A stretch of 53,744 nt of DNA, the filler included, from Sluysia triapertura (lineage: Eukaryota): NCBI GenBank assembly GCA_046118255.1. It is 4 parts of 4 records of this genome, joined end to end, with 100 filler letters (N's around TTAATTAATTAA, not from the genome) between each part and the next. Parts side by side here need not be neighbours in the genome. Positions count along the whole stretch, not along the records: positions 40,531 to 53,744 come from JBJNIA010052665.1; 3 more parts are not named here. One strand, given 5' to 3'. Under the pieces are notes generated by a model. The model was given only the letters and a program-made list of their open reading frames with translations. It did no database searches and had not been told where the DNA came from. Shown piece after piece: positions 1-53,744 of the stretch (positions within the stretch are counted from its first letter, which is position 1; each line of letters starts with the position of its first letter). Position numbers and translations under genes: made by a program.

Positions 1-43
<43 letters not shown>

Positions 44-60
44 TAATAATAATGATAATA
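1..60. repeat. (AAT)n microsatellite at window start
   Basis: Direct reading: ataataata... with occasional gat units. Confidence 0.95.
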
Positions 61-699
61 AGGATAAGATGAACTAAATAATAATAAAAGTAAATAATAA
101 TAATACTATGAAAAATAAAAAGATTTAGAAACGCATAAAATCTTTCTAATTTTAAACATATTTCTTTTAAAATTTTCTCATTATTTTCTTGGAATATAAA
201 ACAAATTGTATAAAATTATTTATTGTAATTTTTATTTCTTAAATTACATGTTCTTATTAAAATGAAGAATGAAAAGTCTGTTGGATGAAATGAAGAGAAT
301 TGTTCTAAATGAAACAATTGCATTAATTCTTGCAGAATTCTTCTCAGCCTATTTCTTTGTGTGGCTTCGACAAATCTTTCTTATAATTTGTAGTTCTTCA
401 AAAGCCTTAAATAATTTAGAAATCTTTTAGACTATGAATAATGTTGAAATATTAAAGCTTGAGGTTGTTGAATGAAGAATGTATATCATCATAAAATTAT
501 AAAGAATGAAATTAAAAAAAGAAATTATTAAAATTGGAGATGTTGACAGAAATTTCATTTAGAATATTATTATATTTTGACATAAGTTTAAAATGTAAGT
601 TTGATGATTTTGGATGTTATGAATGATTTGTGAAGGAATAAAAAGAGGAATATTAAAGAAATGTGATTTTTTATTATGATGGATTAAATTGAAATTTTA

Positions 700-1800
700 A
701 AGTAATTTGGTTAGCCACCACAGCGACAATAACGATTACGATTGATTTAGCAGCGAACCACAAATTATGAATTACCAAAATAATAATCACCACAAATTAC
801 GAAATACCACGTCACTAGTCAATTTTAGTTGTGAGTCGTATTTTATGTATGAACATTGTGTGTCATCTAATTAATTTTATGATTATTGATTTATACATTT
901 GTGTACTTTGTCAATTTAACATTCATCATTTAAGTTTGTACAAATCATTGACTTTTATAATATTCGTAATTTACTGATTTATAATTTTGTTTTTATTTTG
1001 TAATTTATAATTTTTGTTTTTTAACCCGATTAATTTTTAGATTATTATTATTTAATTCTTTTGGATTATTATAAACTAACGTAAGAATTTATATTAATTA
1101 TAAAATTTAATATCTTTAAAAAACTTTGTTTTAATAAATTAAATAAAACATTTGCTTAAATCTAGCCAAGGCCAGTTAAATCAACTATATATAGTTGAAA
1201 GTTTCAATAAACATCACACAATTTTTAAGCACAATTTTTTAAAAATTTGAACCAGATTTTGTTAATTTTTTAACGAAGTGGTCAAAGAAATTCTAATCTG
1301 AATTCCTGCTAAATTTGCTTACTAAATTTTGGTCTAATAATACGTTAGTTTATTATATTAAGTTACGGATATACAACATATATCCCGGTAAAATCAACTA
1401 AAAATCACTTTTTTAATTATTTCTAAAAAGATTTTATAATATATCTTTCGTAAAATCATCATTAAAATATTATCAATTTAGGAATTAAATTGATTAATAT
1501 CTCGTAATTTATTTATTTTATTACATTTATAACCTGTTTAATTTACCTGTTTAATCTACAAATTCAACGGCTAGCCCTAACTGGTAAGCCTAATACGTTG
1601 GTGGACTCACGTTAAAATCCTACTTTATTCTAAGAATCATCACAGAGAATAAACTAGTTTAATTAAAAAATACATTAAGTAGTTAAATTTTAGTTAATTT
1701 CATGTCAAAGAATTTGAGTGTGATTTTCAATAATTAATCATCCCTAATTCGTTTAATTAGAATTGAATGATTTTGAAAACAATTAAAAATCCTACGAGGA
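700..1800 (-). other. Structured non-coding element, long copy A (unnamed family)
   Basis: Reverse complement of 1563-1612 (ACGTGAGTCCACCAACGTATTAGGCTTACCAGTTAGGGCTAGCCGTTGA) matches 49704-49753 and 47898-47928. Perfect inverted pair at 1071-1083/1341-1353. ATTTAACTGGCCTTGGC motif (about 1165-1181, minus) shared with about 48687-48703. Confidence 0.75.
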
Positions 1801-2509
1801 CGTCGCATTAAGCATACAACTTTAATCGAGATTTAATTTGTTAGTGGTTGAGTTAAGAAAAGCCACTAGCAATAATAAATGGCAAAAAATTATGATAAAT
1901 TAGAAAAGGGAGACATAAATATTATAGATATGATGCATGAAATTACGTAAGACAATGGTATTACAATAACCTCAGCTATGAAATATAAGATTATAGGTGA
2001 TCAAAGAATTGCGATAGTTACTAAAGAAGAAATAGTGATAGATGAATATATTAATGAATATATTAAGGTGACGATATAAAGAAAAAGAAGGAAAACTAAG
2101 AAACAAGAAGGAAATATTAATCCAAATAAGATTAAGAAAATAATAATGACAGAATCAAAGATTGAATAAATAATAAACCAAAAAAAGAAATAAAACAAGA
2201 AATGGACTAGAATACTAGCGATCAAATAAATTCAAATATTAGTGAAAAAATGGATTCAAAAATGAAATGTGAAGATATCACAATGTGAGATATAACAGTA
2301 CGAGAATTTTTTGAAATCTATTAACACTTAGTGCTACATATGATTATACTTATATGAGTTGATTATGATTATGATTATATGAGTTGAATGCCAGATCAAC
2401 TCATAGAAATCACAAACAATCATCAACACAAATCAACACTTCTTATATAAACAAATTACTCAACACATGCAAGACGTAAACACAGTCGTAATAATTTATA
2501 ATTATTAAA

Positions 2510-4008
2510 ATTTTGTAGACTATTCTCGTTGCATTGTTTGGTTTGTTCTTTTTCTTGCACGTATGTTTGTCTTTATGCATATATTTTTATTGTTCCTCGC
2601 ACTTTATCCTATTCTTCTTATTTCTGCTACTTCTACTTCTACATATTTCATTGTATTGTTCCAAATTGTTTAAGATAAATCATTCATTTAACACTTCTTA
2701 AACAAAGAACATTAGTAAAAATTATGATTTTACCAAAGAACATTCTAATCATATCGAAATTCTATTTATAGCGTCAATAATATAGCTATTAAAATAACCA
2801 AAATCGGTTTAATATATGGTCTTTTATTGTATCACTTATGTTCGGCATAATCAGTCAAGAATAGAAGAAATGCTTACTAACTTGTTTAGCTTTATGGATA
2901 ACTTCATATTTTTTGTCAATATTTTGTAATCCGAAATAATAAGTATAACTAATCTTAATGTCATTATTATTTGCTAAGATAACATATCAAACAGTTAAAA
3001 TCATGATATTATTATCAACTTTTTTAAGTACAACATCACCTAGTGCCAATACTATAGTTATTAAGATAATCAAATCACTAGTTTTTATATTAATGAAAAA
3101 TACATTTTACTATGAAGATAATGACTTTATATCTTGTTATAAGTGTTATATAAGTTTTTAACCAATGTTTATTATCTTAATTATTTTTGAATTATTATTC
3201 CTGAACTACTTTGTTGGATCAATAAAATTATACACATTTATAATTTGGAATTTTTTCTTCTTAGTTTTATGTAGAAATCCAAATTTTATACATAGTTTAA
3301 CAAATAAGATTCATCATGGTTATTCATTTAATGTAGAATTTTCAAATATTTACAAATTGTTAGTATTTAATTTATATTTCCGTGATTATGAAACTAATCA
3401 TGTAAATCCGAATTCTCAAATATTGTTAAACTATCATTCAGCTAAGATTAATACCACTAAATTGTACAATAATTGTATTATTATTGTTAAAAATATTATT
3501 AATTACATAAAAATATCTTTAACATTAAATGCGTCTTTTGATAAAGAAAATTCAATACTATTTGTGATTACATTAATTAGACATACGAAAGAAAAAGGAA
3601 TAAGCGATTACAACTTTTTTGTACCTTATTAAAATATTATTAGATAAGTATATCGCTTGTAATACATGCAGTAATTATTGTACAGATAAGATTTATTTTC
3701 AAACTAATTTAATGGCGAAATACCAATAATCAAATTGAAGTCGTTGGCATTTGTTACTGATTTGGCATATTCAAGTATGTTTGTATGTATAAGTTTATTG
3801 GATTTCATGTACGATTTATTCACTTCATATCTAAATTTTATGTTATTTAAAGTTTTAGTGATAATACTGATAACAGTACCAGTAATTCTGCTGATTATAT
3901 CCTTTGCCACTTCAGAATGGCCGAGTTTTTTATGTACAACAATTATCTCATACTCAATCAACTCTTATGTCATCTTTTGATGAGTTAAACAATTGAATTT
4001 GTAAACAT
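2510..4008 (-). pseudogene. Disrupted intronless ORF of unknown (possibly viral or mobile) origin
   Basis: Protein-like segments on the minus strand (ORF 3704-3961 and further pieces such as FQIINVYNFIDPTK and DHILTDFGYFNSY) broken by stops. Long antisense 'shadow' ORFs on + (2958-3632, 3735-3980). TGACGTCA (4077-4084) and CCAAT (about 4092) lie just upstream. Confidence 0.35.
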
Positions 4009-5129
4009 ATTAACGTATTTGAAATATTTTTTATTCGAACCAGTGAAATTTACAATTTGACATCAAAGATAATTGCTGACGTCACAGACGACCAATTATT
4101 TAGAATATATGTTTTATAAAGGTATTTTATTCACAATTTCACGTTATTTTATTGTTTAATATAAATTTCTTTGTTATAAGCTTAATCGTATTATTTGAAT
4201 TAATTTTTACAATTTTTGTTAAATATTAAGCCTAAATTAAACGTTTTCAAAGTAATTTTTAAGTTAATTTACGAAATAATAAATGTTAACAATGTCAATA
4301 AAATAGTTCATAAGATAGATAAAATTAATGAATTTTATAAAACCCTCGACAATATTAATGTTGGGTTCATCTACAGTAAATGTCTTAGAAAATTTTTCTC
4401 TTAAAAACCGCTATTTAAAATTTACTTAGTATGACTGAGGATATAATATAGCGAAGTTTGGAAACTTACAACCTTTGTTAAATCTTAGATTTTATAAATG
4501 ATTAGGTGTATAATTTCATTCTCTTCTGTAATCCCAAACGTGTATCATATTATTTCTACAACTCGCATGAATTCTTTGTATTATAGTTTTTCAATGTTGA
4601 TCGATATTAACTTTTAATTTTGTTTGATTAACATGAAGACAATGGATGCTAAAAATTCTTTAAATACATTTATTGGAGATTCATATAAATTAATCGTTAA
4701 ATTAATCTAGCATAAATAATTTTATTGTAACATTAAATTATATTAATACCAAAACTCCTTACTAAAGAACATTTAAAATATAATAAATAACCACCTGAAG
4801 TTAACAGAATAATTATTTTAAAAATATTAAAGAAACTTAATATCTAAATATAATTTTGTTACAGTGATTTATGTACATGTTTAAAGTTCAATAAAAATAT
4901 TATGTAAGATTTTATGTCTTCTTTTAAACAAGATGAAAACTCTAAGAAATTAAACTTGCGGTCCTTTTTACAAAATAAATTGCGTGGAATATTCTCATGT
5001 ATATCTAGTAAAGTTGTCATGTGTTCAACACAGTTTTGTGATACCACAAAATTGTATTAAATATCACAGCTGCTACCCAGGTGACCAAAATTATCTCCAA
5101 TAGATTGTGTTGCCAAATTATTTGCAGGA

Positions 5130-5910
5130 TATGAACAACTAATTACATGGGATGAATTATTTCACTAATTTATCACTAATTATCTTAAATTAATTATCAC
5201 AAATTTTCTCAGTTCATCATCAAGATAGTGCATCTATGATTTCGAATTTGCGTGGTAATTACAGTACCTTGTAACATTAAATCCTTTAAAACATCTTGGT
5301 TTCTTGCTATCTCCAATATTTTTAATTGATCCACTAACATTTGAACATAAAGCTATGGCTATTCTAACTTTAGATTGTTTTATGTGTTTTCTTTCACTTG
5401 ATGAAATCGTTCTTGTAGTTAATGCTTGAAAAAAATGTCCAGTTTTATCCATATTGAGTATGACTTCTGGGTCAATTTCTGCCAATTTTTCAAATATTTT
5501 TTTCTATTGGCTGAAACATCAGCATCATTCATTGAATTTACTTCTCCTGAACTTTCAATTTCAGAATAAATCGATTTTTGAATCTATAGAGCCATCCTGT
5601 GCTGAACTGCAGGTCATCAACATTTAGTTTTTATCCAAATTCCTTTGCTTTTGTAACGATAATTTCATCAGTCACGTAACTATTTATCGCATCCATTCGA
5701 TCAATGAATTCTCGAAGATGGTCTGGAGTAAGTGTTTGAGCTTTCACAATCTTCCCATTTCTCTTTATTTTTCAAAAATTTCTGATAACGTAGAAATTCC
5801 TAGGTCGAGGTTTAATTCTTTTCTGATAATTTGAAACATTTTCTTCGACTCCTTTATTGCAAATATTTTGCCTTTTGATGAATTGTAATTTATGTTCTTT
5901 TTCTAGCCAT
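5130..5910 (-). pseudogene. Tigger/pogo-family (CENP-B HTH + DDE_1) transposase pseudogene
   Basis: MARKRT*ITIHQK start, TDEIIVTKAKEF, LQFSTGWLYRFKNR (CENP-B-type HTH), ILNMDKTGHFFQALTTRT and KQSKVRIAIALCSNVSGS...IGDSKKPRCFKG (pogo/Tigger motifs); stops and frameshifts present. Confidence 0.9.
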
Positions 5911-6578
5911 ATGAATATTTAATTTAAATAAATTAAAATTGTAAACATCTTAATATTTAAACAACTTTTAAAAATTATTAGAAATTTAATGCAAAAACAG
6001 CTTTCCGATTGTGGATCATGAAATTTCGGATTATTGAATCAAATTTGTCTTTTTACTAAGTATTAGAATTTAACATTATGTTTTTAATATATTTGAAAAG
6101 ATTGTACCCTTCTGTTATTATATTTATTAACAGAATTCATTAAGTATTTTTCGTCTATTTTAAATTATACATATGTAAGATGCTACCATGGTACGATTTA
6201 ACTATTATTTTTCGATATTTATATATGTGAATTGCAGTTTTAAGTTTCTAATATAATATAAATTCGTGTTAAAGTTAATATGTCATATTTTATTTTAAAT
6301 CAGTGTCTCATATTAATATATTAGTTTTCTTCACAAAATAACTGTATAACTATTTTTATAACCATTTGTAAAATAACTATATAAATTATTATATTTATAA
6401 CTTGAAAATTTTATTTCTCTAAAAATTCATCTCAAACTTAAATTTTTAAATTAAATGCTATTAATGTTTTTTTTCAAATTTATGTAATTGGTTCTAACAA
6501 TTTTCAAATGAAATCAAGTAAATGAGAATGTAAATATAAATAAGGATTTGCATAAATCTAATTATTTTTTTGTTAAAA

Positions 6579-7042
6579 ATGAGTTTACAACGTGGTATAA
6601 GACAACTTGATAGTTTGGATATTGAACGAAACATAGAACAAGAATTTTTAACAATGGAGAATCGTTCATCTAACTGTACTAAACATTGTTTATTGGAATA
6701 TTTACGACAAGATGATTTACGAAGTTTAGAGAAATATTTCACAATGTTAGGCATAAATATCTTTGAAGATAATGTTCGTTTGGAAATATTTTTGGATCAA
6801 ATTGTAATCGATGAAACAGACGATAATGAGCTAACAGAAATAGAGAAAAAACAATCATTATTATATCAAAATAAATTTTTTATGAAAATTTTAAAATATT
6901 TCTGGAACAATTTAAATCAACCGTTAAATATAGCTGTTGCTTTTGGATCCATAAAAATTTTAGAGTTTTTATTACCGAAAGTGACAAATGTGAAACATAC
7001 TAAAGATATGATGACAGCTTTGATACTTGGAAGCTTTCTTGG
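6579..7042 (+). CDS. Probable first or early exon of an ankyrin-repeat protein (TRPA-type channel N-terminus is one possibility)
   Basis: Uninterrupted frame from ATG 6579. The C-terminal part PLNIAVAFGSIKILEFLLPKVTNVKHTKDMMTALILGSFLG fits the ankyrin consensus (PLHxAxxxGxxxIxxxLL...TALxxAxxxG). Followed by a candidate GT donor (GG|GTTTGT at 7043) and a T-rich stretch. Downstream exons were not located. Confidence 0.6.
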
Positions 7043-7213
7043 GTTTGTTTTTTTACAAAGTTAATTTTATATTGTGCAGAGTATCTCAGAACTAACATAA
7101 TTTTAATTTATCATTAGACAACCAAAAATTCTATGAAATTATGTATATATATATATATATATGAATACATAATGCAGAAATACTTACTACTTGTTTTAAG
7201 GGGATACAATATC

Positions 7214-8261
7214 CTAACATCGTTCATATAGTGATTTATTAAGTATTATTAAATTAATTTGAATATTGTAAATAGGATTTAGATGATTAATGTAAGAAAT
7301 AAAATTATTATAAAATATTAATTTAATTATTAAAGAGTAGTTAAATATCAATCTAATTATTCTAAATGAAATTGTAACTTTATTAATATTTCTATGTTCA
7401 ATTTTAAAGATAAAATGATTGAAATAAAGTATAAGACATGCGTTATAAACTAAATTTATGGATTTGATAAAAAATTGTTTCATAAAAATAAATTTACGTA
7501 ATAATAACTGTTGATGTATCTGTGAACATATTACGACCGAAATTCTAGGAATATAAATAAAAATAAATGAACACAACAAAAAGTAAAATTCATCAAAATG
7601 CAAGAGTAAATATAAAAAATAATAATATACCTTCAAATGTATCTTCTTATCAAATAGGTTAAATAAGACAGTGAGATATGGACAGATATTTGCACTAAAC
7701 AGATGTGAATGACCGATATATGCAGAAGTTGCGGTTCAAAGAGGTTCTCTGAATAAGCTTGTTGTAATTGCATACGTAGATTCATCGGGAAGAAGTAATG
7801 ACAAGAGTTTATCTGATGTAACGTCACTATTTGATATTAGAAAATCTGACAGTTATAAAAGCATATACTAATTTTGATTTATTAATCATAGTCGAAAATT
7901 CTTTTAGAAATATTATAACGCTAATAATACTATTATATTCTTGTTCATTTACGTTATATCTATAATTCTTTGTTCGAGGTAATTGATATTCACTTAGAAG
8001 CCTTTTATCTACGATATCATTTATTCCATTAGATATTCGAAAAATATTATATAAATCTTTTCTTAATTCAATCAAAAGAGGTAAAGTGTTCTTTAATTCC
8101 TAAGAAATGATTTTACACATACTACTAACTAATTCATTAACTGGACTTAACACATTCATCGTTCTTTTACATCGATTAAGTACATTATCTTGAGCTAAAA
8201 TGATCTTTTGAATGCATTCGTTACCAACGTATTGTTCTATCTGATTAATAAGGTCTGTCAT
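7214..8261 (-). pseudogene. Disrupted intronless ORF of unknown family, antisense to the putative ankyrin-gene intron
   Basis: ATG at 8261 (MTDLINQIEQYVGNECIQKIILAQDNVLNRCKRT...) is in frame with ORF 7827-8075 across one TAG. Frameshifted continuation DVTSDKLLSLLLPDESTYAITTSLFREPL* runs into ORF 7214-7636. Confidence 0.4.
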
Positions 8262-8599
8262 TAATTTTATTAAAATATTTAGTTTTAAATTCGCTTAATA
8301 GAAATAAAGTCGGTTAACATTATAATTAAACAAAAATTACGTAAATGTATACGATGTGATGGAATTGTAGGATCAATCACCGTAAAATTATTAATTGTGA
8401 TTGTAAGTATAAAAATTTTTTAAAATAATGTTTTTCGAAAATTTAGCTGTACGAAGTTGTGTGACCACTTTATCACATTTGCCAGTGGTCAGCCAATAAA
8501 AGCAACTTCTTGTTGTTGGACCACTTTAATTAAACCAGGCTGGCAAATTACTAGGAAATAAATTGAAGACTGTCGAAATTGACAGTTAATGTGATTATA

Positions 8600-9080
8600 T
8601 ACTTATAATGAAGATAATGATAATGATAATGAACAATGCAAATAAATAATAATAATAAATTAAAAATGGACTAATAAAAGTAATAATAAAAATAAAAATA
8701 ATAAAATAAAATAAAATAATGATATAAAATAATAACAATAACACATAATTTTCTTCTAATTCTTTAAATATTTCTTTTCTTTAAATACTTCTTTTCTTTA
8801 CAAATCTATGAAAATATTACATATTTCTTTAAAATTGTTATAAATGTTTATTGAAGAAAATATTGTAAGTTATAAGGAATATGAAAAAGAAACATAATAG
8901 AAAAAGTTAATGAAGCTGAAAGTGTTACAAGAAATTCCATTTAGTTTACTGTTTTAAACTAAATTTAAAATGCAAATTTAATGATTTTTGATGTAAAGAA
9001 TAGTTGAAGTGTTGCAAAAATGTGATTTTTAGTGTAATGTGATGGATTAAAATTTTGATTGATAAAGTTGGCGACCACAC
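8600..9080 (-). repeat. Diverged dispersed repeat homologous to about 60-720
   Basis: Blocks shared in the same order: ttaaaatg(c/t)aa(a/g)ttt(a/g)atgatttt, aatgtgattttt, gatggattaaa, and ttggcgaccac vs ttagccaccac; both sit next to AAT-rich tails. Confidence 0.6.
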
Positions 9081-9489
9081 TTGTGCATATTGTTTTACAC
9101 ATGAAAATTTTCATAAACAAATTTTTATTTAAACCGTATAATTAAAAGCATTACGTCCAAAACTACACAAAAGTTCTGCAAGCAGGAAAGGTGACTATTT
9201 GAATGGATGCTTCCAAGCATTTTTCTGTTTGTCAATTTTTCTTTGTTGACACAGAAAATTTTCTTACTAGAAGAAATTAAAAATTTCTTGTAACAATTTT
9301 CATACAAGATAGCACTTTAGAATAAATTTTTGTTGGTATGAAACAGTTTAATAAAGACAACAATAATAATAATAGTAATAGTAATAATAATGGTAGGTTT
9401 TATATGCGGAACAGTGTAAAAATAAAATTGTCTTCCAAAAGACTTGCCACTCGGCTTATCAATAAGTTAAAATGAGTAAGCTTGAAAAA

Positions 9490-9900
9490 ATACAAAAGAG
9501 TTCGCCTAAGATGCTAGACTTACAAGAAATGGCTTGTCCGTAGGATTTTTAAAGAATTTAATTTAAAGGAAGTAGTGAAGGTCAAGTAACTTTTAATGCT
9601 ATCGTTTACTATAGATAAAAATTCATAAGGTGCCATCTAATTTTTCACGAGATCAAAGTGGATTCTATTGAACACTAATTTATAATTCTTTTTTGAATTC
9701 AAATTGCGCTTTTAAGCGAGGTTAAATTACACCTATATAATGGATTTAATGTCTTCTTTAACGCGAGATTAGTTATAATATGGATTTTGCTAATCGGTTT
9801 TACTAACAGAGAATTATAAATAACACTTGATTTTAAATGAAATTAAAACTATGTAACTTAGGTGAAACTTACAAATGATCCCATATTAAAAGGATCATGT
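9490..9900 (+). other. Structured non-coding element, divergent core copy E
   Basis: GAGTTCGCCTAAGATGCTAGACTTACAAGAAATGGCTTGTCCGTAGGATTTT (9498-9549) aligns with the minus-strand core at 44042-44092; downstream hairpin GATCC-catattaaaa-GGATC (about 9877-9896). Confidence 0.55.
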
Positions 9901-10049
9901 AAAAATTAGAATTTAAATTTTCTCCAAAAAATAATTTACAATATTTTCAAGAAATGCTATTTTTAAATGATGAAAAGTTTTAAATGAACATTTTCTTCAG
10001 AATAATTTTCTTTCAACATAAGCAGTAAATTAGTAGATTTTGAATTATT

Positions 10050-10270
10050 ATTATTTTTACCTAAATACGACTTACATTTTTCCAAAATCACTTATTGAAA
10101 ACATCGCAATAAAATTTAACTCCGTTACACATGAATTTAGGCAATTCTGAAACAGCGTGATTGTATTTCAAGTTAGTGTTTACATACGCATTTTTGTTTA
10201 GGTTTTATTTGTGCAAAGCCTGGATGCCTTAAAAACGCATATATAGGGATGAAACACAAGCCATTTAAAT
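10050..10270 (+). mobile_element. Penelope-like retroelement remnant (RT thumb and GIY-YIG endonuclease fragments)
   Basis: Translations TYIFPKSLIENIAIKF and FICAKPGCLKNAYIGM resemble the Penelope N-x-(Y/F)P..LI region and the VYxFxC...C...YIGxT motif; fragments are short. Confidence 0.45.
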
Positions 10271-12259
10271 TCATTTTATTTTGCAGCATTTATATATATA
10301 AGAATTATTAGCTCGAATTTATAGTGCTTTAACTGTGTAAATTTTCTGACAGTTTTATTTTCAAAGAAACTTCATATAAGGATGATAAATTACAGAAGTA
10401 CTACTAAAATTATTTAAACTAAAATGCTGAAAATTTAATTAATAAAAATACATTTCAAATAATGGAAAATAACTTAATAATTATTTAAATTGTGAAAAAC
10501 AATGAATTAAATAATATCTATATTATAATATCCTAATTTGTCAAACGTTTTGTTTTCATTATCGACTAAAACATGCTGTAATAAAAACTTATTTTTATAA
10601 TAAATGTGTCATAAATCATATTAAGATAGTGATACGATAAATTATATATAATTATCAAACGAAAGAGCTATATTGGATTTGTTTCCATTAAAATCTCATT
10701 AATTTCGTTTGTTTTATTAATATTAAACGGAAAATAATTATTCGTTTATTTAATCACAGTAATAATAATCATTATAATTATTAATATAATAATAATGTAA
10801 TAAATTTGTTTTATTTTAATTAAATTAGGACAATAAAACACTACAAACTATTTTTAAACCTGTTTATTAATAATAAATAGTGCTTTATAAACTTTAAAAA
10901 AGTAAAACCGTTACAAAATGTTAAAATAATAAAGAACTAATGTAAGGTCGAAAGATTTTGTAACTCGTTTCAGTTATTAGAGATGGAAGTGATTTAAATG
11001 TTTTTACTTTCTTTCAAGATCTCAGTTTACAACTTTAGTTTCAGAAATCAAAGAAAATTTAGTTCCAAATTTCGTGGTAGCAATAAAATTGAAATTATTT
11101 ATATTTATAATGCCATACCACTTATTTTAAGAAAAGTATTTTGAGTTTATTATTAGATATTTCATATTTTATAATGATCAATAAAATGTGTCGAAATCAA
11201 TAATTTTTCCAAAATCTGAATGGAAATATATTTGTTACATAACGTTTTCTTCCGACTGATTAAGTGTGGTATGTTCCACTCTTAATTTTTATTATTTATT
11301 TAGTCTATTTTAAAAATTATTTATTTGCTGTAGTATTTCTGAAGTATTTTTCTTAAATAATTCATAATATTCGGGTGATTTAATTTGAAACATAAATGAT
11401 GCACCCATCTTATTATTATTATCATTCATATTACCCCCAAGAAGTAACGTTAGCACTATAATTTTGAATACTACTCTTTTTTTATAGATAACCATTGTAA
11501 TCATTTATAATAAGGAGTTATATAAGATATACTTTTATTTGAAAATCTATTCTTCCTGATTGATTCAAAACTAATTGTTATTTATCAACCAATGCAGAAT
11601 TAGTTTTAAAGAATCTTTATTGTCAAATTTTGTAATCTTTGTTCTTACATATGTCAAACACTATCTCCATTTGTTACAGCGTCATTAGCTTTATTTTTAA
11701 TGCAAACATCATTTTGACTTAACCATTTCGAGACGGTATTCAAGTATCGCGGTTGTAGATGGTATAAACCAGACCAGATTAGGTTTGTTCTGAAAACATT
11801 TGAATGAACTTTTATTAGTATCAAATGAAGTTTTATAATTTATATATTAAATAGAAATTAATAAAGATATTTTTGCTACAAAAACCTCAATCTCTTCATA
11901 TTAAACCAGAACTTATTGCCTAACAGGTATGCAATCGATAATTTCTGCAAAAAGTGAAAGTTTAGAATATAAAGAAGACAAAAATACCAGATAACAATAT
12001 TACAACAAAAACTTTAATTATGTAAGTCCAAATTTCGAGTCAAATTATATATCAATCGATAGATCTTGATTACTAAATAAAACTTTTTCTTACAAAACGA
12101 ATGGTCTAGAATGAATAGATCATTTCAACTAATTACGAAAATTTTTTGAAAGATTAGAAAACAGTTTTAATTTGTGCATTTGTCCCTAGACGAAATTTTT
12201 CTTATATTTAAGTCTGCAGGCAACCCGTTCTCTCGGTTTTCCTTTTAAAAAATGCTATA

Positions 12260-12800
12260 ATGAAAATATATAATGATCAATATCGCGTTTTCGTAGTTTT
12301 AACTTATCAGGGAACAAAACAGTGGAATTTTCAGGTAAACATGGAGTTCTTCAACTGTTAAAAGGTAGGTAAATTTAAGTAATTTAATTTAGAACCTATG
12401 ACAAGTTTTGTGAAATGAGAAGTGTCCTACATTATACTGAGAGAATGAAATCAGCAGAAAAGACTGTCACAACTGAAGAAAACATGAGGAAAGTCAGTAA
12501 ATTCGTCCGTCTGAATCCATCCACTTTGACAAGAAAGTTTTCACAGTAACTATGACTTTTGAGATCATCGCTTCAACGAATTATGTCTTTGGATTTATTG
12601 CTTTTTCTCTGCAGCAACGTTTGGAATGTGCCAACAGAATGATATCGGTGAAGGCGAACGAAGAAATTGATTTTACAAAGATCTTGTTTAGCGACAAGAC
12701 ACACTTCCAACTAGAAGGTTCCAAAAACCTTCAATTATATGTAATCAAATAAAGGAAAATTGCACTCTCCAACAATGATGACAAGATGTACTGCTGTGGA
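12260..12800 (+). pseudogene. Tc1/mariner-superfamily (DUF4817-type HTH) transposase remnant
   Basis: MKIYNDQYRVFVVLTYQ; KTVTTEENMRKVSKFVRLNPSTLTRKFSQ*L; QRLECANRM...FTKILFSDKTHFQLEG (degenerate ILFSDEAHFxLxG catalytic motif). Confidence 0.8.
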
Positions 12801-14239
12801 AGATTCAAATGTAGCTTATGGACACTATTTTCATAATAATGAGAATAATGATGATTTAAATGACTATTTTTATTAATTTATGTATTTATTTGTTTTTTTA
12901 TTGCCGAGTAGATAGTTTACTGGTTTACTTGCGTTTGCTTAATTTGAGTTCCTATATATCGTTCTGGGGAGGTTGAGTGATTTATTGGTTAATTAACTGG
13001 AAAATGAATATTTAGTGTTTTGATTTCTATGATGTTTATTGTTGTGCATTTATGAAGCTTATTATATTTGCACATATATGGAACTTAGAGTATTTGCAAT
13101 GGTTTTACTTTAAGCAGTCAAAGTCGATTTTAATTGTGAGTTAATCAGAAGTGAGTCACAAAATATTTTGATCTGCTGTCACTTAATCAACAACTAACTC
13201 TATTTATATAATTTATTCAAGGATGTGATTTTTAATACTACATGTTACGTGCCCATGATTGTTCCTTGGTGACGATGGCTGTGTTTGCGAAGATTCTACG
13301 CTTATCGCAGTTTACATAATCTAATGTATACTAATTCTTGCAGCGATGATGATTACAGTGTTTAAGAATTGTACAGCAGTTTGAAGAAATCTCTATCTCC
13401 TTAAATGTCATTCGTCTGGATCACACAAACTTATTTATACAAGATAAAATGGGCATCAATCGAATATTATCCATCTCCGAAAAATACCAACCTAATCTTC
13501 TAATGATATTCTTGATAACCGTTATTAAATATTACTAAATAATAACAGAAAATTATCAGCATCATGAAAGATGTGATTGAATTTTTAGAATAATAGACTA
13601 TTACTAATACATAATCGCAAATCTTAATAAAAATGTATAATAATAATACAAATTTTCTAAAATTAAAAAAAAATAACAAAGAAATACACTTATTAAAATT
13701 CGTCATCAAAATCATCTTAATCATAATCATAATCATCTTATTATTATTATTCCTCAATAAATTTAAGTTTGATAATTATTATTATAAAAAAATGACAGAA
13801 TTATAGGTATATTATATAATATATTTTATATATGGAAAATTTTGCGATTGGTTAGAATCCAAAATAAGAAATTTTTCATCAAATTTTAATTAATCAATGT
13901 ATACCAACTATTTTAAATATTTTCGTGTTTTTGTAAAAATTTGTGCTGTGTCAATAAATAATGCACTGTGGCGCTTTTTTTCACACTCATCAATTTACAA
14001 AAAACTCATCCAAAAATATACCTTGTACCTCATCATCTCATTGCATGTAAAACACACCGTATACAATTTTACTCTTGCATTGAATGTAAATTATAAATAT
14101 TACAAATTATTATTACTTAGATTATAAAAATCAATTTTTTATTGAATGTAATTCCCAGGCATCGTGTTCAGTTTCCTACGAACAATTATAAAAATTTTTA
14201 TACTTTAAAATGGGTCCGCCTACGATAAACGTTTTATCT

Positions 14240-14339
14240 NNNNNNNNNNNNNNNNNNNNNNNNNNNNNNNNNNNNNNNNNNNNTTAATTAATTAANNNNN
14301 NNNNNNNNNNNNNNNNNNNNNNNNNNNNNNNNNNNNNNN
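14240..14339. other. Assembly gap with artificial TTAATTAATTAA six-frame stop linker
   Basis: 44 N + TTAATTAATTAA + 44 N; identical design at all three gaps. Confidence 0.97.
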
Positions 14340-14410
14340 AGTGGTGTCAAAGTGGCGGCCCGCGGAGGCAAATCATGCGGCCCGTAAAGCAAAAAGGTTT
14401 GACACCACTG
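14340..14410. mobile_element. About 72-bp hAT (Buster/Charlie-like) micro-MITE
   Basis: TIRs (C)AGTGGTGTCAAA...TTTGACACCACTG with internal GCGGCCCG subterminal repeats typical of Buster-type hAT ends; first C lost at the contig edge. Confidence 0.75.
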
Positions 14411-16304
14411 ATTTATATCCTAATGTAAGACAAGGTCACAGGATTTCTTCGAAAGATTATTGCGGGTCTATGAATCACCCGTAAAGATTTGCGTGTAAAA
14501 TCAATTATTAATCCACTACTTTTCTTAGTTTAATAAGGCCTTTTCTTTATAGTCCTACTAAAGTTCAAATTGACACTTATCACTGAATTAATTACGATTC
14601 TTTTCTTATTAATTCACTAAATGTTACAACTATTAATTCATTAATATTCAATAAATATATTAAAGTATTTCGTTAACTGGTATCAAACTAGTTTAATTCT
14701 TATTTTAATATTCTAATTTAACAAAACGAAAATAAACGAAAGTGTATTATAAGCACAATAAAATAAATTACAACGTTTTATACTTATAAATATATTTAAT
14801 AACAAATGAATATTAAAATTAAGGCGCTGGTCCTTAATTGAATTAAATTTAATTATAATTTGATCCAAATGTTATAGGCTTTAAAACATTGCAAATTTAC
14901 CTGGATTTCAACCTTTATATTAGAGGGAAAGACTTAAATAATTAATAACTTACGATTTATTCGTAAATTATACCCCAAATTATAAATTGTTTTAGTTATG
15001 AAATTCTAAATCGAGGAATACAATTATCTAAATTCCACGAACATAAAATTATCTAATCGCCTATAAATCGACTATGAAGACAACTTTCGTACTAGTTGTA
15101 AGTAACTCGCTGCAAATGTGTTGCTGCGAATAATAAGTATTATAGGAATCTCAAATAATCAAACAATTAACTTTCTTCGTGTTTATTGTGTTGTTCTCAT
15201 TATTATTTTTGCCTTTTATACATAATTGTGGGTTCACACCCAATAAGTGATAATAATTGCAATATTATTTGATGTAGATGTTACGCCCGGAATACAATAT
15301 TTTTTAATAATACGCCATAAATATTCTGAATAATTCTCTTTTACAAAATAATATTTCGTATTAAAAGTATTTAAATCTAAATTAATTTTTTTTTAAATTA
15401 AAAAATTTTCTTTTATTTTAAAATTCATTATGTTTTATTATGATAATTTTTTAAATTAATTACATTTTATTATGATTTTACAAATGGCGTATTAGTGGTG
15501 ATAGAAATAAATATTTATTATTCTTATTAGATCAGATCTTTGATAACAGATTTATTTTTAAATAAGCCGTATTAAATAAGGCAATTTAAACATTCAAATG
15601 AAGAAAGATATGATCATCTTCATTTAATGCTTCATTATAAAAAAATCTTTAGCCTTTAAATGATTGATTTTTTCGTTCGATAGCCTTCGACTTGTCAATT
15701 TATACATTTGACAGTCTCGAAAGAAAAGAATGTGTTGCTATTCGATAGTGATAATTCTACAACAGCATGTAGTGAGAGAATACTAATGACTTTGAGGCCG
15801 TTTGAATGGTATGTTCTAGTATTACAACGACATTTAAGAGTTAGAGTTACAATAATACACAAAAAATTTACTAAGGATAGTTTTTTTGAAAAACACTGTC
15901 ACACCATACATAAAGAGAATGTGATGTGATGATTCAAGATGATCACTGAATAAGTAAAACTTCATAAAACAAAAGAAATATAAAAACAGAGCCAAATTAA
16001 ATGAAAATAGCAATTTTAATGAAAGACATCCTGTTTATTGTAGTGACAAGAGTGATTTTAGAATTCTAAAAGAAAAAAGCAAAAGTTTAACAAATTTTTC
16101 ATTCAATTTTTCTTTGAAAAATACTTAATCCGAAAGTATATTTATAAAGCAAGTCTAATGTAATAATTATAATTATATAATAATAGTGATAATAATAAAA
16201 ATAACCCTTTATTATCTTTATCAAAAGACATAAATTCGATTTCTTCTGGACCTAAACAAAAATAACTTATGGAACGACTATAAAAATAATAAAGTTAAGT
16301 AATT

Positions 16305-16479
16305 TTAATACGTTGAATGCCATGGGGGTCACTGGTGACCTCGGAGAATTAAATGCGTCACGAATGATTACAAAACTTAACTGTTCTGTTTAAATAATAT
16401 TTCATCAAAATATACTGAGAAATTCATTTTAACCAGGTAGGCAAGCCATGTAAAATTAGTGTAGCATACAACGTGTTAA
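16305..16479. mobile_element. piggyBac-type MITE
   Basis: TTAA|TACGTTGAATGCCA...TAGCATACAACGTG|TTAA: imperfect TIRs bounded by TTAA, with internal palindrome GGTCACTGGTGACC typical of piggyBac ends. Confidence 0.75.
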
Positions 16480-17304
16480 AAACATTAACACAAACAATGA
16501 TTTTTAAAAATATAACTTTGAAAAATTGTTGTACCTCTAGGAAATTTAATGTACTGATGTCTAAACACAATAACAATGACTAAATATGAAGTTTTGCAAT
16601 GTATTTATTACAAAACTCACAAATGTTTGAAGATCAGTTTTATATAAATATATAATTTAATTTCATTATATATTCGTTTACATTGACTTTTTGTCAATTA
16701 TCGCTATTCTTTTGAATAAATCTTTTGATTTATTTTTTGTATCTTAGTTTTATTGTTAGTTTTCTATTTCTCTTTGTATTTGAATATATTATGGAAAGCT
16801 GAATTTGCTACCTTCTTTGTTACTTCAGGATATATAAGTTAATAAATAAAATTAAAAACATTATTCTGTAAAATTATAATCAAAATTTCTAGTAAATACA
16901 TTTATCATTTTTTATTAAACTTCATTGAGATCTAACAAAATTTGCTCATCATTAGTGTGTATCATTGGATCAATTTGCTAAACGACAAGAATAAGTGATT
17001 TAATTGATATCAACCTCAAATTATTATTTCAACATCATAATTTTGCGAATAATATACAATAATATAGTAGAAATTTTTTACGAATGTAAACAATATAATT
17101 CTGATCGGATTATATAAGCAAACTAAGAAATAAGAATGTTTGTTTTAAGTAAATATGAATTATTATAATGTACTGTTCTTTATTTTCATTTATCTGTATT
17201 ATTATGGAATATTAATTGTAATTTACTGTTCAAAATCACATTTTCTCAACGCGTAACAATTTAATCAATGACGAGTTAGACTTATGATAATAATCTAAAT
17301 GAAA

Positions 17305-17446
17305 TACACCTATCCCTTGTTTTAAACGGTTCAAAAAAAATTTAAAATTAAATATTGAAAATTTATTCATTTTGATTATATAAGCAGTTCCTTTTAATAC
17401 TTAATTTTAAAATTTTTTGAACCGTGTAAGACGAAGGTTAGGTGTA
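17305..17446. mobile_element. TA-flanked MITE (Tc1/mariner/pogo-type) with about 50-bp TIRs
   Basis: TACACCTATCCCTTGTTTTAAACGGTTCAAAAAAAATTTAAAATTAAATATT pairs imperfectly with AATACTTAATTTTAAAATTTTTTGAACCGTGTAAGACGAAGGTTAGGTGTA. Confidence 0.75.
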
Positions 17447-17844
17447 ATGCACTTTACTTTAATTAACAACTTATATAAATTTAATTTGTTACTTTATAAC
17501 ATAATTTTGGCACCTAAGTATTGATAAACACAAGTAAAAAGTAAAATAACGAACAATTACTAATTTCGAAAATCATTAACAATTCAATGACTTAAAATTT
17601 AAAATCGTCTATGCACACACAATTGTAAACAAATAATTGAAACGGTATAAAAATAGATTCAATTAATTCATCATTTCATTTTATGACATATTTTTTCAAA
17701 TGTATCAAAACATCATAAACAATTTCTATTTAAAAGTTTAACAATATTAACATTAGAAACACAAATACAGATATTAAATTTAATAATTTTAAAACTGTTT
17801 TCTAAGCTATATTTTAAGAACAATACACTTTTTAAACATAAATA

Positions 17845-18201
17845 TTAACTTTGTATTTTAGCACTTCGATAAGGTATAGGACTGCACATTAAATAAGGCA
17901 TATGATGCTTAGAACTAGCTCGTCTTCTGGCTTGAATTGACGAATTATCATTTGTAGCTCCCGATTTAGTTGCATTAATTGATAATTCTTTTGGTGTTTT
18001 AATAGAATTTGTTTTCGATTCAGTTCCAGATAAAACGTTATCATCGTTGTGATTGGTTGTTGTCGTAGTTACAAGACCACCAACTCGATTAAGTTGCAAT
18101 TTCTTACGCCCAGAATCCGTACTTAGAACTGGTGACACACGTGGTGATCGAACTATTGGAGCATCTTGTTGTCGAGGTGATGAACTTCGACGAATTCCCA
18201 T
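17845..18201 (-). CDS. Probable terminal coding exon of a host gene (mirror copy of 24162-24518)
   Basis: Identical translation to 24162-24518; locally higher GC; Ser/Thr/Arg-rich. Confidence 0.55.
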   Translation of the reverse strand: MGIRRSSSPRQQDAPIVRSPRVSPVLSTDSGRKKLQLNRVGGLVTTTTTNHNDDNVLSGTESKTNSIKTPKELSINATKSGATNDNSSIQARRRASSKHHMPYLMCSPIPYRSAKIQS

Positions 18202-21200
18202 CTAACATTTAAATCATTATTATAATTATTATAACAATTATCATTATAATAATAATAATTATTATTCGTCTAATGTAAAAACATCTATTTTTAATTACCT
18301 CATCTAAATAATTATAGGCACGCATGAAAAATAACATTCTTATCAAAATTGTTTTGAATAAATAAGGTAGTTTCGAATTTGTGAAAGTTTTTAGACGAAA
18401 ATATAGCTTATAATTCAAAGAATAAATATATTAAATTAAATTAAATAGTTAATGTACTAATGTAATAAATATGTTCCCTGCTTTTGATACAATATATTAC
18501 TTTATGATTTTCAAAGAATGTCTCTCATGTAATACAATAAAATGGAATGAATCATATTTATGTCTAAAAACAATGTTTTATTAAAAAAAAGTTGAAATGT
18601 AAAATAAAATAAAGATCTATTTCTAATTCCAATTTCTTTATTGGATTTATTTTATTTCTTGAAGTTGATTTCTTAAACTTAAATGATTCTTCAAGTGCTT
18701 ATCGTTCAGATTGTTGTATAGTGGCTTTGCTTTCATTCTTAAATGTATTTCATGAATATTTGTCATTTATAGTTTAAATTTTGTTGTGATTCCTGTTTTA
18801 CTTTTGAACTTATTAATCATGTATGTTGTTAAACTGTGATTCCTTAGGTTACGAATCAACTATTCTTTGAGGATGTAGGATTTTAAAAGCCCTATCCTAA
18901 GAAAGTGCAAAATAAGCTGGTTTTTAAAGTCAATGGTGTGTAATATGGAATGTATCGTTGAATTTAATTATGTTTTGTGAAGAAGGAAGTCTATTTTTTG
19001 GTGGGAGAAACTATAAAGAATGAATTTGGTAGATGTTGACTTAATAATTTGTGCGTTATGGTCTGGTCCAAAAATGAACACGTAGGAAAATATTAATTAC
19101 TTTTTCTAAAAGTGCAAATATAAATACAAAAGTATACAAAATATTAGAAAATTTATTACTAAAGATGCAAAGAAAATAATTGTGCATTCATTACCGATAC
19201 ATTGTGTAGCACACAATTCCAACAATTAGACTAGTTACCAATAAAAGCATGAATATAATTCAAAATAATAATATTAATTTATAAATAGTTATGTTAAAAC
19301 CCCATTTATACATTTATGAAAATATAAATAAAAAATGCTTAAGAAAGTCATTATACTTTATAATATTAAAATATCCACAAACATTTACTTTGTGACTCAA
19401 AAAAGAAATATTTTCAAAAAAATACTAAGAAACACCTTTGAAAATTAGCAAACAAACATGAAGGAAAGCCATAATTTATCATAATCAGCAACTAGAAATC
19501 ACAGTGGATTAAACACAGAGGCCAATACAACGATGAAAATTCGCTAAAAAATGAATACTACAGACACAAATACTAACTAGCAAGGCGGATATAGTTAAAA
19601 TTATAGTACATTGAAAATACATTTCTAAAAACATTAATATATATATATATAATACACTAATCAATTTAAGCTTTTTGAAATTTGTGTAAAAAATTAAAAA
19701 CATATTTTACGGAATTAAAATAGAGAAAATATTAAGCATTCTTAGATAACGCAAGATTTCGTCACAATAATGAAATCTTACGTCGTTCATTACCAGAATA
19801 GGATTATTGCTAAACTTCCTTTTGAGTGTATTAAGCCAGTACTATTGTTTGGTGTTTAAAGTTGTGAATTAGCTGTTCCTATTCTTATTCCATGAGGTAA
19901 AATGTAGAAAATTTCAAAAATATAATTAACCATTAATTAATAATTATTGATTAATAAAAGTACATTTTTGAAATTTATTATTACTTTTTGTTTACCTCTT
20001 ACATTTTAAGTTTTGTTGGCTGTTTAAAATAGAAAAGAACAGAAGAAACTGCTACAAATATGCAACCAGTTACCAGAAAATGTCGAATGTCGAAGATCAT
20101 AAAATATTAAAATGCATAGTTCACTCTGGTTCAGAAATATTATGACGAATGACGTATTCTAATAGCTTTTAAGTACTTATTTCGTAGCGGTACATAAATT
20201 TATGTATTATTATTATTCTTCTTCTTGTATTTGTCCTGAAACGACTTTATAAGTACCCCACATAATATTTGACAAAATCAACGAATGATAGTTTAATTGT
20301 AAATAATCCGATAACCATATATAATTTTGCTTTCTCATAAAAATTGTTAATAAATATCTTATCTAATCGATGATTAAGTATAATTATATTAATAGTTACA
20401 GCTTTATTATTTGTCAACAGCAGAATAATTTGTTTCAACAATATTTTTCAAAATTGTTTGCATAATTAACTGCAAAGTATTTAATATCATGTTCGCCTAT
20501 AATAGGATGCTGCAACTGCTTAAAGAGCTCCTGTAGAAGTTTATTTAATTATTAATTTGTTCTATGAATTCTTTTACGTAATAATTTCCTTCAAGGTTAT
20601 GAAATGTTACTCAAATATGTATGAACGTTACACCTCTTAAAATATCGTATTTTGGACTTCTATCGTACTTTACACAAATAAACGAATGTATTCTTTTTAT
20701 TCAATGTCTAGTAGAATTGAACAAACTCTTTAAATGGTCACTAGTTTTTACAATTCAAAGGTTTGCTTTTCTTTTTACTATTTAAATCAATTATACACAT
20801 TTTGACCTTGCTAATTTTTTACAATAATGGCTTATACACATTAACAACAAATTAACTAACACAAAAATTATAACATAAATGACGATGAGTTAATGTATTC
20901 GTCGAAACTAATATTTTATTCAAGTGATTCTGATCTATTAATTTACCTCTATTTTAGCTTTACTTAAGCAAGGAGAACTTATAAGAATTAAACTTACGAT
21001 GTTTACAACTAAAATAAATCGATGTTGCATAGTTCTTCTCTTCAGAGATTTGCTGAATCTGAGTCAGAACTACTAAATCTCCAAATAGTATCAAAATCAA
21101 CCAAATTTAACACTAAACATACCATAACCGGTCTATACTATGATACTGTATTGTTTTCTGACATTTTTTATTTAAATATATATATATTTAAATAAAAAAT

Positions 21201-24161
21201 GTCAGAAAACAATACAGTATCATAGTATAGACCGGTTATGGTATGTTTAGTGTTAAATTTGGTTGATTTTGATACTATTTGGAGATTTAGTAGTTCTGAC
21301 TCAGATTCAGCAAATCTCTGAAGAGAAGAACTATGCAACATCGATTTATTTTAGTTGTAAACATCGTAAGTTTAATTCTTATAAGTTCTCCTTGCTTAAG
21401 TAAAGCTAAAATAGAGGTAAATTAATAGATCAGAATCACTTGAATAAAATATTAGTTTCGACGAATACATTAACTCATCGTCATTTATGTTATAATTTTT
21501 GTGTTAGTTAATTTGTTGTTAATGTGTATAAGCCATTATTGTAAAAAATTAGCAAGGTCAAAATGTGTATAATTGATTTAAATAGTAAAAAGAAAAGCAA
21601 ACCTTTGAATTGTAAAAACTAGTGACCATTTAAAGAGTTTGTTCAATTCTACTAGACATTGAATAAAAAGAATACATTCGTTTATTTGTGTAAAGTACGA
21701 TAGAAGTCCAAAATACGATATTTTAAGAGGTGTAACGTTCATACATATTTGAGTAACATTTCATAACCTTGAAGGAAATTATTACGTAAAAGAATTCATA
21801 GAACAAATTAATAATTAAATAAACTTCTACAGGAGCTCTTTAAGCAGTTGCAGCATCCTATTATAGGCGAACATGATATTAAATACTTTGCAGTTAATTA
21901 TGCAAACAATTTTGAAAAATATTGTTGAAACAAATTATTCTGCTGTTGACAAATAATAAAGCTGTAACTATTAATATAATTATACTTAATCATCGATTAG
22001 ATAAGATATTTATTAACAATTTTTATGAGAAAGCAAAATTATATATGGTTATCGGATTATTTACAATTAAACTATCATTCGTTGATTTTGTCAAATATTA
22101 TGTGGGGTACTTATAAAGTCGTTTCAGGACAAATACAAGAAGAAGAATAATAATAATACATAAATTTATGTACCGCTACGAAATAAGTACTTAAAAGCTA
22201 TTAGAATACGTCATTCGTCATAATATTTCTGAACCAGAGTGAACTATGCATTTTAATATTTTATGATCTTCGACATTCGACATTTTCTGGTAACTGGTTG
22301 CATATTTGTAGCAGTTTCTTCTGTTCTTTTCTATTTTAAACAGCCAACAAAACTTAAAATGTAAGAGGTAAACAAAAAGTAATAATAAATTTCAAAAATG
22401 TACTTTTATTAATCAATAATTATTAATTAATGGTTAATTATATTTTTGAAATTTTCTACATTTTACCTCATGGAATAAGAATAGGAACAGCTAATTCACA
22501 ACTTTAAACACCAAACAATAGTACTGGCTTAATACACTCAAAAGGAAGTTTAGCAATAATCCTATTCTGGTAATGAACGACGTAAGATTTCATTATTGTG
22601 ACGAAATCTTGCGTTATCTAAGAATGCTTAATATTTTCTCTATTTTAATTCCGTAAAATATGTTTTTAATTTTTTACACAAATTTCAAAAAGCTTAAATT
22701 GATTAGTGTATTATATATATATATATTAATGTTTTTAGAAATGTATTTTCAATGTACTATAATTTTAACTATATCCGCCTTGCTAGTTAGTATTTGTGTC
22801 TGTAGTATTCATTTTTTAGCGAATTTTCATCGTTGTATTGGCCTCTGTGTTTAATCCACTGTGATTTCTAGTTGCTGATTATGATAAATTATGGCTTTCC
22901 TTCATGTTTGTTTGCTAATTTTCAAAGGTGTTTCTTAGTATTTTTTTGAAAATATTTCTTTTTTGAGTCACAAAGTAAATGTTTGTGGATATTTTAATAT
23001 TATAAAGTATAATGACTTTCTTAAGCATTTTTTATTTATATTTTCATAAATGTATAAATGGGGTTTTAACATAACTATTTATAAATTAATATTATTATTT
23101 TGAATTATATTCATGCTTTTATTGGTAACTAGTCTAATTGTTGGAATTGTGTGCTACACAATGTATCGGTAATGAATGCACAATTATTTTCTTTGCATCT
23201 TTAGTAATAAATTTTCTAATATTTTGTATACTTTTGTATTTATATTTGCACTTTTAGAAAAAGTAATTAATATTTTCCTACGTGTTCATTTTTGGACCAG
23301 ACCATAACGCACAAATTATTAAGTCAACATCTACCAAATTCATTCTTTATAGTTTCTCCCACCAAAAAATAGACTTCCTTCTTCACAAAACATAATTAAA
23401 TTCAACGATACATTCCATATTACACACCATTGACTTTAAAAACCAGCTTATTTTGCACTTTCTTAGGATAGGGCTTTTAAAATCCTACATCCTCAAAGAA
23501 TAGTTGATTCGTAACCTAAGGAATCACAGTTTAACAACATACATGATTAATAAGTTCAAAAGTAAAACAGGAATCACAACAAAATTTAAACTATAAATGA
23601 CAAATATTCATGAAATACATTTAAGAATGAAAGCAAAGCCACTATACAACAATCTGAACGATAAGCACTTGAAGAATCATTTAAGTTTAAGAAATCAACT
23701 TCAAGAAATAAAATAAATCCAATAAAGAAATTGGAATTAGAAATAGATCTTTATTTTATTTTACATTTCAACTTTTTTTTAATAAAACATTGTTTTTAGA
23801 CATAAATATGATTCATTCCATTTTATTGTATTACATGAGAGACATTCTTTGAAAATCATAAAGTAATATATTGTATCAAAAGCAGGGAACATATTTATTA
23901 CATTAGTACATTAACTATTTAATTTAATTTAATATATTTATTCTTTGAATTATAAGCTATATTTTCGTCTAAAAACTTTCACAAATTCGAAACTACCTTA
24001 TTTATTCAAAACAATTTTGATAAGAATGTTATTTTTCATGCGTGCCTATAATTATTTAGATGAGGTAATTAAAAATAGATGTTTTTACATTAGACGAATA
24101 ATAATTATTATTATTATAATGATAATTGTTATAATAATTATAATAATGATTTAAATGTTAG

Positions 24162-24518
24162 ATGGGAATTCGTCGAAGTTCATCACCTCGACAACAAGAT
24201 GCTCCAATAGTTCGATCACCACGTGTGTCACCAGTTCTAAGTACGGATTCTGGGCGTAAGAAATTGCAACTTAATCGAGTTGGTGGTCTTGTAACTACGA
24301 CAACAACCAATCACAACGATGATAACGTTTTATCTGGAACTGAATCGAAAACAAATTCTATTAAAACACCAAAAGAATTATCAATTAATGCAACTAAATC
24401 GGGAGCTACAAATGATAATTCGTCAATTCAAGCCAGAAGACGAGCTAGTTCTAAGCATCATATGCCTTATTTAATGTGCAGTCCTATACCTTATCGAAGT
24501 GCTAAAATACAAAGTTAA
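24162..24518 (+). CDS. Probable terminal coding exon of a host gene; Ser/Thr/Arg-rich, probably disordered C-terminal tail
   Basis: GC clearly above background; 118 codons without a stop. The ATG is immediately preceded by TTAG (acceptor-like), so it is likely an exon rather than a whole gene. Ends with TAA followed by an AT-rich UTR-like region. Confidence 0.55.
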   Translation: MGIRRSSSPRQQDAPIVRSPRVSPVLSTDSGRKKLQLNRVGGLVTTTTTNHNDDNVLSGTESKTNSIKTPKELSINATKSGATNDNSSIQARRRASSKHHMPYLMCSPIPYRSAKIQS

Positions 24519-24916
24519 TATTTATGTTTAAAAAGTGTATTGTTCTTAAAATATAGCTTAGAAAACAGTTTTAAAATTATTAAATTTAATATCTGTATTT
24601 GTGTTTCTAATGTTAATATTGTTAAACTTTTAAATAGAAATTGTTTATGATGTTTTGATACATTTGAAAAAATATGTCATAAAATGAAATGATGAATTAA
24701 TTGAATCTATTTTTATACCGTTTCAATTATTTGTTTACAATTGTGTGTGCATAGACGATTTTAAATTTTAAGTCATTGAATTGTTAATGATTTTCGAAAT
24801 TAGTAATTGTTCGTTATTTTACTTTTTACTTGTGTTTATCAATACTTAGGTGCCAAAATTATGTTATAAAGTAACAAATTAAATTTATATAAGTTGTTAA
24901 TTAAAGTAAAGTGCAT

Positions 24917-25058
24917 TACACCTAACCTTCGTCTTACACGGTTCAAAAAATTTTAAAATTAAGTATTAAAAGGAACTGCTTATATAATCAAAATGAATAA
25001 ATTTTCAATATTTAATTTTAAATTTTTTTTGAACCGTTTAAAACAAGGGATAGGTGTA
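24917..25058. mobile_element. TA-flanked MITE (mirror of 17305-17446)
   Basis: Palindrome mirror copy. Confidence 0.75.
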
Positions 25059-25883
25059 TTTCATTTAGATTATTATCATAAGTCTAACTCGTCATTGATT
25101 AAATTGTTACGCGTTGAGAAAATGTGATTTTGAACAGTAAATTACAATTAATATTCCATAATAATACAGATAAATGAAAATAAAGAACAGTACATTATAA
25201 TAATTCATATTTACTTAAAACAAACATTCTTATTTCTTAGTTTGCTTATATAATCCGATCAGAATTATATTGTTTACATTCGTAAAAAATTTCTACTATA
25301 TTATTGTATATTATTCGCAAAATTATGATGTTGAAATAATAATTTGAGGTTGATATCAATTAAATCACTTATTCTTGTCGTTTAGCAAATTGATCCAATG
25401 ATACACACTAATGATGAGCAAATTTTGTTAGATCTCAATGAAGTTTAATAAAAAATGATAAATGTATTTACTAGAAATTTTGATTATAATTTTACAGAAT
25501 AATGTTTTTAATTTTATTTATTAACTTATATATCCTGAAGTAACAAAGAAGGTAGCAAATTCAGCTTTCCATAATATATTCAAATACAAAGAGAAATAGA
25601 AAACTAACAATAAAACTAAGATACAAAAAATAAATCAAAAGATTTATTCAAAAGAATAGCGATAATTGACAAAAAGTCAATGTAAACGAATATATAATGA
25701 AATTAAATTATATATTTATATAAAACTGATCTTCAAACATTTGTGAGTTTTGTAATAAATACATTGCAAAACTTCATATTTAGTCATTGTTATTGTGTTT
25801 AGACATCAGTACATTAAATTTCCTAGAGGTACAACAATTTTTCAAAGTTATATTTTTAAAAATCATTGTTTGTGTTAATGTTT

Positions 25884-26058
25884 TTAACACGTTGTATGCT
25901 ACACTAATTTTACATGGCTTGCCTACCTGGTTAAAATGAATTTCTCAGTATATTTTGATGAAATATTATTTAAACAGAACAGTTAAGTTTTGTAATCATT
26001 CGTGACGCATTTAATTCTCCGAGGTCACCAGTGACCCCCATGGCATTCAACGTATTAA
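25884..26058. mobile_element. piggyBac-type MITE (mirror of 16305-16479)
   Basis: Palindrome mirror copy. Confidence 0.75.
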
Positions 26059-27952
26059 AATTACTTAACTTTATTATTTTTATAGTCGTTCCATAAGTTA
26101 TTTTTGTTTAGGTCCAGAAGAAATCGAATTTATGTCTTTTGATAAAGATAATAAAGGGTTATTTTTATTATTATCACTATTATTATATAATTATAATTAT
26201 TACATTAGACTTGCTTTATAAATATACTTTCGGATTAAGTATTTTTCAAAGAAAAATTGAATGAAAAATTTGTTAAACTTTTGCTTTTTTCTTTTAGAAT
26301 TCTAAAATCACTCTTGTCACTACAATAAACAGGATGTCTTTCATTAAAATTGCTATTTTCATTTAATTTGGCTCTGTTTTTATATTTCTTTTGTTTTATG
26401 AAGTTTTACTTATTCAGTGATCATCTTGAATCATCACATCACATTCTCTTTATGTATGGTGTGACAGTGTTTTTCAAAAAAACTATCCTTAGTAAATTTT
26501 TTGTGTATTATTGTAACTCTAACTCTTAAATGTCGTTGTAATACTAGAACATACCATTCAAACGGCCTCAAAGTCATTAGTATTCTCTCACTACATGCTG
26601 TTGTAGAATTATCACTATCGAATAGCAACACATTCTTTTCTTTCGAGACTGTCAAATGTATAAATTGACAAGTCGAAGGCTATCGAACGAAAAAATCAAT
26701 CATTTAAAGGCTAAAGATTTTTTTATAATGAAGCATTAAATGAAGATGATCATATCTTTCTTCATTTGAATGTTTAAATTGCCTTATTTAATACGGCTTA
26801 TTTAAAAATAAATCTGTTATCAAAGATCTGATCTAATAAGAATAATAAATATTTATTTCTATCACCACTAATACGCCATTTGTAAAATCATAATAAAATG
26901 TAATTAATTTAAAAAATTATCATAATAAAACATAATGAATTTTAAAATAAAAGAAAATTTTTTAATTTAAAAAAAAATTAATTTAGATTTAAATACTTTT
27001 AATACGAAATATTATTTTGTAAAAGAGAATTATTCAGAATATTTATGGCGTATTATTAAAAAATATTGTATTCCGGGCGTAACATCTACATCAAATAATA
27101 TTGCAATTATTATCACTTATTGGGTGTGAACCCACAATTATGTATAAAAGGCAAAAATAATAATGAGAACAACACAATAAACACGAAGAAAGTTAATTGT
27201 TTGATTATTTGAGATTCCTATAATACTTATTATTCGCAGCAACACATTTGCAGCGAGTTACTTACAACTAGTACGAAAGTTGTCTTCATAGTCGATTTAT
27301 AGGCGATTAGATAATTTTATGTTCGTGGAATTTAGATAATTGTATTCCTCGATTTAGAATTTCATAACTAAAACAATTTATAATTTGGGGTATAATTTAC
27401 GAATAAATCGTAAGTTATTAATTATTTAAGTCTTTCCCTCTAATATAAAGGTTGAAATCCAGGTAAATTTGCAATGTTTTAAAGCCTATAACATTTGGAT
27501 CAAATTATAATTAAATTTAATTCAATTAAGGACCAGCGCCTTAATTTTAATATTCATTTGTTATTAAATATATTTATAAGTATAAAACGTTGTAATTTAT
27601 TTTATTGTGCTTATAATACACTTTCGTTTATTTTCGTTTTGTTAAATTAGAATATTAAAATAAGAATTAAACTAGTTTGATACCAGTTAACGAAATACTT
27701 TAATATATTTATTGAATATTAATGAATTAATAGTTGTAACATTTAGTGAATTAATAAGAAAAGAATCGTAATTAATTCAGTGATAAGTGTCAATTTGAAC
27801 TTTAGTAGGACTATAAAGAAAAGGCCTTATTAAACTAAGAAAAGTAGTGGATTAATAATTGATTTTACACGCAAATCTTTACGGGTGATTCATAGACCCG
27901 CAATAATCTTTCGAAGAAATCCTGTGACCTTGTCTTACATTAGGATATAAAT

Positions 27953-28023
27953 CAGTGGTGTCAAACCTTTTTGCTTTACGGGCCGCATGATTTGCCTCCG
28001 CGGGCCGCCACTTTGACACCACT
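27953..28023. mobile_element. hAT micro-MITE (mirror of 14340-14410)
   Basis: CAGTGGTGTCAAA...TTTGACACCACT(G). Confidence 0.75.
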
Positions 28024-28123
28024 NNNNNNNNNNNNNNNNNNNNNNNNNNNNNNNNNNNNNNNNNNNNTTAATTAATTAANNNNNNNNNNNNNNNNNNNNN
28101 NNNNNNNNNNNNNNNNNNNNNNN
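28024..28123. other. Assembly gap with TTAATTAATTAA linker
   Basis: 44 N + linker + 44 N. Confidence 0.97.
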
Positions 28124-28198
28124 ACACATTATGAGCGGGTATTCTTAAGTACAGTCCATAAAACGGGTAATAATACCCGCCCGCTCATAATGTGTTAA
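28124..28198. mobile_element. About 75-bp piggyBac-type micro-MITE at contig start
   Basis: ACACATTATGAGCGGG...CCCGCTCATAATGTG|TTAA: perfect 16-bp inverted repeat ending in TTAA. Confidence 0.7.
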
Positions 28199-29102
28199 CA
28201 TATTCACAACATTCACATTTTAAAGCACAATAATAATAATAATAATTATTATTATTATTAATATAATACCTTGGTCGATACTAGAAAATGTATGCTTATG
28301 ATTATAGGTTATCGTGAGTATTTATGACTCATTTCTCGTCCGAGAGAGACGGAAGTGTGGTTTTACTTTATTGCTTTATGCGAAAACATAAACACTAAAA
28401 CATGCAAATGATTAGTGTGTATTACTTTGAAGAATAATGCAAAGAAGTTGTAATTCACGCTATAAGATTTTAAGTTATTAAATTATTTCAATAGTAATTT
28501 ATTTTTAAAATGCTGTACTTTAAAATTTGCAAATATTTTTATTAATGAATATGATTGACAAACATATCAAACCGCAAATATATGTGCAACTATAAATTTT
28601 ATGTTTCTTCTTCTCAAATTTAGAATTTAATTATTAAATTTTTATTGTGTAAGATCTTCACTATAATAAGCTTCATTCTAATTCAATATTCCACTAACTA
28701 ACCAATTTATAATAAATGTGCAAGTTAATTACATATGTACACACTATCGCTTTTGTAATTTATTTTCACTATGTATTATAATTCATATTGTAATTCACTT
28801 ACATCCTTCTTGTTAATTAGTATCTGTTTGTCTGTTGGCATTTACTTTTTATCGGGTTTGGATAAAAAGTAAATAAATAAATAAAATAAATAATGTTGAT
28901 ACAAAACAAAAATAAAGTTATCTTTTATGTACGTGATAATTAAATAATCAAAACGAATGTTTAGAAATAAAGAAATATGATACACGTACTATCTGTATTA
29001 CTTTAAAAATAAGAATATAATGTAGTAAATTATTATACTATGTATTATAAAATAGACAATACTATATATTAAACCTATTTTTACATGTTATTCAAGTTAC
29101 GA

Positions 29103-29237
29103 TTAATTACCTAGCTAACTCGGGCCTGAGTATTAATTTGAACTCAGAAACAAAACTGTCCGAGTTAACTCGTATATATGCAATTTTATGGATGGCCCAT
29201 GTACCAGTTAACTCGGGCTTATGCGTTAAGTGGTTAA
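29103..29237. mobile_element. Degenerate piggyBac-like end or MITE
   Basis: Repeated (G)TTAACTCG(GGC) subterminal motifs, CGAGTTAACTCG palindrome and terminus GCGTTAAGTGG|TTAA. Confidence 0.45.
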
Positions 29238-29791
29238 ATTAAGTTAAATATTCAGTTTTATAAACAATACAACGAAAAAATATTTTTATTTAAATGCATT
29301 ATGCGATATCCTATTTCTTTCGCTTAGAAAACATTTATTTTTATTCTGATTGGATGATTTACTTTTGTTCTGATTTGTATACACAGTTGAAGGCAGTGAA
29401 CTACTTTTTTTAATCTGATGTTTTGAAAAAATCTGTTATCAGAGTATTTAGTGTGATCTATTAATCATGTGTTAAGAAAAAAGCTAACTTTGCAAAAAAA
29501 ATCTCGTAAAATTTCTTTAACCCGTTAAGTGCCAATTTTATTAAATTTTTGTGCATATTTTGGAACATTAAACCAATGTAACATGGAAAAAAGTAATTAA
29601 GTTATTATTTTTATTGAAAATATAAAAGACGTAATATTTCCTTTTGACATGCAATTTTTTTCGGATATTAACTTAAAATTACAATAGAAATAATTAGATA
29701 GAATTAAGTATTTCAAAATTATTTTAAATTTTACAATGAATGTAGTCTAAATGGTACGAAACGTTTTTGGATTATTTATCATTATATTGTT

Positions 29792-29792
<1 letters not shown>

Positions 29793-29867
<75 letters not shown>

Positions 29868-29868
29868 T
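29793..29868. repeat. (AAT)n microsatellite
   Basis: Direct reading. Confidence 0.95.
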
Positions 29869-32746
29869 GTTATTGTTGTTATTCTGTAATTACAATAAGA
29901 TTTCATAAATGATAGATTTAAAACAATTTTGATTTCATATTTTAAAATAAATGAGCAAGAAAACATTGCTATTACTAAATTATAATCTATCTCTATCTCT
30001 ATCTCTAACTGACTAGCCTGAAAATATTAATACTTCAAAAAATTAAATTTATTAATAAGATTTATTCTAATTCAGAAATAATAATAAATGTTTTATTTTT
30101 TAAATAATTTTTAATCTTCTTCTAGACACCTCTTAAGTATCTTGAATCTGAAGTGAACATTAAGGAGATTCGTAATTGTACTATTGAAATGCACAAACAT
30201 TAATTAAAGTAAAATCCACTAGCAAAGACAGAACCAAACCAATAGTTCATTCAATAATAACTAACAGTACACATGTCAAAAATGGGATTTCGCACTCCAT
30301 CACACATAGAAAAGTGCAATAATCACAATTAATAACAAAGATAACAACAAGACCAACTCTCTAACAAGAAAATCTCATGTAACACTATCTCAATGAATTG
30401 CTTTAATTACAAATAAAAGCAAAAGGAGAATTCAAAATCATTTAAAGATTATGAAATATTTAAGAGAAAGGCAAAGTTTCTTCAATTTCAGAAATATTAT
30501 AATGATTGATTAATTTTAAGCCCTTTGTAGTACTTATTCTATAGTAAATATTAACACATAAATTAATATTTTATTATGAATGATCATCGAAATAATTTTG
30601 TATTTTGTGTTAGTTGTTTAAATAATATAAGAAATCTTGTGATAATTCAAAAAATTATTTTCTTTAAATGTCACAATCAATAAACTTTCTAAACCAAATA
30701 GGAAAACATAAAAGTTCGAAAGGCACATACTTTAACGATTTAAAAAATATTGATCACACAAGATATCTTTTTAGTAATGAAGAGATGATGAAAAACAAAG
30801 TTTAACAAAATTTTTAAATTTAATCAAAAATTACTTTTTAATAAATTTAATCAAAAAACATTTTAATTTAAAATTTATAAAATTGTTTTGAAATAAAATT
30901 AAAATCATTATTGTAAAGGTTTAGAAATTTTTATTTTATTTTATATTTAAAAAATTGTAAAAATTATTATTTAAAAAATTAAAAAATTATTATTATAAAT
31001 TAATTCAAAGAAGGTTCGAGAATGGAACATTGTTTAATTAAATTAAATTTTAAATCTGTCTTTATATGTATATAAAGACAGACATAAAAAAGAAAGACTC
31101 CATTTTGAAATTATACGCCTTTGTAAAAATTCGTCATTGCTTATACATCATTCATCATTTACAATTCAATTTGATCGTCACCAGAAAACCATGTGACCAT
31201 TTTGTGGGATTCCGGCAATTCACAAATTCGCAAATCATTCAAAGGCATTATATCCCGCGTCTACGGTTAAAGGGATACAATTTTCCATTATCAAGCAGTC
31301 AAATTATTTAAGAAAAAATGGAACTATTTGAGAGCGCGAAAATTCGTAAATTTGTTTTACATAGTTTTCAAATTCAATTGGAGTTAAAATGTATACTTAA
31401 GTTTTTGGTTGGTCCTTAAGGCCAATCACAAAATCAGTTTAAAATCTAAATTCACTGCTCTTTAGTTGGTCCTTAAGATCAATTATAAAATGAGTATCAT
31501 ACGGTAGAGTCTCTCGGCTAGACCTTTATTATAACTCAACTTTTATCATTATCATAATTTTATTATTTATAAATTTTGGTATTATAGATATTTTCTCTTT
31601 TTGAATTTTATAAATTTATAGTAATTTTATTTTAGTTTTAATTGTCGTGTAATAAAAAATTAAACCTGTTGAGTCCTGTTTTTATTATAATTTTTCTAAC
31701 ATTAACATTGAAACCTAAATTAAGTTTATAGTTATTTCGCATTATGGTCAAATTACAATTAAATACATTTTTAGTTGAAAATACTTTGATTGCAATATAA
31801 TCTCATTAAATTTTCATAGGAATCAAAAATCTAACGTTCATTATATTAAGTTCTAACTAAGAGTTAAATATATATAAAGAACAATACGTTTCTATACAAA
31901 CATTATCAATTTTATTTTTACATTAACTCAAATATTACATAAGCCAGCTATTTAGTATGAGTTGACATAAACGACGATTTTGCCCACTATTGTTTAGGTT
32001 AAGGCAAAGCGAATTTTTATACGATTAGTTTTTTAAAATTGTTTTCACGAAATTTTACATTACGCCATTAGTAAGTCGCATACTGTAAACGGACTCTGAA
32101 TAATAATAATAATTTATTTTTCTGTAAGTTAGGTTTTTGTATAAAGAAAAACCCCCAACATTATTATTGGGATTATAATGTTTCTATTAATTTAAAATGA
32201 GATTACTTAAAATTAATATAAATTTAGAATTTAGTAACGAATAACAATTAATTTAGATTAAATGTGTATAAATAATCATTGTAATGTAAGATTTTATGAA
32301 GGCAATATGAAATTAAAATTTATAGACATTATAGTTATAGTTATAACTATAGTTAAGATGAAAATTAATAACAATATTAAATCAAACTTTAAGAATACAA
32401 AATCCGATTCGAATTATTTTAAAAACATGATTTAGAATACTATGTTGGGGTAAAAAATCCTAAAGTGCCATTTGGTAAAATTGACGTATTCCGTCTAATA
32501 ATATATTACTGCAGTCCTTAAGTTGCAAATTATTATTTTGTTCATTAATCACTAACTTATATGGTCCCGTATCTAAATACTCACTTATATCCTCATGCTT
32601 ATATTTTTCCTCTAATTATTTTACTATTTCAATTATAAGAGTAAGACATAAATTAAACTTTTCCTATTTATCACTATTATAGGTAATCATTGTTGGATCT
32701 ATGGAATTTCTATGGAATTAGGAGTTGCTAAATGGTCATCGTATTC

Positions 32747-34240
32747 TTATTTTCTTGGTCTTCCAGGTCTTATCTTAAGAGTATTTGTTTCTTTATTCAA
32801 CTTTATAAATGGATTATCATTGAAATCTAATATGTAATCGGGTTGTTTCGTATCAGTATCATTAATATTTTTCTTAACATCATTATCATCATTAACGACC
32901 ATTAAGTTCTTCATAAATGAGTGAAAGAAGTAATTCTTATATACATTATTTTTAAAGACATCGTTAGGGGTAGAATAACTAAGAGGTTTATAAACAATAG
33001 CAGCCTTTAATATATCATCATGAATTCCAAGAGGATATCCATAATCAATAAAAAATTCATCAGGTACTTCCTTCTCACGAAAACATGATTTAAAACTAAT
33101 TTAATTCAACTTAATCAAATTAATAATCTCATTGACCATTGTCGTAACAAGCAATTCCATTACAACATTTATCGAATCGTGATTAATATCTTAACATTCA
33201 TTAAAGTCTGTTAATTCATTTCTGCCTGTGCGATTTTCTTTAGTATTTTTCTTGCTTTAATCTTATATGGGCTATCTCTCTACTTATGATCGTCTTGAAC
33301 GTTTAAATCCGAATTATAACTTTCCTAAATTATTTTCAATGTTTTTGTATCACTTAAATTGAAAATAAATGTCTCAACTGTCTCGTTGGAAATTGTCTCT
33401 GTGTTATTAAAATTATTCTCATCATTAACAATGATTCCATTTATTTTGGTACAATTGCTTCTCAATGATTGTTGAATCGGTATTTCCGCCTGTTGCTGAT
33501 CCGTATTGTTGCTGTTATCACTTATTTCTACTTTTTTGCATTATTTGTTTCACGTATACTCTCCTCTTTTTTCATTTCTATATCATTCAACCCATCATTC
33601 CTCTTTTTGTCTGCATATCTTCTTTTTTATCGCTATATTCATCGTCTAATTTTATTCTTGAAAACTTCTCGATAAATTTATCTTCATTAAAACTTCTTTT
33701 ATTGTATTCTGTCGCCATTCTATACATTTCTAGTTCAAAATCGTGTTCCTACATTCTCCATCTTAGCTATTATAATAATTTTGTATTTTTTTACAATTAT
33801 AATTTATTTGGCATTTATTCTTATTGTTATCTTTATTAAACCTTACCTTTTTATCTGGATTCGGCTGTTTCTGGTAATCTTGCATGTTAGCGAGATTGTG
33901 GTTGAAAGTATTAGTATTTTAATTTCGGTGATAAAATTTTTAAAAATTCTTAATTATCTTTACTGTTACTTATGTAACTTATTTTATCCCGTTCTTCGAC
34001 TCGATATCTTTAGATACCTCATTATTTCTTAACAATATCTTTAAAATGTAAATCATCACATGTAAATTTACATAAGCTCTTAACTCTGAGCGTAAATCAT
34101 TTTTTAATTTGTCAATTAAAATATTTTCTTTCTTATCATCAGGGATTTTAGCTTTATCATGTTTATTTAAACCCTTTTTGCTTGCATCTTACTTTCCTGA
34201 ATCAGTTTTAGCAAAGGTTTATGGTCTCTAATAGTTCATC
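32747..34240 (-). pseudogene. Decayed Gag-like or LTR-retrotransposon-derived ORF ending in an AT-hook
   Basis: Minus-strand fragments KAKIPDDKKENILIDKLKNDLRSELRAY and TCDDLHFKDIVKK, a charged middle region, and C-terminus IRPGRPRK*. The + strand hydrophobic ORFs 33465-34032 are its antisense shadow. Family assignment is by resemblance only. Confidence 0.4.
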
Positions 34241-34689
34241 CGATTGTGCCGTTAAAAAAACGCATACATTAGAGTAGATACGACTAACAAAATAGATGAA
34301 CAAAATAAAAAATAATAAAACAAGACGATGACAGTGGGCATTACGATAATTTTTTGAAAACATTAGATTTAGATATTGTTACTACCTTTAATTAATATTT
34401 AATTTTAATTAACAGTCTTACCCTTTTAGTATTTTGTAAGATTATGTTTTATTAGCAAGAGAATGTGACTTAAACATTGATGTTGCTTGTAGGTATTTTG
34501 ACATGAGTTTAAGTTGAGGTTTGGGTATGTGTGTATATATGTTTAATGGCACATTATATTCAAATCAATGAACATTAAAAATTCCTCGAAATGATACAAA
34601 TTTGTTCTTTGCCAGCCACTGCTAAAAATTTAAAAAATTTTAATCACTAATTTATGGAGATGTGTGATTCAACTCTAACTACATATACC

Positions 34690-34755
34690 AGCTAGCAGCC
34701 AATCAGAAAAAAAGGAGAATTCTACATTTTCTAGAACTTTCTAGAAAATTCTTTT
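34690..34755 (-). promoter_or_regulatory. Heat-shock-element array with CCAAT box
   Basis: TTCTAGAACTTTCTAGAAAATTC (34729-34751) is a run of contiguous inverted nGAAn units; AGCCAATCAG at 34697-34706. Confidence 0.5.
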
Positions 34756-35306
34756 ACTTTTTTAGAAATTATTATTTCTGTTTTGGAAAATTAACTATTT
34801 TTATATTTTTAAAGATTTTAAAGGGTTATGATGGCCACTTAACATTGTTAATTGATAGTTATTAATGGTTACAGTTGTAAGGAATAATAAGACCCGTTCA
34901 AGAATTATTATAGATATGAATTTTGCATTTAAAAGAAATAAATCAGAAAATATTTTCAAAATTTGGCTTCCGAGTTGGGACCGAAAAGCTTCATTGATTC
35001 AAATATTATTAAGTTAATATATTTTGAAGTTGATAAGTAAGCATAAGTTGACATAAGTATAAAATTACATAAGTGATTTTATTTTGATACACGTGTATTC
35101 TTTTGAATAAGATGTAAGGTTTTCTTAATTACGAAAATTATAATTTTTGATTCGAGTCTCAATTATTGAAGTATAAGATTTGTGGTGTCTTAATTTTTCA
35201 CAAGTTCTCAACAAATTCAATTTCAAATATTTTATGCATATTACAACTTCGCTACATTTTGTACACACGATAACATCTAAAATAAAATTATAAATATATT
35301 TAAACT

Positions 35307-36860
35307 ATGGAAATTAATCATACTATTAATGCGTTTAATCCGCCAAAATCGCTTCTCTCATCTGCATTAACATCGTATTATTACTGCATCTTTTCCTTTT
35401 ATACTATTACTTATTACTTTTTGAAATGATGGAATATGACAGGAAAATGTTTTATAAACATTAATAGTCTATTTGGAAATTATCCGAAAAATAAGCCTGT
35501 CATCTCATATAGTTAGAGAAATTTATCGCAAAGAAAAATAGTAACAAAAGAAATTCCAAATAGACTGGATGTATCTACTAATAAAAATACGGATTATGTA
35601 TTTAATTTAATAAGAGATAGCTCAAATATTGTTCAAGATGTTTCATCTCTGAAATATTCTTTATATTCTGATAAAATAAATAGCGATATAGATCTTTTAA
35701 AAAATAAGTTGTTTCGTGGTACTTGTGCGAAAAATTATAAAGATTTTCATTTTTTGTTTTCTTTCACATGTTATAAAACGATAGATAAATGTTTTAAGAA
35801 GATAGATGAATGTGTATATTGTCGATCAACAAATTACTTAGATTAAAAAGTGCATTTAAAAAGCTGAAATTATTTACCTTGTTTTTATTTTGTTTAAATA
35901 TACTACAAAACAAGAAAAGAATATTTTTTAAATATTTGAAGTTTTATTATCAAGCTAATCTATATATCAGATATCAGTATGCGACATACGTAATTTAACG
36001 AAATTTGAACGAGTTCTCATTTTCTTGACATTAATTAACAGTAAGAAATTCATTTGTCAGGATTTGAAAAATTCAAAGTTTTAACCATAAATAAAAAGAA
36101 TATCTATCTACCAAGAGGATCCGACTGTGTTAAAGAAGAAACTTTTAATGATAATAAATCCAAAATTCAACTGTTATTATTTGAGTATTTTAAATCCCAG
36201 AGAAATTTTTCACTATCTAAGGATATTTGCCTTCGACCCAGTAATATAATTGATAACACTGTTCAAGCTTAGTTTTATCGAAAAAATACTGGATTCGGTT
36301 AACTTCACATAGGAGATTCAGATATTAGTGCAGCTTCAACTTCAGAAGTATTAAATATAGATAATTCAATACATGATATAACAATGACAACTTATCCTGT
36401 TAATTCTACAATATCAATACCAATAATTTATTTTCCATCGGAACTTCCAGTGCCAACTTAGATTGAAATCTTTCACAGTTAAATAGTAATGGATGCTGAA
36501 TTTGAAACTTATACATTCACTTCGATATTGAATACGGTATACTCTCAACTTTGACAAACTTCTGAATTACATTATTGATCATGGGGCGAAAGCATTTAGT
36601 GAGAAAAATGTGAAAATTATTCAGTTTAAAATCAAAAATTCAAAAGTTGAAGCTGATTTCGAATTTACGTTAGCTTATGCTGATGAAATGTTACGAAATC
36701 AAATACCTGGTTTCGTGAAAGATCCGCTTGTAGCATCATTCAGCGAGAACACAAAAGTTCCAAAAATTTCACATGCCAGTTGTGGAATCGAAAATTTAAC
36801 TCTATTTTAATTTCCAGTTACTTTCCTAAATCAACGAGTATACACAGATCTGTGATAATT
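35307..36860 (+). pseudogene. Disrupted intronless ORF of unknown family
   Basis: ATG 35307 (MEINHTINAFNPPKSLL), then protein-like blocks IPNRLDVSTNKNTDYVFNLIRDSSNIVQDV..., ORF 36054-36272 and ORF 36610-36810, separated by stops and frameshifts. Confidence 0.4.
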
Positions 36861-37421
36861 TGAGATACGATATCTATATAAATTTAAGGAATATTTTCAT
36901 AAAGAGCAATAGTTATCATAAATTTTGACATGGTTAGTGTAATGTCGTTCTCAGCAATTGGAATGGAGCTTCATCTAGCGTTTAGACTGAGTTTATATTT
37001 AGTACTACAACCATCAGTTTACAAATACATTTGATCTCATGAGAATATTATTTGATACTGCAGACGCTTTAGGTTATGCTTTTTTAGTTTTCAGATTTAT
37101 TAAAACCGCAATTTTGTGTATTCAAGTATATAAGTTTAAATATTTGTGTTATAAGGAATTTTTATGTTTGATAAAGTTTTATTTTAAATTCAATCTAGAT
37201 GTATATTCCGACTTCTGTTTTAAAGTTCAGTTTAATAATTCGAATAAAAGAAAGGATCTTAAGTCCATGTTCATTAATTTTAATTGCGTTAATAATGTTT
37301 TTAAAGATAAATATGTTTAAGCCCAAATTTTTTAACGTTCATAATTGTTTTGTCATAAATGATATGACGATTTTATACGCCAAACCTACAATCATAACCG
37401 GCCACCACAGGATTAATCTGA

Positions 37422-37912
37422 TTAACCCTTTCCCGCCGCTGGGACCAATTGGTCCCTCTCGTATTTCTGCAAGTTTCTCAGGCTTAAGCAGGTTATGTTA
37501 CATATTGTTTTAGACAATGTTTTGCATAATCGTTTCTGCTTTTAAAGTGTGTGCACAAGTTATTTCAATAATATACCCCCATTTTGTGAGAAAAATATTT
37601 GAATCAAATAAAATAAATGAAAATATTATAAAGTCTAAAGTTATCATTACTTTTGTTAGAAGATGGAAGATTGCTTTAGAACACTCCACACTATATTACA
37701 CTTTGATAGAAAATACTAAATTTACAAATTTTCACATTTTACGCTATTTTATTGAAAATTCATGAAAAAGCATGCATTTTTTATTAATTTTGAAATTAAC
37801 ACTAATGCAAGTAGCGCCAGCTTTTTAATAGCTTTTCTCACATATATTTCATATAATCTCTCAAATAAATTTATGTTCGCAAAAATGCGCTCACCGGCTA
37901 TTAAATGGTTAA
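37422..37912. mobile_element. piggyBac-like terminal remnants
   Basis: TTAA|CCCTTTCCCGCCGCTGGGACCAATTGGTCCC at the left and ...GGCTATTAAATGG|TTAA at the right. The two ends match only weakly and may belong to different elements. Confidence 0.4.
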
Positions 37913-38249
37913 GAAAAGAAATAAATTCAAAATACACTTGCAATGAGTTATTGCACACAAATAACCATCTTTAAAAAGTAATGAAAATCACTTTTAACTT
38001 TCCGCATTATTTTACTCTTAAATATCGACAAACAAAAATCACTTGCAAATTACTTGGAAGTTTCTTTGCGGCATATTATCAATAAGGATTTGTGAATAAA
38101 ATTATTGACAACCATGAATTAAAAAGAACTTAATATAATCAATAATATTTGTTTATCATACTAAACAATAAACATTTACAAAATCACATAAATATTTAAC
38201 AATCTACTAAAACATCAAACTAAACTTTAAAAAGTAATATTTAATAAAT

Positions 38250-39100
38250 AAAAAAATTTATAACAATAAAATTTCTAAAGTAAATTCCAACTTTTTAAAC
38301 CTTTCACAAATCTTTTATTATTACCGAACTGGAATTAAATCAATTGATTCAGAATCTCTATTTTGGCTAGAAAAAAATGATTCTGTAATACTTAAAGAAC
38401 TTTTACAAGCAAATAAATGGTTTTTAATTAATCCTAATCAAATTTCATTTATTTGAATTAATTATGATTATAGTAATTGGTTAAACGTGATTCGACAATT
38501 ACGTGAAGATCACAAAAGAGAAGCTTCGTCGAGATTAAAAATGTTAAATATATATTACAAAAATATTACCTTTTGTTCAAAAGAGGATACTTAATGCATC
38601 CAAAGAAATTTATTCAATTCAAAATTAAAGAACGAAGACTATGTTATAATAAGTTAAATCATGTTTTCATGCGATATGCACAATTGTACATAATCACAAA
38701 GACTTTAAAATATTTGTTTGAAGGGAAAATATTAAATAATTTTCAGAATTTATTTTAGGAAATAAAAGTTGAGGTAATAAAGTTGTTTAATAAATCATCA
38801 ATCCTGCTAAGAGGAAATCTTAGTGTAAATATTGTAAATTAAGATATTCAAAATGTAAATTACGATATCTTTATTACGTTACTCAATAAAGCAACTAATA
38901 ATACAAATGATATTGATCAAGAATACATACTAATTAAATCATTGTGACGCACTGGAAATCTTAATTAAAACTTTTGTAGATAAACTAAATTGCAAAACAT
39001 TACTCACACATTAGAAATTGGTAGTAGTTTAGAAATGACATTTTTGTTGATCGTTTTGGATCGTGTTTGCTAAAGTTATTGTTCCTATCGTACATTTTTA
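38250..39100 (+). pseudogene. Disrupted intronless ORF of unknown family
   Basis: Block YYRTGIKSIDSESLFWLEKNDSVILKELLQANKWFLINPNQISFI*INYDYSNWLNVIRQLREDHKREAS and later frameshifted segments. Confidence 0.35.
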
Positions 39101-39189
39101 ATGCACCGCAACGTAAAAATTACCATAAATAAATTTATATATAAATTCATAGTAGCGCTTACAACAAAAGCTTATTGTTTACAAATATT

Positions 39190-39640
39190 AATAGTGTAAA
39201 TAAAGATAATGTAATCTTAATGCTTAACAAAGTAAATGTATGTAAAGCCATATTTGTATTTTGTAATGTGAATAAAGACAATGTAATCTTGAGGTTTAGC
39301 AAAGTAAACAAACATAAAGCCATATTTATATGTAATAATCCAAATAAAGATAGAGTAATCTTAATGTTTAATAAAGCAAATATAGATAGTCATATTTCAA
39401 TTCAATAATATAAATAAAAATAAAGTAATCTCGATGTTTAATAAAGTAAAGGTAGATAAAGTCACATGTCCATTTAGTAGTGCTAGTAAAGTAATCTTAA
39501 TGTCTAACAAAATTGACATGTCTCTATCTAGTAACGTAACAATCTTAATATCTAACAATGGAAACGTCTATAAATTCATGTTTCTATTTAGAAATCTAAA
39601 TAAATCTGAAGCAATCCTGATGTATAATAATGTAAACCTA
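39190..39640. repeat. Degenerate 72-bp tandem repeat made of 36-bp half-units
   Basis: AATAAAGA(T/C)A..GTAATCTT..TG(C/T)TTA.CAAAGTAAA recurs at about 39199, 39271, 39343 and 39413, with decayed units beyond. Confidence 0.8.
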
Positions 39641-40343
39641 AGTGAACTAAACTATCCAACCAGAGACGCATCAACAACGACTACCTCACGAAGAAAAATT
39701 CCTCCAGGCCATTATACATCACATACAAAATAATACGTCAATTCATATTATAGATAATAAAACTATTATCTATCATCCAACATCTAACTGATACACCACT
39801 GTCTCTCTACTTTAATGTGGACTCTTTTTAATGTGAACAAATGTTTACCTAGCCTTATACTCGATTATTTTGTGCAGGAAAGTAAGAATTTACAATTGTT
39901 ATTCTTTATGTTATATATTTTATGTTTCTTTATATATTTTTATTCTTTATGTTATATATTTTAGTTTTATAAATTCCTAATGTCTTATTCTTTCATTATC
40001 CTAGTGTTTATTAATTTAAATTGTAATGTGGTTTTAAAACAGTTTAAGTCTATCCTAAAATTAAATAAAAATTGGCATCTAGTTATTTTTATAATTTAAA
40101 GACAATTTATCTTAATCATATAATAGTTTGTTATTAGAAATTAAATAAACTTTATTTCAATTTGTTTTGTAATTATTTTCGAATTTCAATCCCATACTCA
40201 TTATCACTCTTATATAATCATTCGAATAAAACCGTTTACAACAATTATTGTTATTTTTCTTTAAACCAAATTTCTTGAAAATTCAAAACATTTACTACAA
40301 TAATAAAGATTTATGTTGCAATAAATTTTCTGCACCGTTTCAT

Positions 40344-40345
<2 letters not shown>

Positions 40346-40387
<42 letters not shown>

Positions 40388-40393
40388 TAATAA

Positions 40394-40424
<31 letters not shown>

Positions 40425-40430
40425 AATAAT
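40346..40430. repeat. (AAT)n microsatellite at contig end
   Basis: Direct reading. Confidence 0.95.
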
Positions 40431-40530
40431 NNNNNNNNNNNNNNNNNNNNNNNNNNNNNNNNNNNNNNNNNNNNTTAATTAATTAANNNNNNNNNNNNNN
40501 NNNNNNNNNNNNNNNNNNNNNNNNNNNNNN
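40431..40530. other. Assembly gap with TTAATTAATTAA linker
   Basis: 44 N + linker + 44 N. Confidence 0.97.
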
Positions 40531-40719
40531 TATATTCGTGATTTTTTGTTTTTCCAAATAATAAAAACAAATCTCTTTTTACATATAATAAAAATTAAAC
40601 ATATGAAAACATTTCTGATTATTTTTTTACATTCAAAAATAAAAGATAAATCAATTTAATGACTTTACACTTACAGTATTTGAGGTTAATAATGAAATAT
40701 TTAGGTCTTATTGGTTTCC

Positions 40720-41482
40720 ATACATTTTTTACAGCTTATAGGGTTTAGCACATTTAGAACAAATTATTTTAGTTTTGTTTCCATTGCAATATTTATCTGG
40801 CACCACTGTTGAGCAGGTGAAACTGGTGGTACTTTTGCTTTTTTAGATTTTCTTTTTCATCTTCTTAACTTAAAAATTTTCTGCCAGCTCTTCGGCTTGT
40901 TTGAATAGAAACTTTTGCCTCAAAATGTTTTCACCCGTTGTCTCCTACATAACACCCACGCATTAATTCATTTCAGATCCAAAATATTGAAAAAAGCTTG
41001 CAACGGGCATCTTCGTGATTTAGATTTTATGGAGTATTTTCTTGCCATTTGATCTGACACATAAACACCAAATTTATTATTGTTGTAGAACCGGATTGTG
41101 TCTGGTTTACACTTTTTAGTGTCTTCAATTTTGATGGTTTTATTCTTTGAACTAAATATCAAAACCGTTTCATTGGCTTTACATTTGTTTTACTTTTACT
41201 ATGAGCGTAAAATGTTCTGATCTGAACAGATTACTTGAATAAAGGGACATGTTATCCTTCGCCTGTTTTGGCAAAAGTCCCGACGAGAGTAGTTCTTTTC
41301 TGCAGCAACTTTGAAGCCAGAGATAGACTTGTAAAAAAGTTATGTGTTATAACAGATGTTCCACATTTTGTCAAATTCTGATAATGGAACTGAAGAAATT
41401 TTGTCTTCATCCTTCTCCAGATATGGAAAACCATTTACACTGTATTTGGTCTTTATATCAGATGCCAACCAAATACCTCTAG
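40720..41482 (-). pseudogene. piggyBac (PGBD4-like) transposase pseudogene, 5'-truncated
   Basis: IWLASDIKTKYSVNGFPYLEK; VITHNFFTSLSLASKLLQKRTTLVGT; KPDTIRFYNNNKFGVYVSDQMARKYSIKSKSRRCPLQAFFNILDL; NAWVL..ETTGENI; C-terminal Cys-rich remnant. GGTCAATTGACC subterminal palindrome at about 41606. Confidence 0.93.
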
Positions 41483-41918
41483 ATACCTTTACATATATAT
41501 GTAATAACGTTATTTTATTAACATTTTTACATTTATAAACATTATAAGTACTTATATTACATAAAAACATATGAAAACCTCATGGTTGCATAGAATTTAA
41601 ATCATGGTCAATTGACCCGTCGCAATAATAAAAGCAAAAGTAAAAAACGTTATACGAAAAAGAAGAAATTAATGTTTTAAGAAAAGTCATTGCAAAAATA
41701 TATATAATTGGTGGTTTAATAAAAAAATCCTACAATAACCTTTAAACGGTGTGAATAATGTTAAGATCCCAATTAACCAGGATCTATGATAAAATTTTAA
41801 ATATTAGATTAACTGTGAATGATATATTTTAAGGGTATTTTGAAACAATATAAAATATTACTACGAAAGAAATGGGTTTAAAATAACTAATATGGTTAAT
41901 CAATAATATTAAATTATG

Positions 41919-41932
41919 ACACACACACACAT

Positions 41933-41967
<35 letters not shown>
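41919..41967. repeat. (AC)n(AT)n microsatellite
   Basis: Direct reading. Confidence 0.9.
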
Positions 41968-41974
<7 letters not shown>

Positions 41975-43829
41975 CCAAGATTAAAACTTACAATTATTAA
42001 TTTGAATTACTTAATTAAAAAAAATTTTTCAACAACCTTTTTTAAATGGTTGATTATTTAGTTTATACAAATTTTTAGTAGATTTTACAAACAAATTCTT
42101 GTTAAACTTATATAAATTCCAACTAACGTAACGAAAAATCTTGTATTCTATTCGAAAAAATCATCTAGAAAGAATCCTCTAATGTGCTTACCAAGAAATT
42201 AAAATTGATTGAATGATCAAAAATCAAGAATTAATTTTGCGTGACTTGTGTTAAAGTTGGTTATTTGAATATTTTTTCAAGGTTAAAAATAGTGCGTTAT
42301 TTTAATCAAGAATTGAAATAATGTTTTTAATTATTAAACTACTCAAAAATAATTGAGTATTTTAAATAATTAAAAATCATTTGATATTTTGAAATAAAAA
42401 GTAATTTGATTTTTTAGAAATAGAATACAAAATTATTTTTAGGTTATTGATTTATATAATATAAATAGTACTAATATGTAGTAGTCTATAAACAGCATGT
42501 AAATAAATATATTGATTGATTGACATTACAGAGTTAAGGATCAACTAGTATGTGTCAGTGAAAACGAGGTTTTTTTGAGGTCAAGAAAGATGCTATGGTT
42601 CGTTTAGAATTCCCTATTATAGCGAGGTTAGTTTTTTATTTAAATTTTATGAATGATCCATTTTATAAGGATCTTATATTTAAATGATTTTTAGTTATTA
42701 TAAATAACAATGTATTATTTTTTCTTGTATATTATAAATTTTTGAAATAATATAAATTATTTAATTAACTGTTTTAATTAAATTTAAATTAATGAAATTA
42801 AATTAAATTTTTTAATGAAATTTTCAATGTTCATTCACAAGAATTTAATAGTAATTATATTTATTTTCAAAAAAATATATACAAATATATGATCGTATTA
42901 ATATTTATTCAGAAAAACGTATACAATTTTAATAATTATAAATAACTTCAATTACATTATGAATATAATTTCTTTAATAGGATTATTTTTATCAAATTAT
43001 TTTTGACAGATAATTGTTTAACGTTAAAATCTATTAATATTTAAATAGACGATCTATTAAAACATTACTAAACAATTACAATTACGGTTTAAGTGTATTT
43101 TAATTATTTTCTAAAATTATCACATAAAATTAACTAACGAAGATTTTACAATTCAATTTAAATATCTAATTTTTGGAATTCTCAAATTGTTTGTTACGCG
43201 ATCACTCAATAAATAATTGTACAAAGAATTCAATATAATTAATTATAGAACTGAGGTTTATAAATTTCGTCCAAAATTTGTTCTATTCAAAATAACCAAA
43301 AATTTAGTGCAGTAAACAAATTTAAATGTAAATTTTTTTTATTTGATCACATTTATTTTATAGTCAATTTAAACTTTACGTGATGAAATTTCAATGTACT
43401 TATAATTTTAAATGACTATACCTCAATAATAATTTATAACAAGATTAGTTTAAAATAGGTATTTTTTAATAATATAATTATAATAATAAATAATGATTTT
43501 AATAAATAATAATAATGATAATAACAATAATAATGACTATTTTTACATCTTTATCAAAAAATATAAATTACATTTAATATTTTAAAAATAACATTTACTT
43601 CACAATTTAATCTTTATATATTTACATAATTTATACTATACTTTATACTTTTACATAAACTTTATAATTTATATTATTGTTATCATTTTATTATTATCAC
43701 TGTTGTACATTCATAATTTGTATTAATGAATAATTTTTAATTTTTATATTAATAATTGTATTAATTTTTATATTAATTTGTCATTAATGTACTTGTGTTT
43801 ATTAAAATTCTTAATTCACTTACTAAAGA

Positions 43830-44095
43830 TTTTTTGAAGGAATACAGTTTTTAGTAAGGTCGAAAAATCCTACGTAAACTATTCCTACTGAATTTGATTT
43901 AGTAAGGATACCGTTTTTAATTGAACGGTAGTAAAATCTTATGTAAACTACAAAATATTGTAGTTAGTTACTATCAAGACAAGTTTAAGATTTTACCCCA
44001 TTATTTTAAAAAATAAAACTCCACTATTATTCTTGCTGATACCTATGAACTAGCCATTAAGTGTATAAGTCTAGGATCGTAGAGACTCACGTATT
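43830..44095 (-). other. Structured non-coding element, copy B-minus
   Basis: Reverse complement of 44042-44092 is ACGTGAGTCTCTACGATCCTAGACTTATACACTTAATGGCTAGTTCATAGG, followed by GATTTTAC + hairpin TACCGTT/AACGGTA and TAGTTTACGTAGGATTTTTC modules. Confidence 0.6.
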
Positions 44096-44189
44096 ACTTT
44101 TCATATTACTATTAACTCAATATTTCGCTACATTATTATTAATATAAACCTAGATTATTGTGAGAAAAAAGTTTGTTTCTACTTTACTG

Positions 44190-44320
44190 CACGAGAATAA
44201 AAAATATAAGTGTGTGAGTTCATCAACATATCTAGTCTTACCACTTAGGGCTAGTCGTTGGATTTAAAAGCAAGATAAAACTTTAATGCTTATGGAGGTT
44301 CAATGTCCTACATAAACTAA
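44190..44320 (+). other. Structured non-coding element, copy B-plus (core only)
   Basis: GAGAATAAAA...GTGAGTTCATCAACATATCTAGTCTTACCACTTAGGGCTAGTCGTTGGA (44214-44262). Confidence 0.7.
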
Positions 44321-46857
44321 TAAATGACTAATAAAATTCTTTATTGCTTACTGTTTTTATTATCGGTTTATAGAATCGAAATTTTCTTAGCTAATTCTTA
44401 CTTTAATTTATTTTGGTTAAAAAATGAAATTGAATCTAGAGGTTTTATTTAAATTAACAAATTTTATTGATTCTTACTTAAACAGAACCATACAATCTTT
44501 TATGATTTAATTACTTTTGTTAAAAAAATATAATTAAGGAACACAAATAGTTAGAGAAAGTTTTATTGTACAAAATAAAATTATTATAATTACAAATAGT
44601 AAAATAAAAATGAAATTTTTTTTGAATTTCTTATTATACCAGAAATTCCTTGCAATTGAAGTTAAAAATGAAGATTTAATTCTTCCTATCAAATTAAACG
44701 ATAGGGTAAAACAACATGCAATATTTTAAGTGGAATTTAATCTGTAAACTTTTAAATGTTTACTAAAAACTTATTAAAATAAAACTAACGATTATTCAAT
44801 ATAAAGCAACAGAAAATTTAAATTGTTCACAGATGTAAGTATACGCAAACTGTTTGTAATTATACACTGACAAATTGTCACAAATCAAATTGTTCAAAAA
44901 ATCTGTAAGAATGTAATTGTGAAGTGAAAATTGTGAATTGTTAAACATTTGTGTTTGTATTTTTATAGTTTAATAATCTATAAAACAAAATATTACATTT
45001 TCAAAAATTTTCAAATATTATTACTCTAAAATTTTAAAATATTATTATTACTTTATTTTAGAATAAGATTTTAAAAAAATTATTATTATGATTTACAAAA
45101 ATATTACCTTACTAGCATATTCAAAATCCAGTTATTTACAATAAAAATCAATAATTATGTGTAATCACTATATAAAATCAATAATTAGTGTTAGTGTTAA
45201 CTGACAATATATTAATAAACAAATCTTATTACAGTGTAATAATTGAAAGTTTACGTTTGATAGAAGTATTTTAGGATGTAATAAGAGTGATAAGGCGATG
45301 TTAATATTATAAATGATTTATCTTAAGTTCTTTTGAATATTTGCAGTTAAATGTGATTAGTTTACCTATGAGTTCTAAAGATGTGATTGCTAAAAGTTTG
45401 TAAAATATGTAAGGTGTAGCGTGAAAAGTTATGGAAATTTTGAAATGTTAAGTGATTTATATTGAATGTTTATGAACATTTCATTGGTTCTAATTACTTT
45501 CTGTTAATTCTTGATCAGTACACTCCACTATATTTTTATGTTAAACATTCGAAACCAAATAAATTTAAAATTATTATACAATGAAAAATTTTATCTGTAC
45601 ATAGAGAACCGCAAGGATTGACAATAGATACACTATTATGTAAAACAGAAATTACAAAATACAATTTGTACAAAGATGTATTATTTAATGCATTCTTTTT
45701 GTTGAGTTACAGTTACGAATTGTGATAAAAGTTTAACTATTTATTTATACTTTATTTTATCTTTTATTTGATTTAGGAAATACAACGGAAATTTAATATT
45801 GTTACTTTGGAAACAAATAATAACGCCTTTGTGGATTTCTGACCAAAATATTTCTCAAATAAATTACATTTAATCAATGTTTCATAAACTTTATCTGAAT
45901 GTTTATCATAATCGGTTTAGATATTTGTTGTTTTATTTCAAATTAAATCAAAATTTTAATATACAAATACTGGAAATGAATTTTCAATTATTAAATTAAT
46001 ACATTTTTTGAAAATCAGAATTTTGAAATTATTATTTAAACTACATTAGTACTATTTTAATAATAATGTCGATATTGTGACCTCCATAATATATAAAATA
46101 TAAGATTACAAAAAATGAAGAAGTTAATTAAATGGAGTTAATAATCTATCATTTAATACAATGTTTTTTTAAAACTAAATAGTATTGTTTATTTCATATT
46201 TTTCATTAAAACTATTTTTCAAATAAAATAGGTATTTTTTTCATATCTTAAGCTTCATTGGTTTATAATTTTTGTTTATAAAAATAAATATGTATAGTAC
46301 ATTCACTGAAAAACTAAGAAACTGTTTATTTTTGTAAAGAGTTATGTAAATTATCTAGTTTAGCAAAATATGTGTTGTTTTACTGTATTTTATTTACAAA
46401 CAATTTGTAATAATACAAATAAATTACATAAAATGATTTACACGAGAAGAAAGTAAAATAAGAAATAAGCAATAAATATGAAGATCAGTACTGTTTATGG
46501 ACTTGACAAAGCATTTCTGTAAGTTAAAGTGACAGAAAAATAATATTCTCTTTTTCGGAACCAAAATGTTTGCATATTACTTGATGTTCTGGAAAATGGC
46601 AAACAATATACATTGAACAATAACAAACACTATTGGTATCGATGAGATATATGAAAATAAAACCTAAAGGGCCAAAATTAATATGAAAGAATTGATAGAA
46701 GAATTAAACTACCTGGTAATTGTTCGTTCTTCAAACATTTTTAAATGTGTTCTGAATTAATAGTTATTTTCAAGAAATATTTCGAATATATTTTGTAACA
46801 TTCGTGGAATGAAAAGAATTTTATTTTGAAAATGACTACAAATGCTTAAACAGTAAG

Positions 46858-46976
46858 ATTACATATTTACGTAAGATGAGATATTTATTATTGAATTAAT
46901 AGTAGGCTCACTTTTTAATGAATATTTAATGCTGTAATTCAATAATAAATAATCTCGTCATACGTAAATATGTAAT
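46858..46976. repeat. About 41-bp-arm inverted repeat (MITE-like foldback)
   Basis: ATTACATATTTACGTAAGATGAGATATTTATTATTGAATTA pairs with TAATTCAATAATAAATAATCTCGTCATACGTAAATATGTAAT with few mismatches. Confidence 0.75.
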
Positions 46977-47844
46977 GTTAGTATTCGATTTTTTTATATT
47001 TTATAAAATATATTAAAAATTTTATTGCCATATTAAAATATAACAAACATTGATTATTTTATTATTCGTTGTGATTAATTGACTTTGATTATTATTTTAC
47101 CAGAACTAATAATAATAAAAATATATCAAAGAACAACTTGATGACTCGGTAAACTAAAACAAAAAATATTCAGAATAATAAATTTCAGTACTATAAAGAA
47201 ACATTTATTAAAAGCGTTAACGATTGATATCAACCTAACAATAAATTCCATTTCCAGAAAACCTACTTAATTTATATTTCCTGTTTCTTTACTACATTTG
47301 TTATCAATAACTATTTTTCTTTTGTGCTAAATATTTTTCTAAAATTTAAGTTATTCGGTGAAATTTTGGTCAAAAAAATGTTAATTTATTTTGTTATTTT
47401 GTTTGATATTCTAATTTCTTAATAAAACCTATCTTTTGACAAAATTTTGTATATGTTTAGTTTTTATTAAGTTATTTTACTTTTAAACCACAAAAAGTGA
47501 GAGTTTCATTGCATTTTATTTGATATATCATCGTTCATCAATATTACATATTATTTTGCGAAACTTTTGCCATGTTCGATTACGAGGTAATCATAGAAGT
47601 CAAGACAAATCTAAGTAAAATATTATTTTATTTAATTATATTTGTTAATTTATTATTTGTAGGTTCAGAAACCTTAATTTAATAAATATATAAATTTGCA
47701 GTATTTAACTACCATTAAAAATAAACAAAATTGGTTACAATTAAATTAACACTTAAAATGCCCGTTATTTTTTGGAAACTTTATGTATACCACCGACTAC
47801 TTTGCAAAAATTGAAGACGCATGCATTCTTATACATAAAATTGT

Positions 47845-49120
47845 GTGATTTTAAAAGTAAATAAGATCCTTAGAGAATAAAATAAGATTTTTAAGTGCTA
47901 GGCTTACCGGTTAGGGCTAGCCGTTGGATTTATAGAGAAAATGTTTTTTAATTGAAGACGGGAATATCTTCCTAAAGTGTCTGCGAATTTATTGAGATAC
48001 TCAGTGAGTCTATTTAAATATTTTACTTTCTGTCAAATAACAATTAAATACTTAAATGCTTATCAATCAAATTTAGCTGAGTTCTGGAAGTATTTTAATA
48101 GAATTTATAATCAAATGGGGAGTTAATGCAAATATTTTACTAACTGAAAAATATTGGTTAAATTTTACATTATTAAAATAGTTTACGTAAATCCTGTGAA
48201 AAGGATTTGTAATGAATGATTTTACCGTATCAGAATTAAATTCTGATAAGTGAAAACTTTGCTTTAGTAGAGATTTTATATTTAAAACTATGAAAATTAA
48301 TTATTAATAAAAAGGAACTATCAAATAGTTTATATTATATACTTAGTATGATAAAAAAGAAATATAAAAATTGATAAATATATTGCGGAGAGTTAATCTT
48401 ATAAAAATAATAATTTAATAATTGATTTTATGGGAAATTATTATAAGTTTCGAAATTAATTACAAAAATTTTATTGTAAGTCGATTTTACGGGGAATCTT
48501 ATCGTATCCTAAACTTAATATAATAAACTAACGTAATATTCTGTGTAAAAGAAAAATCTGGTTGTAATATCTTCTTAATCTTACTCTTGTACGCACTTCT
48601 TCCGAATGAAATATTTATAAAAACTGGTTAACGTAGTATAAAATTGTGTGAAAAATTGTAAGTTTTATGCGTATTTATGTACTTAATTTAACTGGCCTTG
48701 GCCAAATTAAAACAAAACTATTTATTTAATTGTTAAAACAAAAATATTTCGATTAATAATTTTAAATTTGATTAATTTCAAAAAATATTAAAGTTTACAT
48801 TTAATTAATAAAATTACTTACTTTAGTTTAATTTAGATCCAAAATTAATAAAAGAATAATAATACAATTAATTTAAAAATCCAAAAATAATTCAGAAAAA
48901 TAAGCAATAAAAGAAATTAATCAATCAAAGTTCAATTAAAAATCAATCAATAATACAGAATGTAATAATTATAATAAACAAATGATAGTTCATGATTGTA
49001 TAAAATGAAATAACTCCTAAACAACAAATCATGTATTTATCAAAATTTCACATGATTTTAATAAATAAACGTTTTGCTCTACCGCTGGTCTACAATGATC
49101 GTGTTAATGCGTGGCCAGCA
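47845..49120 (+). other. Structured non-coding element, long copy C
   Basis: Core at 47898-47928; hairpins AAATCCT-GTGAAA-AGGATTT and ATCAGAAT-TAA-ATTCTGAT; long-range pair 48524-48536/48818-48830; collinear with copy D about 1.8 kb downstream. Confidence 0.75.
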
Positions 49121-49349
49121 CTTTAAGTGTTAACATATAAGTAAGATTTCTATATTTCAAAACAGCTTATACACATTAGAATATTATTTTAAAATCTTAG
49201 AAAATTTGTCTTTATACACTTTTGTTAAGTTGTCATCACAAAATACTCTAAAATTATGTATGTCTTTGCAAACATTTAAAATCACTTAAAATGTTTATTT
49301 TCCACAAAAATAAAATTTCTAAAAAATTCGCTTCTAAAAATAGAATTGA

Positions 49350-49425
49350 AACTTCTAGAATTTTCTAGGAAATTTCATCGATTCCCATTCGCCAATGACT
49401 ATTATATAAACTAGCATCAGTTTAG
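49350..49425 (+). promoter_or_regulatory. Promoter-like block: HSE-like array, CCAAT, TATA, Inr-like TCAGT
   Basis: TTCTAGAATTTTCTAGGAA (49353-49371), CCAAT (49392), TATATAAA (49403) and TCAGT (49417). TATA-Inr spacing is shorter than canonical. Confidence 0.5.
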
Positions 49426-49644
49426 TGAGAATCACCATTTTAAAATTTCAAGCTTTGTCAACCATTTTAAAAATTATTCGTCTCTATTTCGCTTTGAAAT
49501 TTTTATCAATTTCAGTCGCCATTTTACTTGTAGATGATTATTCGAGTTTTATTCAATACTGTCTATTGATTCGGAAGCAGTTTTTCCATGTTCTCCATAA
49601 GTTATTTTTATTAAGACATTACTAATAATAAAATATTAGTATCG

Positions 49645-50870
49645 TAACATTCGTGGGGATTTTAAAAGTAAGACTTATCCTTATAGAATAAAATATAATT
49701 TTAACGTGAGTCCACCAATATACTAGGCTTACCAGTTAGGGCTAGCTGTTGGAATTTTGCAATTAAAGAGATTAACAATATAACTCAATGCTTGCTTAAA
49801 TGCTTAGTGAATTTCAGTTAAATTGTGGAGGTATTTTAAAGAATTCAAGTATTTATTAAAAATAATTATTTAAGGAATAGTTTTCGTAAATCCTATGAAA
49901 AGGATTTGTAATTAATGATTTTTCGTCATCAGAATTAAATTCTAATAAAGCTTTTGATGGACGGGCGATTTTATCATTTTGAAACTATGTAAATTATTTA
50001 TTATACAAATAACAAGACTTTTTTTCCTCGAATGTATATTAATAAAAATTATACAAGAATTCAATAATTATAATTAAGAAATAAAATTGTTGTTTAAATT
50101 AAGTACCAGAGTTAATATTTTGTTTTACAATGGATTTTAATTTGATTCTTCGTAGGAACCGTTAAAAGGTTCCGTATATCTTTAAAATAGATTTTTAGTA
50201 GATTTTACATTGGATACTTATAAGTATCAAATCCTACAAAAATAAACTAACGTGTTATAAATTATTCTATTGTTAAATAAAAAGAAAGTTCAATCAGTGG
50301 GATGATCTTTCAGAAGAAATGTCTCGAAAATATAATTCTATTATGATATCAAGTGGAGAGAAGTTTTCCTTATATATTCAAAATCAACGAAGCGCGGTTG
50401 TAATTTTTTGAAATTTTATTCTGTATCGTGAAATTTTTTCACGCGTATTTATGTATATTTTGTAGTGGCCATGAAAAAATTTAAAACAAAACTATTTAAA
50501 ATGAAATAATTTTGAAAAATAAAATAATTTAGAACTATTTAAATGATTTTTCTAAATTAATAAGCACTTACGTTAGTTTAATTCTTTAAAAAGAATTATT
50601 TTCCACAAATATTATTAAAATATAGTAATTTGTTCAAACATCGAAAAAATTAACTATTGTTATAAATAAATATGATAATGATGTATATAAATCGATAATC
50701 AGTTAAAACTAAAACGTGTATTACAATGTCCAATAACATAAATACAAATATACAGATTAATATACAGATTACATCATCACAAATATATGAAATTTTATCG
50801 CATTAGATTTTATTCTGATGTGCTTTATCAATATTTTAAAAGTGATTTTATCACCGACTTAAGCCACCCC
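49645..50870 (+). other. Structured non-coding element, long copy D
   Basis: Core at 49704-49753; hairpins AAATCCT-ATGAAA-AGGATTT, GGAACC/GGTTCC and GATACTT/AAGTATC; long-range pair 50243-50254/50569-50580. Confidence 0.75.
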
Positions 50871-53500
50871 AAAAATGATATAAAAGTTACGTGTAGTTTA
50901 TAGTTTATATATAATTTAATTACACTCTCCGACAAATTAAGCGCTAAACATTCTTTAAAATTTTATTTATGGAGTAGGATTATCCATGAGATTTTACACA
51001 AATTTAACATCCTTTTATAAATCCATTAACTTTTAGATAAATTTTAGAATATAAAATAAAATTATTTTCATTTATTATTAAAAATGCATTAAATAAATTA
51101 TGTTTTAGACGTAACCGTAAAGTAAATGGATTCATTAATTTTTTGCATAAAGTTAAGTAAAATGCATTAATATTTACAATTAAATACACTAACTCTTATT
51201 TAATAATGATCATCACAATTTGAATTTTATAAATCTAAATTCTGACAGAAAAATAGAAAAGATTACAAAACCAAAGAAAACACAAAATTCTGCATAGATA
51301 GAAGAAAGAATGAAAATAAAATTAAAAAAATGTAAAATGCCAGTCTATAGAAAATGGAATTATGATTACAAAACTCACAAATAATAATTATATTCATAAT
51401 AATATTAATGTATATCATCAAATAAAACCATATCAAAATAACTCTAAAAATTAAAAATGGAAGTACAATTAAAAAACAGTGTTGGGACTAGTGAAGGATA
51501 AGGGGAACGTAAGGGTCATGATTCAGGATAACAAAATAAAATAAACATCATTGAAGAATTAAGATAATGATGAAATATTACGAATTATGTCGACATAGAT
51601 AACATAAAAAATAGTTATTTTTTATAATTTAAGTATACGTTTCAGTAAAGTATCAGTAAAGTATATATTAAATTAATGCTCATGAATATACCAATTTAAA
51701 TATGTTATTGAACTTGACGTGCAACGTACGGTATTATGATAATATAGATTACTGCAGAAAAATAAATTTATTATTCCATTAATTTCATCCTTAATTTAAG
51801 TTAATAAACTGCGTTATTGATAGAATAGCTATTAAATGATATTACATTTTAATGTAATAGTGCTTTAAAGGGATTGTTTACCACAAATCCAATTATCTTT
51901 AGATAATTAAAAAGATAATGAAATTGGACACAAGTAGAAATTATAGTCGAAATTTAATAAGTAAAATTGGTCGGACTATCACTGACTAAAAAGAATAGCA
52001 GTTTAAATTTCCATCTTGTTCAATTTCCAATTTTCAATTCCCCAAATGATCGTAAAACTTTTATATAAGCAGTCATATTTTTGCAGAAAATCAGAAACAG
52101 AATAACAAAACAAGAATAGGGAAAGACAATAACGAAATTGCAAACTTTTTAGCTTTAGGGACGCTGCTTCAATCCATCCATGGAAAACGACGAAAATGAG
52201 TTATAAGAAAAAGGGCTAGTAACTTGTTTTTTATTCATTATATTTTTGTTTGAGTTGTGAATTTATGGTAGTAATTTGTTAATATTAAAAGATTTATAAT
52301 TTTAAAAGGTTTATAATCAAAGACAATTCATTAATAAAGAATAATTTTTATTATTATGAAGAATTTTGTTGTATAATTGTGATTTATTAAAAAATATATC
52401 GAGACTCTGAATTTATTTAGTTATGTGGTTTTAATTTGATAATTTAAAATTAAAAGTATTAAAAACACAACAATAGCAATAATAATGATAATGACAATAA
52501 TAATAAGCCAAACATAACAAAATTCCAAATAAAATCGTACCTAAACCACTGAAAAATGCGCAACTAAAAAATCTAACATAAGTCTGAAAAATTATTCAAG
52601 TAACGTTTCTAATAAAAATTGATAAATCACACTATATACAAATGAAGCATCAAAGACTAATAAATTTAAAAATACAATTAAAAATTAAAATAGAAAAACC
52701 AATGCAAATAATTTTTACATGATATTAATAACATGATGAACAAATAATAAAAATATTCACGAAAATTTTCCACTAAAATTGTGAATTTAAATAATTAGAA
52801 TTTCGTCTAAAATAATTAGAGGATAAATAAAATTTTTAACTACGAAAAGAAATGATTTTTTAATGTAAAAAACTCAGCTATAAGTATTAGTGTCGCACAA
52901 ACCCAAAACTATGATCTATTAAAAACAATTTCCCCTAATAGAAAAAGAAAATCACGGTATAGATAAATACTTCACCAACCAATTCCATAATAACATTAAA
53001 CCTCAAACTTCCAGAAATTAATCATTCTACTGTAACTCAAATAATGGAAACCCAAAACAACGAAACTACTTCAGCCAACTCTGACATGAAAAAAATAAAA
53101 ATAGGAGATATCCTACACAAATTCTAAGAACACAGCAGAAAAAAACTGTCCAGTGTAACTACAAATAACGAAACTAATCTGTCAAAAACAAACAACTAAT
53201 CTCCATATATTTATTCGTCTTAGAAGAAACACTGTCTTAAATGAAAAGATGGAGTCTGAACACACATCCTTTAATAAGGAAGTACTTATGGGTAAATAGA
53301 TTCGAGAAACTTGACCACAAGATCAAAACATATTTAATGATTGCACAATGTTAGACGAAGTGGTATGGAGGATAATATTATTAAGTACAAAGACGATCAC
53401 ATAAATTTCACAGTAAAAGCTTCGAAATCACTAAAATACAATATAAATACAACATAAAAGATAAAAGATATGTTAAGTGGTTTTTACAGGTATAATAAAG

Positions 53501-53501
<1 letters not shown>

Positions 53502-53550
<49 letters not shown>
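53502..53550. repeat. (ATT)n microsatellite
   Basis: Direct reading. Confidence 0.95.
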
Positions 53551-53551
<1 letters not shown>

Positions 53552-53678
53552 TACATTTGTAATACTATTATTGTAATTGTTAATTATTTAAAATTAAGAT
53601 TTAATGGAAAGATAAAATGTTTATGCCTGAGAATGAATTGTAAAATAAGATTGTATAATGTTATTAATAATTTTAATT

Positions 53679-53744
<66 letters not shown>
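53679..53744. repeat. (AAT)n microsatellite at window end
   Basis: Direct reading. Confidence 0.95.

What the first reader, a model, noticed from the sequence alone, without database searches (positions are those of the whole stretch)
1563..1612. Conserved nested hairpin core with compensatory base changes across six copies
Seen at 1563-1612(-), 9498-9549(+), 44042-44092(-), 44214-44262(+), 47898-47928(+, 5' part missing) and 49704-49753(+). The inner stem (C/T)TAG(G/T/A)CTTA ... TAGGGCTAG or TGGCT(A/T)G closes a variable loop (CCAGT/CCGGT/CCACT/TACACT). The outer stem is CAACG/CGTTG in A, CCAATA/TGTTGG in D (G-C to A-U and C-G to U.G) and CCTA/TAGG or CTA/TAG in E and B-minus (A-U to U-A). 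G.U-tolerant changes on this strand point to RNA in the GTGAG-first orientation (inference). Two subfamilies are apparent (CCAAC/GTTGG and CCTA/TAGG types).
Basis: partly seen in the sequence, partly recalled or inferred. Interest (0 to 1): 0.8.

Follow-up and report, generated by a model that had tools for sequence, protein, structure and literature searches.

The report
Retrotransposon LTR hairpin beside tRNA-primer boxes
The conserved hairpin is real, but it is a working part of the long terminal repeat of a very abundant Ty3/gypsy-like retrotransposon: it sits among three short sequences that match the host tRNA used to prime reverse transcription, so it is a known kind of element and not a new RNA gene or ribozyme.

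Summary
Window 1565-1600 forms a nested hairpin. The genome (619 Mb, AT-rich, eukaryote-like) has at least about 6,000 copies of it, and compensatory changes at three or more base pairs separate the subfamilies.

The interpretation does not hold. The hairpin lies 45-80 nt from one end of a dispersed repeat of 0.3-1.3 kb that behaves as an LTR:
- Its termini are TG...CA.
- It is flanked by 4-bp target-site duplications.
- In six independent loci the hairpin-proximal end is followed, after 6-8 nt, by an 18-nt primer-binding site (PBS). This PBS is exactly complementary to the 3' end of a tRNA encoded six times in the same genome.
- In the two loci with enough downstream sequence, a gag-like ORF follows the PBS.

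- A second conserved motif, TCTGGAGGT, copies tRNA positions 39-47.
- On the genomic RNA both are complementary to the primer, like the HIV-1 primer activation signal and the Ty1/Ty3 multi-segment PBS.

The hairpin most likely organises the initiation complex for reverse transcription in R-U5. That role is inferred, not shown. Verdict: new member of a known kind, moderate-to-low interest.

The parts
846..1644 (+). LTR copy of 799 nt (sense strand is window +), running 5'-TGTATGAAC... to ...ATCATCACA-3'. It has an internal deletion of about 357 nt relative to full ~1.15-kb relatives, with the junction near 1549/1550. No matching 4-bp duplication flanks this copy.
   Evidence: BLAST against relatives. 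The far end was fixed by comparison with L019, where homology stops at ...TTCAT(T)ACA. TG...CA termini and 4-bp TSDs were shown for the family.
1565..1600 (+). Sense-strand reading: CAACG-G-CUAG-C-CCUA-[ACUGG]-UAAG-C-CUAA-UA-CGUUG.
   Evidence: Fold; covariation on 105 copies; both strands fold.
1602..1610 (+). Box A, TGGACTCAC. It is complementary to primer-tRNA positions 49-57 (GTGAGTTCG, the 5' half of the T-arm).
   Evidence: tRNA gene sequence. The motif is within one mismatch in 14 of 18 copies found without using it as an anchor.
1623..1631 (+).
   Evidence: Conserved in nearly all copies. The stem UUUAUUCUG/CAGAAUAAA is predicted in L041. It is visible in most PBS-bearing loci, with a both-sided change in L136.
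1645..1654 (+). GAGAATAAAC, a remnant of the 6-8 nt spacer that precedes the PBS in intact elements. In the window no PBS follows it.
   Evidence: Compare ...CA|GAATAAAC|TGGTGCCCAGAG in six loci. Window sequence.
9497..9548 (-). Decayed second copy of the box A and hairpin module. It is of the CCTA../..TAGG type, with a GGAAGT remnant of box B at 9568.
   Evidence: Sequence; comparison with the type e/f copies in A2; the fold is not better than shuffles; motif positions.

Best explanation
The feature is the conserved R-U5 segment of the LTR of a massively amplified LTR retrotransposon with a Ty3/gypsy-like gag. The window holds one internally deleted LTR (846-1644) and one decayed fragment (about 9497-9548).

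1. Box B (ACCUCCAGA), complementary to tRNA positions 39-47.
2. A variable stretch of 25-190 nt.
3. The nested hairpin.
4. One nucleotide, then box A (UGRACUCAC), complementary to the tRNA T-arm, positions 49-57.
5. About 12 nt, then UUUAUUCU.
6. The LTR terminus.
7. (C)AGAAUAAA, which pairs back to UUUAUUCU.
8. An 18-nt PBS complementary to tRNA positions 59-76.
9. gag.

Shown:
- The repeat has LTR properties.
- The PBS is an exact complement of a tRNA encoded in this genome.
- The two boxes are identical to internal tRNA segments.
- The hairpin is kept by compensatory changes.

Inferred:
- After the tRNA 3' end anneals to the PBS, its freed T-arm and variable-loop strands pair with boxes A and B, as a primer-activation mechanism.
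- The hairpin abutting box A, together with the U5-leader stem, holds these boxes in a geometry that lets reverse transcriptase start.
- Copies that lost this geometry stopped propagating. That would explain why this roughly 100-nt stretch is 94-96% identical among copies whose U3 parts have diverged beyond alignment.
For: LTR nature:
- In 9 of 17 family-a loci, CA followed by the same 4-mer that precedes the start occurs 1,080-1,300 nt downstream. The permutation mean is 2.8 and 0 of 2,000 permutations reach 9.

PBS:
- Six independent loci carry ...CA + 6-8 nt + TGGTGCCCAGAGTGAGGACCAG, 48-64 nt after box A.

Host tRNA:
- GTGAG-TTCGATC-CTCAC-TCTGGGC-A occurs in six gene copies, preceded by ATCTGGAGGTC. 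The sequence upstream of that differs between copies and is probably an intron.
- Its last 18 nt plus CCA are the exact complement of the PBS.

gag:
- An ORF follows the PBS in L041 and L077. The two are 55-66% identical at the amino-acid level.
- Its only library relatives (E 1e-5 to 9e-4) carry Retrotrans_gag, zf-CCHC and Ty3_capsid.

Boxes:
- Box A equals tRNA positions 49-57. Both variants, A or G opposite position 55, can pair.
- Box B: 49 of 100 copies have an exact match of 7 nt or more to tRNA positions 38-48 within 260 nt of the hairpin. Three controls give 0-3%.

Hairpin covariation.

Precedent:
- An 8-nt PAS complementary to the T-arm is conserved among retroviruses (PMC1865047).
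- Ty1 and Ty3 have PBSs of three segments that pair with the T and D arms of tRNAiMet (PMC4974528).
Against: - No experiment or transcript data bears on the proposed role.
- The role of the hairpin itself, as distinct from the boxes, rests only on its position and on analogy.
- In longer sense-strand folds the hairpin is not always in the minimum-energy structure, and the z-scores are unremarkable.
- pol, the polypurine tract (PPT) and paired LTRs around one internal region were not seen.
- The gag assignment is indirect: the ORF itself has no Pfam hit.
- Box B is absent or diverged in about 40% of copies.
- The covariation reflects only a few subfamily-level events.
Confidence: 0.62

Rival explanations
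1. This is the same LTR, but the hairpin acts on the reader's strand, that is, in minus-strand strong-stop DNA, which has exactly the reader's sequence. It would aid or regulate first-strand transfer, as the cTAR DNA hairpin does in HIV-1. This is a mechanism I recall from the literature, not one tested here.
For:
- One pair is U.G (G.T in DNA) in 66 of 105 copies on this strand and C.A on the other.
- R-U5 is the region copied into strong-stop DNA, given the PBS position.
Against: - Scattered G.U and A.C cells are equally common (57 against 46).
- In subfamilies c, d and e the sense strand is the more stable one.
- It is not known whether the hairpin lies in R, which strand transfer needs, or in U5.
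Confidence: 0.15
2. This is the same LTR, but the hairpin is a packaging, dimerisation or Gag/nucleocapsid-binding signal, or a signal for transcription or 3'-end processing, and is unrelated to tRNA priming.
For: - The loop and adjacent bases CTTAC (GUAAG on the sense strand) are conserved as sequence, not merely as pairs: C31 in 94 of 105, and C27/T29 in 96 or more of 105. That suggests sequence-specific recognition.
- About 28% of copies have the palindrome ACCGGT in the loop (column 33).
Against: - The hairpin abuts box A within 1 nt in all subfamilies.
- The commonest loop, ACCAGT, is not self-complementary.
- No data bear on Gag binding.
Confidence: 0.15
3. It is a free-standing structured non-coding RNA or ribozyme gene family transcribed GTGAG-first. 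Alternatively it is an snRNA/SL-RNA-like module made of a GTGAGT donor, a stem-loop and a U-rich Sm-like site.
For: - GTGAGT looks like a splice donor, and GGAUUU(U/G) follows the stem.
- Covariation supports a conserved structure.
Against: - There is no Rfam match at E up to 1.
- The module always sits at a fixed distance from an LTR terminus that has a TSD.
- GTGAGTTC is accounted for as tRNA positions 49-56.
- The supposed 'exon' upstream is the most variable part, which is the opposite of spliced leaders.
- The PBS and gag are on the other strand.
Confidence: 0.03
4. It is the 3' tail stem-loop of a LINE/SINE pair recognised by a non-LTR reverse transcriptase, or a subterminal hairpin of a cut-and-paste DNA transposon of the Ginger/MITE type.
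For: - The copies share one end while their length is variable.
- TGT...ACA termini with a 4-bp TSD also fit Ginger-type DNA transposons. That comparison is from memory.
Against: - The TSD has a fixed 4-bp length and the ends are defined.
- There is no A-rich or microsatellite tail.
- There is no terminal inverted repeat beyond about 6 nt.
- A tRNA-complementary PBS and gag follow the end.
- No adjacent RT or transposase ORF was found.
Confidence: 0.05

Closest known systems
HIV-1 primer activation signal (PAS) and U5-leader stem (PMC1865047)
   Same: - A short U5 motif upstream of the PBS is complementary to the 5' strand of the primer tRNA's T-arm (8 nt in HIV-1, 8-9 nt here).
- It lies among stems that flank the PBS.
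   Different: - The host, the tRNA and the sequences differ.
- Here a second box pairs with the anticodon-stem 3' strand and the variable loop. Together with the PBS, this leaves only positions 48 and 58 of tRNA 39-76 without a complement.
- PAS function is experimentally supported in HIV-1 and only inferred here.
Avian sarcoma/leukosis virus U5-IR stem-loop and U5-T-psi-C interaction
   Same: - A conserved U5 hairpin lies immediately beside a U5 sequence that pairs with the T-psi-C region of the primer tRNA.
- Both are needed for efficient initiation.
   Different: - That is a vertebrate retrovirus using tRNA-Trp.
- This resemblance is a lead from memory and was not tested.
Ty1 and Ty3 multi-segment primer-binding sites (PMC4974528)
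   Same: LTR retrotransposons whose RNA pairs with the primer tRNA at three separate segments, including the T arm.
   Different: - The Ty1 segments lie downstream, in GAG.
- The Ty3 segments are split between the two genome ends.
- Here the extra boxes lie upstream of the PBS in R-U5, in a retrovirus-like layout, with a covarying hairpin between them.

Membership tests
LTR retrotransposon (long terminal repeat) | Termini 5'-TG...CA-3' with short inverted ends | tested here: met
LTR retrotransposon (long terminal repeat) | Target-site duplication of fixed short length (4-6 bp) | tested here: met
   9 of 17 loci have a 4-bp duplication at 1,080-1,300 nt, against 2.8 expected; 0 of 2,000 permutations reach 9. 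The window copy itself has none.
LTR retrotransposon (long terminal repeat) | Primer-binding site complementary to the 3' end of a host tRNA just inside the 5' LTR | tested here: met
   An 18-nt exact complement of a tRNA present in six gene copies lies 6-8 nt after the LTR end in six loci.
LTR retrotransposon (long terminal repeat) | gag (and pol) ORFs downstream of the PBS on the same strand | tested here: inconclusive
   A gag-like ORF is present in L041 and L077. It has no direct Pfam hit. Its relatives carry Retrotrans_gag, zf-CCHC and Ty3_capsid. pol was not seen: the contigs end or the copies are degenerate.
LTR retrotransposon (long terminal repeat) | Two direct LTR copies flanking one internal region, with a polypurine tract before the 3' LTR | not tested
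Retroviral-type primer activation signal / extended tRNA-template pairing | A U5 motif complementary to the primer tRNA T-arm, specific to the tRNA named by the PBS | tested here: met
   UGRACUCAC matches tRNA GUGAGUUCG (positions 49-57). The T-stem GTGAG was predicted from the PBS and then confirmed in the tRNA genes.
Retroviral-type primer activation signal / extended tRNA-template pairing | Functional requirement for initiation of reverse transcription | not testable with these tools
   This needs primer-extension or retrotransposition assays.
Rfam RNA families (ribozymes, snRNAs, SL RNAs, riboswitches) | A covariance-model match | tested here: not met
   0 matches at E up to 1 over window 1-14239. 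No tRNA or tmRNA was found in the window.
SINE/LINE 3' tail | Variable-length TSD, an A-rich or microsatellite tail, and a partner LINE with RT sharing the tail | tested here: not met
   The TSD is a fixed 4 bp and there is no such tail. The ORFs next to the module lack RT.

The most novel reading that the evidence does not exclude
Boxes B and A plus the PBS together complement 36 of the 38 nucleotides of the primer tRNA's 3' half (positions 39-76), in three pieces arranged around a covarying hairpin. That would be the most extensive natural tRNA-capture architecture described for an LTR retrotransposon. With more than 6,000 LTR copies, transcripts of this region could also act as a sink for that tRNA or its 3' fragments, linking the element's copy number to host tRNA or tRF biology.
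Probability: 0.12. Interest if true: 0.55.

Novelty: new member of a known kind. Interest (0 to 1): 0.3.

Why it matters
For annotation, this removes an apparent new family of structured RNA or ribozyme. It also flags at least about 6,000 LTR copies, perhaps 1% or more of this genome. Many contigs end in or just after these copies, and they would otherwise seed false ncRNA predictions.

For retroelement biology, it is a clear natural example of the primer-activation idea outside retroviruses. The PBS, a T-arm box and a variable-loop box all match one identifiable host tRNA. Natural subfamilies also provide ready-made compensatory stem variants for testing whether U5 hairpins position the primer.

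Tried and rejected
- **Rfam and ARAGORN on the window:** nothing found.
- **Alternative genetic codes** to explain the lack of ORFs: uninformative.
- **Spliced-leader or snRNA reading** (GTGAGT donor plus Sm-like GGAUUU): rejected. The upstream "exon" is the variable part, and GTGAGTTC is explained by the tRNA T-arm.
- **Introner or mini-intron reading** (GTGAGT...AG): no support beyond motif resemblance.
- **LINE/SINE 3'-tail model:** pursued because an ORF reads towards the module in L021, L063 and L071. That ORF family (about 500 aa; distant members have ankyrin repeats) has no RT and no Pfam hit in the conserved C-terminal domain. It has no word-search relatives and no Atlas neighbours. 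Most of its copies lack the module. It is therefore not the mobilising enzyme.
- **Fanzor/TnpB omega-RNA idea:** no RuvC or zinc-ribbon hit.
- **TRIM or short-LTR-plus-TGGAGGT-as-PBS idea:** rejected, because there is no second terminal copy and TGGAGGT is tRNA-like rather than tRNA-complementary on that strand.
- **Empty-site search among fetched loci:** found none.
- **The look-up of encoding contigs** to identify the organism: nothing on record.
- **Full tRNA sequence:** two patterns demanding an intron-less tRNA found nothing. The tRNA genes appear to carry an intron, so the 5' half and the anticodon were not read and the tRNA's identity is unknown. A resemblance to tRNA-Ile(UAU) is only a recollection.
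- **My first control for box B** (the stretch read backwards) was invalid, because TGGAGGT reads the same backwards. It was replaced.
- **Rows left out of alignment A2:** L021 and L052 (displaced ATTT anchor), L086/L039 (an aberrant copy), and the spurious anchor matches in L008 (minus strand) and L052.

Full report
**1. The observation**

Window 1563-1612 on the minus strand reads GTGAGTCCACCAACGUAUUAGGCUUACCAGUUAGGGCUAGCCGUUG. A single copy is not remarkable against shuffles (z = -1.6).

The second copy in the piece (9498-9549, plus strand) is recognisably related but decayed, and it does not fold better than chance.

**2. Scale**

The window is contig C2118 of a 619-Mb assembly in 263,945 contigs. 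It is about 23% G+C, with few long ORFs and AAT microsatellites, so it looks like a eukaryotic genome.

- An 86-nt query around the core found 40 scored places at 93-96% identity out of 1,995 candidates.
- The loop-centred pattern TAGNCTTACNNGT has 3,926 matches against 877 for its control.
- A pattern that leaves the stems free, AATAAA-N8-18-GTGAGTYCA-N38-48-ATTT, has 2,733 + 4,023 matches against 0 + 12.

The core is therefore part of a dispersed repeat with at least about 6,000 copies.

**3. Covariation**

I aligned 105 distinct copies (A2). These were anchored only on GTGAGTYCA and ATTT, or found with the loop pattern. I then counted 14 pairs.

- 90.5% of cells pair, against 7-54% when partners are slid.
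- The covariation score is 0.187 against 0.121 for shuffles (0 of 500 reach it).
- Pair 15-52 is A-U in 90 copies and U-A in 11.
- Pair 22-46 is C-G in 70, U-A in 12 and U.G in 8.
- Pair 24-44 is A-U in 61 and G-C in 33.
- One copy (L087) has a differently spelt outer stem, CUGU/ACAG.

These are subfamily-level events, so the number of independent changes is small, roughly three to five. They all preserve pairing.

Scattered G.U cells (57) are not commoner than A.C cells (46). The hairpin folds on both strands, with means of -11.2 and -10.1 kcal/mol. The structure alone therefore does not name a strand.

**4. The repeat is an LTR**

Sequence beyond it is unrelated between copies.

Homology runs 0.6-1.3 kb the other way. 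By comparison with L019, it ends at ...TTCAT(T)ACA.

In 9 of 17 family-a loci, the 4-mer preceding TGTG recurs directly after a CA located 1,080-1,300 nt downstream. The permutation mean is 2.8, and 0 of 2,000 permutations reach 9. There is no excess at other distances. The features are therefore TG...CA ends and a 4-bp target duplication.

**5. PBS, tRNA and gag**

Then comes TGGTGCCCAGAGTGAGGACCAG.

I predicted that a tRNA ending ...CTCAC-TCTGGGC-A should exist. Six genes carry GTGAG-TTCGATC-CTCAC-TCTGGGC-A. The first 18 nt of the motif are the exact complement of this tRNA's last 15 nt plus CCA, which is a canonical PBS.

Downstream of the PBS, L041 and L077 carry homologous ORF fragments (55-66% amino-acid identity). 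These give no Pfam hit themselves. Their only relatives among 1.84 billion representatives (E 1e-5 to 9e-4) contain Retrotrans_gag, zf-CCHC and Ty3_capsid.

The hairpin lies in R-U5, 45-80 nt from the LTR's 3' end.

**6.

The tRNA genes read ...ATCTGGAGGTC-GTGAG-TTCGATC-CTCAC-TCTGGGC-A. The sequence upstream of ATCTGG differs between gene copies, so it is probably an intron.

The invariant GTGAGT(T/C)CA next to the hairpin is tRNA positions 49-57. On the genomic RNA, UG(A/G)ACUCAC can form 8 Watson-Crick pairs plus a U.G with the 5' strand and loop of the T-arm. Both natural variants pair with position 55.

I had already noted GGAGGT as conserved 25-190 nt beyond the hairpin. It is tRNA positions 39-47 (TCTGGAGGT). 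49 of 100 copies have an exact match of 7 nt or more there, against 0 of 100 on the reverse complement, 1 of 100 in shuffles and 1 of 38 in the next 260 nt.

Together with the PBS, positions 39-47, 49-57 and 59-76 of the tRNA all have complements in the element.

AGAATAAAG (CUUUAUUCU on the sense strand) pairs with the LTR end plus spacer, CAGAAUAAA, directly 5' of the PBS. This stem appears in the L041 fold. L136 carries a both-sided change, CUU/AAG.

**7. Mechanism**

The layout matches retroviral initiation signals: a PAS complementary to the T-arm, masked and exposed by U5 stems (PMC1865047). It also matches the three-segment PBSs of Ty1 and Ty3 that pair with the T and D arms (PMC4974528).

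I propose that the hairpin and the U5-leader stem scaffold boxes A and B so that the tRNA, once annealed to the PBS, is opened and activated. This step is inferred.

Alternatives within the LTR frame remain open.

**8. The window copies**

Copy A is an LTR at 846-1644, with the plus strand as sense.
- It carries a deletion of about 357 nt that removed box B.
- It has no matching TSD.
- It is followed by GAGAATAAAC, the leader spacer, but by no PBS and no gag.
- It is therefore a remnant of a 5' LTR.

Copy B is an old fragment.

**9. Limits**

As a result no full-length element, pol, PPT or 5' half of the tRNA was read.
- The organism is not identified.

Noticed in passing
L061-L077 (e.g. L062:2-1330, L064:1294-2736, L075:3416-5023, L074:4707-6920): A multi-copy ORF family with at least 149 genomic matches and open frames of 400-800 aa. 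It has a conserved C-terminal domain of about 210 aa with no Pfam, word-search or Atlas relatives. Distant members carry N-terminal ankyrin repeats. DNA homology between copies stops sharply at the stop codon (...CCCCATAA).
   Followed up: partly
L061 (=L021), L071/L076, L063/L077: In 3 of the 12 closest copies of that ORF family, an LTR of the hairpin family follows the stop codon in the same orientation. In two of them the junction falls exactly at box B (CCCCATAA|CCTCCAG). This might mark the 5' end of the element's RNA (a template-switch chimera) or a targeted insertion. It is unexplained.
   Followed up: partly
L043:732-1157 (minus strand): A second, unrelated high-copy ORF family: 2,185 first-look candidates, 150 scored at E < 1e-26, open frames up to about 600 aa, and no Pfam hit. 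It lies about 570 nt from an LTR module. A short acidic ORF end (...EDEFVDYSDTIDLTF*) lies about 75 nt before the hairpin.
   Followed up: partly
G000 contigs C62135, C62467, C63639, C87077, C196190, C215247: Six genes for the primer tRNA. The sequence immediately upstream of ATCTGGAGGTC differs in each copy, which suggests an intron after the anticodon loop. The anticodon was not read.
   Followed up: partly
(e.g. C1397, C1651, C2027, C3275, C4128): Many contigs of about 2.0 kb end within or just after the LTR module. The assembly appears to break at this repeat.
   Followed up: no
window 1-110, 8600-8720, 9349-9395, 10757-10800: AAT/AATAAT-type microsatellites and A-rich low-complexity runs, typical of this AT-rich genome.
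   Followed up: no
window 6570-7064 (+): A 164-aa ORF with weak, sub-threshold ankyrin-repeat hits (E 0.016-0.1). It may be a fragment of the ankyrin gene family.
   Followed up: no
L017 (C54205): Two direct copies of the module 230 nt apart, plus an inverted partial copy about 1.2 kb away. These are nested or tandem LTR fragments.
   Followed up: no

Follow-up and report, generated by a model that had tools for sequence, protein, structure and literature searches.

The 53,744-nucleotide stretch of Sluysia triapertura DNA analysed here (the window), which is made up of four AT-rich stretches (GC 22-25%) from a 619-Mb eukaryotic assembly, contains a short motif that recurs beside hairpins of differing sequence, and raises the question of what kind of element carries such an array and what might read it. 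A preliminary description had placed the array at 48170-48520, in the order motif then hairpin, and had compared it to iterated binding or processing sites such as small-RNA precursor arrays or iteron/hr-type origins. All eight motif-plus-arm strings quoted there are found in the window: at 48179 and 48218 in element C, at 49878, 50144 and 50201 in element D, at 1395 and 1457 (minus strand) in element A, and at 43938 (minus strand) in element B. That placement is true of the C examples only, those of A, B and D falling elsewhere, and one A example, given with five T where the DNA has four (as GATTTTTAC it has 0 matches), is otherwise present. As described, the stems of A and D differ in their letters at two homologous positions and pair intact in both.

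The elements that carry the array

Self-comparison of the window revealed four linked elements (~900-1650, 43900-44280, 47842-49002 and 49650-50700), with the following features:

47842..49002, minus strand: element C, a solo LTR (1161 bp), delimited by its TG-type left end, a flanking 4-mer and genome matches
47838..47841 (left) and 49003-49006 (right): target-site duplication of element C
48693..48701, minus strand: conserved CAAGGYCA block, ~20 nt upstream of the TATA box, presumably an NR5A/Ftz-F1-like site
48672..48681, minus strand: TATA-like box of element C, where ATG depletion starts
48525..48534, minus strand: conserved GUUAGUUU block at the start of the module array, splice-donor-like, with a putative role
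48483..48509, minus strand: module 1 of element C, hairpin plus GUAAAAU, with one stem mismatch
48424..48451, minus strand: module 2 of element C, decayed here, paired in siblings
48378..48404, minus strand: module 3 position of element C, decayed here
48218..48248, minus strand: module 4 of element C, 9-bp stem, 3-nt loop and motif
48180..48208, minus strand: module 5 of element C, 7-bp stem, 6-nt loop and motif variant GUAAACU
48084..48091, minus strand: ACCUCCA-type block of element C, one change compared to the family
47903..47927, minus strand: 5' part of the long U5 hairpin of element C, sequence-conserved
49651..50700, minus strand: element D, an LTR from a diverged family, with its U3 end undefined
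50201-50228, 50144-50173, 49917-49943 and 49879-49907, minus strand: modules of element D
49997-50002: AATAAA of element D
49706-49713: PAS-like block of element D
900..1654, plus strand: element A, LTR end at 1644, then the 10-nt spacer, then a primer site that has decayed; left end approximate
1367-1396 and 1427-1458, plus strand: modules of element A, which lacks the part of the LTR that holds modules 3-5
43909..43939, plus strand: module of element B, a more diverged LTR (end ~44130)
~44159-44280, minus strand: second LTR end fragment, tail-to-tail with the element B LTR

Elements A-D are almost certainly LTRs of an envelope-carrying Ty3/gypsy element, and C and D are transcribed from the minus strand of the window, because an LTR-end junction, a primer site and gag, env and pol follow the LTR in other copies. 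Element C has at least 42 matches in the host genome at 75-88% identity (best 40 of 2477 candidates scored), and on the plus strand of the window its family has a sharp boundary at TG, the other end being a variable AT-rich tract. Ends of the TG...CA type and a 4-bp target duplication are present, the sense 5' end of element C itself being TA, not TG; an identical 4-mer lies on both of its flanks, and 4-bp duplications, judged by eye, accompany siblings L011, L014, L016 and L017. Candidate duplications in LTRs collected later include chance matches in AT-rich flanks, so that we claim no duplication rate.

Two siblings of C run on into a common flank that consists of a 10-nt spacer, the primer site and gag. 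An 18-nt probe for the junction of LTR end and primer site found 161 exact matches (control: 0), and the primer site is an 18-nt match to the host genome's own tRNA-Met(CAT). The gag that follows matches PF03732 (Retrotrans_gag; E=1.8e-5). Longer copies carry, in order, gag with one CCHC knuckle (zf-CCHC), a linker, a fusion glycoprotein, reverse transcriptase, RNase H, and then integrase, all internal genes being broken. The glycoprotein between gag and pol is of the Monjiviricetes type (PF24664; E=1.4e-57 in L054; also in L051), and pol, whose relatives are gypsy pol proteins, matches RT_RNaseH strongly and RVT_1 and rve weakly in short broken pieces. In L051 and L054, pieces of pol lie 5-8 kb past the primer site, giving an internal region of ~8-10 kb, an estimate from two broken copies. 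For a BCL2-like domain before env, no Pfam, Atlas or PDB match was found, and the model of this region is all-helical with a pLDDT of 41. DNA-transposon, Helitron and SINE identities were dropped once the primer site and gag turned up, and the earlier idea of an iteron/hr-type origin fails since the repeats sit within dispersed retroelement LTRs.

The gene order of the element that owns LTRs A-D is gag-env-pol and Burro-like, an order known from planarian Burro/GYPSM1 (PMC6431247) and from errantiviruses whose hosts are flatworms, nematodes and bryozoans (PMC13524379). Like the element here, both of these combine Retrotrans_gag with a CCHC knuckle, a mononegavirus-type fusion glycoprotein and RT-RNase H-integrase, and both reach very high copy numbers. 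Unlike them, the element here has a single knuckle, and its internal region of ~8-10 kb (from the two broken copies) compares with up to 25 kb in Burro and falls short of the giant size of strict Burro. The host element class is known; the module is a real feature of its LTRs. No description of RNA structure in the LTRs of Burro or errantivirus elements was found in the available text of PMC6431247 and PMC13524379 (in the latter, 'stem-loop' has 0 occurrences).

Several other features of the window were recorded. An open frame at 32750-33100 (minus strand), 31% identical to the element's gag-env linker and like it ending in RPGRPRK, is by this resemblance a piece of a distant sister family. 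The entire second stretch (14340-28023) is a perfect, spacer-free 6.9-kb inverted repeat, probably an assembly artefact, and imperfect palindromes outside the LTRs at 46854-46980 (~127 bp) and 42320-42381 (~62 bp) are possibly remnants of small DNA transposons. Degenerate 36/72-nt repeats lie inside open frames at 39174-39733, for which Pfam gave no match above cut-off, and an open frame at 6540-7064 (plus strand) has a weak ankyrin-repeat match (E=0.017).

Form, enrichment and pairing of the module

The functional strand is most likely the one opposite to that of the preliminary description, so that the hairpin lies 5' and the motif, read as GUAAAAU, lies 3'. On this sense strand a module consists of a hairpin with a 5-10-bp stem and, 3-5 nt past it, the word G(U/A)AAA(A/C)U, a distance kept between stem base and word in 93 of 102 modules. 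Stems are 6-7 bp long in 74 of the 102, are usually closed by G-C and often begin with GAT or GAA, and loops are mostly of 3, 6 or 7 nt (6-7 nt in 68, 3 nt in 14 and 4 nt in 4). The G that starts the word is conserved at 82%. No conserved mirror copy of the word stands on the 5' side of the stem, and this one-sidedness sets the module apart from a DNA palindrome site. In some families (L031, L042, L063, L065 and L070) modules 4-5 are swapped for tandem copies of another stem, with a UUAAAAU word, and L070 has the word alone in five tandem copies. Module 3 is intact in L023, L032, L034 and L047.

Enrichment was scored with a strict module, in which the stem ends at most 6 nt upstream of the motif. 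In 29 LTRs, one per cluster (25.7 kb in all), 40 of 102 sense motifs have upstream of them a perfectly Watson-Crick-paired stem of 6 bp or more, compared to 0.83 ± 0.80 (maximum 3; n = 40) in dinucleotide shuffles, the comparison by which the preliminary description had proposed to judge its array. Stems on the wrong, downstream side of the motif numbered 8 of 102, and those on the opposite strand 4 of 30. Since the motif had been defined after a partial view of these 29 LTRs, a second test used LTRs that had been collected afterwards with another anchor, of which 15 of 30 reached far enough upstream. In this held-out set a stem precedes 10 of 34 motifs (shuffles: 0.22, maximum 1), against 0 of 5 in antisense and 1 of 11 in the flanks; one or more strict modules occur in 6 of the 15 LTRs. 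Background in non-LTR DNA of the window was nil on one strand (0 of 28) and 7 of 47 on the opposite one, at scattered single sites. Most copies are module-poor (at most 2 modules in 34 of 46 even under relaxed rules), as expected for decayed insertions, yet this limits power.

Pairing was scored in two alignments, A1 with 24 of 34 anchored blocks, the mis-anchored, deleted and redundant ones having been excluded by eye, and A2 with 20 of 39; for covariation as for enrichment, every copy came from one genome. In the region of modules 1-2 (the alignment of 24), 81.7% of 404 cells were paired (30 with double changes), and in modules 4-5 (the alignment of 20), 87.8% of 196 cells (24 with double changes), with 0 of 500 shuffles as high in either case, where cells are copies, not events, and kinship of the LTRs inflates the shuffle control. 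Slid registers were paired at no more than 50%, against 82% for modules 1-2 and 88% for modules 4-5. The number of pairs with a double change was not significant in alignment A1 (63 of 500 shuffles), and a lower stem below module 1 was just 65% paired. RNAalifold, unaided, recovered the stems of modules 1 and 4.

Stems are almost purely Watson-Crick (90 of 118 perfect), and mismatches of the G-U and A-C kinds are about equal (7 vs. 8; 15 vs. 9), a ratio blurred by decay in dead copies, so that pairing alone cannot pick the RNA strand. In local folding the motif is half paired (probability unpaired 0.34-0.53); the local fold of element C lengthens the module 4 stem, and the antisense strand folds equally well. 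The window has 0 Rfam matches, the best hit in 47700-50700 having E=0.23. The histone mRNA stem-loop (SLBP site) was rejected as a candidate, because a 4-nt loop occurs in just 4 of the 102 modules and the 3' flank differs; the histone form itself, with a GG-based stem of 6 bp, a loop of 4 nt and an ACA-type 3' flank, was found in 2 of 4 host H4 genes. The loops of module 1 are not U-rich, as a pseudoknot of the loop with the motif would have them.

The modules occupy about five positions, all downstream of the TATA box and facing one way. Across 75 copies, aligned on the U5 hairpin (see below), strict modules form two clusters at -500 to -101 and are absent 550-1100 nt upstream (34-46 copies per bin), and past the primer site, internal sequence totalling 23.8 kb has 22 motifs and no module. 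Sense ATG is scarce in the 29 leaders (50, against 165 ± 9 in shuffles) and in the held-out copies (45, against 87 ± 8), as expected of a scanned leader. Sequence between the modules has diverged past BLAST recognition, and word, spacing and stem size persist at homologous positions.

LTR anatomy and the primer tRNA

Comparison of 33 LTRs (at least 800 nt long, or window copies), which form 29 clusters when grouped at 75% across 400 nt, revealed one order of blocks common to diverged LTRs: CAAGGYCA, a TATA-like box, the GUUAGUUU block, modules 1-3, AATAAA, modules 4-5, ACCUCCA, a long hairpin, GRACUCAC and the LTR end. In the 29 LTRs AATAAA has 16 occurrences in the 50-nt bin 200-249 nt past the GUUAG block. 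On the U3/R/U5 borders that we infer, transcription would start ~25-30 nt downstream of the TATA-like box; modules 1-3, which precede AATAAA, would lie in R and thus also at the 3' end of the RNA, and modules 4-5, after AATAAA, would belong to U5.

The pattern of the long U5 hairpin has 2973 exact matches in the host genome (control: 0) and 0 in metagenomes, and among 20 distant sister-family regions, mostly on contigs that were too short, the primer site was found in one, which lacks the U5 hairpin. Element C has a deletion that removes the 3' end of this hairpin together with the PAS-like block. The hairpin covaries at one pair (G-C in 32, A-U in 12 and other in 3 of 47 copies), and its loop holds a donor-like GGUAAG word in 82% of copies and also a self-complementary hexamer that, by its sequence, could act as an RNA dimer start.

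Two blocks are complementary to the primer tRNA: ACCUCCA to positions 40-48, just 3' of the anticodon loop of tRNA-Met, and GRACUCAC to positions 50-57, in the T-arm, where 38 of 38 scored copies are A-U/G-U compatible (31 + 7). The HIV-1 primer activation signal is likewise complementary to the primer-tRNA T-arm (PMC13191261), a likeness that concerns this flanking block, not the modules; here the primer is tRNA-Met, with its site 10 nt from the LTR end. In L021-L050, where the primer site begins 10 nt past the LTR end, the intervening nucleotides are complementary to a block ~15-35 nt inside U5, with which they likely form a U5-leader stem. An intron from the GUUAG block to the CCUCCAG block was also considered; the final G of the latter is kept in only 68%, so that tRNA pairing is favoured over a splice acceptor, and one exact junction probe, a single probe without positive control, found 0 spliced copies of family C.

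Inverted copies of the GUUAG block stand in U3 of C (48817-48829), D (50570-50580) and A (1070-1082), and in 8 of 30 LTRs scored. Long-range pairing of U3 with R reaches 9 bp in 8 of 30 LTRs, compared to 11% between unrelated LTRs. By analogy with foamy virus, for which such masking in 3'-LTR transcripts is described (PMC3694450), the inverted copy could mask the GUUAG block only in 3'-LTR transcripts, or it could be a DNA site.

Of the six matches to a tRNA-Met probe, five (L071-L075) are DNA copies of the 3' half of the primer tRNA, each with the identical start point just after the anticodon loop, and four of them carry CCA followed directly by the complement of the LTR end. They are likely products of primer read-through up to a modified base near position 37, stops of this kind being listed in PMC13191261.

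Candidate readers of the modules

The earlier idea of iterated binding sites is strengthened by the one-sided conserved word, the fixed spacing, the covarying stems and the roughly five positions per element; the analogues that had been named for it are not. Our tentative preference, by analogy with known systems, is that one RNA-binding protein of the host, acting in export or translation of the unspliced RNA, docks on the modules. The hairpin-plus-GUAAAAU modules would fold in the RNA leader downstream of the TATA-like box; a candidate host protein would dock on them repeatedly and, once bound, would help the long unspliced gag-env-pol RNA to exit the nucleus and be translated. Because stem and loop letters vary and spacing and word are constant, such a protein would be predicted to read the helix together with the single-stranded 3' word; a constant word set at a fixed distance from a helix of free sequence would suit a protein site on RNA. 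Action of the modules at the RNA level is likely, and, if they do act there, we lean slightly towards a host export or translation factor rather than Gag.

By position and form the modules may work like a post-transcriptional control element (PCE) or a response element. The retroviral R-U5 PCE (SNV, MPMV, HFV, HTLV-1) consists of redundant stem-loops, which bring a host helicase to unspliced RNA for its translation (PMC2657110). Here too redundant stem-loops would lie in R-U5, within a long structured leader, but, unlike in the PCE, they are repeats of a single small unit whose 3' word is fixed, at about five positions, covarying across dozens of LTR families. It is by form and position that the modules resemble a PCE, whose further hallmarks are DHX9 binding and an orientation-dependent gain in translation. 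Rev/Rex response elements, CERV-dependent export of Cer1 (PMC10309623) and the Gag sites of MMTV (PMC8096270) also comprise multiple structured sites on full-length RNA; those systems require a protein partner, which here is putative. A separate regulatory gene or a spliced RNA is not in evidence for the element here, and its modules lie upstream of the primer site.

It is possible, though less likely, that the modules are RNA sites for the element's own protein, either the CCHC knuckle of Gag (in packaging, or bridging two RNA ends) or a Rev/Rex-like basic segment of the linker. Retroviral packaging signals lie mostly downstream of the primer site, where hardly any modules are found, which counts against this reading. 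The linker does contain a candidate segment, RPGRPRK; we take this to be a typical AT-hook, which usually binds DNA. On the other hand, one primer site and a similar Gag are common to dozens of diverged LTR families, all with the same word, a single CCHC knuckle is present, the word is purine-rich with a conserved starting G, as might suit MMTV-like Gag, which binds single-stranded purines (PMC8096270), and the gypsy-type Cer1 does encode an export protein (PMC10309623). The more specific proposal of a five-fold helix-plus-GUAAAAU aptamer read by the gag-env linker protein, a Rev/Rex-like switch that arose independently of vertebrate complex retroviruses, combined with two tRNA pairings as in HIV, appears doubtful.

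We consider it improbable that the modules act at the DNA level, as a factor site beside a spaced inverted repeat or as a hairpin in minus-strand DNA, with a role as downstream enhancer or in reverse transcription. The near-pure Watson-Crick stems without G-U excess, their frequent GAT or GAA starts and the inversion of the neighbouring GUUAG block in U3 of 8 of 30 LTRs would fit such a role, but the modules all face one way and avoid U3, the usual enhancer site, and their stem letters are free to change with double substitutions, a freedom unneeded by a DNA protein that reads sequence. The preferred reading, docking of a host protein on the RNA, is also set against iterated cleavage or small-RNA processing, which is very unlikely: although the 3-5 nt between stem and word recalls enzymes that read a helix/single-strand junction, an R-U5 that cut itself would destroy the template of reverse transcription, and the small-RNA precursor array of the preliminary description is not borne out, the stems having only 5-10 bp, much less than miRNA precursors and other Drosha/Dicer substrates, and Rfam giving no match. 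Hardly any weight falls on an absence of function, with one ancestral unit duplicated and its inverted repeats maintained by template-switch mutation in reverse transcription, as tandem module or word expansions in L031, L042, L065 and L070 might suggest, given that word, spacing and stem size stay in place across 33 LTRs in 29 clusters.

Descriptions of animal gypsy LTRs usually go no further than the ends, the TATA box and the poly(A) signal, as in the available text of PMC3601003, and no description of the GUAAAAU module was found in the literature searched, including the available text of PMC6431247, PMC13524379 and PMC3601003, subscription papers, Repbase reports, bioRxiv supplements and Grohme et al. 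2018 being outside its scope. The dozens of diverged LTR families form a natural series that reveals which RNA features are kept, namely the repeated module and the tRNA-pairing blocks, and the module offers a short, testable bait for learning how full-length RNA is exported, translated or packaged in an invertebrate retroelement that carries an envelope gene.

What the first reader, a model, noticed from the sequence alone, without database searches (positions are those of the whole stretch)
47845..50870. Unnamed family of about 1.2-kb structured non-coding elements (tandem copies C and D, dispersed copy A)
Seen: three long copies (700-1800 minus, 47845-49120 plus, 49645-50870 plus) keep the same order of short conserved blocks: AGAATAAA, a nested core hairpin (GTGAG-led in A and D), GATTTTAC-hairpin modules, TAAACTAACGT, TGGCC motif, TAC(G/T)TTAGTTTA. 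The intervening AT-rich sequence is barely alignable, and no long ORF is present. Neutral decay of an ordinary repeat should erode sequence roughly uniformly, so this patchy conservation centred on stems suggests selection on a folded single strand. Inference: a large structured RNA (IRES-like leader, structured intron or mobile ncRNA) or an ssDNA origin/recombination cassette of an unclassified mobile or viral element. I do not recognise it as any known RNA family.
Basis: partly seen in the sequence, partly recalled or inferred. Interest (0 to 1): 0.85.

Follow-up and report, generated by a model that had tools for sequence, protein, structure and literature searches.

The report
Decayed copies of a high-copy transposon
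The two roughly 1-kb look-alike stretches are old, separately inserted copies of a very abundant non-coding mobile element in an AT-rich animal-type genome; I found no support for a conserved structured RNA, so the finding is ordinary.

Summary
The repeat is real. C and D share the same ordered blocks at 72-89% identity, with near-random sequence between them. They hold no ORF over 76 aa, no Pfam domain, no tRNA and no Rfam match.

They are not tandem copies and are not 1.2 kb. Family homology runs 47845-48833 in C and 49655-50585 in D.

C is a discrete insertion (47842-48999) inside a TTAA-flanked MITE. Two contigs of the one public run that holds this DNA join the MITE halves without C. They show a 7-bp target duplication, ATAAAAT. 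C ends in a 166-nt tail that is 56% A and has no terminal inverted repeats.

In that run, 11,405 contigs match the 5.5-kb stretch at 80% or more. Summed depth is 30,000-37,000 over the first block and 500-5,400 over the bodies. Unique flanks have 12-35.

Folding is no better than in the flanks. Hairpins are no more frequent than in shuffled sequence. Only 1 of 21 hairpins is fully kept in the other copy. Stems are not significantly better conserved (p = 0.12).

Best reading: decayed copies of a non-autonomous interspersed repeat, probably mobilised like a LINE-dependent retroposon. The class is not proven.

The parts
47835..47841 (.). Left copy of the 7-bp target-site duplication ATAAAAT of insertion C
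   Evidence: In one search a joint runs from 47834 to 49000 (skips 1165) with 7 letters that fit both sides. The sequence was read and the match is listed.
47842..48833 (+). Copy C, the family unit (992 bp) homologous to D: head, hairpin modules and an inverted-repeat-bracketed 3' module
   Evidence: Alignments. Summed contig depth is 1,000-30,000 against 12-35 in unique flanks.
47898..47931 (+). Block 1 core in C: an imperfect 9-bp hairpin built of telomere-repeat-like hexamers. It is the most abundant part of the family. C lacks the 14 nt just upstream that D and the family have.
   Evidence: (D3). One search gives depth 29,744 in bin 47788-47971 and a loose end at 47898 in 182 contigs.
48177..48306 (+). 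Block 2 in C. It holds two perfect palindromic hairpins (48189-48208 and 48228-48248) and a GATTTTAC motif.
   Evidence: 79% identity, E 2e-26; z -4.35.
48519..48833 (+). 3' module of C, bracketed by 13-nt inverted arms (TAAACTAACGTAA / TTACTTTAGTTTA)
   Evidence: The same module has 43-nt arms in D and 57-nt arms in fragment F.
48834..48999 (+). A-rich tail of insertion C (56% A). It is not alignable to D and appears to be low copy.
   Evidence: its A fraction is in the top 0.3% of 166-nt windows. It lies inside the insertion defined.
49000..49006 (.). Right copy of the 7-bp target-site duplication ATAAAAT
47746..47834 (.). Left half of the TTAA-flanked host MITE into which C inserted (context, not part of the family)
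   Evidence: The terminal inverted repeat TTAACACTTAAA sits at 47746-47757 and, inverted, at 49122-49133 (p<0.003). A unique contig of run X1 ends at 47748.
49007..49133 (.). Right half of the host MITE.
49653..50585 (+). Copy D, the family unit (933 bp)
   Evidence: Depth falls 37,300 > 5,448 > 1,799 > 1,435 > 661 along it. A unique contig of X1 starts at 50600.
49706..49756 (+). Block 1 core in D, complete with the GTGAG-led 5' arm
   Evidence: At 49719 nearly all contigs read C where D has T, so D carries private changes.
49876..50003 (+). Block 2 in D. The first hairpin is intact; the second is broken by an uncompensated change.
   Evidence: D2; z -1.18.
50235..50585 (+). 3' module of D, bracketed by inverted arms 50235-50277 and 50512-50554 that extend to 50585
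   Evidence: (43 nt, 74%).
50586..50946 (+). Possible tail of D with uncertain extent. Candidate duplications are TAACAT (49645-50 / 50734-39) or AACATTC (49646-52 / 50947-53).
   Evidence: neither match is significant on its own. A content is 43-47%.
44150..45130 (+). Probable third, more decayed copy (E1), with its head at 44194-44273 and AAACTAACG at 44782 in colinear position. Its right end is a guess.
   Evidence: (D3).
43826..43975 (-). Inverted fragment with two block-2-like modules (TAGTTTAC.. + GATTTTAC + hairpin)
42042..42459 (+). Partial copy F: block 3 (42042-42107) plus the inverted-repeat-bracketed module (arms 42108-42163 / 42407-42459)
   Evidence: D5; 57 nt, 82%.

Best explanation
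C and D are two separately inserted, mutationally decayed copies of an abundant, non-coding, non-autonomous interspersed repeat (a transposable element family) of a very AT-rich eukaryotic genome.

The family is modular:
- a roughly 110-nt head with a short hairpin made of telomere-repeat-like hexamers, by far the most abundant part;
- a body with a few short palindromes;
- a roughly 320-bp module bracketed by inverted repeats;
- in C, an A-rich tail followed by a 7-bp target-site duplication.

Most likely mechanism (inferred, about 45-50%): the element is copied through an RNA intermediate and inserted by target-primed reverse transcription, using the enzymes of an autonomous LINE in trans. 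It would be read from the + strand. The variable A-rich tail and the short duplication would come from that process.

The conserved blocks are what subfamilies of the repeat still share. The palindromes are built-in features of the element. They are decaying in individual copies and are not being maintained at these loci.

Shown: repetition, high abundance, no coding capacity, a discrete nested insertion with a duplication, no terminal inverted repeats, and no excess folding.

Inferred: the retroposon mechanism, the orientation, and the role of the head.
For: Abundance:
- 11,405 contigs of run X1 match 46500-52000 at 80% or more.
- Summed depth is 29,744 and 37,300 over the heads and 475-5,448 over the bodies, against 12-35 in unique flanks.
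- 76 to more than 120 distinct contigs cover single head positions.
- At many positions nearly all contigs differ from C or D, so each copy carries private substitutions.

Discrete insertion:
- Two contigs join 47834/47836 to 49000/49036, and 7 letters fit both sides of the joint.
- The joined flanks form a MITE with TTAA ends and 16-nt terminal inverted repeats.

Retroposon-like layout:
- Neither C nor D has terminal inverted repeats (p 0.18-0.59).
- C's tail is 56% A, in the top 0.3% of windows.
- Fragment F lacks the 5' blocks.

Non-coding:
-.

Not a known RNA:
-.

No structural selection:
-.

Subfamily and mosaic structure:
- C's inter-block positions 48320-48476 are covered by 16-42 contigs at 80% or more.
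- Contigs also join block 1 directly to block 2 (joint 47931 to 49888).
Against: - Only one target-site duplication (C) has independent support. The shorter side of that joint is only 24 letters, and the tool warns about such joints.
- D's duplication is only a candidate.
- C's tail does not end in pure A.
- No partner LINE or shared 3' end was found.
- T runs of 4 or more start at nt 8 and number 14-32 per copy on either strand. That argues against Pol III transcription, so the element is not a classical SINE.
- The depth gradient (head far above body) would also fit 5' truncation of an element read from the minus strand, so the orientation is open.
- Depth from contigs is not a copy number, and X1 may be the sample the window came from.
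- GATTTTAC is followed by a hairpin more often than random windows are (p = 0.014, n = 8). Block 2 of C folds very well (z -4.35). Some hairpins may therefore matter for the element itself.
- No consensus could be built, because only 2-3 copies are readable.
Confidence: 0.78

Rival explanations
1. The family is a DNA-mediated element: a composite of nested MITE-like modules or an unclassified cut-and-paste or rolling-circle transposon. It would move as DNA, and the palindromes and GATTTTAC motifs would be binding sites for a transposase.
For: - The 3' module is bracketed by inverted repeats of 13-57 nt in C, D and F, like a MITE.
- Short motifs and palindromes recur.
- piggyBac remnants and a TTAA MITE show that DNA transposons are active or were active in this genome.
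- The windows that fold well do so on both strands, as DNA palindromes do.
Against: - The ends of insertion C and of D have no terminal inverted repeats.
- C's ends are not 5'-TC/CTRR-3', and C has a 7-bp duplication, which Helitrons lack.
- C has a copy-specific A-rich tail inside the insertion.
- No transposase or Rep/helicase remnant lies in or next to the copies.
Confidence: 0.2
2. One reading: a family of large structured non-coding RNAs (a mobile ncRNA, leader or intron), with stems kept by selection while the spacers drift.
For: - Conservation between C and D really is patchy.
- Block 2 carries two perfect hairpins with z -4.35.
- GATTTTAC is followed by hairpins of differing sequence in some copies (p = 0.014).
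- A 32-nt core is nearly identical in a distant animal contig.
Against: - There is no Rfam family.
- Fold stability shows no excess over the flanks or over shuffles for the heads.
- Hairpin counts equal the shuffles.
- Stems are not significantly better conserved (p = 0.12), and 20 of 21 hairpins are not fully kept in the other copy.
- Changes in the core hairpin are wobble or disruptive, never compensatory.
- The very high copy number, private mutations in each copy and a nested insertion are the pattern of a transposon.
- No RNA run holds the sequence, which says nothing either way.
Confidence: 0.06
3. A local segmental or tandem duplication of one sequence, or a long-period satellite, rather than a dispersed mobile family.
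For: C and D lie in the same orientation 1,811 bp apart start to start.
Against: - The spacers after C and after D are unrelated.
- C sits inside a MITE while D does not.
- Further copies lie in both orientations elsewhere in the piece.
- Thousands of contigs match the stretch.
Confidence: 0.02
4. A single-stranded-DNA replication origin or viral cassette, with GATTTTAC acting as a nick-site-like motif next to hairpins.
For: TGATTTTAC resembles the TAATATTAC/TAGTATTAC nonanucleotide at 7 of 9 positions. This comparison is from my own knowledge and was not tested with a tool. Hairpins lie nearby.
Against: - The motif lies outside the hairpins, not in the loops.
- No Rep-like ORF or any Pfam domain was found.
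- Viral contig scans found nothing.
- The composition is that of the host genome.
Confidence: 0.01

Closest known systems
Non-autonomous non-LTR retroposons (SINE-like, LINE-dependent elements)
   Same: - It is non-coding.
- It has a head, a body and an A-rich tail, followed by a short target-site duplication.
- It has no terminal inverted repeats.
- Its copy number is very high.
- Its modular ('jigsaw') composition includes a head shared by more copies than the body.
- It has a short core that is also present in a distant animal, like the conserved central domains of SINE superfamilies (MetaSINEs, PMC4824008; mollusc SINEs, PMC4758252).
   Different: - At 990-1,160 bp it is longer than SINEs usually are.
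- The head shows no detectable tRNA, 5S or 7SL origin.
- Many T runs would stop Pol III.
- The tail does not end in pure A.
- No partner LINE was identified.
MITEs / TIR DNA transposons (such as the TTAA-flanked MITE that hosts copy C)
   Same: - It is AT-rich and non-coding.
- It carries internal inverted repeats and palindromes.
- It is abundant.
- It nests with other elements.
   Different: - The ends of the insertion have no terminal inverted repeats.
- A 7-bp duplication is seen only once.
- It has an A-rich tail.
- It is longer than most MITEs.
Helitron-derived non-autonomous elements (for example DINE-1-like)
   Same: - It is a roughly 1-kb non-coding element.
- It has conserved blocks separated by variable AT-rich or repeat regions.
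- It has stem-loops.
- It is abundant in arthropod-type genomes.

This comparison is from my own knowledge.
   Different: - The ends of C are not 5'-TC and CTRR-3'.
- C has a target duplication.
- There is no terminal hairpin 10-12 nt from the 3' end.

Membership tests
SINE (SINEBase sense) | Head derived from a tRNA, 5S rRNA or 7SL RNA with an internal Pol III promoter | tested here: not met
   ARAGORN found no tRNA. Rfam gave no tRNA, 5S or 7SL match at E<=1 on the piece or at E<=10 on the head of D.
SINE (SINEBase sense) | Short length (roughly 80-700 bp) and a body free of Pol III terminators (T runs) | tested here: not met
   The units are 992 and 933 bp. C has 14 runs of four or more T on the + strand and 32 on the - strand; D has 27 and 26. 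The first run starts at nt 8.
LINE-dependent non-autonomous retroposon | Target-site duplication of variable length flanking the insertion, and no terminal inverted repeats | tested here: met
   C has a 7-bp duplication supported by two empty-site contigs and no terminal inverted repeats. D has only candidate duplications of 6-7 bp.
LINE-dependent non-autonomous retroposon | A-rich or simple-repeat 3' tail that differs between copies | tested here: inconclusive
   C's tail is 56% A, in the top 0.3% of windows. D's tail is 43-47% A. Neither ends in pure A.
LINE-dependent non-autonomous retroposon | 3' end shared with an autonomous LINE of the same genome | not testable with these tools
   Only 13.2 kb of this genome can be read, and no LINE ORF lies in it.
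MITE / TIR DNA transposon | Terminal inverted repeats at the ends of the insertion | tested here: not met
   A local alignment of the first 80 nt against the reverse complement of the last 80 nt gave p 0.18 for C and 0.18-0.59 for D. The host MITE, used as a positive control, gave p<0.003.
Helitron | 5'-TC and CTRR-3' ends, a subterminal 3' hairpin, and insertion between A and T without duplication | tested here: not met
   C begins TGTGTG and ends GATTGT, and it is flanked by a 7-bp duplication.
Solo LTR | 5'-TG...CA-3' ends and a 4-6-bp duplication | tested here: not met
   C starts with TG but does not end in CA, in any register allowed by the 7-bp ambiguity. The duplication is 7 bp.
Any Rfam RNA family (ribozymes, IRES, group I/II introns and others) | A match to a covariance model | tested here: not met
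   The only hit in the piece is a low-complexity mir-297 match at E 0.9, outside the element. Nothing credible was found on the head.
SINE superfamilies with conserved central domains (CORE, V, Deu, Ceph, Meta, Nin and others) | Sequence match of the core to a published central domain | not testable with these tools
   The consensus sequences are not in the searchable text. No supplements are held for the two papers checked.

The most novel reading that the evidence does not exclude
The head core (about 32 nt, built of degenerate telomere-repeat-like hexamers) is a deeply conserved domain of an undescribed, cross-phylum superfamily of non-autonomous retroelements. It is 31/32 identical in an unrelated 43%-GC animal contig, where it sits in a 182-bp unit flanked by 18-nt direct repeats. 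The hairpin-plus-motif modules would be cis-signals needed for its mobility. On this reading the family would be a new kind of long retroposon that is not transcribed by Pol III.
Probability: 0.1. Interest if true: 0.5.

Novelty: new member of a known kind. Interest (0 to 1): 0.2.

Why it matters
The main value is a correction. Patchy conservation plus hairpins between two repeat copies in a 20%-GC genome is what modular, decaying transposon subfamilies look like, and it is not evidence for a structured RNA.

For annotating this genome, the result gives:
- a usable definition of one abundant repeat family: unit limits, head, an inverted-repeat-bracketed module and one clean nested insertion with its target duplication;
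- several neighbouring repeat families flagged for follow-up.

One item has wider interest. The 32-nt head core recurs almost unchanged in a distant animal. If that holds up, it points to an old conserved retroelement domain.

Tried and rejected
- Rfam was run on the piece (E<=1), on the head of D (E<=10) and on L003. It found nothing relevant except a true 5S gene in L003.
- ARAGORN found no tRNA.
- A protein-database search with the 75-aa spurious ORF across block 2, meant to fish out other copies, found no candidates.
- Pfam on 16 stop-free pieces of C, D and neighbours gave only piggyBac fragments outside the element. A six-frame look at 51100-53500 showed nothing coding.
- Pattern scans for the head core gave mixed results. 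The first metagenome pattern found 0 hits. The 18-mer found 3 hits: 2 bacterial chance matches and 1 animal contig, L003. The genome collection gave 0 hits, then 2 bacterial chance matches. The viral collection gave 0 hits twice.
- A literature search for 12-13-mers of the core found 0 papers. No supplements were held for two SINE superfamily papers.
- Two fold-scan scripts timed out without output. The scan was redone over 45000-52500.
- A 5S-rRNA origin of the head was considered because of a shared CGGTTAG. It was rejected because Rfam does not see it.
- A hammerhead or other ribozyme (retrozyme) origin was rejected for the same reason.
- Only one sequencing run holds the sequence and none is RNA, so expression could not be examined.
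Full report
**Setting.** The piece (40531-53744) is 13.2 kb of about 22% GC DNA with AT/AAT microsatellites. It has no ORF longer than 76 aa, no tRNA and no credible Rfam match. The composition and content are those of a repeat-rich intergenic region of an AT-rich eukaryote, probably an invertebrate animal.

- C and D align colinearly on the + strand.
  - Block 1: 47847-47931 / 49658-49756, 73% identity, E 2e-13.
  - Block 2: 48177-48306 / 49876-50003, 79%, E 2e-26, with a 73-nt core at 89%.
  - Block 3: around 48480-48535 / 50200-50255, holding GATTTTAC and TAAACTAACGT.
  - Block 4: 48663-48833 / 50437-50583, 71-80%.
- Over all aligned columns C and D are 63% identical. C aligned to five unrelated stretches gives 48-52%, so the inter-block sequence is close to random.
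- Homology stops at 48833 in C and 50585 in D. The units are therefore about 990 and 930 bp, not 1.2 kb.
- The piece also holds a third, more decayed + strand copy (head 44194-44273, AAACTAACG at 44782 in colinear position). There is an inverted fragment with two block-2-like modules (43826-43975) and a partial copy (42042-42459).
- Copy A lies outside the piece and was not examined.

**C is a discrete insertion in another transposon.**
- The sequence left of 47835 and right of 49006 forms one element, with TTAA ends and terminal inverted repeats. TTAACACTTAAA lies at 47746-47757 and inverted at 49122-49133, matching at 15 of 16 positions.
- In the only public run that holds this DNA (X1, Logan contigs), one contig joins 47834 directly to 49000, with 7 letters fitting both sides. 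A second joins 47836 to 49036 through a diverged version of 49004-49035.
- The 7 letters are ATAAAAT, at 47835-47841 and 49000-49006.
- C is therefore a 1,158-bp insertion (47842-48999) with a 7-bp target-site duplication, nested in a piggyBac-type MITE.
- The shorter side of the first joint is only 24 letters, so this evidence is good rather than perfect.
- A unique contig of X1 ends at 47748, exactly where the MITE begins.

**The family is very abundant.**
- At 80% likeness or more, 11,405 contigs of X1 lie on 46500-52000.
- Unique flanks have summed depth 12-35.
- The two head bins have 29,744 and 37,300. The bodies have 475-5,448, falling steadily along D (5,448 > 1,799 > 1,435 > 661 > 475).
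- 76 to more than 120 distinct contigs cover single head positions.
- At many positions almost all contigs read a different letter from C or D (for example 47942, 48320, 48438, 49719, 49754). Each copy therefore carries private substitutions relative to a family consensus.
- 182 contigs diverge from C just before 47898, where C lacks 14 nt that D and the family have.
- Contig depth is not a copy number, and X1 may be the source sample. The qualitative conclusion, a high-copy dispersed family with the head far more common than the body, is still safe.

**Why conservation is patchy.**
- C's 'unalignable' spacers (48320-48476) are covered by 16-42 contigs at 80% or more. They are conserved within a C-like subfamily.
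- Other contigs join block 1 directly to block 2 (47931 to 49888).
- The 3' third of the unit is a module bracketed by inverted repeats: 13-nt arms in C, 43 nt in D and 57 nt in fragment F.
- The family is therefore modular. C and D are different mosaics or subfamilies that share some modules.
- Slippage-prone AT-rich stretches also lose alignability fastest. This last point is inference.

**Tests of the structured-strand idea.**
- The head folds no better than shuffles (z -0.2 to -0.75).
- A 100-nt window scan over 45000-52500 gives mean z -0.24 / -0.22 inside C and D and -0.02 / -0.04 outside (p 0.40 / 0.56). The outliers (48150-48249, 50150-50249) fold equally well on both strands, as DNA palindromes do.
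- Perfect hairpins of 6 bp or more number 12 in C and 14 in D, against 10.2 +/- 2.5 and 9.8 +/- 2.4 in shuffles.
- Stem columns are 69% identical and other aligned columns 63%. 12% of circular shifts do as well. Without block 2 the figures are 65% against 62%.
- Of 21 hairpins, one (AAATCCT / AGGATTT) is fully kept in the other copy.
- The second block-2 hairpin is intact in C (z -4.35) and broken in D (z -1.18). The block-3 hairpin is intact in D and absent in C.
- In the core hairpin, the three copies differ by a wobble and a U-U break, never by a compensatory pair.
- One residual hint remains. The 36 nt after GATTTTAC fold better than random windows (p = 0.014, n = 8). The homologous module in the inverted fragment has a different hairpin. 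That could reflect a cis-signal of the element itself.

**What kind of element is it?**
- It has no coding remnant.
- It has no terminal inverted repeats at the ends of C or D (p 0.18-0.59; the control MITE gives p<0.003).
- It has no Helitron ends and no LTR ends.
- C carries a 7-bp duplication and a 166-nt tail that is 56% A, in the top 0.3% of windows. That tail does not align with D's.
- This layout (head, body, variable A-rich tail, short duplication) is that of a non-autonomous retroposon inserted by target-primed reverse transcription. That is my preferred mechanism, at about 45-50%.
- It is not a classical SINE. The head has no tRNA, 5S or 7SL signal. The unit is about 1 kb and has 14-32 runs of four or more T on either strand, the first at nt 8. 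By established knowledge these would terminate Pol III.
- The orientation is not settled. The head-to-body abundance gradient would also fit 5' truncation of an element read from the minus strand.
- A DNA-mediated composite of MITE-like modules remains a serious alternative, at about 20%.

**A side result.** The 18-mer at the centre of the head occurs in one animal-type metagenome contig (L003, 43% GC, with a true 5S rRNA gene).
- There, 31 of 32 nt match the head core.
- It sits beside clean TTAGGG repeats, of which its 5' half is an 89% variant.
- It lies between 18-nt direct repeats spaced 182 bp start to start.
- The head core thus looks like a degenerate telomere-repeat-like array that is conserved in order and variants between distant animals.
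- I could not test whether it equals a published SINE central domain.

**Verdict.** This is a real, previously unclassified (to these tools) but ordinary high-copy transposable-element family. The structured-RNA interpretation is not supported. The element class is probable, not proven.

Noticed in passing
window 40968-41434, minus strand: Two colinear stop-separated fragments match the piggyBac transposase domain (PF13843) at profile positions 200-238 and 290-343, with E 1.5e-4 and 6e-3. This is a decayed piggyBac-like transposase gene.
   Followed up: partly
window 47746-47834 plus 49007-49133: A roughly 220-bp MITE with TTAA at both ends and 16-nt terminal inverted repeats, split by insertion C. 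It is moderately repeated in run X1.
   Followed up: yes
window 49260-49443: An unrelated, extremely abundant repeat (summed contig depth 53,480) lies just upstream of D. It carries three CCATTTTA-type motifs and folds well on the minus strand (z about -3).
   Followed up: no
window 51284-52000: Further very abundant repeats, with depth 7,000-121,000 and many internal joints among contigs. One contig links 48421 in C to 51382, so this repeat may adjoin C-like bodies elsewhere in the genome.
   Followed up: no
L003:717-811 (metagenome contig Ga0056124_1037809): An animal contig with a 5S rRNA gene (2029-2147) and an exon-like ORF. The exon call is my own reading and was not tested. The contig carries a 31/32 match to the head core next to (TTAGGG)-type repeats, between 18-nt direct repeats at 660-677 and 842-859.
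   Followed up: partly
window 53502-53550 and 53665-53744: (ATT)16 and (TAA)26 microsatellites in opposite orientation form a near-perfect 49-52-nt inverted repeat at the edge of the piece. This is probably just simple-sequence DNA.
   Followed up: no
window 41914-41981: An (AC)n/(AT)n microsatellite gives a weak mir-297 Rfam hit (25 bits, against a gathering score of 90). It is a low-complexity artefact.
   Followed up: yes
window 43826-43975 and 44150-44273: A block-2-like fragment on the minus strand lies head-to-head with the head of copy E1 on the plus strand. This could be two insertions or an inversion, and it was not resolved.
   Followed up: partly
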